From a virus (taxonomy: Duplodnaviria > Caudoviricetes): a stretch of 56,847 bases of DNA. The stretch lies in IMG/VR virus record IMGVR_UViG_3300042879_003989, positions 1 through 56,847 of that record. The stretch is one strand, 5' to 3'. The position numbers were made by a program, and so were the translations under genes. The notes beneath the pieces are model-generated. The model made no database searches. It had not been told where the DNA came from and worked only from the letters and a program-made list of their open reading frames with translations. How positions within the stretch are numbered: the first letter of the stretch is position 1; every line of letters starts with the position of its first letter. Below, in pieces: positions 1 through 56,847 of this stretch.

Positions 1-301
1 CCGCGCGCAGGCCTTCGATCGTGACGTCGGTCTTGCCGACCAGGTCGAAGGCGTTGAAGTTGAAGCCGTTGGCGGTGGTGATCCGGCCGCCGCCGTACCA
101 GCGCTGGCCGGTGCGCGGCGTGATGCTCGCCGTGATGCGGTAGGTCTTGGCCGGGTTCAGGAACACCTGGCCCCAGTCGCCGGCGGCGGTAGCCGCGGCG
201 TTGAGCGCAACGGTGTCGTCGGTGACGTTGTCGCCCTTGGCGCCGTAGGTCTCAGGGGTGACGAAGGCCCCGATCATCGAGGCGGGCACGGTCGTGGTCA
301 T
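1..301 (-). CDS. Beta-helix tailspike-like protein, N-terminal part (3' end outside window)
   Basis: MTTTVPASMIGAFVTPETYGAKGDNVTDDT...; paralogue of 43758..44912; ATG overlaps the stop at 298-300. Confidence 0.85.
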   Translation of the reverse strand, partial: MTTTVPASMIGAFVTPETYGAKGDNVTDDTVALNAAATAAGDWGQVFLNPAKTYRITASITPRTGQRWYGGGRITTANGFNFNAFDLVGKTDVTIEGLRA

Positions 302-1284
302 GATCGCTTCCTTGCGAAGGTGAGGTAGTCGGCCGCCGCCTCGACGTCCCAGAACGGCTTGACCACCTCGGCCGGGATTTTCGCGGTGGGGTTGATCACC
401 ACGGACACCGCGGGCGCCAGGCGCTTCGGGCGGAAGCGGTGCTCGCGCGCGTACTCATCGAGCACCTTGTAGCCGCTGACCCGGAAGAGCCAGTGCACCT
501 CGCCGTCGATCGAGGGCTCGACGCGTGCCTCATCGACGTGCGTGTGCCCGGCCACCAGGATGTGGTCCTTATGACCGAAGAGCAGCTCGCGCTTCATGCC
601 GTGCGTGTCGCTGAACTGCGAGCGCCCGGGGAAGTCGTGGCGGGCGTGGATGCGCACCTCCTGCCCGCCCGGCCAGCGCAGCGCCAGGCGCGCGCCGTGG
701 GACTGGTGCACGCCCGCGCTCACGATGAAGCGCAGCAGGTCCGAGCCCTTTTCCCAGCAGTCGTGGTTGCCGTTGACGACGAACAGGTTGGGGCACAGCC
801 CGAGCAGCCACTCGGTCAGGCGCAGGCCGTCGTTGAAGGTGGTCGCTTGGTGCGCGTAGAGACGGGCCAGGCGCCCAACCCAGTTGTTGGTCAGGTCGCC
901 GATGTGCCCGGCGTAGAACCCCGCGGTCTTGCCGACGGTGGTGAGGTCGTGCTCGAGCTGGCCGATGTCGCAGCCGTCATCGTCGACGTGCGGGTCGCCC
1001 ACCAGCAGCACGCCGATCGGGCGCTGCTCGCGCACCTGCACCGGCACGAGCTTGGCCCAGGCCTCGTGCGCCACGCCGCGCGCCAGGCCCGCCTTCTTGC
1101 GCGCGATCAGATCATCGAGCGGCTCGTCCTTGGGCGGGGCCGGCTGCACAGTGATCTCCGGGGCGAGCTTGCGGCGCAGCTCCCACTGGCGCAGCGAGGC
1201 CTCAGTGCGGCCCACCGCCGCGCACGCCGCGCGCCGCGACAGGCCCTGCTCCATGAGCTCGAGCGCCTGCTTGTGCCAGCTCAT
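298..1284 (-). CDS. Calcineurin-like metallophosphoesterase with N-terminal HTH-like segment
   Basis: Motifs GDPH, GDL, GNHD, GHTH; start MSWHKQ chosen from ATGA overlap. Confidence 0.85.
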   Translation of the reverse strand: MSWHKQALELMEQGLSRRAACAAVGRTEASLRQWELRRKLAPEITVQPAPPKDEPLDDLIARKKAGLARGVAHEAWAKLVPVQVREQRPIGVLLVGDPHVDDDGCDIGQLEHDLTTVGKTAGFYAGHIGDLTNNWVGRLARLYAHQATTFNDGLRLTEWLLGLCPNLFVVNGNHDCWEKGSDLLRFIVSAGVHQSHGARLALRWPGGQEVRIHARHDFPGRSQFSDTHGMKRELLFGHKDHILVAGHTHVDEARVEPSIDGEVHWLFRVSGYKVLDEYAREHRFRPKRLAPAVSVVINPTAKIPAEVVKPFWDVEAAADYLTFARKRS

Positions 1285-1475
1285 TGCGTGCGGGCGCGGT
1301 GGAGGCCGCACCAGTCCTCGGGCGCGGTCGTGCGCCAGATCGAGAAGAGCCCGTCCTCGGGGTCGTAGATGAGCTCGGGCGGAAACGCGCGGCACTCCCC
1401 GCTGTCGGGGTCTTGCGCGTCAGGGTTCCAGTGGGTGCAGTTGCGGCAGGTGCGATCGCGCGGCGCGGCCTTCAA
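1281..1475 (-). CDS. Small Cys-rich protein
   Basis: CRNC...GEC...WCG pattern; translationally coupled on both sides. Confidence 0.7.
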   Translation of the reverse strand: MKAAPRDRTCRNCTHWNPDAQDPDSGECRAFPPELIYDPEDGLFSIWRTTAPEDWCGLHRARTQ

Positions 1476-1867
1476 TCCCTGCCTTTCATCGCGGCCACGG
1501 CCGCCGGGATGATCTTCTCGGCCGAGCGGCCGATCACGTAGCCGCCCAGGCCGAGCTGCACGATGTCCCAGAGCTTGAGGTATTCGGCCTCGCTGAGATT
1601 CGGCGCGGCCCAGCCGAACCAGCGCGCGACGATCAGCCCGCCGAAGGTGAGCATCAGGATCGGGCGCCAGTTGGCCGCGAGCCAGTGCTCGCTCGCCGCC
1701 TCGGTCTTGATGATCTCGGCACGGCCCCCGAACTCGGCGAGCTCGCCCCGCTGCGCGAGATCCAGGAGCGCGAGCCGCGCCTGGTCGCGCTGGGCCGGGT
1801 CGGGCCAGAGCCGGTCGATGAGCTTGCCGCCGACGTCAAGCGCCGCGGTGAGGGGGTCGTGCGCCAT
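1472..1867 (-). CDS. Holin-like protein (3TM holin family)
   Basis: KLIDRLWPDP, E..S..W...WRP, TM helices, LGGY..GRS.EK; adjacent to the endolysin. Confidence 0.8.
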   Translation of the reverse strand: MAHDPLTAALDVGGKLIDRLWPDPAQRDQARLALLDLAQRGELAEFGGRAEIIKTEAASEHWLAANWRPILMLTFGGLIVARWFGWAAPNLSEAEYLKLWDIVQLGLGGYVIGRSAEKIIPAAVAAMKGRD

Positions 1868-1870
1868 CGC

Positions 1871-2347
1871 TCAGGCCTCCAGCAGGTCAGCGATGCGCCG
1901 GCTCCAGCCGCGGCTGAAGGCGGGCCAGTTGGCCAGGCCCGCCATGAACCGCAGCCGCTGCGCCAGCATCCGCGCGCGCAGCGCGTCGGGGTTGGCCGCG
2001 TAGGCGGCGGTCAGGGTCTTGGGGCCGATCACGCCGTCGGGATCCACGCCGAGCGCGCGCTGCAGCCAGCGCGTGGCCTGGGCGGGCCCTGAGTTGACGG
2101 CCGCGTCGAACACCGCATAGCGCACCGCCGGCGGCAGGTCGTCGGCGCGCACGGGCTTCCAGTACTTCTCCAGGTAGATGCGCTTGGCGAGATCGACCGG
2201 CAGGTCGCGCATGTCGCCGCGGTAGCCCACCTCGCGCGCCACGGCCTCGGTGACGCCGAAGCGGGTCTTGCCGCCCGGGTCGTCGGGGTGATCGGAGAAG
2301 TCGCCCTCGTGGCCGAGGAGCAAGGAGAACGCGGTGTCGAACTGCAT
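1871..2347 (-). CDS. Endolysin, glycoside hydrolase family 108 with PG-binding C-terminus
   Basis: HEG..SDHPDDPGG.T.FGVT, FDAAVNSG, DG.IGPKT, F.RGW..R. Confidence 0.92.
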   Translation of the reverse strand: MQFDTAFSLLLGHEGDFSDHPDDPGGKTRFGVTEAVAREVGYRGDMRDLPVDLAKRIYLEKYWKPVRADDLPPAVRYAVFDAAVNSGPAQATRWLQRALGVDPDGVIGPKTLTAAYAANPDALRARMLAQRLRFMAGLANWPAFSRGWSRRIADLLEA

Positions 2348-2348
2348 G

Positions 2349-2630
2349 TCACTTCCCTGCGAACTTGGCGCCGAGCTGCACCAGCGCGAACAGCACCGCC
2401 GCCAGCGCCCAGACCCCGATGCCGCGGTTCACCCACTTGTCGACCTTGCTGTCGACCTTGCTGATCGAGGCCGTGGCCACGGCCACGCTCTGCTCGACCG
2501 CGCCGATGCGCTGGCCCTGGTTGGCCTGGCGCTCTTCGACCAGCACGAGGCGCATGACCGCGTCGGTGAGCTTGTCCACTTTTTCCTCGAGTCGCCTCAA
2601 GTCGGACGGCGAGATGCTGGTCGATTCCAT
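2349..2630 (-). CDS. Coiled-coil protein with C-terminal TM helix (holin-like)
   Basis: Coiled coil followed by a hydrophobic helix; lies in the lysis cassette. Confidence 0.65.
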   Translation of the reverse strand: MESTSISPSDLRRLEEKVDKLTDAVMRLVLVEERQANQGQRIGAVEQSVAVATASISKVDSKVDKWVNRGIGVWALAAVLFALVQLGAKFAGK

Positions 2631-2639
2631 CGGGCACTT

Positions 2640-2879
2640 TCAGATGATGGTCAGAATTCCCCAGGCCACGAAGCCCGGCGCAGCGGTTGCGAGTGCGTCC
2701 CACGGGTCGGGCTGGCCCTCTTTGCGATACCACTGCTGCACCTCGTAGAGCACGCCCACGGAGGTCGTCGTGTAGGCCAGGCACGCGCCTAGGCCCCACC
2801 AGGCGTGGATGAAGAGCGCGCCCAGCGCGCAGGCGATGGCCAGCACGCCGAGGGCTAGGTGAAGCGCCTTGTCTTTCAC
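2640..2879 (-). CDS. Small membrane protein
   Basis: DK.LH motif and about 3 hydrophobic segments; start overlaps the tail fibre stop. Confidence 0.65.
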   Translation of the reverse strand: MKDKALHLALGVLAIACALGALFIHAWWGLGACLAYTTTSVGVLYEVQQWYRKEGQPDPWDALATAAPGFVAWGILTII

Positions 2880-5668
2880 TTGGCCTCCAGCGCGGAAACC
2901 TTGGCTTCGAGTTCTTCGATGCGCTTTTGCGCCTCTTGCAGCACGGTCTGCGCGATCACCGCCATGATGGATTGCTTCACTGCCTTGGTGGCCGTGCCGG
3001 TGGGCTGCTCCACTTCCACGGTTTCGCCGGCCTCATTCGTCTCGACGACCTTCTCATAGTCGGGCGTTTCGTAGACCAACCCAGGGGAAACCTGCTCGAT
3101 CTGCTGGGCGATCACGCCGAGCATCTTCTGCGAGGGGTTCGTCTTGAACGCGAAGCTGACGAACTCGTAGGCTTTGAATTTGTCCCAGTAGCTCGGAGCG
3201 GCTGCGATGTCCTGCTTCAGCTTGATGTCGGAAATGGCGCTGAACGTGCCAGTGCGGTTCTGGCATGTTCCATTCGACCAGACGATGAACTTCGACTCTG
3301 TCGCGTCCTCCGCAAACTGAAACCAGCTTGATGTGTCATTCGGCGACAGATTGGGGAAGGTCTGTCGATACAGACGCAACGTGCCGCTGGACCCTGTGTG
3401 GTAGTCGCGCACGGCGGCGTTGCTGGCGTCAGCAGAGTAGAAACCGTGGAAGTTTCCCGAGGTCGGAACAGCAGAGGGGCCAGACGCCCTTATATACGGC
3501 TGCAGCGCGAAACCGTATACCCCATCCATCCCCATCTGTAGGAATGTCGCTGCTTTGGCGTTGCCAGGGTCGGCCATCACACTCAGCCCGCCGCCGGCAT
3601 CAGTCGCAAAATCCACATTGGCGTTTGCGCTGTCAAACGCCAACGTCAGACCATTACGGTCCAACTTGACGATGTTCCTGAAGTTGCCAGTAGCCGGCGG
3701 GGTGTAGACCGTGCCGAACGTGGCGACTCCGTTTGTCCTTCCGTTGTACAGCGTTTCCGTGCAGGCTTCGATGTAGCCGCCGAACATCTGCACGATCTTG
3801 GCAAACGTGCCTTGCGAACTGACGTAGACGCCGGTTGGGGTAGCCAGCGGTGCGGTGCCGCGCGCGTTGCTGGTCGAGTTGATCAGTTCGACGTTGGTGT
3901 TGTAGAAAAAGACATCTCCAACACCTTTGGCGTAAATGCCGACGTTTCCGTTGACGAACGAGCAGTTATAGAAACCACTGCGCGTGGTGTAGTTTTGGTT
4001 GGTGCCGCTCGGCGCGGTGTTGTAGTCGTAGGGGTACGAGAACACCAGGTGCTGCGTGTTGGTGTTGCCGTGATAGTTGTAGACGGAATGGTAGAAACAC
4101 CCGGACTGCCGATTGGTGGTGTCCGTAACACCGGGCTGGAAGTCCATGCCGATGTAGCAGTTCTTGATCGTGACACTGTGGCTGACAAAGTACGACTGCG
4201 ACACCGGCGAGGTCAACGTGACATTGCCAGTGTTTTCTGGCCACACGCCGATGCCGGTCACATTGGTCTTGCCATTGCCGTCAATGCAGATCCCGCTGAT
4301 CTCCACAAACGTCGTGGACACGCGGAAGACCGCCATGCTGTTTGAGCCGGCCTTGATGGTGACCCCGCCATCTCCAACCAAGCGCAGATACGGCCGCAGG
4401 TCGTAGTTGTTGTCCCACGGGAACAGCACGCCATTGAGAATCGAATCCGAGCTCGTCGTGCCGTTGATCAGGTAGGTGCCATCGGGCACATAGACCGTAC
4501 CGCGCCCGGCCGCGATGACAGCGTTGACTGCCGCTTGGAATGCAGCGCGGCTGTCCGATGCGCCCGTCGGGTCAGCGCCAAAATCCAGCACGCTCACGGT
4601 GTCGCGCATCTTGCTCTGCGCCGTGCGCGTGACGGCGCCAGCGCCGGCCGGGGAGAAGCTGACGTTGGCCGCGTCCATGGCCGACACGACGTTCGTGCGC
4701 CAGATGTGGAACACCACCTCGTCGTTCAGCGTCAAGCCGCTGGTGAACGTCACCACGTTGGCGCTGGTCTCGGCGTAGTCGGTGACGGCCGTCATCAGCA
4801 GGCCGTTCACGAACACGCTCAGGGTGTCGGCGCCGGGCGCGTAGGCGTTGTCGAGCGTGAAGACGGTCTGCCCGGACGTGGCCACCTTGCGCTCGGTGGT
4901 GAACGCGGAGCCTGAGCTCTGCGAGGCGGCCACCAGGAACCGCACGATGATGACCGCGCCGTTGGGCGGGGCGCTGGTGAACACGACGCGCGAGCCGCTG
5001 ACCGTGTAGTCGACGGCCGGGTTCTGCATCACGCCCGCGATCGTGACCTCGGCCGCGTTGGTCGAGCCGGGGAGCTGCGTCAGCACGAACTGCGTCGTCG
5101 CGCCGTCGCCGGTGAACTTGTTCACCACCACGTAGGCGCTGGCCACCACGCTGGCCAGGGAGGCCGCATCGACGTTGACCAGGCCGTCCTCGGTGGCGTT
5201 CCAGCCCAGGACCTTGCCGGCGTCAGGCGTGGGCAGCGTGGCGCTGACGCCGCTGGCCGACACCGGCAGCACCAGGGTGCGGTCGGCGCGCTCCTCGAGC
5301 TGCTGGATCTGGATGACCGTGCGGTCGAACGTGTCCTCGATCACGCGGGCGTTGAACGCGCCGCCGCCGAGCAGGTCAGTGGTCTGCTCGTACTCCAGGT
5401 CGCCCACGATCGTGAGCTTCTCGCCGCTGGCCAGCGCGCTGCCGGTGATCGGGTAGGTGATCGAGCCGCCCGGGCTCGCGTCCTGGTCGACGTTGAGCGT
5501 GACCGTGTAGTCGCTGTTGAGCACCAGCACCGACTCGATGCCGGCCGTGCTCGTCTTCGTGACCTGCAGGTCGCCCGCGGCGAAGGTCTTGAAACTGAAC
5601 GAGAAGCTGGTCGTGACACCGTTCCCGCTGTACGGGCCGGCACGGCGGGCGGTTGCGGGTACGGTCAT
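2876..5668 (-). CDS. Tail fibre/tailspike: gp17-like anchor, two beta-sandwich repeats, pectate-lyase-like beta-helix, C-terminal S74-like chaperone
   Basis: N-terminal GNG.TT.F.F.F anchor; VSVLDFGADPTG..DS..AFQ.A; SDIKLKQDI; lower GC in the 3' half. Confidence 0.9.
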   Translation of the reverse strand: MTVPATARRAGPYSGNGVTTSFSFSFKTFAAGDLQVTKTSTAGIESVLVLNSDYTVTLNVDQDASPGGSITYPITGSALASGEKLTIVGDLEYEQTTDLLGGGAFNARVIEDTFDRTVIQIQQLEERADRTLVLPVSASGVSATLPTPDAGKVLGWNATEDGLVNVDAASLASVVASAYVVVNKFTGDGATTQFVLTQLPGSTNAAEVTIAGVMQNPAVDYTVSGSRVVFTSAPPNGAVIIVRFLVAASQSSGSAFTTERKVATSGQTVFTLDNAYAPGADTLSVFVNGLLMTAVTDYAETSANVVTFTSGLTLNDEVVFHIWRTNVVSAMDAANVSFSPAGAGAVTRTAQSKMRDTVSVLDFGADPTGASDSRAAFQAAVNAVIAAGRGTVYVPDGTYLINGTTSSDSILNGVLFPWDNNYDLRPYLRLVGDGGVTIKAGSNSMAVFRVSTTFVEISGICIDGNGKTNVTGIGVWPENTGNVTLTSPVSQSYFVSHSVTIKNCYIGMDFQPGVTDTTNRQSGCFYHSVYNYHGNTNTQHLVFSYPYDYNTAPSGTNQNYTTRSGFYNCSFVNGNVGIYAKGVGDVFFYNTNVELINSTSNARGTAPLATPTGVYVSSQGTFAKIVQMFGGYIEACTETLYNGRTNGVATFGTVYTPPATGNFRNIVKLDRNGLTLAFDSANANVDFATDAGGGLSVMADPGNAKAATFLQMGMDGVYGFALQPYIRASGPSAVPTSGNFHGFYSADASNAAVRDYHTGSSGTLRLYRQTFPNLSPNDTSSWFQFAEDATESKFIVWSNGTCQNRTGTFSAISDIKLKQDIAAAPSYWDKFKAYEFVSFAFKTNPSQKMLGVIAQQIEQVSPGLVYETPDYEKVVETNEAGETVEVEQPTGTATKAVKQSIMAVIAQTVLQEAQKRIEELEAKVSALEAK

Positions 5669-5689
5669 GGATGTCGACTCCTGCGCGGG

Positions 5690-5722
5690 ATGGTAGGCGG
5701 CGCGGCCCGTCCAACGGACACG
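5690..5722 (-). promoter_or_regulatory. Late-type promoter for tail fibre (CGTGTCCGT-N18-TACCAT)
   Basis: One of five copies with identical spacing. Confidence 0.8.
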
Positions 5723-8700
5723 CTACCGCTGCTTGGACTCGGGGCTGGCCGTGCCGGTCACCAGGCCGCGGGCGGCGTCGGCCGCGCTGGTGGGCTCGAT
5801 GCGGCCCTGTGCGACGCCGGCGCCGTAGCCCACGGGTCGGGCCAGGGTCATGGCCGGCAGGCCGGTGGTGACGGTGACGAGCGCGGCCACGTCGCGCACG
5901 GCCTTCTGCGCACTCGCGTCGTCGACGATCGCCTTGTAGACGCTGGCCGGGGCACCGGCCGCGGACTCGAGCACCGACACCGTGGGCGACAGGCTGAACT
6001 TGTCATCCGCCGGCTGGTCGTTGAAGCGGTTCACCACCGACTGGCCGAGCGCGCCCACGAACGGGATGCCCGACAGCACGCCCTTGATCGTGCCGAACCC
6101 GATCACCTGGGCCAGCCAGTCGTCGAGGTAGCCGTCGTCATCCTCGTCGTCGGGCCCGCCCTTGAACGCGAGCGCGATCGCCTCGGCCACCCAGATCGGC
6201 ACCATCAGGCCCAGCATCAGCACGGAGAACGCCTTGCCCGCGCCCTTTTTCAGGCCCTGCTCGCGCGCGATCTGCTGCAGCGCCGTGGCGTTGGTGTTGG
6301 CCAGCATGTTGAAGTAGCCCACGAACTGCGTGAAGATCCGCGCGTAGGCCGGGCCCGTCTCGATGCGGCTCACGTCCTCGGGCAGCGTCGAGCCCTGGGT
6401 CTGGCGGATCACGCCGTCGGCGTAGCGGATGGCCATGCGCTCTTCCATCCCCTCTACCAGGCCCTGGTTGTAGGCGGCCTGCCAGATGATGGGCGAGAGC
6501 ACGTTGTCGAACGCGGTCTGCAGGAAGTAGCTGTGGCGCCGCGTGAACTGCTCGGCGCTCTCGTACACGCTCGGGTTGATGAGGATCTTCTCCAGCGTGT
6601 CGGAGAGCACCGCCACCTCGTTGCTGGCGCGGTCGGCCATGTAGGGGGATGCGTCCCATACGGCCTGGGAGAACTTCTTCGGGCTGGCCACGTACTCGGC
6701 CACGGCGCGCATCATCAGCGCGGGCCGGACCTTGATCGCGGCCGAGCTCACGCCGGTGATCTGCTGCAGCGTGTTGCTCAGGTTCGCGAACATGAGCGCC
6801 ATGCCCACGCGCCCGCGGATCGTCGACATCATGCGGTTCAGGCCCGCATCCGCGCTGATCGGGGTCTCCACCGTCTGGCGCGCGGAGCGATTGAGCCAGG
6901 GCTTGAGCACGCCGCTGATGGCCGCCGGGTCGATGCGCCCCAGGGGCTGGCTCACCTTCGGCCGCTTGATCAGCCGGGCCGCCGCGCGCACGGGCGACTC
7001 CATGTGGCTGAACAGCAGCACCTTGTCGATGTGCTGGGGCAGGCTGCGCAGGTCGAGCTTGAGCGGTCGGTTGTACTCGACGCGACTCTTGGTGAACCCA
7101 CGATTGGTCTGCGGGAAGGCGTAGCTCATGCCCGCGTTTTCGGTCTCGAGCAGGTCGCGCAGCTCGGCGTCCTGCACCAGCAGCGGGTCGGCTTGGGCCG
7201 GCACGTAGCCGCCGCGGCGCGCGACACCGAACGGATCGGTGAAGGTGTCGGCGGTGACCTCGGCAAAGTAGCGGCCGAACACGTCGCGGTGCGTCTTCTG
7301 CGCCAGCGGCTTGGTCTGCTCCAGCAGATCCCACACGCCCTGGGCGAAGTCGAAGTGCTCGCGCTGCAGCACGCCTGAGTTGGCCAGGCGCTGGATGAAT
7401 GCATCCCAGCGGCTGGTGTCGAGCGTGCCGTCGGGCAGCTCGGTGGCCCAGCCGCGGCCGAGCAGCAGCTTGCGCTTGTTGCTCTCGTTGCCGGTGTGCA
7501 GGATGGCGTGCAGCAGCTCGGCCATGCCGATGCCGTTGTGGCCGCGGCCGAAGGTGTAGTTGAGCTCGGGCGCCTCGATCGGCTGCGTCGGCATCATCGG
7601 GGCGATGTTGTCGACCAGGGCCTGGAACTTCTTGCGGTACTCCAGGCGCTCGGCCCGGTAGCGGTCGGCCGCGTCCTTGATTGGCTGGAAGATCAGCCGC
7701 AGGAACGGCCCGCCGAACTTGCCGTCCTTGGCCTCGGCCCACTGCTCCACCCGGCGCAGCAGCGCGGGCGCTTGCTGCAGCACGGCGCGCTTGATCAGCT
7801 CGGCCTTGGTCAGGGCGCCCGACTCGCCCGGCACGGTGTCGGGGATCCCGATCTCCTCCATGCGGGTGTAGAGCTCATCGGCCGCGTCGTCGATGTCCAT
7901 GAGGTCGCCATCGACCTCCATCTGCCGCGAGCGCTTGGCCAGGTGCCACATCGCCTGGATCGACTCGTGCAGCCCCTGCAGCTCCTCGAACGTGAGCGCC
8001 TCCAGCGGCTGCGCGTTTTGCGTGGCCTGCAGGATCATCGGACCCACCACCGCGGCGGTCTCGGGGTCGTTCTGCTGCAGCGCCTCCAGGTAGGCCGCGG
8101 CGGCCTTGGTGGTCGGGGTCTCGATGCCGTAGGCGGCCAGCACGGCGCGCGCGGCGTTGACGATGTCGGGGTCGCGGCCCTTCTCCACCACCTTCTCGTC
8201 GTTGCCCTTGGTGACGCGCTTGAAGAACTCGAGGATCTTCTTGGCCTCGGTCGCGGCATCCAGCGCCGCCTTGGCCGCGGCGTTGTTGAGCACCTGGTCC
8301 TGCTTGGCCTTGACGGCGTCGGCCGTCTCGCCCTTGGCGGTGTGCTCTTGCCAGCGCTTGCCGGCGCGGCGCTCGGCCGCGGTGTGCTTCCAGGCCGTGG
8401 CCTTGAGATCACGCAGCGACGTGCGTGCGACGACGTTGGCGCCGAACTGCTTGGCCGCCTCGATCAGGGCATTGACCGTGATGCGAGCGCCGCGGGCGTT
8501 GACCTGGCCGGTGTCGGTGCGCTGGCCCAGCATCTCCTGCTGCGTGCGCAGCTCGGTGGCCAGGCTGCGCGCCCGGGCCTCGTTGTGCACCGCCTCGTTG
8601 GCGGCTTCCTGGATGGCGCGCTCGTCGATCAGGTCGCCGTGCTCTTCCAGCATGCGGCGCTCGGTCAGGGCGTCGACCACCTCGCTCATGGGCGTGGCGT

Positions 8701-11700
8701 CCACCAGGGCGCGCACGAGCTGGTCGGCCGTCTCGTAGCCGAACATGTCGGCCACGGTCTCAGGCGCCAGGCCGTCCTTGGAGGTCATCCCGCGCAGCTT
8801 GGTCAGGTCAGGCCTGGCCAGCATGGTCTCGGGGTACATCGCGGCCAGGGCCTCGGTGTTGAGCCTGAAGCCCTTCTCGGCCTTGACCGACTCGCCCGTC
8901 ACCGGGTCAGTCGTCTCGCCCTTCTTCAGCCAGCGCATAGCGCGGTACAGCGGTTGCTGCTCGACCTCGGCCGTGACCGCCTCGCGCGTGGCCTTCTCGA
9001 CTTCGCGAGCCTCTTTCTTCAGCTTGGCGATGACCTTGTCGCGCGCCTTCACGGCCCACTTGAGGTCGGCCATCGAGCGCTTCTGCAGGCGCTCGGCCGC
9101 CTCGCCATCGGCCTGCTCGTCGGGCACCAGGCCGGCCACCTCGTTGGCCTGCTGGATCTGCTCGTCGGTGGCAAGCATGCGGTCCATCACGCGGCGGATG
9201 TCGTCGTTCAGCGGGGTCTGCTCGGCCTCGGGCCGGGCGGCCATGAACTGCTTGATCGACTGGTAGACGTTGATCAGCCAGGCGCGGAAGCGGCGCATCA
9301 GCGGCTGCAGCTCGGCGTTGGGGGCTCTACCCTCCATCACGTACTGCTCAATGCTCTCGGCCCAGCGCTCGTGGTAGGGGCGCTTCTGGTCGAGGGTGTA
9401 GCCGTTCCAGGTGGCGAGGTCAGGCACCCCGCTCCACTTCAGGAACGTGTTCATGTCCTCGACGATCTGCGCCGGTGCGCCGGGCTGGCTCGCGATGTCG
9501 GCCAGCACCTCGAGGAAGAAGTGCCCGGTCTCGTGGAACCAGGTGCTCAGGTCCGCGTTGGGGTTGAGGACGAGCTCGAGCGTGCGCGGGTTGAAGGTGC
9601 CGCGGGCGCCTTGCTCTAGCACCTCTTGGCCCTGGGCCGGTGCTGCAGGCGCCGCGGCCCGCTGCGCAGCCTGGCGCGCTGCGCGGGCCCGCTGGCGCTG
9701 CTCGCGCGCGACGCGGCGCACGGCGCGGGTCTGGTTGGCCACCGCGTTGTCGTAGGCGTTCGTGCCGGCGAACCGCTTCCCGTCCAGGCTGCTGTAGCCC
9801 CCGGTGAACGTCGGGTCGTAGACCATGAACACGACGTCGGGCTCGCCGTTGTTGTAGCGCTGCAGCGCCGCCTTGTCCCAGCCGGCGGGCGCCTGGCTGT
9901 CGTCCCAGGTCAGGCGCGACACCGCCACGAACCCGTGCGCCGAGTAGAACTCGGGCAGGATCGTGTCGAAGGCGTCGAGCTTGGTGCCGCCGGCCGAGAC
10001 GGCCAGCGCCATCACGGCGCGGCCGGCGCCGCCCTGGCTGAACACCGAGACGATGTCGCCGTCGGGCTTGAGCGCAAAGCCCGACTTGCCGTCCTTGGCC
10101 AGGAACAGCCGCATGCCGGCGTAGTCGGCCGTCGGGTAGACGTAGACCGCCGCGCCGACGGCGCCGCTGGCCTGCTTGCTGGCGGTGATCGCGTCAGCGA
10201 AGCGCTGCGCGTTGGCGGCTTCGCCCGGGGCGAGCTCGACGAACTGCGGGGCGGCGAGCTGGTTGGCCTTGAAGACCGTGCCGGCCGAGCGGCTGGGTTT
10301 CCACTCCTCGACGTACGTGACGCCGAGTGCTTTTAGAAGCCGAGCTTTTCCGCGTCCTCCATCGCCTGCTCGCGCGTAAGCCCCGGATGGTTGGCCAGCG
10401 CCATCTCGATCGGATCGGAGCCGGAGTACGGCGCGGGCGCCGATGAAGAAGCGCTTTGCCTGCTCAGTAAAGCCTCCAGCCGCTGGCGGCTGCCCGGCTC
10501 CAGCTTGAGCTCCTTGCTCTGCATTTCCTGGTCGTGCAGTTGCTGATCGTCCACCTCGAGCCTCCGTGTTCAGCGCAATGTTGATCCGCCGCGAGGTCAC
10601 CCCCGCCTTGCGAGCAACGTCCGCGGCGGCATTGGCGTAGTCCGGTGCCTCATCGTCCGCGTACCCTTCGATCGTATCATCATCTGCTAAATCCTGTTTA
10701 GCGGATTCGTACAGGCGTTTCTCGGCGTACCAGAGCACGGCCTGCAGGTCGGCCATCGTGAGATTGGCGTAGCGCTCGTCCTGGCGCAGGTTGTCCAGGA
10801 TGCGGCCGAACACCTCGCGGATGTACTTGCGCTCCAGCGGCCCGGCCGGCGCTTCCTTCTGGCCGTCCAGGTACTTGGCCAGCGAGTTGCCGGCCTTGCG
10901 CAGCTCCACGCCGGTGTCTGTCTGGTTTAGCACCTCGCGCACCGCCGGGTCGACGCTCGCCTCCTGCACGGCCACGGCGAGCTGGTCGACCGACATGTCG
11001 GCGGTGATCGGCGTGTTGATCGCCTCGGACAGTCGCGCGCGCTCGGTCTCATCGGCGGCGATCTGACGCAGCGCTTCGGCCAGGCGGTCGCGCGCCTTGC
11101 CCGTCTGCACCGGCATCGGCCGAATCAGCGTGCCCGTCCAGCGACCCCAGGTGCGGATTAGCCAGCGGTCCATGGTCAGGGCCGCGAAGTTGCCGTACAG
11201 GTTCGAGAAGAACCCGTTGCCGATCTTCGGCCCCAGGATGGCCGCGCCGCGCACCGTCACGTCGGCGTGCTCGCCGCCGGGCTTGAGCTCCTTGGCGATC
11301 GCCGTGATCTGGCCGACCGTGAAGTTGCTCTGCATGAAGCGGCGCAGGTTCTCGAGGCCCCACGTCTGCGCCAGCTCGTTGAACTGCGCGAGCGACTTGT
11401 TGATCGCGTTCTTGGCCGTGCCGATGCCGGCATTGGTCGGCATGCGCCGGTCTTCGACCTTCTTGGCCGAGGCCTTCCAGGTGCGGTACACCTGCTCGGC
11501 GATCTCGAAGTTCTTGCCGACCTTCAGGCCGTTGGAGGTGACCGCGAGCGCCCACACGAACGCCAGGCGCGCGTCCTGGTCGGTGGCGATCTCCGGGTGC
11601 ACCAGCGCCATGACGGCGAGCGCCTGGCGCGTCTTGAGGTCGTACCAGCCGATCGCGTTTTTGTTCTGCTCCAGCGCGAGCAGCGCGTCCTGCAGACCCA

Positions 11701-14005
11701 CGCGCACCAGGTACTCGGTGGTCTGGGGCGACGGCGCCCCGACGTCCACGCCGGCCGCACGTGCGAGCGCCTGCAGGCCCTCCTGCATGGCCACCTTGAG
11801 GTCGCGCCCCTTCTGCCAGACCTTGCCCTTGGCAACCTGCAGCATGTTGGCCAGCGTCGCGCCCGCGTCGACCGACTCGGGCACCGTGCCCTGCACGATC
11901 GCCGCGACGTCGTCGCTGGGTTCGACCGGGTCGCCCTGCAGGGTCTCGGCGGGTGCGGCGGGCTCTTGGTTCAGCACCTGGCCTTGCCCTGCCCGATTCA
12001 GCGCCACGATGTTGATCGCCACCGCCTCGGTGGCCATGGCCTCGCGCTCGGGGGTCATCTCGACGCCCAGGCTGCGCATCTTGGTCTCGACGCGGCGGGC
12101 GAACTCTTCCTCGCCCACGGTGTCGATCGCCTCCTGCACCTTCTCGACGGTGGGGATGTCGGCCACGGCCTGCACTTCCTGCATCGTCGCGATCGGCAGA
12201 CCCTCGCGGTCGAACTCGCGCGCCGGCGCATTGAGCACATCGCCCTGCCCGCCCTGCCCCGTCGGTGCGCCCAGCACCCGCAACCGGTAGCGCTGGTACA
12301 TCTCCTCGGGCGTGATTCCAAGGCGCGCGCTGTAGGCCGTGTAGAACGCGCTGGCCCAAGAGGCCATGCCCTCGTTGACCTGGCCGCGGTAGCGCCCGGC
12401 CGTGTTGAGGTCGGTCAGGATCGACTGGCGCACGGCCTCGGAGCTCGCGCGCATGGCCTCCTGATCCTGCGCCTGGGCGATGACGCGCTGGGCCTCCTGC
12501 TGCAGGAACTGCTGCGCCTGCTTGCCGGCCTCCTCGGCCTCGACCAGGCTCGGCGCGTCGGGCGCGCTGCGGGCGTTCTGCATGAACACCTCGGCCTGGG
12601 GCGTGCCGGGCGTCACGGTCAGCACGTCAGCCAGCTTGACTGCCACCGGCGCGTTGGCGAGCAGCGCCTCAGGCAGCGCCTCGGCCACGCCCTCCATGCG
12701 CTGCAGCAGCTCGGGCGGCATCTGGTTGAGCACCTCGGCGTCAACGTACACCGAGCCGTCCTCGGCCATCTCGGTCATCAGCGCGCGGAACTGCTCGGGC
12801 GAGCGCTCGCGCAGCTTCGACGCCTCCGCTGCCCGCAGCGCCTGCTCCAGCGCCTGGGCCGTCAAGCCCGCGCGCTGCATGTTGGCGCCGTCGCGCGTGG
12901 CGCGCGAGATCATGGCCTCCAGGCCCTTGGCCACCGCGACGTTGCCACCCGTTCCAACGATCGTTGCAACCAGCGTCTGCGCCGCGGCGCTCGGCCGCTC
13001 CTCCAGGTAGCTCGTGAACGGCTTCTCGGGGTTCAGGATCGCCCACTCGTTCAGGTCTTGCAGCACGGTGGCGATCTGTTCGCCGGGCACCTCCAGCAGC
13101 ACCTGGCGGCCCAGGATCTGCAGGAACCCCGCGCCGGCGCGCACGTCCTTGAGCAGTGCGCCCAGCGGCAGCTTCTCGGTGGCGTACTCGATCGCGGCCT
13201 GCGAGGCGGCAAACGGCAGCGCCTGCGACATCGGCAGGCCCTTCTCGCGCGCCTGCTGGTAGGCGTCGCCGCCGGTGAACGCGGTCATGCCCGACAGCGC
13301 GAACCCCTGGCCGCCCGGCAGGAACGCCGCGGGCAGCGTGATCAGGTTCTGGGTGAGCGACTCGATGCCGCTGAAGAACCCGCCCTCGATGACACCCTCG
13401 GTCTTCGGGCGCGCGGCCTGGGCCGTCTGCCCAGCCGCCTGGCCCTGCAGCGCGAAGCCCTCGGCCAGGCGGCGCAGCGGGTTGCCGCCGGGAAACGGCA
13501 CGCGGGGCAGCAGGCCCGGGCTCGTGGCCAGCGGGTCGACGGGCTCGAAGATGTCCAGCGCCGGCGCGACGAGCTCGAGCCCCGCCTGGAACGTGCCGGC
13601 GGCGCCGCGGCTGGCGCGGAACACGCCGGCCTTCATGGCGCCGCCCAGGTCGCCGACGAAGTTGCCGACCTTGGTCAGCACCGGGATGTCGTCCTGCGCC
13701 ATGGCGGCGAGCTTCACGTCGCGGCGCATGAGCTCGCGCAGCATCGGCGCCTTCTGCAGGTCGCTGTCCGAGAGGTCGAGCACCTCCTGCAGCCGGTAGG
13801 CCTCGAGGTCCTGCACGATGACCTCGGCCGGCGCCGGGTAGCGCTTGGCCAGGCGCTCGGCCTCGGCCATCGCGTCGGGCTTGATCGTGACGGCGGTGCT
13901 CAGGACCTGGCGCGGGGTCGGCCCCACGATCGGGTCTTTGTCCCAGGGGGCGGCGGGAGCGCTGGGTTGGGCCGGCGGCGTGATGGGGTCGTTCTGCCAG
14001 CTCAT
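5723..14005 (-). CDS. Giant internal virion/ejection protein (gp16 position), polyvalent: HhH-glycosylase-like, GNAT and HExxH zincin domains
   Basis: 2760 aa from MSWQND (ATGA overlap); GWY...TS...GPK...NL.G...TMDRW..R...QAVLW; KLDAFD..L.EFY..HGF; HETGH at 9521-9535. Confidence 0.85.
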   Translation of the reverse strand: MSWQNDPITPPAQPSAPAAPWDKDPIVGPTPRQVLSTAVTIKPDAMAEAERLAKRYPAPAEVIVQDLEAYRLQEVLDLSDSDLQKAPMLRELMRRDVKLAAMAQDDIPVLTKVGNFVGDLGGAMKAGVFRASRGAAGTFQAGLELVAPALDIFEPVDPLATSPGLLPRVPFPGGNPLRRLAEGFALQGQAAGQTAQAARPKTEGVIEGGFFSGIESLTQNLITLPAAFLPGGQGFALSGMTAFTGGDAYQQAREKGLPMSQALPFAASQAAIEYATEKLPLGALLKDVRAGAGFLQILGRQVLLEVPGEQIATVLQDLNEWAILNPEKPFTSYLEERPSAAAQTLVATIVGTGGNVAVAKGLEAMISRATRDGANMQRAGLTAQALEQALRAAEASKLRERSPEQFRALMTEMAEDGSVYVDAEVLNQMPPELLQRMEGVAEALPEALLANAPVAVKLADVLTVTPGTPQAEVFMQNARSAPDAPSLVEAEEAGKQAQQFLQQEAQRVIAQAQDQEAMRASSEAVRQSILTDLNTAGRYRGQVNEGMASWASAFYTAYSARLGITPEEMYQRYRLRVLGAPTGQGGQGDVLNAPAREFDREGLPIATMQEVQAVADIPTVEKVQEAIDTVGEEEFARRVETKMRSLGVEMTPEREAMATEAVAINIVALNRAGQGQVLNQEPAAPAETLQGDPVEPSDDVAAIVQGTVPESVDAGATLANMLQVAKGKVWQKGRDLKVAMQEGLQALARAAGVDVGAPSPQTTEYLVRVGLQDALLALEQNKNAIGWYDLKTRQALAVMALVHPEIATDQDARLAFVWALAVTSNGLKVGKNFEIAEQVYRTWKASAKKVEDRRMPTNAGIGTAKNAINKSLAQFNELAQTWGLENLRRFMQSNFTVGQITAIAKELKPGGEHADVTVRGAAILGPKIGNGFFSNLYGNFAALTMDRWLIRTWGRWTGTLIRPMPVQTGKARDRLAEALRQIAADETERARLSEAINTPITADMSVDQLAVAVQEASVDPAVREVLNQTDTGVELRKAGNSLAKYLDGQKEAPAGPLERKYIREVFGRILDNLRQDERYANLTMADLQAVLWYAEKRLYESAKQDLADDDTIEGYADDEAPDYANAAADVARKAGVTSRRINIALNTEARGGRSATARPGNAEQGAQAGAGQPPAAGGFTEQAKRFFIGARAVLRLRSDRDGAGQPSGAYARAGDGGRGKARLLKALGVTYVEEWKPSRSAGTVFKANQLAAPQFVELAPGEAANAQRFADAITASKQASGAVGAAVYVYPTADYAGMRLFLAKDGKSGFALKPDGDIVSVFSQGGAGRAVMALAVSAGGTKLDAFDTILPEFYSAHGFVAVSRLTWDDSQAPAGWDKAALQRYNNGEPDVVFMVYDPTFTGGYSSLDGKRFAGTNAYDNAVANQTRAVRRVAREQRQRARAARQAAQRAAAPAAPAQGQEVLEQGARGTFNPRTLELVLNPNADLSTWFHETGHFFLEVLADIASQPGAPAQIVEDMNTFLKWSGVPDLATWNGYTLDQKRPYHERWAESIEQYVMEGRAPNAELQPLMRRFRAWLINVYQSIKQFMAARPEAEQTPLNDDIRRVMDRMLATDEQIQQANEVAGLVPDEQADGEAAERLQKRSMADLKWAVKARDKVIAKLKKEAREVEKATREAVTAEVEQQPLYRAMRWLKKGETTDPVTGESVKAEKGFRLNTEALAAMYPETMLARPDLTKLRGMTSKDGLAPETVADMFGYETADQLVRALVDATPMSEVVDALTERRMLEEHGDLIDERAIQEAANEAVHNEARARSLATELRTQQEMLGQRTDTGQVNARGARITVNALIEAAKQFGANVVARTSLRDLKATAWKHTAAERRAGKRWQEHTAKGETADAVKAKQDQVLNNAAAKAALDAATEAKKILEFFKRVTKGNDEKVVEKGRDPDIVNAARAVLAAYGIETPTTKAAAAYLEALQQNDPETAAVVGPMILQATQNAQPLEALTFEELQGLHESIQAMWHLAKRSRQMEVDGDLMDIDDAADELYTRMEEIGIPDTVPGESGALTKAELIKRAVLQQAPALLRRVEQWAEAKDGKFGGPFLRLIFQPIKDAADRYRAERLEYRKKFQALVDNIAPMMPTQPIEAPELNYTFGRGHNGIGMAELLHAILHTGNESNKRKLLLGRGWATELPDGTLDTSRWDAFIQRLANSGVLQREHFDFAQGVWDLLEQTKPLAQKTHRDVFGRYFAEVTADTFTDPFGVARRGGYVPAQADPLLVQDAELRDLLETENAGMSYAFPQTNRGFTKSRVEYNRPLKLDLRSLPQHIDKVLLFSHMESPVRAAARLIKRPKVSQPLGRIDPAAISGVLKPWLNRSARQTVETPISADAGLNRMMSTIRGRVGMALMFANLSNTLQQITGVSSAAIKVRPALMMRAVAEYVASPKKFSQAVWDASPYMADRASNEVAVLSDTLEKILINPSVYESAEQFTRRHSYFLQTAFDNVLSPIIWQAAYNQGLVEGMEERMAIRYADGVIRQTQGSTLPEDVSRIETGPAYARIFTQFVGYFNMLANTNATALQQIAREQGLKKGAGKAFSVLMLGLMVPIWVAEAIALAFKGGPDDEDDDGYLDDWLAQVIGFGTIKGVLSGIPFVGALGQSVVNRFNDQPADDKFSLSPTVSVLESAAGAPASVYKAIVDDASAQKAVRDVAALVTVTTGLPAMTLARPVGYGAGVAQGRIEPTSAADAARGLVTGTASPESKQR
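10333..10554 (-). CDS. Nested 73-aa gene overprinted in the +1 frame of the ejection protein gene
   Basis: GGAGG 6 nt before GTG; host frame switches to A/T-ending codons (CGA GGT GGA CGA TCA GCA); protein-like C-terminus DPIEMALANHPGLTREQAMEDAEKLGF. Confidence 0.7.
   Translation of the reverse strand: MDDQQLHDQEMQSKELKLEPGSRQRLEALLSRQSASSSAPAPYSGSDPIEMALANHPGLTREQAMEDAEKLGF
10671..10700 (-). promoter_or_regulatory. Intragenic extended -10 promoter for nested gene 1, with operator-like half site
   Basis: GATTTAGCAGATGATGA-TACGAT; AT-rich island; 9/10 inverted repeat at 10682-10706. Confidence 0.6.
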
Positions 14006-15570
14006 TGCTTCGTGCGCTGATTGCCCTGGGGGTCGATGTAGACGGTGCCCTTGGGCAGCCGGGCCCACTCCTCGGTGGTGGTGATGCGCACCGGGGCGGC
14101 CGGCGCGGCGCCCACACCGAGGGCCTTGTTGCGCACCTCACGGTCGGCCTTGAACGCGGGGTCTTTCGTGTCCCACAAGAACCCGGGCTTCGTGACGATC
14201 TCGCGATTCAGGTCGCGCATGATCTTCTCGCGCTCGTCGTAGGTGGGCTCCTTGCCGGTGCGCTTGAGGTGTTCGTTGAACAGGTCGTAGGCGGCCGACT
14301 GGAACTTGCCCACGTTCTCGCCCTTGAGATCGAGCGAGCGCGTGAACGCGGCGAGCTGCTGCTCGGAGGTTGCCACCTCGGGCGCCTTCGACGGCGTGCG
14401 GGCCTTGGTTTGGATGTCGAGCAGTTGCTCCATCTGCGCCGGGGCGACCTTGGTCGTGAGCGCCACCAGGTTGACCTTCTCGCCCGCGGCGAGCTTCTCG
14501 CGCGCGTCGATGTAGGTGGCCCAGTCGGTCTTGACCGGCGTGCCCTCGGCGACCTGCTTGGCGCGCGTCCTGACGTAGTCCTGGAGCTGCACGCGGTTGC
14601 GCCCGTCCATCTGCGCGAGCAGCGACTCGGGCACCTTCTTGCCCTGCCCCACCAGTTGCCAGGCCTGATCGCTCACGGCCGCCTCGCGCTCCTGCTGCGC
14701 GGCCTTGACCATGGCCTGGTTGTTGCGGATCTGGGTGAGGGCCTTCTCGCGCCGTTCCGGGTTCTCGATCTTGGCCGCCTCGGCGAGCTGCTCGCTCAGG
14801 GGCTTCGTGGCCACGCGCGCGGCGAACTGCGTCGCGAACTGGTTGTCAGCCTCGCCCTTGAGCACCTGCTCCACGCGCGGCTGCGCCGTGGCCGGGATCT
14901 CGCCCTTGTTCGCGTCGTAGTAGGCCTGGGCCTGGGCCGCGTCGCGCTCGACCAGGCGCTGGATGTGCGTCACGTGCAGGGTGCCCAGCAGGCGCTGCTG
15001 CTCGGCCTGCACGAGCTCGGTGGTCCAGCCCTTGCGCGCGCCCTTCTCGGCGGCGATCTGGCGCACGCGCGCGGCGGCGCCCGCGGTGTCGCCGGTGTCA
15101 ACCCCGAACTCGATCGAGCTCTGCGCGGCGGCCTCGGACTGATCGTCGGCGAAGCGCTCCTTCTCGGAGTTGACGTAGCTCGACACCGAGCCGAACGCCT
15201 GGTTGCGCTTGCGCCCGAGCGCCTGGCCGATGCGCGCCTGGGCCATGGGCGAGGCGTTGCCGGCGTAGGCGGTCTTGGCGTTGTCCCACCACTTGGTGGC
15301 CTCGGTCTGGTACTGCTCGACGTTCTGCCCGCGATACTTGGGCCGGTTGGCCGCGTCCCACTCCAGCCAGCCGCGCGTGATCTCGTCGTCGATGCGGTTG
15401 GCCTCGACCTCTACGTCGCGCTGCACCCGCCGGTCGGCCACCTCGCCAATCACGCCGGCCGCGCGCGCCAGCGCCTGGGTGCCCGAGCTCACGTCGGGCG
15501 TGCGCCCGAACACCGGCTGCAGTGCCTGGGTGCGGACCTGCGGGCCCTCGTACAGCGGAACCTGGGGCAT
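14002..15570 (-). CDS. Internal virion/ejection protein (gp15 position)
   Basis: Helical 522 aa starting MPQVP.Y; synteny. Confidence 0.75.
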   Translation of the reverse strand: MPQVPLYEGPQVRTQALQPVFGRTPDVSSGTQALARAAGVIGEVADRRVQRDVEVEANRIDDEITRGWLEWDAANRPKYRGQNVEQYQTEATKWWDNAKTAYAGNASPMAQARIGQALGRKRNQAFGSVSSYVNSEKERFADDQSEAAAQSSIEFGVDTGDTAGAAARVRQIAAEKGARKGWTTELVQAEQQRLLGTLHVTHIQRLVERDAAQAQAYYDANKGEIPATAQPRVEQVLKGEADNQFATQFAARVATKPLSEQLAEAAKIENPERREKALTQIRNNQAMVKAAQQEREAAVSDQAWQLVGQGKKVPESLLAQMDGRNRVQLQDYVRTRAKQVAEGTPVKTDWATYIDAREKLAAGEKVNLVALTTKVAPAQMEQLLDIQTKARTPSKAPEVATSEQQLAAFTRSLDLKGENVGKFQSAAYDLFNEHLKRTGKEPTYDEREKIMRDLNREIVTKPGFLWDTKDPAFKADREVRNKALGVGAAPAAPVRITTTEEWARLPKGTVYIDPQGNQRTKQ

Positions 15571-15573
15571 CGG

Positions 15574-16164
15574 TCAGGGCCCCTTGGGCTTCTTGGGGTT
15601 GTAGGTGTTCCACTTGTCGGACACCGAACCTGCGGTGCCCAGCAGCGTGGAGAACGCCTGCATGTTGGCGTTGCGCGCGGCCATGCGGCCCTCGTAGCTC
15701 TCGAGCGCGCCGCGGGCCCGGGAGCTCCAGGCCTCGCGCGCGGCGTTGCCCCGCGCCGTGGCGGCGTCGGTCTCGCCGAAGAAGTCGGTCTGGTCCTGGA
15801 TCTCGGCGGCGGTGCCCGTGCCGAGGTCGAGGCCGCGGCTCGCCATGAGCGCGCGCTGCGTGCCCTTGAGCCCGGCGGCCTTGCGCTGGATGGCGGCGGC
15901 GTCTTCCTCGCCGCGGCGCTGTGCGTCCTGCGCGGCGTACTCGGCCATCGTGGCGTTGTAGTTCGCCATCTGCTTGGCGGCCTGGCCCTGCTGGTACATG
16001 GCCCCGGCGCTCATCACGCCCGCGCCTGCCGTGGCGCCAAGTGCTAGGGCGGCCATCGGGGTCAGCGCGGCCGACATGCCCAGCGCGGCAGCGCCGGCAG
16101 CGGTGCCTGTACCTGCGGCCGTAAGCGCTGTGGTCAGCACGCCAAGGGTTACTGGCTCACACAT
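15574..16164 (-). CDS. Internal virion/ejection protein (gp14 position)
   Basis: MCEPVT start, Ala/Gly-rich, G.QRA.MA..G.D motif; synteny. Confidence 0.75.
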   Translation of the reverse strand: MCEPVTLGVLTTALTAAGTGTAAGAAALGMSAALTPMAALALGATAGAGVMSAGAMYQQGQAAKQMANYNATMAEYAAQDAQRRGEEDAAAIQRKAAGLKGTQRALMASRGLDLGTGTAAEIQDQTDFFGETDAATARGNAAREAWSSRARGALESYEGRMAARNANMQAFSTLLGTAGSVSDKWNTYNPKKPKGP

Positions 16165-16633
16165 CGCGTCGCATCTCGAACGGGTAGAACGACTCGCCGT
16201 GCGGCGGCACGGCCACGGCCGGCCCGAACTCAAACCCGAGCCGCTTCAGCCACTGCACGGCCACGGTGTTGCGGGCGTGCACGGCGTTGTACAGGCGCGG
16301 GTAGTCGGCCAGCATGGCGGCAATGTAGGCCCGGGCGTAGCGCTGAAGGACACGCGCGTGGCGCGCGACGAGCTCGGTGCCGAGCATCCACGGCACGCCG
16401 ACCGGCGCAAGTACGGTGCCGTGCTCGCCGCAGCCGTAGAGTGCCGCGGGCTGCCCGTCGATCAGGGCCACGAACGCCCAGCGCGAGCGCTCGATCGAGG
16501 CCGTGAGCGCCTGGTGCGGGTCGCTCCAGCCGGCCGCGCGCAGCTCCTCGAGGTCCTGCGCGCGCAGCCGCGCGGCGAGCGTGCTGATGAGCGCCGCGCT
16601 CGGCGCGACGATCTCAACCGCCGGTCGCGACAT
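16157..16633 (-). CDS. T7 gp13-like assembly protein (GNAT-like fold)
   Basis: LR..D..E, PW.LGT, N.V...N..A..WLK.LGF. Confidence 0.8.
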   Translation of the reverse strand: MSRPAVEIVAPSAALISTLAARLRAQDLEELRAAGWSDPHQALTASIERSRWAFVALIDGQPAALYGCGEHGTVLAPVGVPWMLGTELVARHARVLQRYARAYIAAMLADYPRLYNAVHARNTVAVQWLKRLGFEFGPAVAVPPHGESFYPFEMRRDV

Positions 16634-18839
16634 CGAGCGCCATCGACAGCAAGGTGAGCGGCAGCGGCTGGTCCTGGCGCACGCACACGGCGGCGTCGCT
16701 GTTCCAGCTCGGGCTCACCGCGAAGCGCAGCTCGCCGGTGCGCAGCGCGGGCGGTGAGTCGTAGGGGTCGGTGTGGTCGCGGATCGGGAACTCGGTGAGC
16801 TTGGCGAACGAGGGCCCGGCCTTGACCGCGCTCGACTGCGTCACGCGCAGCGCCACGGAGTTGACGTTCTTGCGCAGGAACTGCCCGCCGGCCGCTGCCC
16901 CCTCGAGCGCGAGCGGCAGCGTCTGCAGGTCCGACACGTAGGGCAGGCCCACGTGCACGACGCTGTAGCTGTCGTCGAGCGTGACGGCCCCACCGGTGAC
17001 GGTGCGCGGCGGGTGCACCGCGCCGTCGGCCAGGATCTGCACGCTCTTGCCCTCGAGGTGCCACAGGCCCGACAGCGAGCTCACCGGCGCGCCGTCGTAG
17101 GTGAGGCCCGAGTCGACGTAGAACGCGTCCTCCTGGGCGGTGAACAGGCCCGAGCGCAGCCGCTCGACGTAGCGCACCTGGCGGCCGTTGACGGTGCGGC
17201 GCACGACCACGTAGAGCACGTCCTCGAGCCCCTCGCTCACCACACACACGCTCTCGAACGTGCCGTCGGTGGTGTGCTGGTGCCAGCCGTAGACCTGCTG
17301 CTCGGGCACGTAGGTCATGCCGAGCAGCGTGCCGTCGGAGCGCACGGCCCAGAGCGTGGGCACGGGGGCGCGCGCGTAGGCCAGGTCGACCATGCTGAAC
17401 CCGTTGAACAGGTGCGGCGCCATGATCGAGATGTCGATCGACACGTAGGCGCTGTTCTGCCAGTTGTAGGCGAGCTCGCGGATGCGCGAGCCCTGGGCCT
17501 GCACGTACAGGATCGAGCCCGAGGTGAGCGCGGGCTGCACGTTCGACGCCCCAGTGAACCCCTGCGGCTTGATCGACAAGCTGGTGGGCGTGATGTTGGG
17601 CGCGCTGTCGGCGAAGATGCGGAACTCCCCGCCCACGGTCAGCGCGATGATGTCGGCCAGCGGCAGCAGGTGGCGGATCGCGTTCTGCTGCTGGGCGGCG
17701 ATGCGGAACTCCAGGCCGTCGTCGTCCTGCGAGGGCAGGCTCGAGGTCAGGTTCGACTGCGTGCCGCTGCGCGTGGCCCACACCGTCTGCGGCTCGTCGG
17801 CCGTGCCCGCGAACCAGCGGCGCTGCTCGTAGTAGGTGACGGCCGCGGGGTAGTCGCCGGCGCCGCTGTTCAAGTCGTAGATGTCCTCGGGCGGCGTGAC
17901 CGTGGTGTCGGCCAGCACGTTGTCGTCGACCACGCTCAGGCCGGTGGTCGCGCCGATGTAGCCGAACGACCCGCCGCGCTTCTTGTAGACGCGGTAGCGC
18001 GTGGCGCCGGCCACGGCCGACCAGGAGATGGTGTTGTAGTTGCCGCTGACGGTGAGGTTGTTGTTGGCGCTCACCACGCTCGAGGCGAGCGACTCGGTCA
18101 CGCCGTCGGCGGCGATCGAGGTCACCACGTAGCTGTGCGGGTTCTGGTTGCCGGCGGTGCCGACCGTGGCCACCACACCCACGCCGGTGGGGACCGTGGC
18201 GCTCGGCGCGAAGCTGATCGATGTCAGCGTCCAGTTGGTCGCGCCCACGCGGGCGAGCTCGCGCGCGGCGTAGCCCGGGTGGGTGATGGTGAGGATGTCG
18301 CTGTCCTGCGCGAAGTGCAGCGTGAAGAGGTCGGCCTCGAGGTAGGGGCTCGCGATCGTGTAGGCGCGCGCGGCGGTCGTGCCCGAGGCGACGGTGGCGG
18401 CACCCCAGCGGTCGGCGGTCGTGAACGTGTTCGCGCCGGTGGAGGTGATGCGGTGGAAGCGGTTGCCGATGAACACGTCGTCGCCCGTCGACCAGCCGTG
18501 GCCGGTGACCGTGACGGTCGAGCCCACGATGCTGACGATGGCCTTGGAGGCCTCGAGCAGCGTGTCGCCGTTGACGTGGAAGCGGATGTACTGGTCGCCG
18601 AACTCCAGCACCACGGTCTGGTCGGCGGCGTAGGAGAACGGGATCAGGCGCACGGCCTTGGTGCTGTCGCGCGCCTCGATGACGTGCTCGTAGCCCGGGC
18701 GGCGCGCGACGGGCCCGTGCGGCAGCACCGTGAAGTTGCGGCACAGCGCCAGGCCGGTCTGGTACTTGGTCAGGTCGATGCGCCCGTACAGCTCGGGCGT
18801 GATCTCGCCGCCGGCAAAAGAGCGCAGCAGCGTCTTCAT
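16614..18839 (-). CDS. Tail nozzle (tail tubular protein B-like)
   Basis: SF.GGE.TP.L.GR.D..KY start; YP.AV.YY.QR; beta-rich. Confidence 0.88.
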   Translation of the reverse strand: MKTLLRSFAGGEITPELYGRIDLTKYQTGLALCRNFTVLPHGPVARRPGYEHVIEARDSTKAVRLIPFSYAADQTVVLEFGDQYIRFHVNGDTLLEASKAIVSIVGSTVTVTGHGWSTGDDVFIGNRFHRITSTGANTFTTADRWGAATVASGTTAARAYTIASPYLEADLFTLHFAQDSDILTITHPGYAARELARVGATNWTLTSISFAPSATVPTGVGVVATVGTAGNQNPHSYVVTSIAADGVTESLASSVVSANNNLTVSGNYNTISWSAVAGATRYRVYKKRGGSFGYIGATTGLSVVDDNVLADTTVTPPEDIYDLNSGAGDYPAAVTYYEQRRWFAGTADEPQTVWATRSGTQSNLTSSLPSQDDDGLEFRIAAQQQNAIRHLLPLADIIALTVGGEFRIFADSAPNITPTSLSIKPQGFTGASNVQPALTSGSILYVQAQGSRIRELAYNWQNSAYVSIDISIMAPHLFNGFSMVDLAYARAPVPTLWAVRSDGTLLGMTYVPEQQVYGWHQHTTDGTFESVCVVSEGLEDVLYVVVRRTVNGRQVRYVERLRSGLFTAQEDAFYVDSGLTYDGAPVSSLSGLWHLEGKSVQILADGAVHPPRTVTGGAVTLDDSYSVVHVGLPYVSDLQTLPLALEGAAAGGQFLRKNVNSVALRVTQSSAVKAGPSFAKLTEFPIRDHTDPYDSPPALRTGELRFAVSPSWNSDAAVCVRQDQPLPLTLLSMALDVATGG

Positions 18840-19438
18840 GCGCGTGCGGTGATCGAGGCCGGCGTGTAGTCGGCGGTGTCCTTGCTCGCGTTGGCGTCGT
18901 TGGCCGCGGCCGCGCGCAGCGCGTCGTAGCCACGCTCGGCCCAGGCGCCCCCAAGCCGGGCCCCGTCGGCCCCCTTGATGATCGGCCCGGCCAGGTAACC
19001 CGCCAGGATCATGCCCAGCGCCGTGGTGAAGTCGGCCGGGTAGCGCGTGGTGTCGGTGACGTCGCGCGTGTAGATGAGCGTGGCGTCGGGCTGGTTGGTG
19101 TAGAGCGCATCGCCCTCGCGCTCGTACTTGGCCGTGCCGCGCTCGGGCGTGTCGGCCACGTCATGCGCGAGCACCTTGCGGGTGCGCAGGCAGTCGCTCG
19201 GCACTTGGTACTTGTAGGCCCACTCGCTCGAGTCGTTGGTGAGTTCGGCCAGCACCACGCGCTTGCGGGCGAACGCCCACGAGTACTCGGCCGAGAGCAC
19301 GGCCTGGCGCGCGATCGGCAAAAACCGCGCGCAGTGCCCGGCCTCGACGCTGCCGTCGGGCGGGCTCAGGGAGGTGACGACCGCGTCCGCCCCGATGTGG
19401 CTCAGGGCGGTGTTGGCGATGTCGACGGCGCTGGCCAT
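18836..19438 (-). CDS. Tail adaptor (tail tubular protein A-like)
   Basis: S.VDI.N.AL..IG, W.FA.KR..L, Y..P.DCL. Confidence 0.85.
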   Translation of the reverse strand: MASAVDIANTALSHIGADAVVTSLSPPDGSVEAGHCARFLPIARQAVLSAEYSWAFARKRVVLAELTNDSSEWAYKYQVPSDCLRTRKVLAHDVADTPERGTAKYEREGDALYTNQPDATLIYTRDVTDTTRYPADFTTALGMILAGYLAGPIIKGADGARLGGAWAERGYDALRAAAANDANASKDTADYTPASITARA

Positions 19439-19599
19439 CAGGCGTACAGCGCCAGGATGGCGCGCTCGATGTCTTCGCGGCTCGCCTGCTCAGGCAAGTC
19501 GAGCAGGTACGAGCCGCGTCGAGAACCCTGGTCGTCCTCGACGGTGGCCTGAACGAACCAGCCGGTGCCGACGAACTCGGCGGCGAGGATGGTGACCAT
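19438..19599 (-). CDS. Small hypothetical protein (53 aa)
   Basis: MVTILAAEFVGTGWFVQATVEDD...; fills the gap between two virion genes; below the ORF-track cutoff. Confidence 0.6.
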   Translation of the reverse strand: MVTILAAEFVGTGWFVQATVEDDQGSRRGSYLLDLPEQASREDIERAILALYA

Positions 19600-19608
19600 G
19601 GGGCCCCC

Positions 19609-21183
19609 TTACGCGGCGGTGAAGCCTTGAGCGTTGAAGTACACCGCGCCGGCGCCCGAGGCCGACAGCGTGAGCACTTCCAGCAGCGTGTTGGCCGTGC
19701 TCTTGAGCGGGTTGGCGAAGACGATGTTCATCGTCGGCAGGCCGCCGGTCGGGATGCGCGTGCGCCACAGCACGGTGCCGCCGGCGCCGTCGCGGATCGC
19801 CAGCTCGGTCGCGTTGGTCAGCGCCTCGGACATCACCTGGATCGACGTGACGTAGCTGCGCAGGCCAGCGCCCGCCGCCGCGCGGAACGTGACCGCCGTC
19901 GTGGTGTTGACGATGCCCGAGCCAGCCGCCGCGTAGCTCCACTCGAGCTCGGGGATCTGCCAGGGTCGGATGACCTGCACGCCCTGCAGCGTCGTGACCA
20001 GGTCGGCCACGTCGCCAGTGGCGACCGTCGCGTAAGCCGCCGACAGCGCCCGGCCGGCGATGCGCACCGGGTTGCCCGACACCACCGCATCGTGCGCGGC
20101 GGGGCCCGCGGCGATGACCTGGCCGATCGGCGTGGTGGCCGCCGGCGCGCCCACAAGCTGCACGCCCACCGCCTGGCCCTGCACCGCCTGGCCACGGCCC
20201 GCGGTGATCTCGGCGGTGAGCTCGGCGTAGTCCTGCACGTTCACGAACTGGAACTGCAGGTTGATCGCGGCCGGCGCGGCGGCCAGCGCCACGCGGCCCG
20301 AGCCCGCGGCGTAGGCGCCCGCGAACGTGGTGCCTTGCAGCTCGATCGTGTTGGCATCGACCGAGGTGATCGTGTAGTTGCCGCGCACCTCGGCGGTGCC
20401 GTTGAGCACGCCGTTCAACGCCTCGACCCACACGACGTTGCTGGTCGAGTAGCCGTGCGCCGTGACCGTCAGGCGGATCACCCCGCCCGTGCCAGCCACC
20501 GCGCCCGTCACCGACTTCCACGCGGCGTGGTTCAGCGAGCGGATGCGCAGCTTGTAGAGCGCGTTGGGATCGGGGATCTGCTGCTGGCGCACGTAACTGT
20601 TGGCGCGACCCGCGGTCGAGTCGAGCGCGCGCGAGTGCCAGTAGGCCTCGTCGGCGAACGGCTCGAGCTCCAGGATGCTGTAGGTGGCCGTCGTGACGAT
20701 GGTGCTCGCGGCCGACAGCAGCGGTGTCAGGCCGCCGTTCTGCGTGCCGTAGACGGCCTGGGTGACCGTGGTCGAGGCCGCACCACCGATGTCGATGTCG
20801 ATCGAGTGGCGCCCGTCGGGCAGGCCGGTCGTCTTGTCGACCGACACGATCTCGATCAGGTGGTGGGTGTTGGCCTGGCGCGTGGCGCCCGACTGCACGC
20901 CGGCCATCACGCGGAACGGGATCGTGAACGATTCCTTCGAGAGCAACTCGGCGAAGCCACCGGCGGTGGTGCCCGAGGCGATCGTGAGCACGCCGGCGCT
21001 GTTGGTGGCCGTGACACCGCCCGAGGTGGTGACGTCCCAGTTGTCGGTGAGCGCGCTGGTGAAGCTGTCGCGCCACTTCTTCTGCACCGAGCTCACCAGG
21101 CCCGAGCCGTCCACGCCGCGCCACAGGGACTTGCGGCCGGTGCCGCGGGGGTCGGAGGTCTCTTCGAGGATGACGGTGGTCAT
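19609..21183 (-). CDS. Probable virion accessory or decoration protein
   Basis: 524 aa, Thr/Ala/Gly beta-rich, inside the structural operon. Confidence 0.6.
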   Translation of the reverse strand: MTTVILEETSDPRGTGRKSLWRGVDGSGLVSSVQKKWRDSFTSALTDNWDVTTSGGVTATNSAGVLTIASGTTAGGFAELLSKESFTIPFRVMAGVQSGATRQANTHHLIEIVSVDKTTGLPDGRHSIDIDIGGAASTTVTQAVYGTQNGGLTPLLSAASTIVTTATYSILELEPFADEAYWHSRALDSTAGRANSYVRQQQIPDPNALYKLRIRSLNHAAWKSVTGAVAGTGGVIRLTVTAHGYSTSNVVWVEALNGVLNGTAEVRGNYTITSVDANTIELQGTTFAGAYAAGSGRVALAAAPAAINLQFQFVNVQDYAELTAEITAGRGQAVQGQAVGVQLVGAPAATTPIGQVIAAGPAAHDAVVSGNPVRIAGRALSAAYATVATGDVADLVTTLQGVQVIRPWQIPELEWSYAAAGSGIVNTTTAVTFRAAAGAGLRSYVTSIQVMSEALTNATELAIRDGAGGTVLWRTRIPTGGLPTMNIVFANPLKSTANTLLEVLTLSASGAGAVYFNAQGFTAA

Positions 21184-21205
21184 GGTGGCCTGCGAGCGTT
21201 GGGTG

Positions 21206-21436
21206 TCAGATCAGGTCGAGCGGGCCGACCGACTTCGTCTTGCCGAGTTCCGACAGCGCGACGGGCGCGCTGTCAGCCGACTTCGGCTTCTTGGCCTTGT
21301 CGGCCGGGGCCGTGGAGGCGCCCGAAGGCACCTCCACGAACCAGGCGCCCTTGGTGCCAGCAGGCACCTCGAGCACCTCTCCGACGCGGCGACGCACGCC
21401 GCCAAAGAACGCTGGTTGCGTGACCTTGACTTTCAT
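21206..21436 (-). CDS. Small virion-associated protein
   Basis: 76 aa after the cement gene; synteny. Confidence 0.65.
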   Translation of the reverse strand: MKVKVTQPAFFGGVRRRVGEVLEVPAGTKGAWFVEVPSGASTAPADKAKKPKSADSAPVALSELGKTKSVGPLDLI

Positions 21437-21451
21437 GCGTCACCCTTCGCG

Positions 21452-21934
21452 TCAGAGCTGGAACGGCGCGTCGTAGGCCTTCCAGGCACGCGGCGTCGGC
21501 GTCAGGAACGCGTCGATCGTGCCGCCCGTGACGGCCGCCGTGCCGGTGACCTGCTGCACGCCGAGGAAACGCTCGTACACGACGCCCTCGATCGGCAGCG
21601 CGAACACGCCGAGCACCGTTCCCGGGGCCAGGGTCGTGGTCGCCGTGCCGGTGCCGGTGGCGAAGGCGCGGGTCTGCAGGTGAATGGACTGCGTGCCGTT
21701 GGTGGCAAGCGCCGCGGCGTCGTCGGAGGCCAGTTGGAACTGGACCGTGCCGGCCGAGCCCGCCGCGATGCCGGTGGCGCCCACCTGCAGCACGAGGTAG
21801 AGCTGGTCGCCCGGCTCGCCGATGCCACGGCCGGCAAGGCCCAGGTCGATCTGGTCGGCCAGGTTGTAGGTGCCTGCGGCGCCCGTGTTGAGGGCCTGGT
21901 TGTCGCAGAACTCGGTGCGTTCGTCGAGAATCAT
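21452..21934 (-). CDS. Capsid cement protein (Bbp16-like)
   Basis: MILD...F...Q, IDLG, G.I.AFLT; follows the major capsid gene. Confidence 0.85.
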   Translation of the reverse strand: MILDERTEFCDNQALNTGAAGTYNLADQIDLGLAGRGIGEPGDQLYLVLQVGATGIAAGSAGTVQFQLASDDAAALATNGTQSIHLQTRAFATGTGTATTTLAPGTVLGVFALPIEGVVYERFLGVQQVTGTAAVTGGTIDAFLTPTPRAWKAYDAPFQL

Positions 21935-21968
21935 GGTGAGGGTTCCTTTCGTGTCAGAGTGCTGCGGG

Positions 21969-22961
21969 TCAGACCACGCGGGCCTCGGTGTTGAGCAGCG
22001 CGTCGGTGCGCATCACCGGGATCTCGTCGAAGGTGAGCACGCGCTTGCCGGCCACCGACTCGAAGGTCAGGTTGCTGGCGACCTTCTCCAGGATGCCCAG
22101 GCGCAGCTTCTCGCGGATGTTGCGGTTCACGTAGAACGCGGCCCGCCCGGCGCCGAACGACGGGATGCGCTCGGCAGCCTGGATCATCCAGTTGATCAGG
22201 TTCTTCGTGTTGGCGACCGTGTTGAGGTCGGACACGTCGACGTTGGCGATGCGCACGATGTAGCGCCAGTCGCGCACCGTGAGACCGCAGTCCCAGCGGT
22301 AGTGGCTGCGGTACATCTGGGCGCGGCCGCTGTTGCCGTCGACGTTCTCGACCGTCACCTCGCCGAGGTCACGCATCTGCACGCCGCCGGTGCTGCCCTT
22401 CGGGTAGATGCCGTGGCAGGTGTTGGGGCCCCACACGATCAGCCAGATCGAGGTGTTGTCCGAGCCCGCGCCGGTGGCGTCGATGATGTTGTCGGCGTTC
22501 TGCGACGACAGCGAGTTGAAGCGCGGCGCGAAGCCGGTGAACGCCTCGGGCTCGGTGCCTTCGTTGCCGTAGAACAGCGTCTGCGCCATCTCCTGGCTCA
22601 TGGCCTCGATGAAGGCCTTGTCCTCGGAGAGGCGGAACGCGGCGGCGTTGCCGTTCAGGTCGGCCAGGGCCTTGTCGACCTCGGCGTAGGCCTCGAGCAT
22701 GCCGCACGAGTCGGTGACCTGCGCGGTCGTGCTCTTGGACGGCTGCACGCCGCCGTAGAGCTTGCGCCACGTCACGGACGGCAGGCCCGTGCGCACGGTC
22801 GTCTTGTGACCGGTGGGCAGGTTGCCTTCCATGAACGTCATGTCGTTCAGGATGGGGTTGGTGGCGGCCAGCATCTCGACGATCTTGTCGACGTTGAGGC
22901 TGGGATCGAGTCGCGAGGCGACGTCGATCAGGGTCGGGTTGTTCGCGGACAAGGCGGGCAT
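21969..22961 (-). CDS. Major capsid protein (BPP-1-like)
   Basis: PTL.D, N.IL.D..F.EGN..TGH..TVRTGLP, D.L.NTE.RV. Confidence 0.93.
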   Translation of the reverse strand: MPALSANNPTLIDVASRLDPSLNVDKIVEMLAATNPILNDMTFMEGNLPTGHKTTVRTGLPSVTWRKLYGGVQPSKSTTAQVTDSCGMLEAYAEVDKALADLNGNAAAFRLSEDKAFIEAMSQEMAQTLFYGNEGTEPEAFTGFAPRFNSLSSQNADNIIDATGAGSDNTSIWLIVWGPNTCHGIYPKGSTGGVQMRDLGEVTVENVDGNSGRAQMYRSHYRWDCGLTVRDWRYIVRIANVDVSDLNTVANTKNLINWMIQAAERIPSFGAGRAAFYVNRNIREKLRLGILEKVASNLTFESVAGKRVLTFDEIPVMRTDALLNTEARVV

Positions 22962-22971
22962 GATGGGTTCC

Positions 22972-23559
22972 TTACTTCATGGAGGGAAACAGACTCTTGG
23001 CGAGGTCGCTCTCGGTCGCGGGGCTCTTCGGAGCGCCACGCACGAACCCGTCCTCGCTGATCGCTTTGCCGATCTTGAAGGCCAGCTTCACCAGCTCGGG
23101 GTGGTTGCCCATCCCGGTGCTGTTGAGCAGCTCCTTCAATTCCGGCGTGCCGAACTGATCGAGCGCCTTGCGGGCCACGGCCAGGTTCTCCTGGAGCTTG
23201 TCGCCCCCGATCTCCTTGTCGTTCTTGACCTGCTCGGCCCACGACTCGACCAGCGCCGTGTGAGCCTGCTGCTGGGCCTGGATGCGCTTGACCTCCAGGT
23301 CCACCAGCTTCTTCGCCGCATCCCCCGGGAGCTTCAGCTCCTTGGCGATCGCGACGAACTCGTCGGTGCTGCTCTTGTCGAGCTCGATGCCGTCTGGCAT
23401 CTCGAACGCGTAGTCGGGCTCGGGCTTCGGCTGCGGTTGCGCCGGTGCCGCGGGTGCGCCGCTCTGCACGCTCGTCTGACCAGGGTCGCCCCCGGTCGCT
23501 GCTGGCTGTTCCCCGGGGGTCGTGGTCGGTGTCCCGGTTCCCTGCGCGTCGTCACTCAA
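22972..23559 (-). CDS. Capsid scaffolding protein
   Basis: Y.F..P.G, G.GNHP..VK...KIGK.ISED; precedes the capsid gene. Confidence 0.8.
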   Translation of the reverse strand: MSDDAQGTGTPTTTPGEQPAATGGDPGQTSVQSGAPAAPAQPQPKPEPDYAFEMPDGIELDKSSTDEFVAIAKELKLPGDAAKKLVDLEVKRIQAQQQAHTALVESWAEQVKNDKEIGGDKLQENLAVARKALDQFGTPELKELLNSTGMGNHPELVKLAFKIGKAISEDGFVRGAPKSPATESDLAKSLFPSMK

Positions 23560-23854
23560 CTCGGTACTCCTTGAGGAGTTTCACGTAGCTCTCGGGCGCG
23601 ATTTCGAGGATCTCTGCCATGAGGTACAGACCGAGGTGACGCTTGCCTTCGTTGAAGGCCATCACACTGCCGCTGTGGTTGAACGACGTGCGATGCACCC
23701 CAGACTCCTCAAGCAGACGGCTCACGATGCGCCGCCCTTGAGCGTGGGCCATCAGCCACTTGAAGTCTTCGACCTGCTGCTTGCGCTTGAGGGCTTTGGT
23801 CGCCTGGGCGGCCTGCTCCGCGTGCTCGTCAACGGGTTCGATGGGATCTCGCAT
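23552..23854 (-). CDS. Bbp19-like protein
   Basis: D.KWLM...GRR...RLL...G, AFNEG.R..GL. Confidence 0.85.
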   Translation of the reverse strand: MRDPIEPVDEHAEQAAQATKALKRKQQVEDFKWLMAHAQGRRIVSRLLEESGVHRTSFNHSGSVMAFNEGKRHLGLYLMAEILEIAPESYVKLLKEYRVE

Positions 23855-23868
23855 GACTGATGGCGCGG

Positions 23869-23901
23869 ATGGTAGGCGCGCGCCTGGCGCACACGGACAC
23901 G
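23869..23901 (-). promoter_or_regulatory. Late-type promoter for head operon (CGTGTCCGT-N18-TACCAT)
   Basis: Conserved motif and spacing. Confidence 0.8.
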
Positions 23902-23931
23902 GGGGCTAGGTCGTCACATGCGACAACCCAA

Positions 23932-25278
23932 TCAGTTGATTGGGTAGGTGATGGCGCAAGCGCCGATGCCTTTGCCGTTTGCGGCGGTGAAAGCTCCACC
24001 CGAGATGACCGCAGAGCTCAGGGTAATGACACCCGACGAGTCGATGGCCGCCGTGCCAACCGACCATGCACCGTTGTTCTGGATGGGGACCAGCACGGTC
24101 TGAGTGTTGATAGGCCGCGCCAGCGCTGGCAGGCCGGTAATTGTGCAGGCCGTGGTGTTGCTGGTGCCGTTGATGAGTTGCGCCCAGATGGTCACCACGC
24201 CGTTGGCAATCTGATATTTCCACCCTGCAGTCGGGGTCGTGGTGCAGCCGGTCAGGGTCGCCGTGAAGGCCGCGTCGTCAGTCCATGTCAGAGAGGTGTT
24301 GCTCCCGGCGTTGCTGACCGTATAGATGCCATCGTTGAGGTAGCGGCGATTGGCAGTCAGAGAGGTGTACTGCGCGTCGCTTCGCACGACGATAGCGTTA
24401 CTGCTGCCATCCGCGCTCAGGCAGATGTTGTCGCGCACAATGGTGTGCTTGACACCAGCGCCGCTGCCGGCGCCAACCAGGATCGAAGGCACACCCGACG
24501 CCCCACCGGCCATGTAGTTGTTGACCACCTGGTTGCCGATGCAGATGCCCGTGCCTCCGCGCAGGTAGACGTAGGCCGTCATGCCGGTGACGCTGGCCTC
24601 GAAGCGGTTGGCCTGGACGATGGTGCCGTCGGCGCCCTCTAGGTCGACAAACGCGACGGTGCCCGCGCGCCCCGAGTCCTCGAACTCGTTGTTGATCACC
24701 TGATTTCCGTCGGTGTTCCAGGCAACGTCACGCAGATGGATGCCGCGCAAGTTGCCGCGGAAACTGTTGCTATGCACGAAGTTGCCATTGAACTCCTGCA
24801 CCCCCAACAGCCCGACCCCGTTCTGCTCAACGTCGCATCGAGTCAACGTGCCGTAGAAGACGCTGGTGCCACGCACCCCAGCGGTAGAAAACCCCCGGAC
24901 GTGGCAGGAAATAATCTGCCAAAAATGCGAGACGAATGGCAGATCAATGCCAATCGCGCCGGTAGTTGTCGTGAGGCGCAGGCTCTCGATGGAGCAGTAC
25001 GCCTTGCCATTGAAGTTCACCGCCGTGCCGGCGCCGGTGTAGGACAGCACCGAGGCGTCGCCGATCCCAACGATGCGCGTGCCCGCCGCGGGCATGTTCA
25101 GCGTCGATCCGAAAAGCACCGTGCCGCGAGGTAGCACAAGTGTCCCGCCCGACGACAGAGACGCCAATGCCGCAGCCAACGAAGAAGAGTTGTCGGTCAG
25201 GCCGTCGGCTACAACGCCAAAATCCGATGCGCTGACGATGTCGTTCAGCTTGACCTTGTTCTTGAGTGCCTTGCTCAT
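23932..25278 (-). CDS. Anchor-less beta-helix tailspike/depolymerase-like protein
   Basis: VS..DFG..ADG.TD.S..L..A motif, Asn-ladder repeats; lower GC. Confidence 0.8.
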   Translation of the reverse strand: MSKALKNKVKLNDIVSASDFGVVADGLTDNSSSLAAALASLSSGGTLVLPRGTVLFGSTLNMPAAGTRIVGIGDASVLSYTGAGTAVNFNGKAYCSIESLRLTTTTGAIGIDLPFVSHFWQIISCHVRGFSTAGVRGTSVFYGTLTRCDVEQNGVGLLGVQEFNGNFVHSNSFRGNLRGIHLRDVAWNTDGNQVINNEFEDSGRAGTVAFVDLEGADGTIVQANRFEASVTGMTAYVYLRGGTGICIGNQVVNNYMAGGASGVPSILVGAGSGAGVKHTIVRDNICLSADGSSNAIVVRSDAQYTSLTANRRYLNDGIYTVSNAGSNTSLTWTDDAAFTATLTGCTTTPTAGWKYQIANGVVTIWAQLINGTSNTTACTITGLPALARPINTQTVLVPIQNNGAWSVGTAAIDSSGVITLSSAVISGGAFTAANGKGIGACAITYPIN

Positions 25279-25281
25279 CGC

Positions 25282-27006
25282 TTACTCCACCATCGAGGGG
25301 CTCGGTGAGCTGTAGCCCTGCAGCATGCCCATCACGTCGCGGAGCTGGTCGGTGTTGATCTCGCTCGCAGTCTTCGCGCTCTCCACCACCTGCGGGGCGG
25401 TGGCGGCCGACTGCGCGGCCTGCTGGGCCTGGGCGCGCGCGGCGCGCACCGCGGCCACGTCCTGGTCGCTCACGATCAGCGCCGGGTTGACCCCGAACGC
25501 GTTGGCCATGTCGTCGACCACCTGGTCGAAGTTGAGCTTGTCGAGGATGTCGGGCTTCACCGGCGCCAGGTTCACGGCCGTCGACAGCAGCCGCTCCATG
25601 CCGTTCACCGCCACCGCGCGCTGCGCCTGGGCCAGCACGCTGATGAACTCGATCTCCAGGTTCACGCCCTGGATCTCGGGCGGCGCCGGCGGCAGGATGC
25701 CCGCCTCGGAGCAGCGCTCGAACGTGATGTCGACCAGTGGCGAGAGCAGCTCGTTGTGGATGCGCTCGAGCACGGGCCCGAGCATGAGCAGCTTCTCCTC
25801 GTGGCGCTCGGCCACCTCGGTCGCGGTCATGCGGCCGTTGGCGGGCTGCTGCGCCAGCATCAGGAACAGGTCGGCGTAGTAGGCCTGGCGGATGCGATCG
25901 CGCGTGTCGCGGATCGAGTCCATCAGGAAGTCCAGGCGCAGGTTGACGTCGAACGCCGAGCGCACGCCGCCCCCGGGCGACATCGCATCGACGTACATCA
26001 CCCCGCCCGGCAGGCGCGACTGCGCCGCGTCCTTGTAGGCCGTGGGCACCTGCAGCGGCGGGTTGACCTGGTACTCGATCGCCTGCGCCTTGCGCTGCTG
26101 CTCGAACTGCAACTGCTTGACGTCGCCGAGCGCCTCCATGCCGGGCGAGCGGCCGTAGATGTCGTTGCCCGTGACCGTCCAGCGCGGGGCCAGCACGGGG
26201 AAGCGCTTGAACCCGCTCTCGCTAAGGTACTTGTCGAAGGCCTCCTTGCCGGGCTCGAAGTAGCACGACTCCCAGGCCATGTTGCGCGCGTCGCGCTTGC
26301 CCGGCTCGCGGTTGCGCCGCGGCTGGATCAGGTGCACCACGTCGACCCACACGTCGTAGGCGCCGCGGTCGTAGAGGTTGCGCACTGCGCGCGAGCACGA
26401 CTGCTTGCCGAACTGGCCGACCATCTGGCCGACCGTCATCTTCATCTCGCGCGCCAGCGTGTCCACCCGGCCGCGGTTGTCGTGGGCGAGGTAGTACTCG
26501 CCGACCGTCATCGGGTAGTGGTGCACGACGTTGTCGAAGTCGGGCAGCACCACGTCGGCCCAGGTGCCGAACGCACCGAGCTCCTCGTAGCACGAGTGCA
26601 GCGTGTTGTACGTGTTGCTCGCGGCGAACACCGCGCGCATGAGCTCGGTCACGTCGTACAGCCACTGCTTGACCGGGCCGAACTCCATGAGCGCCTTGTC
26701 GGCCAGGCCCAGGCGGAACCAGGGACGGGCCGGGCTCGTCACGCCCGACATCATGCCGGCGGCCAGCGTGCGCACCGCGAACACCGCGGTGTTGTCGTAG
26801 ATGAGCTGGTTCTTCTTCTTGCCCTCGTTCGTGTCGGCCGTCAGGAACCGGCCGGCGCGCGGGAACTGGTACTGCGCGATCTGCAGCCAGTGGTTGTCCC
26901 AGCTCGAGCGCTCGGCCTTGAGCGCGGCCAGGCGCGCGAGCTTGCGATTGATGTCGCTGCCGGCGCCGCCGTAGGTCTCAGCCGCCTCGGGCCCGAGGGA
27001 GTACAT
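25282..27006 (-). CDS. Portal protein (T7 gp8-like head-tail connector)
   Basis: LAAG.MSG.TSPARPWF, YGRSP.M.AL.D, MTATEV.ER.EEK. Confidence 0.95.
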   Translation of the reverse strand: MYSLGPEAAETYGGAGSDINRKLARLAALKAERSSWDNHWLQIAQYQFPRAGRFLTADTNEGKKKNQLIYDNTAVFAVRTLAAGMMSGVTSPARPWFRLGLADKALMEFGPVKQWLYDVTELMRAVFAASNTYNTLHSCYEELGAFGTWADVVLPDFDNVVHHYPMTVGEYYLAHDNRGRVDTLAREMKMTVGQMVGQFGKQSCSRAVRNLYDRGAYDVWVDVVHLIQPRRNREPGKRDARNMAWESCYFEPGKEAFDKYLSESGFKRFPVLAPRWTVTGNDIYGRSPGMEALGDVKQLQFEQQRKAQAIEYQVNPPLQVPTAYKDAAQSRLPGGVMYVDAMSPGGGVRSAFDVNLRLDFLMDSIRDTRDRIRQAYYADLFLMLAQQPANGRMTATEVAERHEEKLLMLGPVLERIHNELLSPLVDITFERCSEAGILPPAPPEIQGVNLEIEFISVLAQAQRAVAVNGMERLLSTAVNLAPVKPDILDKLNFDQVVDDMANAFGVNPALIVSDQDVAAVRAARAQAQQAAQSAATAPQVVESAKTASEINTDQLRDVMGMLQGYSSPSPSMVE

Positions 27007-27009
27007 CGA

Positions 27010-27198
27010 TCAGCCGCCCAGCAGCGAGGTGCCACCCGTGTTCAGCGAGCTCGCCGCCACGCCCGACGGGCCGGTCAGCATCGTGCCGCCACCCATGCCG
27101 GCGGTGCGCCGCGCGCGGCGCTGCGCCATCGAGTCGGGCTGCTTGACCTCCTGCGGAGGCGGGGGCGGCGGGGGCATCGAGGGGGTGGACATGCACAT
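27010..27198 (-). CDS. Small virion assembly protein (gp7.3-like position)
   Basis: MC start, poly-Pro, ends LLGG; precedes the portal gene. Confidence 0.7.
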   Translation of the reverse strand: MCMSTPSMPPPPPPPQEVKQPDSMAQRRARRTAGMGGGTMLTGPSGVAASSLNTGGTSLLGG

Positions 27199-27203
27199 GG
27201 GGT

Positions 27204-27437
27204 TCAGCGCTCCATTGCGAGCAGGGTGTCATAGCGCCCGGGCAGGCCTCGCGTCGGCCCGCCGTCGCGCGCAGGCGCGTCGCTGCCGCCACCGCCGAGC
27301 ATGGTCGAGCGCGAGCGGCCACCGGCCACGCGCCGGGCCCCGGGCTGCACGCTTGAGCCGGTGCGCAGGGAACCGCCGACACCAGCGGGCGTGCTGGCGG
27401 CGATGGAGGTCTCCTGGCTCGAGCCCACGGCACACAT
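27204..27437 (-). CDS. Small virion-associated protein, probably leaderless
   Basis: MCAVGSS...; ATG 7 nt after the -10 of a late promoter. Confidence 0.55.
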   Translation of the reverse strand: MCAVGSSQETSIAASTPAGVGGSLRTGSSVQPGARRVAGGRSRSTMLGGGGSDAPARDGGPTRGLPGRYDTLLAMER

Positions 27438-27444
27438 GCGCGGC

Positions 27445-27477
27445 ATTGTGCGCACGGGCCGCCGGCCCACGGACACG
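27445..27477 (-). promoter_or_regulatory. Late-type promoter (CGTGTCCGT-N18-CACAAT)
   Basis: Conserved motif and spacing. Confidence 0.75.
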
Positions 27478-27481
27478 GCGG

Positions 27482-29089
27482 CTACATGCGGCCGAGCGGG
27501 TCGAAGTTGGTCACGCTGCTGGCCGTGTGAGACTGCATCTCGATGTAGCGCAGCGCCGGCACCTTGGGCGTCGGGATCGCAGCCAGGATCACCGCGCTCG
27601 CCCGGTCAGGCGAGCGGCCGACGCGGTCGATGATGTCCTCGCGGCTCTCGACCTTGATCGTCATCCCCGACATCTCCCAGCGCGGCGCGCACAGCTCCTT
27701 GGCCAGCTCGGGGTCAGGCGGCAAGCACACGGCCGCGTTCGACTCCGGGTCCAGCAGCTCGCGGAACTTCCACCACAACTGGCTGCGCAGGTTGAAGAAC
27801 GTGAGCCGGCCCGACTTGTCGGTTGTGGTCGCCTTCTCCGACACGTTGATGCCGTAGACCGGCTGGCTGGCCTTGTTCAGCACGTCGTAGGGGCTCGCGC
27901 CCACGCCGATCACGTCGATGTGGATCGGCGCATGGTCGCGGTGCTGCGCGATCACCAGGCCGGCCACGACGTGCCCGTCGGGCGTCTCCTTGCCCGGGTG
28001 CATCTGCAGGCGGTCGTACCAGTGCTCGGTCTCCTCGGTCTTGTGCCGCGGCGCCAGGACCGTGTTGTCCTTGCCGCCGCGCGCGACGTCGACGCCGAGC
28101 GCCATCATCTCGCCCTTGCGCAGGCGCTCGCGCCAGCGAGCCTGGGCCAACTCCACCCAGCGCGTCGGGATCACCTGCCACGGGTCATCGCCCACGCCGG
28201 CCTGGAAGTCGCCGAGCAGCATCTGGCTGCGCAGGGGCTCGGGCAGGGCCTGTAGCTGCTGCATGTAGCCCGTCGACACCAGGAACGGGTTGTCGGTGAT
28301 GCGGCTCGGGATGAACGTGCGCGACTCTGGCCGGATGATCTGCTCGGGCAGGTAGTCCTCGGGCCGGAAGTCGTAGACGCGCTGCGAGCCGTTCAGCACG
28401 AACGGCCGCGCGTCGTCGTCATCGACCCACACGTCCTTGCCGGTCTCGGGGTCGACGTACACGTAGCGCAGCGCGCCCGGCGCCGTCGGGTAGAGCGCGT
28501 GCTTCGTGTCCAGCCAGGGCGCGAAGAAGTCGATCACCCAGCGGCCCTCGGCCGTGGTCGGCGGGTTGAACGTGAGCAGCGTGCGCGTGCGCTGGCCGGG
28601 CCGCGTGGTGCGCACCCAGCCCTTCACGAAGCGCACCTGCTGCTCGAGGAAGTTGGCCGCCTCGTCGATGACCAGCAGGTCCTTGGGCCGGCCCTGGTAC
28701 TTGGTCTCGTCGCCCAGGTTGGGCATCGAGTTGAACTCGATCTGTCGCTCGCCGTCGCCGTACACCGGCGGGTTACCCGTCACGAGCTGCGGGCTCACGA
28801 GCTCCTTGAGCCGGTCGGTGATGCCCTTGAGCTGCGGGCCCTCACGACGGAACACTTGCGCGCGGTGGTGCTGCGTGAGCGCCAGGCCGATGGCCAGGTC
28901 GGTCTTGCCGCCGCCGGCCGCACCACCGAACCCGATCACGTCGGCCAGGCTCTCGTAGGCCATGGTCTGCGGGCCCGGCAACGGGCGCCACGGGCGCTGC
29001 TTGAGATCGGCCTCCAGCAGGTCGGTCAACTCGGCCCGCTCCTTCTCGGTCAGGAACGGCAAGACCGCGCGAACTTCGGCGGGGGTCAC
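27482..29089 (-). CDS. terL: Terminase large subunit
   Basis: GGAAGGGKT Walker A, IDEA Walker B, GVDVARGG.D, SPD.A nuclease motifs. Confidence 0.95.
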   Translation of the reverse strand: MTPAEVRAVLPFLTEKERAELTDLLEADLKQRPWRPLPGPQTMAYESLADVIGFGGAAGGGKTDLAIGLALTQHHRAQVFRREGPQLKGITDRLKELVSPQLVTGNPPVYGDGERQIEFNSMPNLGDETKYQGRPKDLLVIDEAANFLEQQVRFVKGWVRTTRPGQRTRTLLTFNPPTTAEGRWVIDFFAPWLDTKHALYPTAPGALRYVYVDPETGKDVWVDDDDARPFVLNGSQRVYDFRPEDYLPEQIIRPESRTFIPSRITDNPFLVSTGYMQQLQALPEPLRSQMLLGDFQAGVGDDPWQVIPTRWVELAQARWRERLRKGEMMALGVDVARGGKDNTVLAPRHKTEETEHWYDRLQMHPGKETPDGHVVAGLVIAQHRDHAPIHIDVIGVGASPYDVLNKASQPVYGINVSEKATTTDKSGRLTFFNLRSQLWWKFRELLDPESNAAVCLPPDPELAKELCAPRWEMSGMTIKVESREDIIDRVGRSPDRASAVILAAIPTPKVPALRYIEMQSHTASSVTNFDPLGRM

Positions 29090-29553
29090 ACCAGGTCGGC
29101 GATGTCGATGGTCGACTGCTTGCGGGCCTGCGCCAACGCCACGAGCTGGGCGATGCGGGCCGCGCGCGCCGTGTCGTCGACCTCCAGGCGCGCCGGCCCG
29201 CCGTCGGCGCCCGTGAGCTCGGTGCGGTCAGCAAACACCCGTTTGCGCCGGCCCTTGAGCAGCAGCGCCAGCAGCGAGTCGCTGTAGACCGTGCGCGTGC
29301 CGATGAGCTGGCCGCCCTGGTAGACCGGCTCCTCCACGCCCTCGATCGCTCGGCGCCGGGCCTCGCGCTCGAGCTTGTCGGCCGCCATGTCGATGGCCTC
29401 GTCGCAGGCCGCGTTGAACTCGGGGTCACTCTGCCGGCGGCGCCACACGTTCGAGCGGTCCACGCCAGCGGCCGCGGCCGCATCGGTCAGGATGCCGGTC
29501 TCGGCCAGGTGCGCCAGGAACGCGTCGGTCCAGAGTTGTCGGAGGTTACCCAT
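29086..29553 (-). CDS. terS: Terminase small subunit
   Basis: FL..L...G....AA..AGV.R HTH, LE.EA.RRA.EG, YSD.LL. Confidence 0.9.
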   Translation of the reverse strand: MGNLRQLWTDAFLAHLAETGILTDAAAAAGVDRSNVWRRRQSDPEFNAACDEAIDMAADKLEREARRRAIEGVEEPVYQGGQLIGTRTVYSDSLLALLLKGRRKRVFADRTELTGADGGPARLEVDDTARAARIAQLVALAQARKQSTIDIADLV

Positions 29554-29560
29554 CGTCGCG

Positions 29561-29593
29561 ACTCTACGAGCGCCCGCCGCGGTCACGGACACG
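29561..29593 (-). promoter_or_regulatory. Late-type promoter for terS (CGTGTCCGT-N18-TAGAGT)
   Basis: Conserved motif; ATG 7 nt downstream of the -10. Confidence 0.75.
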
Positions 29594-29833
29594 CACCCAG
29601 CCCGCGGCCAGTTGCCCGCGGCGCAGGCCGTGCACGATCTTCCAGACGCAGCCCTTGCTCACCTCCATCTTGCGGGCGATCTCGCCCAGGCTCAGGCCCT
29701 CCTCGCGCAGCCGGTGCACCAGCTCGACCTCGTGGTCGGTGAGCACCGCGCCAGGGTGATCCTGGCCAATGCGCCGGCGCTCGTCGTTGACTGCGACCAT
29801 GCGATTTTTCGCAGCTTTCTGCACACCTGTCAT
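29564..29833 (-). CDS. HTH DNA-binding protein, candidate late-gene activator
   Basis: G..HP.A.LT...V, GLSLGEIARKMEVSKGCVWKI HTH; start uncertain. Confidence 0.75.
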   Translation of the reverse strand: MTGVQKAAKNRMVAVNDERRRIGQDHPGAVLTDHEVELVHRLREEGLSLGEIARKMEVSKGCVWKIVHGLRRGQLAAGWVRVRDRGGRS

Positions 29834-29923
29834 GGGCCAGCCCTTTCCGCACTCAACGTGCAATTTCTTTCAAACACGATGCGTTGCGATGACCCACCAG
29901 TCCGCAAAAAATCCCACGGACCG

Positions 29924-30031
29924 TTGCACCACTGCACCGCCCCTAAAGGGGCGCGGTGCAGACGGTGCAAGCAACCGGCCCTCCGCACCATGCACCGCGA
30001 TGCACGGTGCAGTCGTGGTGCATGTGGTGCA
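29924..30031. repeat. TGCACC/GGTGCA iteron cluster, candidate replication origin
   Basis: About 10 exact or near copies in two convergent clusters, immediately downstream of the primase-helicase. Confidence 0.7.
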
Positions 30032-30057
30032 TCGCACATTTGCTTTTTTCCGCACAT

Positions 30058-32055
30058 TCAAACGACCGTCAGGCAGCCGTCTTCGATCCAGAACGGCGCG
30101 CTGTCACCCCTGGTGAGCGACTCCAACGCGCGCTTGACGTGCTGCTTTCGCGTGTCGCGCTTGCCCTGGTCGGGCTCGGCCAGGCGCCTGATCGACTCCT
30201 TGATCACCGCCTCGAGCTCGATTCCCGAGCTCTGCGCCTCGCCCATTTCCATGACCACCGCGTGCACCACGGTCTCCACCGGGCCCATCTTTCGGGCCAC
30301 CGTGCCCACCTTGAGCTCGGCCTCGGCCACCACGCAGGAGGTGATGGGGTCCAGGTCCTCGTCGACGCCGAGCTGGACGATCTGCAGCTCGAACCCCCAC
30401 TGCAGGCCGTCCTCGCCGTCCTTGTTCTTGGACAGGCGCAGCGAGCGCTGGCCGGTGGCGTCGTCGCGCAGCACCTCGATCTCGGCATCGGCCGCGGCGC
30501 GCAGGCCCGACCAGCCGCGCGCGCCCTTGGCCTGGTCCTTGCCGCTGTGGTGAATCAGGATCACGAGCGCGCCGGTCTTCTCGTGAATGCGCCGGCAGTG
30601 GCCGAGCGCGCGGCCCATGTCCTCGCCCGCGTTCTCGTTGCCGCCGGGCATGGTCTGGGCCAGCGTGTCGACCACGATCACCTCGGCCCCGCCCCAGGCC
30701 TGCACGCCCACCACCAGGTCGGCCGCGTCCTTGACCTCGAGCAGGTTGGGCGCGCCGTTGAGCACCGACATGGGCACTGTGCTCAGGTCCACGCCCTGGT
30801 GCTGCGCGTAGGCCGCCAAGCGCTTCCTGAACCCGTCCGCGCCCTCGGCAGCGATGTAGGCCACCCTGCCCTGGCGCACCTTGCGATCGCGCCACGTGGT
30901 GCCGCGCGCGATGGCCAGGACCATGTCGAGCACGGCGAAGCTCTTGCCGCTGCCGCTGGCCCCGTAGACCACCGCCAGCCCCGCCTGGGGCAGCACGCCC
31001 TTGACGATCCAGGCGCTGGCCGTGGCGCTCGCGAACGTGTGCACCGGCTGGAACTCGAAGCGCGGGGCCTTGGGCTCGGCGTCGGGCTCGGGCGATGCGC
31101 CCGGCCCCTGCATCTGCCCCTGGTCGACCAGCGCGTCGAACTCCTCGGCCGTGGCCGGGCCCGCATCGAGCGGGCGGCCGAGCATCTTGCCGATCGAGCG
31201 CATCGTCACCGGCTCGTGGCCCGGGCGGTGGCGGCCGAACGTTCGCCAGTGGGTCATCAGGTTGTCGCTGCCGCGGTACTTGGCGCCGCGGCTGGACCAC
31301 TCGTCCCAGAGCTGGAAGCCCTCGGGCCCGAGCTCGTGGTGCAGCGCCATGCCCACGCGCAGCCAGTGCTCGAAGCCCAGGTCAGCGTCGAGCTCGGAGA
31401 TCGCTGCGCGGCAGCGCTCGACGGTGAGGCCCAGCCGCTCGGTGCTGCCCGGCTCGCGCTCGGTGTCGCGATGGCCGAAGCGTCGGTTGACCTCGGCGAC
31501 GACGTGGTCGTTGAGCGGGGCGATCGTGTTGTCGGTGCCCACGAGCTCGACGAGCTCGAGCACGTTGCCGGTCCAGGTGACGAAGCCCTTGTCGCTGAAG
31601 GTCTCGAAGCCCCAGCGGCTTGAGGTGCTGGGCGACTTGGCGTTCGCGATGCGCCCGCGGTAGACCGCGTGCACGCCGGTGCCACTGGGTGAGAGCTCGG
31701 CGTAGGTGTCTGAGACCATCGCCAGCACCTCGGCATCGACCTGGTCGCCGCTCACGCAGTGGTCGAAGTCGAGCACCGTGACGTTGAACTCGGGCATGAG
31801 CGCCAGGCCCACGCCGTCGAAGCCCCGGCGCGCGGCGGCCGTGCGCGCGGCCTCGAACGTGGTGAGCTTGGCCCGGTCGGTGGAGCTGCCGTTCTGCCCG
31901 GTGCGGCGCTCGCCGCTGGCGTAGAACGGGATCTTGCGCGCCTTGCCCTGCTCGTCCTCCTCGAGCCGCCACATCAGCCAGCCGGGCAAGTCCTTGAGCT
32001 CGTCGGGAGCGGTGAGTTGGCGCACGTGGGGGGTGATGCGTGTCACGGCGCTCAT
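30058..32055 (-). CDS. Primase-polymerase/PriCT-2/AAA helicase fusion
   Basis: DFDHC, YAELSPSGTGVH; W.RVGMALH...G..LWDEWS; YGASGSGKS, VVDT, IHH.GKD, RG.S.L. Confidence 0.9.
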   Translation of the reverse strand: MSAVTRITPHVRQLTAPDELKDLPGWLMWRLEEDEQGKARKIPFYASGERRTGQNGSSTDRAKLTTFEAARTAAARRGFDGVGLALMPEFNVTVLDFDHCVSGDQVDAEVLAMVSDTYAELSPSGTGVHAVYRGRIANAKSPSTSSRWGFETFSDKGFVTWTGNVLELVELVGTDNTIAPLNDHVVAEVNRRFGHRDTEREPGSTERLGLTVERCRAAISELDADLGFEHWLRVGMALHHELGPEGFQLWDEWSSRGAKYRGSDNLMTHWRTFGRHRPGHEPVTMRSIGKMLGRPLDAGPATAEEFDALVDQGQMQGPGASPEPDAEPKAPRFEFQPVHTFASATASAWIVKGVLPQAGLAVVYGASGSGKSFAVLDMVLAIARGTTWRDRKVRQGRVAYIAAEGADGFRKRLAAYAQHQGVDLSTVPMSVLNGAPNLLEVKDAADLVVGVQAWGGAEVIVVDTLAQTMPGGNENAGEDMGRALGHCRRIHEKTGALVILIHHSGKDQAKGARGWSGLRAAADAEIEVLRDDATGQRSLRLSKNKDGEDGLQWGFELQIVQLGVDEDLDPITSCVVAEAELKVGTVARKMGPVETVVHAVVMEMGEAQSSGIELEAVIKESIRRLAEPDQGKRDTRKQHVKRALESLTRGDSAPFWIEDGCLTVV

Positions 32056-32058
32056 CGC

Positions 32059-32394
32059 TCAGTCGGCCGTGCCGCCCTCGGTCTCGGCGAGCATCTCGCC
32101 GGTCACGATCGGGAACTCGCTGGCGATCGCCCGGGCGCCGAGGCACTTGTGCGCGTACTCGCAGGCGCGGCAGGCCGGCACGAGGTCGGTGCGGTAGACC
32201 ACCGGCAGCCGGGCCTTGGAGGCCTTGGCCATGGCGCGCGTCTCGCGCTCGATGGCGCTGCCGAGCTCGGCGCTGCAGATCCGAAAGCCCCCGGAGAGCT
32301 GGTAGAGGTACTGCCGGCTGGTGCCGGCGCGCTCGGCCAGCAGCTCCTGCTCGTCGGGCGTGGCCGCCCGCATCCACAACTTCAGACTGTTCAT
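32059..32394 (-). CDS. Cro-like regulator
   Basis: Q..LA..AGTS..YL.QL HTH; divergent from the repressor; Cys cluster near the C-terminus. Confidence 0.8.
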   Translation of the reverse strand: MNSLKLWMRAATPDEQELLAERAGTSRQYLYQLSGGFRICSAELGSAIERETRAMAKASKARLPVVYRTDLVPACRACEYAHKCLGARAIASEFPIVTGEMLAETEGGTAD

Positions 32395-32423
32395 GCTTTT
32401 CGTGAGGGATATTGCGTTCCGTC

Positions 32424-32518
32424 ACTGTAGCAGACAGTAAAGGCTTTACATCAAGTGTTTCTTCGTGTCAGGCTACCGAGCGCCTCGTTGTGGGGCTGGC
32501 GGTCTATCATTTGCTGCA
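32424..32518. promoter_or_regulatory. Immunity switch region with divergent promoters and operator-like sites
   Basis: Degenerate 16-bp operators at 32426-32441 and 32503-32518; -10 TACAGT (minus, 32424-32429) and TATCAT (plus, 32505-32510). Confidence 0.65.
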
Positions 32519-32944
32519 ATGAGGACGATCTACGACATCCGTCGCGACAACCTGCGCACCCTGATGGGCCAGTGGGGCGGGCCGACGTCGCTGTCGAGGA
32601 AGCTGGGCCACTCCAACGGCAGCTACATCGCCCAGATCGCCGGGCCCAACCCCTCCCGCCAGATCAGCGAGAAGGTGGCGCGCGAGATCGAGGCCAAGCT
32701 CGAGCTGCCCCTGGGCTGGATGGACCAGGAGCACGCGCCGGTGCCAGACGCGCTGGACGACCAGGGCCTGACCGAGTGCGTGACGGCGGTGGCCACTGTG
32801 CTGCGTGACACATCTCTCAGACCGACACCGGCAGCCTACGCACAGCTCGTGTCCCTCGCCTACGATCGGTTCAAGCTGACAGGACGCATCGACGAGCCGT
32901 TCCTGCAGCGGCTGGTGTCGTTACTACCCAAGGAGGAAAAATGA
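32519..32944 (+). CDS. CI-like repressor (XRE-like HTH, no S24 peptidase domain seen)
   Basis: IRR.NL..L....GG...LS..LG....YI.QI, R.I.EK.AR.IE..L.LP.GWMD. Confidence 0.85.
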   Translation: MRTIYDIRRDNLRTLMGQWGGPTSLSRKLGHSNGSYIAQIAGPNPSRQISEKVAREIEAKLELPLGWMDQEHAPVPDALDDQGLTECVTAVATVLRDTSLRPTPAAYAQLVSLAYDRFKLTGRIDEPFLQRLVSLLPKEEK

Positions 32945-33108
32945 GAAACGTCGAAATTGAACAGCGCATCAAGTACTTAGTTGAGCACGGCGGCTTGTGG
33001 GATGACCCGCTCGCGGACATACGAAAACAGCTCCGGCTGCAGCGCATGCTCACCGGCGTGCTGGCCCTGGCCCTGGTGATCGACCTGATCGTGACCCTGT
33101 CGCGCTGA
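32941..33108 (+). CDS. 55-aa membrane-anchored protein co-transcribed with the repressor
   Basis: AAGGAGG SD, ATGA overlap, C-terminal TM helix. Confidence 0.75.
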   Translation: MRNVEIEQRIKYLVEHGGLWDDPLADIRKQLRLQRMLTGVLALALVIDLIVTLSR

Positions 33109-33123
33109 ACGCCTTGCCCGGAT

Positions 33124-33151
33124 AAAACCCCACGAGCCGGTGGGGTTTTTT
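33124..33151 (+). terminator. Intrinsic terminator, potentially bidirectional
   Basis: AAAACCCCAC-GAGCCG-GTGGGGTTTTTT. Confidence 0.88.
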
Positions 33152-33152
33152 G

Positions 33153-33181
33153 TTGCCGATGCCTTTAGCATTTGCTACAGT
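33153..33181 (+). promoter_or_regulatory. Early promoter/operator 1
   Basis: TTGCCG-17-TACAGT with palindrome TTTAGCA-TT-TGCTACA (33164-33179). Confidence 0.82.
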
Positions 33182-33188
33182 CGAAGCC

Positions 33189-33502
33189 ATCGACAACGCA
33201 ACCGGAGCACGACATGGCAGCCAAGCTCACCAAGACCCAGCAGCGCCTTCTGGAGCAGGCCAAGCGCCACGGTGGCGACTACTCGATTGAGACCGGCTCG
33301 GGGCGTGGAGCCAAGGGCGGCCGCATCTCTTACGGTGACCGCGAGCGTGCTGCGCTCTTTGCCCTGGAAGCCGCCGGCCTCGTGCGCATCACGTGGCGCC
33401 AGGGCAGCAACTGGTTCACCGGCAACGGCAACAGTGTCTACGGCACCGTGTTCGCTTACGAGATCGTCCAGTGATCGACATCGCAACCGGAGCAACGACA
33501 TG
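33189..33502 (+). repeat. 28-29 bp direct repeat of a translation-initiation region (33189-33216, 33474-33502)
   Basis: ATCGACAaCGCAACCGGAGCA-CGACATG vs ATCGACAtCGCAACCGGAGCAaCGACATG. Confidence 0.85.
33214..33474 (+). CDS. Early hypothetical protein (86 aa)
   Basis: GGAG SD; MAAKLTKTQQRLL. Confidence 0.75.
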   Translation: MAAKLTKTQQRLLEQAKRHGGDYSIETGSGRGAKGGRISYGDRERAALFALEAAGLVRITWRQGSNWFTGNGNSVYGTVFAYEIVQ

Positions 33503-33769
33503 AGCACCACCAAGATCACCATCAAGGGTCGCAAGTTGTACCGCGGCACTGCAGTCGTCGGCGAAATCACCGGCTGGCGCCAGATGACGGCCAAGTGGGG
33601 CGCCACCGGCCCGGGCTACGGCTTCAAGCTGATCAACGGTCGCGAGTGCGAGCCCTGCTATGCGTACTTCGACGAGACGGTCAAGGCCGCCAAGCGCGAG
33701 GCAGCGATGCTGCCGGCGATGCCCACTGACGACCAGTTCCTCGCCGCCCTCGGCCCTTGCGGCAAGTAA
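33500..33769 (+). CDS. Early hypothetical protein (89 aa)
   Basis: GGAG SD; MSTTKITIKGRK. Confidence 0.75.
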   Translation: MSTTKITIKGRKLYRGTAVVGEITGWRQMTAKWGATGPGYGFKLINGRECEPCYAYFDETVKAAKREAAMLPAMPTDDQFLAALGPCGK

Positions 33770-33787
33770 CCCTACCAGGAGCCCACC

Positions 33788-34033
33788 ATGCCCCGCTTCC
33801 AGTTCGCCCCCGGCCAGCGCGTCGCCTTCTCGCCGTCGGTCCTGCGCCTGGCCTACGACCAGCTCGAGGCGGCCCGCGCTCGCGGCACCGTGGTCGACGT
33901 GCGCGGAGGCATCGTCGCCGTTGACTTCCACGGCACCTGGGTGCAGGACGCGCTCACCGGCAGCAGCGTGCGCCGCATCCCGGCCGGCAACCTGACCCCC
34001 GTCCTGGCCGACGGCGTCGTCTTCTCCGACTGA
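33788..34033 (+). CDS. Early hypothetical protein (81 aa)
   Basis: AGGAG SD; beta-rich. Confidence 0.7.
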   Translation: MPRFQFAPGQRVAFSPSVLRLAYDQLEAARARGTVVDVRGGIVAVDFHGTWVQDALTGSSVRRIPAGNLTPVLADGVVFSD

Positions 34034-34062
34034 CCCTGCGCACACGTGCGTAAGGCCAACCC

Positions 34063-34091
34063 TTGCCCTATGCTGTAGCATCCGCTACAGT
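34063..34091 (+). promoter_or_regulatory. Early promoter/operator 2
   Basis: TTGCCC-17-TACAGT with TGTAGCA-TC-CGCTACA (34074-34089). Confidence 0.82.
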
Positions 34092-34123
34092 CCACACTCC
34101 GCAACTGCTAAAGGAGGAATCCC

Positions 34124-34567
34124 GTGATCTCCGTATCGTTCAACTTCTCCGACGTCGCGCAAGCCGCGGCGCTGTTCGCCAAGCTCGCCGGCACCGAGCT
34201 GGCGAGCGCCACGGTGGTGGGCCCGGCCCCCGCGCCGGCGGTCGCGGCTCCCGCCCCAAAGCCCCAGAAGCCGGCCAAGGCCGCGAGCCCGGCGCCTGTC
34301 GCCGAGCCGGTGGCTGCCCCGGCCCCGGCTACTGCGCCGCCCGTGGAGGCCCCAGCCCCGGCCGCTGCGCCCGCCGCTCCTGAGCCCGCGGCCGCGCCCG
34401 GCGTCGACTACCCGACGCTGCAGAAGGCGGTGCTCGCGCTCTACGCCAAGGACCGCGGCGCCGCCCAGGCGATCGCCACCGGCATGGGTTTCGCCAGCTA
34501 CAAGGTGATGCCCCCGGAGAAGTGGGCCGAGGCGCTCGAGCTCGTCAACGGTGCGCTGGGGGCCTGA
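34124..34567 (+). CDS. Pro/Ala-linker replication-module protein
   Basis: AAGGAGG SD, GTG start; usual neighbour of DUF2800. Confidence 0.75.
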   Translation: MISVSFNFSDVAQAAALFAKLAGTELASATVVGPAPAPAVAAPAPKPQKPAKAASPAPVAEPVAAPAPATAPPVEAPAPAAAPAAPEPAAAPGVDYPTLQKAVLALYAKDRGAAQAIATGMGFASYKVMPPEKWAEALELVNGALGA

Positions 34568-34569
34568 TC

Positions 34570-35811
34570 GTGGAGCACGCCCGCATCTTCTCCGCGAGTC
34601 AGCTCGACCGGCTCTTCGCCTGCCCGGGCAGCGCCGTGCTCACCGTCGAGATCCCGCGCACTTCCACCCAGTACAGCGCCTGGGGCACGGCCTGCCACGC
34701 CGTGGCGGCCGAAGCCCTGGCCGACGGCGACAAGGTCTACGCCGAGCTGCTCGGCACCAAGATCACCGCCGACGACTTCGAGTTCGACGTCGACGCCGAG
34801 ATGGTCGAGGTGGCCCGCGTGTACACCGACTACGTGCGCGACGTGGCCGGGCCCGACGGCACGATCCTGGTCGAGCAGCGCGTCGAATTCGGCCCGCACG
34901 TGGGCCTGCCGCCCGAGCACGAGGGCTTCGGCACCGCCGACGCGCTCGTGATCCGCGGCTCCGAGCTCATCGTCGTCGACCTCAAGACAGGCCGTGGCGT
35001 CGAGGTCGACGCCGACAGCTCGCAGCTAAAGGCCTACGCGATCGGCTGCCTGACGATCGCCGAGGAGGTCGCCGACATCGAGCGCGTGCGCCTGGTGATC
35101 GTGCAGCCGCGCAACGGCGGCGTGAAGGAGCACGACCTGTGGGTCGACGACCTGCGCGCCTGGGCCCGCGAGCAGGCCGCGCCCGCCTGCCGGCGCGTGC
35201 TCCAGGCCGTGGCCGACTTCAGCGTCGGGCATCTGAACCCTGGCGAGGAGCAGTGCCGGTTCTGCCCGGCCAAGGCCACGTGCCCGGCCCTGCGCGACGC
35301 GGTGGCCGACACCGTGCTCGGCACCACGCCGGCCAGCCCCGACGAGTTTGCCGAGGCCTACGTGAGCGCGCCCGACGAGCACACGCCCGAGGACTGGCTC
35401 GCCGCGGCCCTGGCGCGCGTCGACCTGATCGAGGACTGGTGCGCCGCCGTGCGCGCCGAGGCGCACCGCCGCCTGGCCGACGGCCTGCCGGTGCCGGGCT
35501 TCAAGCTTGTGCCGGGCAAGCGCGGTGCACGCGCCTGGACCGATGCGACGGCCGCCGAGGAGCTGCTGCGCAAGAAGTTCCGCCTGACCACCGAGCAGGC
35601 CTACGACCTCAAGCTGATCTCGCCCACCAGCGCCGAGAAGCTGGCCAAGGCCGGCGCGCTTGGGCCCCGCCAGTGGGCCAGCCTGCAGGAGCTGGTGTAC
35701 CAGCCCTCGGGCAAGCCCAACGTCGCCCCCGATTCCGATCCCCGTCCCGCCATCGTCGTCCGCGCGGTGGCCGAGGAATTCCCCACCGTCGCGGCATCCC
35801 CCACCACCTGA
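34570..35811 (+). CDS. DUF2800 (Cas4-like PD-(D/E)xK) nuclease
   Basis: HA..SAS...R...CPGS, GT..H, FGTAD, DLKTG.G, QL..YA, C.FC.AK..C. Confidence 0.88.
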   Translation: MEHARIFSASQLDRLFACPGSAVLTVEIPRTSTQYSAWGTACHAVAAEALADGDKVYAELLGTKITADDFEFDVDAEMVEVARVYTDYVRDVAGPDGTILVEQRVEFGPHVGLPPEHEGFGTADALVIRGSELIVVDLKTGRGVEVDADSSQLKAYAIGCLTIAEEVADIERVRLVIVQPRNGGVKEHDLWVDDLRAWAREQAAPACRRVLQAVADFSVGHLNPGEEQCRFCPAKATCPALRDAVADTVLGTTPASPDEFAEAYVSAPDEHTPEDWLAAALARVDLIEDWCAAVRAEAHRRLADGLPVPGFKLVPGKRGARAWTDATAAEELLRKKFRLTTEQAYDLKLISPTSAEKLAKAGALGPRQWASLQELVYQPSGKPNVAPDSDPRPAIVVRAVAEEFPTVAASPTT

Positions 35812-35824
35812 AAGGAGCCACAAC

Positions 35825-36379
35825 ATGGCAACCCCTGCTTCCTCCCCCGCCGGCCGCCTGATGCTGCGCAACGTGCGCCTGGCCTTCCCGTCCCTGTTCG
35901 AGCCCTCCAGCTACGGCGAGGGTGAGCCCGCCTACAGCGCCACGCTGATCATGGACCCGCAGCAGGCCGAGGTCGTCGACAAGGCCCTGGCCGCCGTCGC
36001 CCGCGAGAAGTGGGGCGCCAAGGGCGACGCCCAGCTCAAGGCCCTGCGCGCCACCGGCAAGGTCTGCCTGCGCGACGGCGACGAGAAGCCCGACTACGAC
36101 GGGTTCGCCGGCATGATGTTCGTGGCCGCCCGCTCGAAGACCCGGCCCACGGTCGTCGACGGCCAGCGCCAGCCCATCACCGAGCGCGACGGGCGCATCT
36201 ACGCCGGCTGCTACGTCAACGCCAGCGTCGAGGTCTGGGCCCAGGACAACGCCTACGGCAAGCGCGTCAACGCCACGCTGCGCGGCATCCAGTTCGTGCG
36301 CGACGGCGAGGCCTTCGGCGGTGGCCGCCCGGCCGCGGCCGACGAGTTCGACGAGCTCGAGGAATCCGAACTGGTCTGA
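35825..36379 (+). CDS. DUF2815 single-stranded DNA-binding protein
   Basis: NVRLAFP.LF, LRDGD, IYAGCYVN, QF.RDGE.F, acidic tail. Confidence 0.9.
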   Translation: MATPASSPAGRLMLRNVRLAFPSLFEPSSYGEGEPAYSATLIMDPQQAEVVDKALAAVAREKWGAKGDAQLKALRATGKVCLRDGDEKPDYDGFAGMMFVAARSKTRPTVVDGQRQPITERDGRIYAGCYVNASVEVWAQDNAYGKRVNATLRGIQFVRDGEAFGGGRPAAADEFDELEESELV

Positions 36380-36386
36380 CAGTCAC

Positions 36387-36584
36387 GGGGCGGCGCCTCT
36401 GGGAGTACCCGGGGGAGATCCCGCCGCCCCACCACACACGCGGGTCGCACCTATACCTCCTCCCCTCGGCTGGCCCCCGAAGGACCACGCCCCGGCATCG
36501 GCGCCGCTCCTACCCGCCGCAGTTCACAGGAGCGGCGCCTAGCACGGCGCGGTGCGACGCAAGCTGATAGCGCCGATGCCGGGG
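36387..36584 (+). other. Highly structured intergenic region upstream of the DNA polymerase
   Basis: Perfect inverted repeats of 9, 12 and 15 bp. Confidence 0.6.
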
Positions 36585-36603
36585 AATCGGGCCACGGAAC
36601 ACC

Positions 36604-38397
36604 ATGAGCAAGCCCGTCGTCATCTTCGACACCGAGGTCTTCCGGGACTACTTCCTGGCCTCGTTCCTGGACCATGCCACGGGCGCGGTGCTGGAGATCG
36701 AGACGCACCCGGACCAGCCGCTCGACGTCGACGCGCTCAAGGCCGCGATGCGCGGCAAGACGCTGGTCGGGTTCAACAGCGCCAACTTCGACCTGCCGGT
36801 GCTCGCGGTGGCGCTGGCCACGGGTGACACCGAGCGCATCCACAAGGCCGCCCAGGCCATCATCGGCCGCGGCTACAAGGGCTGGCAGTTCGAGCAGGCC
36901 TGGGGCATCCGGCTGCCGCGCGTGGACCACATCGACCTGATCGAGGTCGCGCCGGGCATTGCCGGCCTCAAGACCTACGGCGGCCGGCTGCACTGCCGGC
37001 GCCTGCAGGACCTGCCGCACGATCCGCAGGCGAGCATCAGCCCTGCCGACCGCGCCCGCCTGAGAGAGTATTGTCGGAACGACCTCGGCCTCACGGATAC
37101 GCTGTACCGGCGCCTGCTGCCGCAGATCGAGCTGCGCGAGAGGATGTCGGCCGAGTACGACCTGGACCTGCGCAGCAAGAGCGACGCGCAGATCGCCGAG
37201 GCGGTGCTTGCGCACCAGGTCACGCTGCTCACAGGCAAGCCCATCGTGCGCCAGGCCATCGAGCCCGGCACCAGCTACCACTACCGCGCCCCGCGCTGGG
37301 TGCAGTTCCGATCGCTGGAGCTCGTGGACAAGCTCGCCGCCATTGAGGCTGCCGACTTCGTCGTGCAGGACAGCGGCGGCGTGGCCGAGCCCGAGGCCCT
37401 GGCCGGGCAGGAGGTGACGATCGGCGCCGGCGTCTACCGGCTGGGCATCGGCGGCCTGCACTCGAGCGAGACGGCCCAGGCGGTGGAGGCCGACGAGGAG
37501 CACGTGCTCGTCGACCGCGACGTCGCGAGCTACTACCCGTCGATCATCCTGCGCCTGGGCCTGGCGCCGCGCGCCATGGGCCCAGCGTTCCTGACGGCCT
37601 ACAAGACGATCGTCGAGCGGCGCCTGGCGGCCAAGGCTGCGGGCGACAAGGTCACCGCCGACGCGCTCAAGATCACGATCAACGGCAGCTTCGGCAAGCT
37701 CGGCAGCAAGTGGAGCAAGCTCTACTCGCCCGACCTGCTGATCCAGACCACCGTCACGGGCCAGCTCGCGCTGCTGATGCTGATCGAGGATCTCGAGGCC
37801 GAGGGCATCCGGGTCGTGAGCGCCAACACCGACGGCATCGTGATCCGCGCGCACCGCGGTGACCTGGGCGTGATGGGCGAGACGATTCGCCGCTGGGAGA
37901 AGCGCACCGGGTTCGAGACCGAGGAGTCGCCCTACCGTGCCATCTACAGCCGCGACGTCAACAACTACATCGCGCTCAAGCCCGACGGCGGCGTGAAGCT
38001 CAAGGGCGCCTACGCGCAGGAGTCGCTTGCCAAGAACCCGACCAACGCCGTGGCCATCGAGGCCGCGGTGCGCTGGCTGCGTGACGGCACGCCCGTCGAC
38101 GAGACGATCCGAGCCTGCACCGACGTGAGGAAGCTCGTCACCGTGCGCACTGTCAAGGGCGGCGCCGTCGACCAGGGCGGCCAGTACCTGGGCAAGACCG
38201 TGCGCTGGTACTACGCGCGCGGCGTCGAGGGCTCGCTGTTTTACCGGCTCAACGGCTACACCGTGCCGCGCAGCAAGGGCGCGAGGCCGCTGATGGAGCT
38301 GCCGGTCGACGTGCCCGCCGACGTCGACCACGACTGGTACGAGCGCGAGGCGCTGCAGATCCTGGCCGACGTGGGGGCAGCCGGTGCGCTGATATAG
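36604..38397 (+). CDS. Family B DNA polymerase with 3'-5' exonuclease
   Basis: FDTE, GFN...FD, YC.ND; DVASYYP, K...NG.FG, NTDG. Confidence 0.9.
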   Translation: MSKPVVIFDTEVFRDYFLASFLDHATGAVLEIETHPDQPLDVDALKAAMRGKTLVGFNSANFDLPVLAVALATGDTERIHKAAQAIIGRGYKGWQFEQAWGIRLPRVDHIDLIEVAPGIAGLKTYGGRLHCRRLQDLPHDPQASISPADRARLREYCRNDLGLTDTLYRRLLPQIELRERMSAEYDLDLRSKSDAQIAEAVLAHQVTLLTGKPIVRQAIEPGTSYHYRAPRWVQFRSLELVDKLAAIEAADFVVQDSGGVAEPEALAGQEVTIGAGVYRLGIGGLHSSETAQAVEADEEHVLVDRDVASYYPSIILRLGLAPRAMGPAFLTAYKTIVERRLAAKAAGDKVTADALKITINGSFGKLGSKWSKLYSPDLLIQTTVTGQLALLMLIEDLEAEGIRVVSANTDGIVIRAHRGDLGVMGETIRRWEKRTGFETEESPYRAIYSRDVNNYIALKPDGGVKLKGAYAQESLAKNPTNAVAIEAAVRWLRDGTPVDETIRACTDVRKLVTVRTVKGGAVDQGGQYLGKTVRWYYARGVEGSLFYRLNGYTVPRSKGARPLMELPVDVPADVDHDWYEREALQILADVGAAGALI

Positions 38398-38406
38398 GGT
38401 TTTCCC

Positions 38407-38435
38407 TTGCTGTATGCTTTAGCGTTTGCTACACA
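38407..38435 (+). promoter_or_regulatory. Early promoter/operator 3
   Basis: TTGCTG-17-TACACA with TTTAGCG-TT-TGCTACA (38418-38433). Confidence 0.75.
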
Positions 38436-38443
38436 ATCGCACC

Positions 38444-38590
38444 ATGGATGCTAAACCCCTGCCGACCAGGAACTGGCCGTTCCCGCTCAAGCCGCTGGAC
38501 TACCCGTGCCTGCCGCCCGCGATGCGGCCGGTGCGCGCAGCTCCGCAGCGCAAGCGCAACGTCCAGGACCTGCCGCCGGCGCTCTTCTGA
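38444..38590 (+). CDS. 48-aa Pro-rich protein, probably leaderless
   Basis: MDAKPLPTRNWPFP...; ATG directly after the promoter. Confidence 0.55.
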   Translation: MDAKPLPTRNWPFPLKPLDYPCLPPAMRPVRAAPQRKRNVQDLPPALF

Positions 38591-38599
38591 AAGGCCCCC

Positions 38600-38794
38600 G
38601 TGAACCAGCTCCCGCACTACCGCCAGATCATCCACGGCCGCACGCACGCCCGCTCGTGGAGCGCCTGCGAGATGGACCCGATCGACCGCCCGGATCGCAT
38701 GCAGCGCCTGCACGACGTGGCGCGCCATGCCGAGCGCGCCATGCTGGTCGTCGCCGGCGTGTTCATCGCCCTGCTCTGCAAAGGGGTGGTGTGA
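38600..38794 (+). CDS. Small membrane protein
   Basis: C-terminal TM helix; coupled to the next gene. Confidence 0.6.
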   Translation: MNQLPHYRQIIHGRTHARSWSACEMDPIDRPDRMQRLHDVARHAERAMLVVAGVFIALLCKGVV

Positions 38795-39018
38795 TGGAGC
38801 GCCACTACCCCGACGGCACCGAGCCCGACGTGCTGCCGCACTGGAGCTGCCACGGGCCGTGCCAGCAGGGCCGCCTGCGCTGCCCCACACCCGAGGCCTG
38901 CGAGCTGCCGCCCGAGCAAGACATGGTGCGCGTGGTGCTGGGCGACCTGGTCGTGTCGATCCTGTTGCTGCTGGCCGTGGCCGCTGCGGCTCTCGTGCTC
39001 GTGGAGTTGATCCTGTGA
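38794..39018 (+). CDS. Small Cys-rich membrane protein
   Basis: C...CQQGR..CP...C plus TM helix. Confidence 0.65.
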   Translation: MERHYPDGTEPDVLPHWSCHGPCQQGRLRCPTPEACELPPEQDMVRVVLGDLVVSILLLLAVAAAALVLVELIL

Positions 39019-39281
39019 GGGAGCGCACCGTCGAGGCGCACCTCAAGCGCCGCGTGCGCGAGCTCGGCGGCGAGATCCGCAAGGCCGAGTGGATCGGCCG
39101 CACGGGCGCGCCCGACCGGCGCGTGATGCTGCCAGGGCGGGCGCCGGTGTGGGTCGAGCTCAAGGCCACGGGCGTCGCACCCGAGCCGCACCAGATCCGC
39201 GAGCACAACCGCATGCGCCGCCTGGGCGAGCTGGTGCTGGTGCTCGACAGCATCGAGGCCGTCGAGGAGTTTCTGAGATGA
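39015..39281 (+). CDS. VRR-NUC nuclease
   Basis: E..VE..L...V...GG, G.PDR, VELK, Q...H. Confidence 0.9.
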   Translation: MRERTVEAHLKRRVRELGGEIRKAEWIGRTGAPDRRVMLPGRAPVWVELKATGVAPEPHQIREHNRMRRLGELVLVLDSIEAVEEFLR

Positions 39282-39496
39282 GCACCAACGACATCCTGCG
39301 CCGCCTCCAGGGCGAGCTCGCCCTGGTCGAGAGCGGCCGGGCCGCCGAGCGCGAGCGCTGCGCACGCCTGGCCGAGGTCTACGGGCAACGACACCTCGCG
39401 CAGATCATCCGCACGCCGGCCTGCCCGCACTGCTTCGGCATCGGCTACGACGCGAGCGGCCAGCTCTGCGCGTGCCAGGAAAACCCGAGCTTCTAA
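39278..39496 (+). CDS. Small zinc-finger protein
   Basis: ERERCA; CPHC.G.G......CAC. Confidence 0.65.
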   Translation: MSTNDILRRLQGELALVESGRAAERERCARLAEVYGQRHLAQIIRTPACPHCFGIGYDASGQLCACQENPSF

Positions 39497-39687
39497 TGCT
39501 GTGCCCGCACTGCCAAACCTGGACCGACGTGCTTGCATCGCGCAAGGGCCGGCGCACCCGCGAGTGCGCCAACGGTCATCGGTTCAACACCGTCGAGATC
39601 ACGGCCGGGATGGCCGAGTTTCTGCAACTGCAGGCTCGGCTCAACAAGGCCCGGCGCGTGCTGCGCATCAAGGGCTACCTGCGATGA
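39496..39687 (+). CDS. Zn-ribbon protein (NrdR N-terminal-like)
   Basis: CPHC....VL.SR....R.RECANGHRF.T.E. Confidence 0.7.
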   Translation: MLCPHCQTWTDVLASRKGRRTRECANGHRFNTVEITAGMAEFLQLQARLNKARRVLRIKGYLR

Positions 39688-41075
39688 GCAAGGCCTTCCA
39701 GCCGCGCGACTACCAGCGCGCCGTCATCGAGCACATCGTCGAGCACGAGCGCGCGAACGTCTGGGCGGGGATGGGCTGCGGAAAAACGGTGGCCACGCTC
39801 ACCGCGCTCGACGCGCTGACCCTGATCGACGATCCCTTCCCGGCGTTGGTGCTGGCGCCGCTGCGCGTGGCCTTGAGCACCTGGCCCGACGAGGTGCGCA
39901 AGTGGGCCCACCTGCACCATGTGCACGTCGAGGTGGCCGCGGGCGGCGTGGCCCCGATGCGCGAGGCGCTGCGCCACAAGGGCGCCGACATCGTGACCTT
40001 GAACTACGACAACGCCGCCGCGCTGGTCGAGCACTGCGGCGAGCGCTGGCCGTTCAAAACCGTGATCGCCGACGAGAGCACCCGGCTCAAGTCCTTCAGG
40101 CTGCGTCAAGGTGGCGTGCGCGCGCAGGCGCTGGGCAAGGTCGCGCACAAGCAGGTGCGCCGTTGGGTCAACCTCACCGGCACGCCCGCGCCCAACGGCC
40201 TGCGCGACCTCTGGGGCCAGGCCTGGTTCCTCGACGCCGGGCAACGCCTGGGGCGCACGTTCAACGCGTTCGAGAACCGCTGGTTCCAGGCCAAGCAGGT
40301 CGGCTCCAGCCGCTTCGCGCGCCAGCTCGTGCCGCTGGCCCACGCCCAGGCCGAGATCGAGGAGCGGCTGCGCGACCTCACGATCACCGTGCGCGCGGGC
40401 GACTTCCTGGACCTGCCGCCGCTGGTGGAAAACGTGATCGAGGTGGAGCTGCCGCCCACCGCGCGGCGCCACTACCGAGAGCTTGAGCGCGAGATGTTCA
40501 CGGTGCTGGCCGGTGGCACCGAGGTCGAGGCGTTCAGCGCCGCGGCCAAGACCATGAAGTGCCTGCAGGCCGCCAATGGCGCGCTGTACGTCGACGACCA
40601 GGGAACATGGAAGGAGCTGCACGATGCCAAGATTGACGCCCTTGCGTCGGTGGTCGAGGAAGCTGCCGGCACGCCCGTGCTGGTGGCCTATCACTTCAAG
40701 AGTGACCTCGCCCGACTACAGCGCGCGTTCCCTCAAGCTCGGACGCTGGATGCTGACCCTGGAACGATCCAGGCGTGGAACCTGGGCCGGATACCACTGC
40801 TACTCGCTCACCCTGCAAGCGCTGGCCACGGCCTCAACCTGCAGGACGGCGGGAACATCATCGTGTTCTTCGGGCTCAACTGGAACCTCGAGGAGCACGA
40901 GCAGATCATCGAGCGCATAGGGCCCACGCGCCAAGCGCAGGCCGGGCACAACCGCGCGGTGTACGTGCACCGCATCGTGGCGCGCGACACCGTCGACGAG
41001 CTCGTGCTGCTGCGACTGCAATCGAAGGCCTCTGTGCAGAGCGTGCTGCTCGAGGCGATGAAAGGGAAGACATGA
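39684..41075 (+). CDS. SNF2-family helicase
   Basis: MGCGKT, DES, LTGTP, GHGLNLQ, Q...R. Confidence 0.92.
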   Translation: MSKAFQPRDYQRAVIEHIVEHERANVWAGMGCGKTVATLTALDALTLIDDPFPALVLAPLRVALSTWPDEVRKWAHLHHVHVEVAAGGVAPMREALRHKGADIVTLNYDNAAALVEHCGERWPFKTVIADESTRLKSFRLRQGGVRAQALGKVAHKQVRRWVNLTGTPAPNGLRDLWGQAWFLDAGQRLGRTFNAFENRWFQAKQVGSSRFARQLVPLAHAQAEIEERLRDLTITVRAGDFLDLPPLVENVIEVELPPTARRHYRELEREMFTVLAGGTEVEAFSAAAKTMKCLQAANGALYVDDQGTWKELHDAKIDALASVVEEAAGTPVLVAYHFKSDLARLQRAFPQARTLDADPGTIQAWNLGRIPLLLAHPASAGHGLNLQDGGNIIVFFGLNWNLEEHEQIIERIGPTRQAQAGHNRAVYVHRIVARDTVDELVLLRLQSKASVQSVLLEAMKGKT

Positions 41076-41926
41076 CCAGACCTCTTGTGATCTACCACGG
41101 CAACTGTGCCGACGGCTTCAGCGCCGCGTGGTGTTTCTGGCGCAAGTACGGCACCGGCGCCGACTACCACGCCGGGGTGTACCAGCAGGATCCACCCGAC
41201 GTTACCGGGCGCGATGTGTACCTCGTGGACTTCAGCTACAAGCGCCCGGTCGTCGAGCAGATGCTGGTGGCGGCCAACAGCGTGACGCTGATCGACCATC
41301 ACAAGACGGCCATCGAAGACCTGCAGCCGCTGTTCATGCAGGACTCTTGGACGGGCGAACCGAAGCAGTTGGCGCACTTCACCGACCTGAACAAGAGCGG
41401 CGCCACGCTGGCCTGGGACTACCTGTTCCCCGGCGAGGATCGGCCCCTGCTGCTAGGCCACATCGAAGACCGGGATCTATGGCGCTTCAAGCTACCGGGC
41501 ACGCGCGAGATCCAGGCCAACGTCTTCAGCTTCGAGTACACGTTCGACAACTGGGACCGACTGATGAGCGCCGACCAGGTCGAGCTGCTGCAGATGACCG
41601 CGGCCGGCGCCGCCATCGAGCGCAAGCACCACAAAGACATCGCCGAGCTGGTCGGCGTGTGCAAGCGTCGGATGGTGATCGGCGGCCACGACGTACCGGT
41701 AGCGAGCCTGCCCTACACACTGGTGAGCGATGCCGCGCACTTGATGGCTCAGGGTGAGCCGTTCGCGGCCTGCTACTGGGACACCTCCGAGGGGCGAGTT
41801 TTTGGCCTGCGTGCGACCGACACAGGCTTGGACGTGTCCGAGGTGGCGAAACAGTACGGCGGCGGTGGGCACGCCAAGGCTGCGGGGTTCAAGGTGCCGC
41901 GCGATCACGCGCTGGCTGCAGCGTAA
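41072..41926 (+). CDS. DHH/DHHA1 phosphoesterase
   Basis: YH.NC.DG, VDFS, IDHH, D.DLW, GGGGH..AAGF. Confidence 0.9.
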   Translation: MTRPLVIYHGNCADGFSAAWCFWRKYGTGADYHAGVYQQDPPDVTGRDVYLVDFSYKRPVVEQMLVAANSVTLIDHHKTAIEDLQPLFMQDSWTGEPKQLAHFTDLNKSGATLAWDYLFPGEDRPLLLGHIEDRDLWRFKLPGTREIQANVFSFEYTFDNWDRLMSADQVELLQMTAAGAAIERKHHKDIAELVGVCKRRMVIGGHDVPVASLPYTLVSDAAHLMAQGEPFAACYWDTSEGRVFGLRATDTGLDVSEVAKQYGGGGHAKAAGFKVPRDHALAAA

Positions 41927-41935
41927 AGGAACGCG

Positions 41936-42166
41936 ATGAGCGCACTGAGCAACCAGGTGGCCGGAGGCCACTACAAGACTCTGACGATCCAGCCGGTGGA
42001 GTACATCCACGCCAACGGCATCGGCTACTTCGAGGGCAACGTGATCAAGTACGTCACGCGCTGGCGCGCCAAGGGCGGCACCGCCGACCTGGAGAAGGCC
42101 AAGCACTACATCGACCTGCTCATTGAACTCGAGAGGCGTCGGGCCGCGGCCGACGACGGCAAGTGA
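41936..42166 (+). CDS. DUF3310 protein (T7 gp1.7-like nucleotide kinase family)
   Basis: QV.G.HY, GNVIKY..R...K.G..DL.KA.HY. Confidence 0.88.
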   Translation: MSALSNQVAGGHYKTLTIQPVEYIHANGIGYFEGNVIKYVTRWRAKGGTADLEKAKHYIDLLIELERRRAAADDGK

Positions 42167-42339
42167 AGTTCCTCGCCGAGCTGCCACCAGGCTGGGACGA
42201 GCGCACGCGGCTGGCGCTGACCGACGGCAACCGCGTCGTCGCCACGCACCCCGAGCATCCGCCCATGGTGCTGCAGCCCGACGGCCAGTGGCTTGTGCTT
42301 TCGCCAGCACACGAGGTGCCCCGTGCTGTTCCTCACTGA
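42163..42339 (+). CDS. Hypothetical protein (58 aa)
   Basis: GTGA overlap; MKFLAELPPGWDERT... Confidence 0.55.
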   Translation: MKFLAELPPGWDERTRLALTDGNRVVATHPEHPPMVLQPDGQWLVLSPAHEVPRAVPH

Positions 42340-42535
42340 CGACGAGGTCGTCGAGCTCACGGGCTACCGGCAGCGGCGCAAGCAGGTGGAGATGCTCAAG
42401 CGCCAGCGTGTACCCTTCCACCTCAACGCTGCCGGCCAGCCAAAGGTGGCGCGCGCGGTGCTGGAGGGCTCCAGGAGCGATCGCAACGGGCCGGTCAAGG
42501 GGTGGACACCATCATGGGCAGACACCGCACGGTGA
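42323..42535 (+). CDS. DUF4224 excisionase-like protein
   Basis: FLT..E..ELTG......Q...L....PF..N..G.P.V.R; overlaps the integrase start. Confidence 0.8.
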   Translation: MLFLTDDEVVELTGYRQRRKQVEMLKRQRVPFHLNAAGQPKVARAVLEGSRSDRNGPVKGWTPSWADTAR

Positions 42536-43554
42536 ACCGCAACCTGCCCCCGCGCATGCGCGCGCGGGTGCGGGGCAGCGTCACGTACTACACCTACGAC
42601 GCCGGCGGCCGGCCGCGGCGCGAGATCAGCCTGGGCACCGACTTCGTCCTGGCCGTGCAGCGCTGGGCCGAGCTGCACGAGGCGCCGCCCACCACGCTCA
42701 TCACCGTGGGCTGGGCGATCGGCCAGTACCTCACCAGCCCGCAGTTCGCCGAGGTCAGCGCCGGCACCCAGGCCGACTACCGCTTCGCGCTCGACAAGCT
42801 CATGCGCGCGTTCGCCGACGCGCCGCTGGACCAGGTCAAGCCCAGCCACGTGCAGCTCTACATCGACAAGCGCTCGAAGGAGTCACGGCACCGCGCGCTG
42901 CGCGAGAAGTCGGTGCTGTCGATGATCTACGGCTGGGCCATGGCGCGCGACTTCTGCACCGCCAACCCGGTGGCGGCGATCAAGACCAAGCGCCTGCCCG
43001 GGCGCAAGGCGGTCTACATCGAGGACGACGTGCTCGAGGCCGTCTACGCGGCCGGCAGCGCCGCGCTGCGCGATGCCCTGGACCTCGCCTACCTCACGGG
43101 CCAGCGCCCCGCCGATGTGCTCAGGATGCGCGAGACCGACATCCGCGACGGGCACCTGACGTTCCGCCAGGAGAAGACCGGCCAGCCGATGCGCATCGAG
43201 GTGGCCGGCGAGCTCAAGGCCCTGGTCGAGCGCATGCTCGATCGCAAGCGCCGCTTCGCCGTGCGCAGCCTGGCGCTGCTGGTCGACGAGCACGGCGAGC
43301 CCATGAGCAAGGCCAAGCTGCGCAGCCGCTTCGAGGCCGCGCGCACGGCCGTGGGCGACGCCGCGGCGAACTTCCAGTTCAGGGACCTGCGGCGCAAGGC
43401 CGCGGCCGATCTGCGCGACCAGGCCGGCATCGAGGCGAGCCAGGCGCTGCTGGGTCACGCGAGCGTCGTGATGACCGAGCACTACGCGGCCGGAAAGGGC
43501 CGGAAAATTTCCGCAATCCCTCGGAAACCCAATGTTTTCAAGGGGTCGAAATGA
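42514..43554 (+). CDS. int: Tyrosine integrase
   Basis: TGQR, QEKT, FRDLR, LLGH, T.HY; abuts the att site. Confidence 0.93.
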   Translation: MGRHRTVNRNLPPRMRARVRGSVTYYTYDAGGRPRREISLGTDFVLAVQRWAELHEAPPTTLITVGWAIGQYLTSPQFAEVSAGTQADYRFALDKLMRAFADAPLDQVKPSHVQLYIDKRSKESRHRALREKSVLSMIYGWAMARDFCTANPVAAIKTKRLPGRKAVYIEDDVLEAVYAAGSAALRDALDLAYLTGQRPADVLRMRETDIRDGHLTFRQEKTGQPMRIEVAGELKALVERMLDRKRRFAVRSLALLVDEHGEPMSKAKLRSRFEAARTAVGDAAANFQFRDLRRKAAADLRDQAGIEASQALLGHASVVMTEHYAAGKGRKISAIPRKPNVFKGSK

Positions 43555-43747
43555 GCTTTTTGCGGAACGAAAACTGACGCAAGCCGTTGATTCTGAACGC
43601 TTTCCCAGTAGATTCAGGTACTAGCGGGTAACTCCGTGGAGGTTCGAGTCCTCTCCTGGGCACCATTGATTTTGCTGGGGATTTTCGAGAGCGCAGACTA
43701 ACATACGCGCACTCTGATTTCCGCAAAACGCACTTTTTTCCGCAAAA
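43508..43747. repeat. Putative integrase arm-type sites TTCCGCAA(AA) and IHF box
   Basis: Copies at 43508-16, 43557-67 (inverted), 43718-28 and 43737-47; AATCAACGGCTTG (minus, 43580-92) matches WATCAANNNNTTR. Confidence 0.7.
43613..43665 (+). pseudogene. 3' half of tRNA-Leu(CAG), the att core
   Basis: Starts at anticodon loop TTCAGGT, long variable arm, GGTTCGAGTCC, ends GGGCACCA; no 5' half. Confidence 0.92.
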
Positions 43748-43757
43748 GCACTCACGC

Positions 43758-44912
43758 TCAGGTCTCGATCACCGTGCCGCTGCCCGAGTCGCTGGTGCCC
43801 GTGGTGCAGCTTACGTAGACGTTGCGACCGATGATCGCGCCCGGCACGTTGGCCACGATCCGCACGCCCACCGACTCGTTCGACACCCGGTTGAAGCGCA
43901 CGATCGCGCCGGTGTTGTTGGCGCCACCCCCCAGCACAATGCCGTGGTTCGATCCCGCCGCCTGGTCGTTGTCGTCGACGTCGTTGTCCTGCACCCAGGT
44001 GCGCGCCACCGCCCCCGTGCCGGCGTAGGTCACGCCGATGCCGTGCAGGTTGTTCTTGCGGGTCACGTTGCCGAGCACGCGGTTGCGGTCGAGGGTGTCC
44101 CCGGCCGTGCCGGTGTAGACCAGGATGCCGTTGCCCGTGTTGCTGTAGGTGTGGTTGCCGACCACCTCAGTGCGGTTGGCGCCGACCGTCACGTAGACGC
44201 CCTCGCCGCCGTTGCTGAAACTGTGGTTGCCGCGCACCAGGGTGTCGTCGGCGTAGCTCACCTTGATGCCGTCGACCAGGTTGCCCGACACCCAGTTGTC
44301 GAGCACCTTGACCCCGAGCACCGCGTTGCCGCTGCTGCCGGCCACGTAGATGCCGTGCTCGTTCACCGCGCCCGTGATGCGGTTGCCGCGCACCTCGGCG
44401 AAGTCGGCGTCGGTCTGCACGTTCACGCCCCAGCCGTAGGGGTTGACGATCACGTTGTCGAGCACCTTGCAGTCGGTCGAGTTGTTGAGCTGCACCGCCG
44501 ACTGGAAGCCGGTGACGTGGCAGCGCATCACCCGGCAGCGGTGGCTCGAGCTCTTGGCGCTGACGAAGCGCGCCGTGGCGCTGCCGTAGGCCACGCCCAG
44601 CGTGCCCGACTCCGCGCGCAGGCCTTCGATCGTGACGTCGGTCTTGCCGACCAGGTCGAAGGCGTTGAAGTTGAAGCCGTTGGCGGTGGTGATCCGGCCG
44701 CCGCCGTACCAGCGCTGGCCGGTGCGCGGCGTGATGCTTGCCGTGATGCGGTAGGTCTTGGCCGGATTCAGGAACACCTGGCCCCAGTCGCCGGCGGCGG
44801 TGGCCGCGGCGTTGATTGCGGCGGTGTCGTCTGCCGTGTTGTTGCCCAGAGCGCCGAAGGTCTCCGGGGTGACGAAGGCGCCGATCATCGAAGCGGGTAC
44901 GGTGGTGGTCAT
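43758..44912 (-). CDS. Anchor-less beta-helix tailspike-like protein (prophage 2)
   Basis: MTTTVPASMI..., FGA.G....DDT.AIN.A, GN/NG beta-helix repeats. Confidence 0.85.
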   Translation of the reverse strand: MTTTVPASMIGAFVTPETFGALGNNTADDTAAINAAATAAGDWGQVFLNPAKTYRITASITPRTGQRWYGGGRITTANGFNFNAFDLVGKTDVTIEGLRAESGTLGVAYGSATARFVSAKSSSHRCRVMRCHVTGFQSAVQLNNSTDCKVLDNVIVNPYGWGVNVQTDADFAEVRGNRITGAVNEHGIYVAGSSGNAVLGVKVLDNWVSGNLVDGIKVSYADDTLVRGNHSFSNGGEGVYVTVGANRTEVVGNHTYSNTGNGILVYTGTAGDTLDRNRVLGNVTRKNNLHGIGVTYAGTGAVARTWVQDNDVDDNDQAAGSNHGIVLGGGANNTGAIVRFNRVSNESVGVRIVANVPGAIIGRNVYVSCTTGTSDSGSGTVIET

Positions 44913-44929
44913 CCTTGACCTTTCAGGGG

Positions 44930-45394
44930 TTACATGAACTGGGCCTCGGCCTGGCGACGGCGCACGAGCCCGGGCAGCACCTGCCCGCCCCCGCGCACCC
45001 ACTTGGCGAGCTCTTCCTTGGCGCTGTCCCAGTCGCCCGCATCGACGCGCCGGCGCAGCGTGCTCGCGCGGTAGCGCGCAACACCCAGGTTGTAGGCGAA
45101 GTCGGTGAGCGCCCCCAGCGCCCGCGGCTTGGCCAGCAGGGCCGGTGAGGCCTTCAACACGCCCGGCAGGTAGGTGGCCCTCAACTCGTGCAGCAGCCAG
45201 GCCTCCGCGGTCGCCTGGTCAATCGGCGGGTGCTCCATCGTCACCCGCGTGCCGTCGGGCTTCCACACCGTGCCGTAGCCGATGGTCGGGTAGCCGGCCG
45301 GGCAGATGTAGGGGCGCAGCCGCAGGCCCTCGAAGGGCCGGCACAGCGCCGCGGCGATGTCGACCGCCTCACTGACGGGCGCGCTCGTAGACAC
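44930..45394 (-). CDS. Endolysin, GH24 lysozyme
   Basis: FEG....PY.CPAG.PTIGYG, F.YNLG, STL, GL.RRR..E. Confidence 0.92.
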   Translation of the reverse strand: MSTSAPVSEAVDIAAALCRPFEGLRLRPYICPAGYPTIGYGTVWKPDGTRVTMEHPPIDQATAEAWLLHELRATYLPGVLKASPALLAKPRALGALTDFAYNLGVARYRASTLRRRVDAGDWDSAKEELAKWVRGGGQVLPGLVRRRQAEAQFM

Positions 45395-45839
45395 GGCCGA
45401 CGAACCAGAAGGACAGGATCATGTTGAACACGGCCAGGTCGTCCTTGCCCCACATGCTGACGAGCACCTGCTGCCAGTTGCCGCCCTGCTCAATCGCGAT
45501 CAGGTAAGAGGCCAACTTCACGCCGGCGTAGAGCGCCAGGAACAGGTAGGTGACGGTCGGGCGCACCAGCGCCGAGATCGCCGCCACGAACGAGCCGGCA
45601 GCTTGGGCGGTGGCCGACTGCTCGCGGATCGCTGCACCCATCGCGTCGAGCTCGGCCGTCTGCAGTTGCACGTCGGCCTGGCGCATCGCGATCTCGCCCT
45701 TGACTTGGGCGAACGCCATCTCGGCCTGCAGCAGGCTGAGCTCGTGCGCACGCTCGGCCTTGCGGTCGATCAGCTTGAACACCTCGGGCGCCAGGCGCAG
45801 CAGGCCCCCGAACACGCCACCGAGCAGCGTCTCGACCAT
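45369..45839 (-). CDS. Holin-like membrane protein
   Basis: Coiled coil, VRP.VTY, TM helices, FWF..R. Confidence 0.7.
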   Translation of the reverse strand: MVETLLGGVFGGLLRLAPEVFKLIDRKAERAHELSLLQAEMAFAQVKGEIAMRQADVQLQTAELDAMGAAIREQSATAQAAGSFVAAISALVRPTVTYLFLALYAGVKLASYLIAIEQGGNWQQVLVSMWGKDDLAVFNMILSFWFVGRVYERARQ

Positions 45840-45840
45840 G

Positions 45841-46044
45841 TCACTTCCCCCAGTGGCTGGCGATCCACGACACCAGCCCGCCCAGCATGCTGGCGATCGT
45901 CATGCCGACCCAGATGCCGCCCTTGCTCTGGTTGGCCATCTCCAGCAACGTGCGCACGTCCTGCTGCAGGCTCGTCACCTGGGCACGCAGCGAATGCACC
46001 TCGGCCTCCAGGCGGCCGAATTCGCGTGGGTCTATCTCGGTCAT
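45841..46044 (-). CDS. Small coiled-coil plus TM protein (holin-like)
   Basis: FG.L.A.V..L...LL..AN.SKGG plus TM helix. Confidence 0.65.
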   Translation of the reverse strand: MTEIDPREFGRLEAEVHSLRAQVTSLQQDVRTLLEMANQSKGGIWVGMTIASMLGGLVSWIASHWGK

Positions 46045-46313
46045 GCGGTCATCCCTTCAGCAGCTCGCGCTTCGCGCTCCATTGGGTGGTCGTGGTAGCC
46101 ATGACGCAGCAGGCCCCACACGTAGGCGGCGTAGAACTTGACCGCGCCCAGGCGCTGGTACTGCCGCCAGTGCGCCTGCTCGTGGCGGATCAGGCGCTGG
46201 CTGTGCAGGTGCTCGGCCAGGATGAAGATGCCCCACGGCGCGAGGCAGATGCCCGCGTAGCCGGTCGTGCGCAGGAACCAGCGGATGAGGTGGGGTGCGG
46301 GGCGGGGGGTCAT
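46041..46313 (-). CDS. Small HExxH metallopeptidase-like protein
   Basis: HEQAH..QY, GY...P.E.EA. Confidence 0.7.
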   Translation of the reverse strand: MTPRPAPHLIRWFLRTTGYAGICLAPWGIFILAEHLHSQRLIRHEQAHWRQYQRLGAVKFYAAYVWGLLRHGYHDHPMEREARAAEGMTA

Positions 46314-46315
46314 GG

Positions 46316-48868
46316 TCAGGCAGGAGCGATAGTCGTTATCGTCCCGCTGCTCCCCCTAAATTTGAGAGCGCCAGCTTCCACATAGAGCTGGCCTATTCCG
46401 GCGGGAGATGATGTTGGTGCGGTTCCATTTGCAATCGCCAGCACCCCCACCGCAGACGTTCCAGCGGCTTGAGTTCTGAAACCAAAGTTCCCGCTTGCCA
46501 ATGCTCGGAAAGTTTCGCTGCCGCCCGGAGACAGAATGATGTGCTGCCCGCCGTAGAGCGTTGCGATTTCAAATCCTGCAGCGTTGCTGGTTACCAGAAT
46601 ACCGCCGTTGCTGTTCGTTACGTCCTGCACCCGTACATTGCCCGGGACCGTTATCGGCCCTCCCATGTTTGTTGCTGTTGTTCCGTTAATCCCAAAATTG
46701 CAGAATACGACTGGAGTTGTACCCAGCGATCCGCTAAGTGGTGTAGCGGCCCTTGCAAAGTCGTTGAACCTTAGCCGCATGTTTGAGACGGTGCCCGCGC
46801 TTCCGTTGAACAGCAGTCCCGTAGTGCCACCATCGACAACATTTGACTCGATAACAGCGCGATCAAGCGTGCATCCAGAAAATGCGTCAAACACGATTCC
46901 CACCGTGCAACTAGCTAGTAGATTGCGCGTTACCTGGGCATCTTGCATGGTACTGGCAGTAGGCCCAGTACGAAGCGCAATCCCCGTCGATGCCTGCAAC
47001 ACCGTATTGTTGTCGGCCACCGCTTGGCTACCGCTGCCCTCTAACAATATCCCGCGAGTGCCAACCGCCAAAGTTAGGAAGCGAATAAGGTTGTTTTGCA
47101 CCCTCGCGTTACGGTAGGAACTGCTCTCATCTACGGTTATGCCGCCGGTAGCGTTTTCGATCAGATTGCCAAATATCAGGACATCATCTGTCTGCCCGCG
47201 AATACCCGTGCCACGCACGCCAAGCACGCCGATGTTTCGCACCTGATTACTGAAAACCGAAACGCTGAACCCTTGCGGTGATGAAGTGACAGCGCGTGTC
47301 GTGCCCTTGATGTTGATACCGACGTTATCCGCGTTGTTGGACGCAACGACGTTGTTTACATAGTTCCCGTACACCTCAGCGTAGCGCGTCTTGGTGTAAA
47401 TGCCCCATGCCTCGCCAGTGCCGCTTTGCGTCACACCGTCGATGTTGTTGTTGGCAATTACCACCTCTCGCCCATATACCAACATTGCGGCGACAGGTGT
47501 GGTGCCTGACGCACTCAGAGTCTTGATCCTGTTACCAACAATCCAGCCCTTCTGCCACGTATCCTGATCAACGTATGTGTTTTCGCCGATTCGGATGGCA
47601 TACCCGCCGGTGCAAGATTCGATGTCGTTATTTTCGATTCGGTACTGTTCGATTGGTCGCTCAATCGAAAAAACAAGGCTTGTGCAACCGGTGCAACGAT
47701 TACCGGAAAAAACTACGTCAGTGAAAGACCCAGTTTGTGCGGCGGCTCTAGTTACAACTGATGCCCATGTTGAAAACGTGGCGCCTTGAATATCAAAATT
47801 GGCTCCAGGCGACAGAAAATTAACCGTTGAGGCCGGACCTCGCAGCGTAGCGCTTCCTTCCATGCGAAGGACGCCGCTGTTGGTGAAGGTTGACCACGTT
47901 GCAAGGTAGTACGTTGCTCCGTCGCGCAATTCAAGTGTTTGCCCGGTAGACACCGCAGCGTTCATGGCAGATGTCAACGCCTGCGAGTCGTCGGCCACGT
48001 TGTCGCCAACTGCCCCAAAATCTTCCGGCGAAACCACATCGCGCATCTTCGCCTGCGCCGTGCGCGTGACTGCGCCGGTGCCGGCTTGCATGAAGCTGAT
48101 GTCGTTGGAGTCGCTCGGGGTGCTGCCGAGGGCTTGGCCGTAGCGCACCAGGATGGTGGCGCCCAGCGGCGGCGCGCTGGTAAACACGACGGCGGTGCCG
48201 ACCAGGTTGTAGTCGGTGCCCGGCACCTGGACGACGCCGGCGATGGACACGTCGAGGTTGCCGACGGTGACCGGGTCGTGGGGCAGCGTGAACGAGACGG
48301 TGGTGCCGGTGCCCACGAACGTCTGGTAGCGCATCGCGCCGTAGGCGACCGCGGTGGCCAGGCCGGTCAGGGGGATGTTCTCCAGCGCCGTGCCGGCGCC
48401 GTTCCAGCCCAGCACCGAGGCGCCCTCGGGTGCAGGCAACACGGGGTTGGCGGTCGAGCTGACCGGCAGCGACAAGGCACGGTCCAGGCGCTCCTCGAGC
48501 TGCTGGATCTGGATGACCGTGCGGTCGAACGTGTCCTCGATCACGCGGGCGTTGAACGCGCCGCCGCCCAGCAGGTCGGTGGTCTGCTCGTAGTCGAGGT
48601 CGCCGACGATCGTGAGCTTCTCGCCCGAGGCCAGCGCACTGCCGCTGATCGGGTACGTGATCGAGCCGCCCGGGCTCGTGTCCTGGTCACCGTTGAGCGT
48701 GACGCTGTAGTCGCTGTCCTTGACCAGCACCGTCTCGATGCCGACGCTGCTGGTGCGGGTGACCAGCAGGTCCCCGGCCGCGAACGTCTTGAAGCTGAAG
48801 CTGAACGTCGTCGTCGAGCCGTTGCCGAGGAAGGGGCCGGCGCGGCGCGCGGTCGAGGGTACGGTCAT
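46316..48868 (-). CDS. Tail fibre/tailspike (prophage 2)
   Basis: Anchor highly similar to 2876..5668; unrelated low-GC beta-helix body. Confidence 0.9.
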   Translation of the reverse strand: MTVPSTARRAGPFLGNGSTTTFSFSFKTFAAGDLLVTRTSSVGIETVLVKDSDYSVTLNGDQDTSPGGSITYPISGSALASGEKLTIVGDLDYEQTTDLLGGGAFNARVIEDTFDRTVIQIQQLEERLDRALSLPVSSTANPVLPAPEGASVLGWNGAGTALENIPLTGLATAVAYGAMRYQTFVGTGTTVSFTLPHDPVTVGNLDVSIAGVVQVPGTDYNLVGTAVVFTSAPPLGATILVRYGQALGSTPSDSNDISFMQAGTGAVTRTAQAKMRDVVSPEDFGAVGDNVADDSQALTSAMNAAVSTGQTLELRDGATYYLATWSTFTNSGVLRMEGSATLRGPASTVNFLSPGANFDIQGATFSTWASVVTRAAAQTGSFTDVVFSGNRCTGCTSLVFSIERPIEQYRIENNDIESCTGGYAIRIGENTYVDQDTWQKGWIVGNRIKTLSASGTTPVAAMLVYGREVVIANNNIDGVTQSGTGEAWGIYTKTRYAEVYGNYVNNVVASNNADNVGINIKGTTRAVTSSPQGFSVSVFSNQVRNIGVLGVRGTGIRGQTDDVLIFGNLIENATGGITVDESSSYRNARVQNNLIRFLTLAVGTRGILLEGSGSQAVADNNTVLQASTGIALRTGPTASTMQDAQVTRNLLASCTVGIVFDAFSGCTLDRAVIESNVVDGGTTGLLFNGSAGTVSNMRLRFNDFARAATPLSGSLGTTPVVFCNFGINGTTATNMGGPITVPGNVRVQDVTNSNGGILVTSNAAGFEIATLYGGQHIILSPGGSETFRALASGNFGFRTQAAGTSAVGVLAIANGTAPTSSPAGIGQLYVEAGALKFRGSSGTITTIAPA

Positions 48869-48893
48869 GGGTGCAACTCCAGATTCTCAGGCG

Positions 48894-48926
48894 ATGGTAT
48901 GCGCCCGTGTCCGCTGCACGGACACG
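48894..48926 (-). promoter_or_regulatory. Late-type promoter (CGTGTCCGT-N18-TACCAT), prophage 2
   Basis: Same motif and spacing as in prophage 1. Confidence 0.8.
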
Positions 48927-48927
48927 A

Positions 48928-51900
48928 TCAGCGCTGCTTCGACTCGGGGCTGGCGGTGCCGGTGATCAGGCCGCGCGCGAGGTCGGCCGGGCCTTCGGGC
49001 TCGATCTTGCCCTGGGCCACGCCCGCGGCGTAGCCGATCGGCCTGGCCAGGCCGTACACCGGCACGCCGGTGGCCACGCTCACCAGGGTGGCGACGTCGC
49101 GGATGGCTTTCTGCGCGCTGCCGTCCTCGACGATCGCCTTGTAGACCGACTGCGGCGCGCCGACGCTGGACTCCAGCAGGCTCACCGCAGGCGACAACGA
49201 CACGCGGTCGTCGAGCGGGTTGTCGTTGAAGCGCTGCACGGCGGCCACGCCGAACTGGCCCGCGATCGGGATCTGCGCCAGCAGGCCCTTCGCCGTGCCC
49301 ATGCCGAACACCTCGGCCAGCCAGTCGTCGAGGTAACCGTCGTCGTCCTCATCCTCGGGCCCGCCACGGAACGCGAGCGCGATCGCCTCGGCGATCCAGA
49401 TCGGCGCCATGAAGCCCATCATCACGACGTACAGCGCCTTGCCCGCGCCCTTCCTCAACCCAACCTCGCCCGCGAGCTGCTTGAGCGCGGTGCCGTTGGT
49501 GTTGGCCATCATGTTGAAGTAGCCCACGAACTGCGTGAACGCGCGGGCGTAGGCCGGGCCGGTCTCAAACCGGCTCACATCCTCGGGCAGCGTCGAGCCT
49601 TGGGTCTGGCGCACCGTCGAGTCGGCGAAGCGCACCGCGTCGGTGTCGCTCATGCCGTCGGCCAGCGCCTGGTTGTAGGCGCCCGTCCAGACGATCGGCG
49701 AGAGCACGTTGTCGAGCGCAGTCTGCAGGAAGTAGGCGTGTCGGCTCGACCAGTCCTTGACCTTCTCGTAGGTGCTCGGGTTGAGCAGGATGGCCTCCAT
49801 TTGCTCGTTGAGCACCGACACCTCGTTCTTGGCCCGGTCGTCCATGTAGGGCGAGGCGCCCCACACGGCCTGGCTGAACTGGCGCGGGTTGGCCACGTAC
49901 TGCGCCAGCGAGCGCATCAGGAAGCTGGGCTTCACGCGCACCGCGGCCGTCGACAGGCCGGTGATCTGCTGCACGGCGTTGCTGACGTTGGCGAACATGA
50001 GCGCCATGCCTGCGCGTGCGCGGATGATGCCTGGCAGGCGGGCCCACTTGCCCGAGCCTACGATCGGCGTCTCGACGATCTGCTGCGCCGAGCGCTGCAG
50101 CCAGGGCTGCAGCATCGACTCCAGCGCTGCCGGCTGGATGCGGTCCAGCGGCTGGCTGACCTGCTTGCGCGTGAGCAGCTTGCGCACGTCGCGCGCGGGG
50201 TTGGTCATGAGCGAGAACAGCAGCACCTTGTCCAGGTGCTGCGACAGCGAGCGCAGGTCCAGCATCAGCGGCCGGTTGTACTCGGTGCGGGCCATCGTGA
50301 AGCCCTTGGCCGGCTGCGGGAACGCGAAGGCCATCGAGTTGTTCTCTTCCTCGGCCAGCTTGCGCAGCGCGTTGTCCTTGACCAGGCGCCCGTCGACCTG
50401 GGCCGGCACGTAGCCGCCGCGGCGCATCACGCCAAAGGGGTCGATGAACTCGTTGGCGGTGACCTCGCTGAAGTAGCGGCCGAAGGCGTCGCGGTGCGCC
50501 TTCTGCGCCAGGGGCTTGGTCTCCTCCAGCAGGTCCCACACGCCCTGGACAAAGTCGTAGTGCCCCTGGGCGAGCTTGCCCTCGGCCACCAGGCGGTTGA
50601 TGAACGCATCCCACTGCGTGGTGTCGAGCGTGCCGTCGGGCAGCTCGGCGGCCCAGCCGCGGCCGAGCAGCAGCTTGCGCTTATTCGAGTCGTTGCCGGT
50701 GTGCGCGATCGCGTGCAGGATCTCGTTCATCGCCGTGCCCGCTGTCGAGCCCGGCGTGCCGAAGGTGTATCCGAGCTCGGGCGCCTCGATCACGGCGTCG
50801 GCGGCGATCGGCGGGATCTGCTCGACCAGCGCCTGGAACTTCTTGCGGTACTCGATGCGCTCCTTGCGGTAGCGGTCGGCCGCGTCCTTGATCGGCTGGA
50901 ACACCAGCCGCAGGAACGGCCCGCCGTACTTGCCGTCCATGCCCTCGGCCCACTGCTCGACGCGGCGCAGGAACGCGATGCCTTGCTTCAGGAAGAGCCC
51001 GCGCTCCTCGGCCCGGGTGACGGCCATGCCCTCGCCCGGCACGCGGTCGGGGATGCCGATCTGCTCCATGCGCGCGAAGAGCTCGCCGGCCGCGTCGTCG
51101 ATGTCCAGCAGGTTGCCGTCCACCTCCATCTGCCGCGAGCGCTTGGCCAGGAACCACATCGCACGCACGGCCTCGTTCAGGCCCTGCAGCTCCTCGAACG
51201 TCAGCGCCTCCAGCGGCTGGGCGTTCTGCGTGGCCGCGGCGATCATCGGCTCCAGCGCCGACCAGGTGTCGGGGTCGTTCTGCTTGACGCGCTCCAGGTA
51301 GGCGGCAGCGCCCTTGCTGGCCGGCGTCTCGACGCCGTACATCGCGAGCACCGCACGCGCGGCGTTGACGATGTCGGGGTCCCTGCCCTTCTCGACCGTC
51401 TTCTCGTCGTTGCCCTTGGTGACCCGGGCGAAGAACTCCAGCACCTTCTTCGCCTCGGCCGCCGCGTCCAGCGCCGCCTTGGCTGCGGCGTTGTTGAGCA
51501 CCTGGTCCTGCTTGGCCTTGACCGCGGCGGCCGTGTCGCCGGTCATCGTTGCCTCTTGCCAGCGCTTGCCGGCGCGGCGCTCGGCGGCGGTGTGCTTCCA
51601 GGCGGTGGCGCGCAGGTCCTTGAGCGAGGTGCGCGCGATCACGTTGGCGCCGAACTGCTTGGCCGCCTCGACCAGCACGCTGACCGTGACACGCGCGCCG
51701 CGGGCGTTGACCTGGCCGGTGTCGGCGCGCCCGCCCAGCATCTCCTGCTGCGTGCGCAGCTCGGTGGCCAGGGACCGGGCCCGGGCCTCGTTGTGCACGG
51801 CCTCGTTGGCCGCCTCGGTGATGGCCCGCTCGTCGATCAGGTCGCCGTGCTCCTCCAGCATGCGGCGCTCGGTCGCGCCGTCGATCGACTCGGCGCGGTC

Positions 51901-54900
51901 ACCGAAGGCCTCGATCGCGCGGTACATCGCCTCGACGCTCGGGTAGCCGAAGCTGTCGGCAATCGCCGCGATGTTCATGTCGGCCGCCATCGGGTCGGCC
52001 TCGAACTCTTTCTCGGCCTTCTCGATCGCAGCCTTGGCCAGCACCTCGGGGCGCTGGTTGATCTCGGCCGTGACCTCGGCGCGGATGGTCTTCTCGATCT
52101 CGCGCGCCTCGCGCTTGAGCTTGGCGATGACCTTGTCGCGCGCCTTCACGGCCCACTTCAGGTCGGCGATCGAGCGCTTCTGCAGGCGCTCGGCCGCCTC
52201 GCCGTCGGCCTGCTCGTCGGGCACGAGGCCCGCCACCTCGTTGGCCTGGGCGATCTGCTCGTCGGTGGCGAGCATGCGGTCCATCACGCGGCGGATGTCG
52301 TCGTTGAGGCCCATCCGGGGGCCGGCAGGCTGGTCGCCTTGGCCCAGCACCTCGCCGCTGATGGCGCTGACGATCTGCTTGGGGTCGAAAACAACCCACT
52401 CCCCATCGGCTTTGGCGTGCACGCTGTCGTAGCCCATGCCACGCAGCTTTGCGATTACTTCGTCGTCGGACAGTTTGCCGCTTGGGTCCACGAAGTTGAA
52501 AAGCTGCTCGCTGGCGTCGTTTACGCTGTCGATCACCAACGGGTTGCGAACGGTCAGGTAGACCGGCAAGATCTTGTTTGCCCCACCCTCTTGGCCTCGT
52601 CGCGTTGTGACGTCTGCGTACCCCTCGGCCACCTTGGGGTTATCGGTGAAATAGACACCGGGACCCATAGCCCCGATGCGACTTGGCTTGAACTTCGCAA
52701 AGTCACCGCGCGTGCCGTGGTACAGCACGAGTGGCCGGCCGTTCTCGTCTGTCAACACGCCCTCGGGCGCAGCCGCCTGCCCCAGCGTCTGCCCGCCCGC
52801 AGGCGCGACACCGCGCGCCGCAAGGAACTGCTTGATCGACTGGTAGACGCTGACCAGCCAGGCCCGGAAGCGGCGCATGACCGGCGCGAGCTCGACGCTG
52901 GGGGCCTTGCCCTCCATGACGTACTGCTCGATGCTCTCGGCCCAGCGCTCGTGGTACGGGCGCTTCTGGTCGAGCGTCATCGCGTTCCAGGTCGCGAGGT
53001 CCTGCACGCCGAACCAGGCCAGCACCTTGGCCATGTCGTCGGCGATCTGCTGCGGGGCGCCCGGCTGGCTGGCGACGTCGGCCAGCACTTCGAGGAAGAA
53101 GTGCCCGGTCTCGTGGAAGAACGTTGAGAGGTCCGCGTTGGGGTTGAGGACCAGCTCCAGGGTCTGCGGGTTGAACGTCCCGCGGGGGCCCTGTTCTAAG
53201 ACTTGCGGGGCGGCAAGCCCGGCGGCTGCAGGCTCGGGGCGCTGCGCATCCCCGCCGAGTACGTCTCCACCGGGTTGTCCGCCAGCGGTTTCTCGTACCT
53301 GGCGATCTGCGCCCTCAAGCCCTGCACGAACGGGTTGTCCGGTCCACTGCGGGCCTCGGACTCCGCCAGCGCCTCCTTCAGCAGTTCCAGTTGCGAGGGC
53401 ATCGATCTTCTCCTGATACTCGGCGCTGAACGCCACCTGCGTGTCGTACCAGAACTGACCGGCAAACGACACGCCTTCCACCGAGGCAGACACCCGCTCG
53501 GCCAGCGCCCGCAGCTCGGACGCTTTGGCCTTGATTTTATCAGCAAGTGCTACATCGTCCAAACCGCCAAAATCGTCCATGCCGTAGCGCTGTTCGAACT
53601 CGGGCACGTACTGCAGGCGCACGCCGACGGCGGCCGGCATCTCGCCGGCCATCGTGTTGGCGAGACGTCGGCCGTCGACGATCACGGTCAGAAACTCGAC
53701 GCCCTCCTGGGCCAGGTCGGCCAGCACCTTCTCCAGCTTCTCTGCGTCCGCAGCGCTGCGGAAGTAAATCTCGACGCCCGGCCGGTGGCGCTGGTAATCG
53801 ACGTCCTCGTTGACGCGCAGCACCCTCGACAGGAACGTGCTGTCCTGGCGCGCGGCCTGCGCCTGGCGCAGCATCTCCAGCCACAGGACGTTGGCGTCGT
53901 AGCCCTCGCGCGCCACGACCTCCAGGTCGAGCGAGCGCTCGATGCCGCCGTAGCGGCCCTGCGTCGACAGGGCCTTTGCGCCGAGCACGGTGCTGCCGTC
54001 GTCGGGTGCGTAGACCGCTAGGCGGATCGCTTCGGCCAGGCGCGCCATATCGGCGTCGGTGGGCACGAAGTCGACGCCCTGGGTGTCCTTCGACATCTGG
54101 ATCGACAGGCCCCCGACGAAGCGGTCGACCTCGCGCTCCAGCGCGGCGAGCTCAGCCTTGGCCGCGACCTTGCGGGCGTTGAACGCCTCCAGGCGGGCCT
54201 TGGCGCGCTCGACGTTGCCGATCAGGCGCGTGGCCTCGACGGGTGGGCGCACGATCCGGCCGAGCTCGATCATGCGCTTCTTGGTGCCCTTGACCTCGCC
54301 GCTTTGCAGCTTGCGCAGCTCCGCGATCTCGGCCTCGTGCGCGCGCTCGTGATCCTCGATCATCTTGAGCGCGGCGGTCGTGTCCTGCCCGGCGGTGACC
54401 AGGTCAGAGGTCGGCGGCGACGAGTCGATGATGCTGCGCAGCTCCTTGACGCGCGCCTGCTGCGAGGTGCCGGTCAGGTTGGCTTCAAGCTCGAACGAGC
54501 CGCCTTCGCCCGCTGCGCTGGTCCAGTCGTTGACCGTCCAGACTTCCTTCTCGATGAACCACACGACGGCCTGCAGGTCGTCGTCGTTGGTCTTGGCCAG
54601 CACCGGATCGGTGTTGAGCTCGGGGTCGTTGCGGATGTCGCGCGCCGCCTTGGCGAAGACATCCTGCCCGAAGCCGAACTGCAGCGTCGTGGTGGCGTCC
54701 TCGCGCATCTCGCCCGACACGCCGGTCTCGGCGACCGAGGGGATGCGCCGGCGCCCGGCCAGGCGCTGCAGCATGCGCGCGGCCCACACGTCGATCGTGG
54801 CGCGCTGGCGGAACCCGATCAGGTTGCCGCTGAAGTTCAGCGCCTTGGGCGCAGTGCCGCCGCGGCCGATGTCCGGGTCGGCGTTCTTGACCACGCGCCA

Positions 54901-56847
54901 CAGATCGACCATCGCGCGCGCCACGTTGCGCCCGTTGAAGCCGTACTTCGAGCCCGACTCCTTCTTCGGCAGCAGCGCGTCGGGGAACTCACGCGCAGCG
55001 CGCAGCGCGTCCACCTTGGTCTTGTACTCGGGCAGGTCCTTGACCGCCCGCTTGCTCAGGCCTTCGGCCTGGCGCTCGTTGAACCAGGACCGCAGATCGG
55101 TCTCCAGCGCGTCGACCCGGTCGAAGTAGGCTTCCCACTGGACGATGAGCTGATCGAAGTCGCCGCGGCTGGCACGGCGCAGCGCGTCGACCGCGTTGAA
55201 CCAGTTGTCGCGCACCGGCGTGTTGGGGCTGGTCGCGCCCAGCAGGTCGGCGAACAGATCGCCCAGGCCGCCGAACTCCTGGCGCAGGCGCGTGCGCATG
55301 GCCTTGTACCAGCCGGCCTGCGCGAGGATGTTGCGGGCGTTGGCGTCGCCTCGGGCGGCGCGCTTGAAAACCGTGCGCACCTCCTCGACCATGCCTCGCG
55401 CCACTGCGTTGACGCGGCGCGTGTAGTTGGCGGTGCCGGGCTCCAGCGACTTACCGTCGGCATCGGCGCTGAACTGGTACGAGATCGTCTTGTACTCGTG
55501 CATGACCTTGCGGTCATCGCCGGTGCCCTCGACGACGGTGCGCGAGTAGGTGAGCGGTTCCCAGCCCTGGGCCACCGGGTGGGCCATCTTCGTCTTGCGC
55601 ACGGCCGCTTCAATCTCGGCCACGGACACGCCGGTGGCCGCGGCCGAGGCGTCGATCGCTGCGCGCTCCTCGGCGCTGATCATCGAGCGCTCGGCCGTCT
55701 CGCGGATGCCGCGCGCGGCCACCATTTGCAGGCGCTCGACGGCGGCCTGGTTCAGCACCCCGCGCTGCTCGAGCAGCGCACCCGCCTGCGCGCGCGGCAC
55801 GATGAAGAACTGGTCGGGCGTGTACTGCGCCAGCATCTCCAGGCGAGTGACCAGCGTCGGCTCCTCGCCCATCTCGTGCGCAGCGAACACCAGGTCGCCA
55901 TCGGCGAACGCACGCTCGAGCTCGACGCGGTTGGCAGGTTGCGTGCCGTACTGGGTGATGAGCTCCTCGACCACGTCGGGATCGAGTGCGGCGCGCGCCC
56001 GCTCAAAGACTTGGCCTTCGAGCGCGCTCTTGCGAACGATGACCTCGTAGTAGCCGTTGCGCAGCGCGTTGACGGCCAGCACGTCATCAACGCTGACTGA
56101 ATACGGCAGCGCTTGCCGGCCGTTTGCCGCAAACCTGCGCGCCGTGCGCTCATCTGCCATGAACACCGTGCGGGTGCTTGGACTGCGCTCGTTCTCAGGT
56201 GCGTCCGCTCGCCAAAGCGTCAGGCGTTCACCGTACCGTTGCCGCAACAGCTCTCGCGTACCTTGGAACGCTTGGGCAACATCGGCTTCCGTGTACGTCC
56301 CCTGTTCCAGGCTGCGGTCAAGGGCGCGGAGCTTGCCGGGTCTTACGCCTTGAGCGTCTTCCTGCAGGTCGTACTTCAGGAAGTCCTGCAGCGCTTCGGT
56401 TTCTCGCACGGCCACGCTGAGCAGCTCGTCATCAAACACCGCTGCCGGGCTGCCCGGCGCATTCAGCACCCCCGTCTGCTGCCCGGGCGCGGCGCCCAGG
56501 ATGCGCAGCGGGTAGCGCTGGAAGAACTGCTCGGCGGTCAGCCCCAAGCGCGAGCCGTAGGCGGTGTAGAACGCGCTGGCCCAGGTGGCGTAGCCCTCGT
56601 TCACCGCCTCGCGGAACCGGCCCGTGGCGGCGAGCTGACGCTTCACCTCGGCCTTCACCGCCTCCTGCGAGGCGCGCGCCGCGGCCTGGTCCTGGGCCTG
56701 CTGGATGACGCGCTCGGCCTCCTGCTGCAGGAACACCTGCGCCTGCTCGCCGGCGGTCTGCGCCTCGAACGCGCTCGGCGCGTCGGGCGAGGTGCGGGCG
56801 TGCTGGGTCAGCGCATCGGCCAGCGGCGTGCCGGGCGCAACGGTCAG
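48928..56847 (-). CDS. Giant polyvalent ejection protein (prophage 2), 5'-truncated: ART-like, HhH-glycosylase-like, zincin and H-Y-E ADP-ribosyltransferase domains
   Basis: Frame open to the window end; scaffold paralogous to 5723..14005; HETGH at 53101-53115; LYHGT...GVYFT...EWVVFDPKQI. Confidence 0.85.
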   Translation of the reverse strand: MTVAPGTPLADALTQHARTSPDAPSAFEAQTAGEQAQVFLQQEAERVIQQAQDQAAARASQEAVKAEVKRQLAATGRFREAVNEGYATWASAFYTAYGSRLGLTAEQFFQRYPLRILGAAPGQQTGVLNAPGSPAAVFDDELLSVAVRETEALQDFLKYDLQEDAQGVRPGKLRALDRSLEQGTYTEADVAQAFQGTRELLRQRYGERLTLWRADAPENERSPSTRTVFMADERTARRFAANGRQALPYSVSVDDVLAVNALRNGYYEVIVRKSALEGQVFERARAALDPDVVEELITQYGTQPANRVELERAFADGDLVFAAHEMGEEPTLVTRLEMLAQYTPDQFFIVPRAQAGALLEQRGVLNQAAVERLQMVAARGIRETAERSMISAEERAAIDASAAATGVSVAEIEAAVRKTKMAHPVAQGWEPLTYSRTVVEGTGDDRKVMHEYKTISYQFSADADGKSLEPGTANYTRRVNAVARGMVEEVRTVFKRAARGDANARNILAQAGWYKAMRTRLRQEFGGLGDLFADLLGATSPNTPVRDNWFNAVDALRRASRGDFDQLIVQWEAYFDRVDALETDLRSWFNERQAEGLSKRAVKDLPEYKTKVDALRAAREFPDALLPKKESGSKYGFNGRNVARAMVDLWRVVKNADPDIGRGGTAPKALNFSGNLIGFRQRATIDVWAARMLQRLAGRRRIPSVAETGVSGEMREDATTTLQFGFGQDVFAKAARDIRNDPELNTDPVLAKTNDDDLQAVVWFIEKEVWTVNDWTSAAGEGGSFELEANLTGTSQQARVKELRSIIDSSPPTSDLVTAGQDTTAALKMIEDHERAHEAEIAELRKLQSGEVKGTKKRMIELGRIVRPPVEATRLIGNVERAKARLEAFNARKVAAKAELAALEREVDRFVGGLSIQMSKDTQGVDFVPTDADMARLAEAIRLAVYAPDDGSTVLGAKALSTQGRYGGIERSLDLEVVAREGYDANVLWLEMLRQAQAARQDSTFLSRVLRVNEDVDYQRHRPGVEIYFRSAADAEKLEKVLADLAQEGVEFLTVIVDGRRLANTMAGEMPAAVGVRLQYVPEFEQRYGMDDFGGLDDVALADKIKAKASELRALAERVSASVEGVSFAGQFWYDTQVAFSAEYQEKIDALATGTAEGGAGGVRGPQWTGQPVRAGLEGADRQVRETAGGQPGGDVLGGDAQRPEPAAAGLAAPQVLEQGPRGTFNPQTLELVLNPNADLSTFFHETGHFFLEVLADVASQPGAPQQIADDMAKVLAWFGVQDLATWNAMTLDQKRPYHERWAESIEQYVMEGKAPSVELAPVMRRFRAWLVSVYQSIKQFLAARGVAPAGGQTLGQAAAPEGVLTDENGRPLVLYHGTRGDFAKFKPSRIGAMGPGVYFTDNPKVAEGYADVTTRRGQEGGANKILPVYLTVRNPLVIDSVNDASEQLFNFVDPSGKLSDDEVIAKLRGMGYDSVHAKADGEWVVFDPKQIVSAISGEVLGQGDQPAGPRMGLNDDIRRVMDRMLATDEQIAQANEVAGLVPDEQADGEAAERLQKRSIADLKWAVKARDKVIAKLKREAREIEKTIRAEVTAEINQRPEVLAKAAIEKAEKEFEADPMAADMNIAAIADSFGYPSVEAMYRAIEAFGDRAESIDGATERRMLEEHGDLIDERAITEAANEAVHNEARARSLATELRTQQEMLGGRADTGQVNARGARVTVSVLVEAAKQFGANVIARTSLKDLRATAWKHTAAERRAGKRWQEATMTGDTAAAVKAKQDQVLNNAAAKAALDAAAEAKKVLEFFARVTKGNDEKTVEKGRDPDIVNAARAVLAMYGVETPASKGAAAYLERVKQNDPDTWSALEPMIAAATQNAQPLEALTFEELQGLNEAVRAMWFLAKRSRQMEVDGNLLDIDDAAGELFARMEQIGIPDRVPGEGMAVTRAEERGLFLKQGIAFLRRVEQWAEGMDGKYGGPFLRLVFQPIKDAADRYRKERIEYRKKFQALVEQIPPIAADAVIEAPELGYTFGTPGSTAGTAMNEILHAIAHTGNDSNKRKLLLGRGWAAELPDGTLDTTQWDAFINRLVAEGKLAQGHYDFVQGVWDLLEETKPLAQKAHRDAFGRYFSEVTANEFIDPFGVMRRGGYVPAQVDGRLVKDNALRKLAEEENNSMAFAFPQPAKGFTMARTEYNRPLMLDLRSLSQHLDKVLLFSLMTNPARDVRKLLTRKQVSQPLDRIQPAALESMLQPWLQRSAQQIVETPIVGSGKWARLPGIIRARAGMALMFANVSNAVQQITGLSTAAVRVKPSFLMRSLAQYVANPRQFSQAVWGASPYMDDRAKNEVSVLNEQMEAILLNPSTYEKVKDWSSRHAYFLQTALDNVLSPIVWTGAYNQALADGMSDTDAVRFADSTVRQTQGSTLPEDVSRFETGPAYARAFTQFVGYFNMMANTNGTALKQLAGEVGLRKGAGKALYVVMMGFMAPIWIAEAIALAFRGGPEDEDDDGYLDDWLAEVFGMGTAKGLLAQIPIAGQFGVAAVQRFNDNPLDDRVSLSPAVSLLESSVGAPQSVYKAIVEDGSAQKAIRDVATLVSVATGVPVYGLARPIGYAAGVAQGKIEPEGPADLARGLITGTASPESKQR
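53196..53402 (-). CDS. Nested 68-aa gene overprinted in the +1 frame of the prophage 2 ejection protein gene
   Basis: AGGAG 7 nt before ATG; helical hairpin MPSQLELLKEALAESEARSGPDNPFVQGLRAQIARYE; TAG stop made by a rare TTA codon in host-frame VLEQ. Confidence 0.72.
   Translation of the reverse strand: MPSQLELLKEALAESEARSGPDNPFVQGLRAQIARYEKPLADNPVETYSAGMRSAPSLQPPGLPPRKS
53534..53562 (-). promoter_or_regulatory. Intragenic promoter for nested gene 2 with operator-like site
   Basis: TTGGAC-17-TAAAAT with extended TG; TGTAGCA-CT-TGCTGAT at 53539-53554. Confidence 0.68.

Follow-up and report, generated by a model that had tools for sequence, protein, structure and literature searches.

Polyvalent proteins, the principal "weapon packs" that many phages and plasmids inject, are each annotated as one giant open reading frame (ORF). 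The locus studied here raises the question of whether such an ORF can contain a second gene. Within a giant gene in 56,847 nucleotides of viral DNA (Duplodnaviria; Caudoviricetes; IMG/VR record IMGVR_UViG_3300042879_003989; this whole stretch is the window referred to below), a short ORF lies in the +1 frame, and an initial annotation made from the letters proposed that it encodes a small protein, perhaps paired with the domain that precedes it. We conclude that this ORF and its relatives in other loci, here called family A, very probably constitute a genuine overprinted (nested) protein-coding gene, whose peptide we infer to be translated through independent initiation. Readings of its function are offered more tentatively.

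The host gene and the nested reading frame

The host protein was read for 2639 amino acids, with the 5' end of its gene beyond the window, and matches phrog_9880 (1.6e-275). Its size, its multi-domain build, its ART-PolyVal domain and the presence of LPD22 (4.9e-11) in its paralog identify it as a polyvalent protein. The phage genome is that of a T7-like podovirus of 40-45 kb, and the gene lies in its structural module, after genes for a tail tubular protein and a lysozyme-bearing internal protein and directly upstream of a tail fibre/spike gene (PHROG matches of the neighbours). Interpreted against the T7 gene order, this position suggests a podovirus internal virion or ejection protein. Module boundaries lie directly 3' of the nested stop; the module that begins there has no Pfam match and, judged from its HExxH motif only, may be zincin-like.

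The nested ORF lies wholly inside this longer gene, on the same strand but in a different frame, and both frames are open. The exact letters on the minus strand agree with the Shine-Dalgarno (SD) sequence, spacing, start and 68-residue length first described, and direct reading places the nested TAG, as claimed, within the host codons GTC TTA GAA CAG (VLEQ). The SD is built from host codons CAG GAG AAG (Q-E-K), and the host codon at the nested ATG is GAT, not GAC, despite the 70% GC of the window. In a structure model of the upstream domain, here called domain X, the nested start falls at the last helix (H261-267 of 268), so the ORF does begin at the end of that domain. The host frame across the ORF had been described as a Gly-rich linker; it does encode 16 Gly in 66 residues (counted on the translation), but it is more than a linker, as a strongly conserved motif is present.

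Table 1. Features of the nested gene, its host gene and the paralogous locus (positions are those of the window)
Feature	Positions	Strand	Details
Host gene, giant polyvalent protein, putatively internal-virion (ejection-type)	48928..56847	minus	5' end open at window edge
Domain X of host protein (residues ~881-1148)	53404..54207	minus	Alignment and structure model
Sigma-70-like promoter match	53534..53561	minus	TGGACG, 16 nt, TAAAAT (with TG); inside domain X codons
Shine-Dalgarno AGGAG of family A	53410..53414	minus	7-nt spacer AAGATCG, then nested ATG
Family A nested +1-frame gene (probable)	53196..53402	minus	ATG 53402..53400, 68 codons, TAG 53198..53196
Two-frame coding core	53307..53348	minus	Conserved motifs in nested and host frames
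Downstream module starting at VLEQ	52750..53195	minus	HExxH motif FFHETGHFF; common to paralog, 83% DNA identity
ART-PolyVal ADP-ribosyltransferase domain (residues 1367-1496)	52360..52749	minus	4.8e-24
Family B nested +1 gene, 73 codons	10333..10554	minus	GGAGG, 6 nt, GTG; ends ...GF-stop

The promoter-like site lies ~130-160 nt upstream of the nested ATG (1 match found, 0.1 expected). A match of at least 9/12 recurs at the equivalent position in 18/38 loci and is due in part to host residues L-D/T-D ... K-I/M; we treat it as a weak lead only. Shuffled sequences fold at least as well as the RNA around the nested start (z = +1.24), and no Rfam match was found. From a metatranscriptome library, one contig of 225 nt spans 53226-53426; such a contig cannot show transcription, let alone translation.

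Length, base composition and chance

Judged from the 70% GC window alone, the length of the ORF is not unusual. Among 500 synonymous-codon shuffles of the host gene, +1 ATG-ORFs of at least 68 codons averaged 2.0, against 3 observed, and 92% of the shuffles contained at least one. Comparison with a codon-shuffled null had been proposed at the outset as a check, and for the host gene in the window it yields no significant excess. Base composition by codon position is more telling: in windows starting at 53397-53277 and spanning 53397-53188, third-position GC is 0.87-0.97 in the +1 frame versus 0.43-0.57 in the host frame, the only strong switch of this kind in the host gene. Because of this switch, together with the conservation, the frame-specific substitutions and the dip in host synonymous-site diversity described below, the ORF stands far beyond chance, and the proposal of a genuine nested +1-frame gene is upheld by the same four lines of evidence.

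Conservation across loci

A +1 ORF of at least 45 codons was kept in 54/54 related viral loci in which domain X is complete at its 3' end, down to 41% domain X identity. These loci come from a profile search (51 counted by regular expression and 3 by eye, with two loci of incomplete domain end excluded), and their ATG, SD and stops were checked in subsets. All 26 viral loci found via domain X (identity 48-99%, GC 0.41-0.69) have the +1 ORF with an ATG at the equivalent place. A GGAG-type SD is present in the window and in every one of these loci except L022, which has AAGGA; low-GC loci draw it from GAG-GAG or CAG-GAG, and more distant loci of the 54-locus search have AAGGAG, AGGGAG or AAGGA. 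The initial annotation had named lack of ORF or SD conservation among homologues of the upstream domain as evidence against a gene; what we found is the ORF throughout the 54 loci and the SD in the subsets checked.

Wherever the start was read, it is an ATG at the family start (26 loci and the window, 11 new loci and 2 more). Among 17 newly printed loci of the 54-locus search, 11 begin at the family ATG, and the other six, listed from an upstream start, have M at the family position. A stop stands immediately 5' of the nested ATG in 10 low-GC loci, and the host frame is open throughout in all 35 loci tested. Loci of GC 0.41-0.48 keep the ATG, the SD and the open +1 frame; judged from how densely +1 stops occur in the rest of the host ORF, an open run of 58 codons at one fixed site has P = 0.04-0.17 in these loci. 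Additionally, a metagenome contig from another sample spans 53146-54300 with 49 substitutions and gaps, near 53206-53216, that total 15 nt, a multiple of 3.

The family A ORF goes with the upstream domain X, and the downstream domains differ between loci. When loci were found by the peptide itself, 13/15 new ones were nested in a host ORF of >1000 amino acids, directly after domain X. In one locus of a bacterial metagenome-assembled genome (L029), the ORF is free-standing, without domain X, beside a 95-residue host-frame remnant. Family A occurs in protein collections as sporadic singletons only. A free-standing-gene reading of 166 peptide-profile matches was rejected, as 20 of the 24 close ones listed come from contigs <4 kb and the distant members match nested ORFs in domain X loci. 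In tblastn searches the peptide had a spurious match (E = 8) and no other among 50,697 phage records, and none among 72,556 plasmids. Polyvalent ORFs hide conserved second genes mostly missed by the gene predictions examined.

Selection in both frames

Substitution patterns point to the nested frame. Nei-Gojobori estimates of pN/pS from 22 unique sequences are 1.06 for the host frame, 1.10 for the +2 frame and 0.58 for the nested frame; the nested value suggests moderate constraint only. In the nested frame pN is below pS in 231/231 pairs, against 91/231 in the host frame, although pairs share ancestry and these counts therefore overstate independence. Variability by codon position was compared across 34 unique loci. 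Within domain X it peaks at the host wobble (0.455 vs 0.181 and 0.123). In the overlap, where the host wobble coincides with the second position of the nested codons, it is lowest at the host wobble (0.211) and highest at the nested wobble (0.342). Host synonymous-site diversity, with a mean of 0.486 (sd 0.105; 32 sequences, 208 windows), drops to 0.10-0.25 only at the nested gene, in windows starting at 53424-53313. As an internal control, a 153-codon +1 ATG-ORF at 55517 has no such dip (0.46-0.59).

The overlap has a short core; per-column entropies were taken from 47 unique sequences. The nested frame reads G-x-[DE]-N-P-[FY]-V-x-G-L-[KR]-x-Q and the host frame W-x-G-[QRK]-[SP]-[IV]-R-x-G-[VLI]-E-x-A. 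Since the host linker carries this conserved motif, the core codes in both frames. One nested wobble is T in 41/42 unique sequences, giving host W in 40/42, and two further nested wobbles are G in 42/42, giving host G in 41/42 and host A in 42/42. The nested residue that owns the wobble T varies freely, the T being kept to encode the host Trp. The wobble positions of each core frame are fixed by the other frame, and purifying selection acts in both.

The host motif overlaps helix 2 of the nested protein, and peptide conservation within the core could partly be a by-product of it. Nested helix 1, in turn, is conserved (Q4 invariant; Leu at heptad-like spacing) where host residues vary. The core offers a clean natural case of two frames placing strong constraint on the same letters. 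A junction between modules can be functional, and the one that follows domain X codes in both frames.

Predicted product and the domain upstream

The family A product is 58-68 residues long across loci. AlphaFold2, given a 22-sequence alignment, models a helix at 4-19, a turn and a helix at 24-37 (pLDDT ~90), followed by a low-confidence tail, in agreement with the helix-turn-helix hairpin claimed from the letters. The tail is Pro-rich, with the motif NP...YS.GMR.AP, and the peptide has no Cys, signal or membrane segment and no hydrophobic N-terminus. The product is thus predicted to be a small soluble amphipathic helical hairpin with a short conserved tail. An embedded spanin of the Rz1 type was considered and rejected, there being no signal peptide and no lipobox Cys. 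The peptide has no match in Pfam, PHROGs, NCBIfam or PADLOC, and none to any defence or anti-defence model; the ESM Atlas returned unnamed clusters only (best score 0.87). PDB sequence profiles gave weak TPR-like or irrelevant matches only (E at least 0.07).

Domain X (~260 residues) has 45 invariant columns in 28 sequences, and many of the invariant residues are polar and enzyme-like. Its model (pLDDT 85.7) is a tandem ferredoxin-like alpha+beta fold, for which a fold search returned generic tandem ferredoxin-like structures. The best was an RND porter (Z 8.4), with an aldoxime dehydratase at 7.3 and a phage SAM lyase at 6.5, values that the tool itself places in its noise range. The domain has no Pfam, PHROG, NCBIfam or PADLOC match, no tblastn match in 50,697 phage records, and only meaningless low scores (0.81) to serpin-named clusters in the ESM Atlas. 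Complex prediction for domain X with the peptide, run without controls, gave scores of 0.00, 0.80 and 0.00 and is given no weight in either direction.

A second nested gene in the paralogous gene

A paralogous polyvalent gene in the window also carries a nested +1 gene, family B, which follows a DUF7178-like domain. The 38 loci that conserve this gene include the window and the cultured Limnohabitans phage DC33 (PQ492659.1; host Limnohabitans sp. DCL3), where it is present and unannotated. The earlier proposal of a nested +1 gene in each of the two paralogs therefore stands as to existence, but the family B gene does not lie at the VLEQ boundary. What does end there in the paralog is a +1 frame (9909..9616) that was rejected as a gene: it has no ATG and resembles off-frame GC-rich sequence. 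BLASTP gave no alignment between family A and family B peptides, which agrees with the claim that the two are unrelated. Since family B is independent and conserved, a general design, as opposed to chance, gains support as an explanation.

Interpretation and alternative explanations

We propose the following sequence of events. Frame 0 of the giant polyvalent gene would be translated normally, and ribosomes would also initiate at the internal SD and ATG in the last helix of domain X. Some 58-68 codons would then be read in the +1 frame, up to a stop just short of the next module, while frame 0 of the overlap extends domain X at its C-terminus by a conserved 60-residue segment (W-x-G..R-x-G-x-E-x-A).

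As to function, our best guess, though less likely than not, is that domain X is the target or partner of the peptide inside the producing cell, where the peptide would serve either as a cognate neutraliser or immunity protein or as a folding or packaging chaperone. We make this guess because both would come from the same late mRNA and because the ORF is kept wherever domain X occurs. The type of small ORF also tracks the type of domain, with family A only after domain X and family B after the DUF7178-like domain; as physical overlap forces such co-occurrence, it is not independent evidence of a functional link and is given little weight. The broader idea, that polyvalent ejection genes routinely carry domain-specific overprinted genes, of at least two unrelated families, whose products neutralise or chaperone the cognate effector domain that precedes them, we consider unlikely.

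The gene may instead be real but make an independent accessory product, such as a moron, counter-defence or lysogen factor, that arose in the tail of domain X, is inseparable from it and is otherwise unconnected to it. Overprinted viral genes are reported to be usually lineage-specific accessory genes (PMC8227390), and the survival of a free-standing ORF at L029 is in keeping with this, as is the promoter-like site, which could permit separate expression. L029 is a single case, however, the promoter match recurs in fewer than half of the 38 loci and is partly a product of host codons, and a defence or anti-defence role finds no model match. An accessory product of this kind seems somewhat unlikely.

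The frame itself could be reached by another route, a programmed +1 (or -2) frameshift at the end of domain X that yields a truncated isoform ending in the hairpin and no free peptide. Selection on the +1 frame is in keeping with such a shift, and in high-GC loci the frame is open for 25-86 codons 5' of the ATG. Internal SD-like elements are also able to promote +1 shifting, prfB being an example. The 7-nt spacing between SD and ATG suits initiation, however, the ATG is kept in every locus read although host residues there vary, a stop stands directly before it in 10 low-GC loci, and the site has no slippery or hungry codon pattern; we regard a frameshift as very improbable.

Also very improbable, in our view, is that no second protein exists, and that constraint on the host frame combined with an RNA or DNA element (a structure, regulatory site or recombination signal) leaves an open +1 frame as a by-product. 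The strongly conserved host motif in the core, the nearby promoter-like site and a GC content that alone keeps the +1 frame open in the window count in favour of this reading. Against this stand the codon periodicity of substitutions in the +1 frame, the persistence of ATG, SD and open frame at low GC, the conservation of nested helix 1 where host residues are not conserved, and the RNA fold and Rfam results for the start region. A chance ORF of GC-rich DNA, to which the ~2 such ORFs per gene of the codon-shuffle null might be thought to point, is refuted by the comparative data on conservation and selection and retains next to no probability.

Comparison with known systems

A genuine overprinted gene of family A can be set beside several known arrangements. 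Its host gene belongs with the polyvalent proteins that phages and conjugative elements encode (Iyer et al. 2017, PMC5512222), having an ART-PolyVal domain, a paralog with LPD22 and a place in a virion module beside a tail fibre gene. In the passages of that paper that were searched, "overlapping" and "frameshift" occur 0 times each, and "nested" and "embedded" only for a hairpin fold and peptidase domains. Our findings raise the question of whether shuffled effector modules bring their own small partner, and for family B a cultured phage exists.

In the phage lambda spanin genes, Rz1 lies within Rz, and in T7 gene 18.7 lies within 18.5; in both, a small gene that has a ribosome-binding site of its own is read in the +1 frame of a larger one, and both products are made. 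Family A likewise is contained in a larger phage gene from start to stop, shifted to the +1 frame and preceded by its own SD. The lipoprotein Rz1, however, carries a signal sequence and a lipobox Cys, whereas the family A peptide has neither and lacks a membrane segment, and the host of Rz1 is a lysis protein, whereas that of family A is probably an injected virion protein.

Small phages supply further overprinted genes, mostly for membrane lysis proteins, such as E in D and K in A/C of phiX174 and L of MS2. Shared with these is dual coding by overprinting, with a new protein that is short, structurally simple and lineage-restricted. The genomes of phiX174 and MS2 are compact and under size pressure, whereas family A occurs in a 40-45 kb podovirus, where the overlap falls at an inter-module junction of a modular gene of 2600 codons and moves with one module.

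Polymorphic toxins are reportedly encoded in effector-immunity cassettes (Zhang et al. 2012, as cited in PMC5512222), and the likeness here is of a small family-specific ORF 3' of one variable domain, with different ORFs (families A and B) following different domains. The immunity genes of polymorphic toxins are separate downstream genes, whereas family A lies inside the same gene in another frame. If the nested products are indeed cognate neutralisers, dual coding would compress toxin-immunity logic into one reading unit, and each effector module would carry its own antidote when shuffled between phages.

Genomic setting of the nested gene

The record (56,847 bp, GC about 70%) is an IMG/VR virus record, 100% complete per IMG/VR. 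It holds two related, distinct podovirus-type genomes in tandem, head to tail, with shared parts 78-93% identical. Positions 1-301 are repeated at 44612-44912 and positions 5141-9618 at 48344-53198, the latter pair at 78-90% identity; tandem prophages or a chimeric assembly could account for such a record. Besides a DNA polymerase and a primase-helicase, the window encodes a structural module (table) whose gene order we take to be like that of T7. Because the giant gene of the second genome has an ART-PolyVal domain and a phrog_9880 match over its C-terminal 1000 aa, and its paralogue in the first genome an LPD22 domain, we read both products as polyvalent proteins at the T7-type ejection protein position.

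The nested open reading frame (family A) lies in the +1 frame of the second of these genes, directly after an unnamed host-protein domain, here called domain X. The initial annotation had described an AGGAG, a 7-nt spacer, an ATG, 68 codons and a TAG within host codons GTC TTA GAA CAG, all of which proved correct on re-reading. The helix-turn-helix that it proposed also agrees with the predicted structure, a helical hairpin (helices 4-19 and 24-37, pLDDT about 90) with a low-confidence tail. The nested stop at 53196-53201 (minus strand) is supplied by the host Leu codon TTA, probably a rare codon at this genome's GC content.

Features of the window discussed in the text (window positions)
Feature	Position	Strand	Details
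Domain X	53404-54207		host frame, upstream of nested ORF
AGGAG (SD)	53414..53410	minus	7-nt spacer before nested ATG
Nested +1 ORF (family A)	ATG at 53402, TAG 53198..53196	minus	68 codons
Promoter-like match	53534-53561	minus	sigma-70-like, extended -10
Further +1 ATG-ORF	55755-56153	minus	133 codons
Further +1 ATG-ORF	55059-55517	minus	153 codons
Giant gene, second genome	56847 (open at window edge) to 48928	minus	structural module; 2639 aa read
Paralogous giant gene, first genome	14068..5723		LPD22 domain
Nested +1 ORF (family B)	10554..10336 (10333-10554 in all)	minus	GGAGG, 6 nt, GTG; 73 codons; ends ...GF-stop
Portal-like gene			structural module; phrog_332
Tail tubular gene			structural module; phrog_376
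Lysozyme-bearing internal protein gene			structural module
Tail fibre/spike gene			structural module

Conservation across related loci

The initial annotation had staked the gene on conservation among homologues of the upstream domain, and both the ORF and its SD are conserved there. All 26 viral loci recovered with domain X (48-99% identity, GC 0.41-0.69) have a +1 ORF with an ATG at the same place, preceded by a GGAG-type SD except for one AAGGA. Most of these ORFs span 58-68 codons; four loci of the L013-L019 subgroup reach 144 codons, and two ORFs run off the locus end. Ten low-GC loci have a stop codon immediately 5' of the nested ATG, and beyond the ORF stops are common. A domain X profile search extended the set to 56 loci, two of which were truncated before the end of domain X and excluded; the ORF is present in 54/54 retained, down to 41% domain identity (51 recognized by regular expression, 3 by eye). 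Searching with the peptide profile added 15 loci, 13 of them nested directly after domain X in a host ORF >1000 aa, the other two being a free-standing copy (L029, a contig described below) and a spurious match (L031). The host frame was open in 35/35 loci tested. In the 13 of these with GC <=0.48, a run of 58 codons at a given position would stay open by chance with a probability of 0.04-0.17, as calculated from how often +1 stops occur in the rest of the host ORF.

Comparison of four public runs yielded a metagenome contig from another sample that spans 53146-54300 with 49 substitutions relative to the window; its gaps of 1, 5 and 9 nt, together 15 nt and a multiple of 3, fall where the ORF is variable, at its 3' end. 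Public runs with matching sequence are mostly lake and freshwater metagenomes.

Selection on two overlapping frames

Against a codon-shuffled null, the other comparison by which the initial annotation was to stand or fall, the ORF fails on the window alone, because 92% of 500 synonymous-codon shuffles of the host gene yield at least one +1 ATG-ORF of >=68 codons (mean 2.0 per gene; the real gene has 3). In so GC-rich a gene, length by itself does not make the ORF significant. Within the gene, codon-position GC switches strongly only at the overlap, where, in windows starting 53397-53277 (spanning 53397-53188), it is 0.87-0.97 at the +1 third position and 0.43-0.57 at the host third position.

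A synplot-type scan (32 sequences, 860 host codons, 208 windows) gave a mean host synonymous-site diversity of 0.486 (sd 0.105), dropping to 0.10-0.25 in windows starting 53424-53313, so that the dip begins at the SD; the remaining flagged windows come from poorly aligned regions with few pair-sites (568 and 244). The 153-codon +1 ORF serves as an internal negative control and is probably a chance ORF, because the dip is absent there (0.46-0.59). The 133-codon ORF lies outside the aligned region, with weakly ambiguous GC periodicity. In domain X, variability across 34 unique loci peaks at the host wobble (0.455 vs 0.181 and 0.123, middle divergence bin); in the overlap that position varies least (0.211) and the nested wobble most (0.342).

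Comparing 42-47 unique sequences codon by codon, we found that the nested residue before an invariant Gly varies (F, S, Y, H, G, L, V, N, R) while its wobble base is T in 41/42, giving host Trp in 40/42; two further nested wobbles are G in 42/42, giving host Gly in 41/42 and host Ala in 42/42. The host frame, taken initially for a Gly-rich linker, in fact keeps a motif across this dual-coding overlap, W-x-G-[QRK]-[SP]-[IV]-R-x-G-[VLI]-E-x-A. Nested helix 1 has an invariant Gln at position 4, heptad-like Leu spacing and a conserved Glu where host residues are nearly free (column entropies 1.6-3.1 bits). Helix 1 is thus governed mainly by the nested frame, and the turn and helix 2 are constrained in both. 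For 22 unique sequences (Nei-Gojobori), nested-frame pN/pS is 0.58, with pN<pS in 231/231 pairs that are not phylogenetically independent; the host-frame value of 1.06 (91/231 pairs) does not mean freedom from constraint, because of that doubly constrained turn and helix 2, and the +2 frame gives 1.10. Selection thus acts on both of the overlapping frames, the start signals are conserved, and the nested gene is very probably real.

Domain X and the possible role of the peptide

Modules downstream of the nested ORF differ among loci (a zincin-like module starting at the boundary residues VLEQ, ART-like or other domains), and divergence from a 99% identical relative, L002, starts exactly at the ORF end; for these reasons we assign the ORF, from sequence, to the domain X module. 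Neither peptide nor domain X matched Pfam, PHROGs, NCBIfam, PADLOC or PDB sequences; in the deposited records searched, the peptide was absent from phages and plasmids and domain X from phages. Domain X is modelled as a tandem ferredoxin-like alpha+beta fold (pLDDT 85.7) with generic structural matches (best Z 8.4); with 45 invariant columns, many polar, it looks enzyme-like.

In a set of 1.84 billion proteins, the peptide profile retrieved 166 cluster representatives, of which 42 score E <=1e-10; most of the 166 are 55-110 aa long and align from residue 1. Twenty of 24 close representatives are on contigs under 4 kb, all 24 are unnamed or trivially named, and distant ones correspond to nested ORFs of domain X loci; given the short contigs and nested matches, we rejected free-standing genes and take these entries for occasional predictions of the nested ORF by gene callers. 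One database protein, P0055 (237 aa), starts with a family A-like hairpin followed by about 180 residues resembling a folded domain, an arrangement that either a natural fusion or a frameshift in the gene call could explain. In a single case, a Polynucleobacter MAG contig (L029, 2998-3279, plus strand), the ORF is free-standing (92-93 aa) and domain X is absent; beside it the host frame is cut down to a 95-aa remnant still starting ...QEKIDAI, and its neighbours, judged from translations, are an XRE-like regulator gene and queE/queD-like genes.

Our tentative preference is that the peptide partners domain X inside the producing cell, whether as a neutraliser, an immunity protein, or a chaperone for folding or packaging. 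Since the ORF overlaps the domain's last helix and conserved extension, the two are physically bound to occur together, so their linkage is no independent evidence of a shared function. The main alternative, possible but likewise short of probable, is that the peptide is an accessory protein with no relation to domain X, which originated in that domain's tail and is inseparable from it.

Whatever its role, the peptide would be made by independent initiation at the internal SD and ATG on the late mRNA, as a free hairpin of about 60 aa. A programmed +1 frameshift is less likely, because every locus whose start was read retains an ATG at the family position, the 10 low-GC loci have a stop directly before it, and the 7-nt SD-ATG spacing suits initiation. 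The promoter-like match lies within domain X codons about 130-160 nt upstream of the ATG, in an AT-rich island of the 70% GC gene (1 found vs 0.1 expected; at least 9 of 12 match at the same position in 18/38 loci), a weak hint that the ORF may also be expressed on its own.

A second nested family in the paralogue

The initial idea of non-homologous nested genes in the two paralogues holds to the extent that an unrelated one (family B) does exist in the first genome's giant gene and recurs in 38 loci; the +1 frame ending at that paralogue's VLEQ boundary was rejected, since it is without ATG and resembles off-frame sequence. Family B follows a DUF7178-like domain, with the same GC-periodicity switch (10618-10289), and no similarity to the family A peptide was found. 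By tblastn it occurs in 36/80 loci of the DUF7178-like domain; the total includes the window and the cultured Limnohabitans phage DC33, with 30 unique sequences. As in family A, the host wobble varies least (0.383 vs 0.471). In DC33 (L141, PQ492659.1), the ORF (71 aa, about 7208-7423, plus strand) is unannotated inside the 9378-nt CDS XLZ15523.1, 'hypothetical protein'. The taxonomy line of that record reads Inoviridae, an assignment that seems mistaken for a 39-kb genome carrying a gene of this kind.

Longer open +1 stretches occur after domain X in L014-L017 (3279-3710, 144 codons) and after the DUF7178-like domain in L111-L113, L118-L122, L134, L135 and L138 (about 2768-3157, about 130 codons, GC 32-37%). 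These stretches share a T-P-rich '...STTTP...LP.(E)LS' segment and overlap the next folded host domain; they could make up a third family of nested genes or result from the conservation of that host domain.

Relation to known overprinted genes

A full-text literature search, covering sources in part, gave no description of overprinted genes in polyvalent or ejection proteins; a term search of Iyer et al. 2017 (PMC5512222) gave 0 occurrences of 'overlapping' and 'frameshift'. The nested gene stands out for strong constraint in two frames, for being tied to a single module of the injected polyvalent proteins, and for having an independent counterpart, family B, in the same class of genes. It belongs with the overprinted phage genes, a kind already known; the systems with which it was compared are Rz/Rz1, phiX174, MS2, T7 and prfB.
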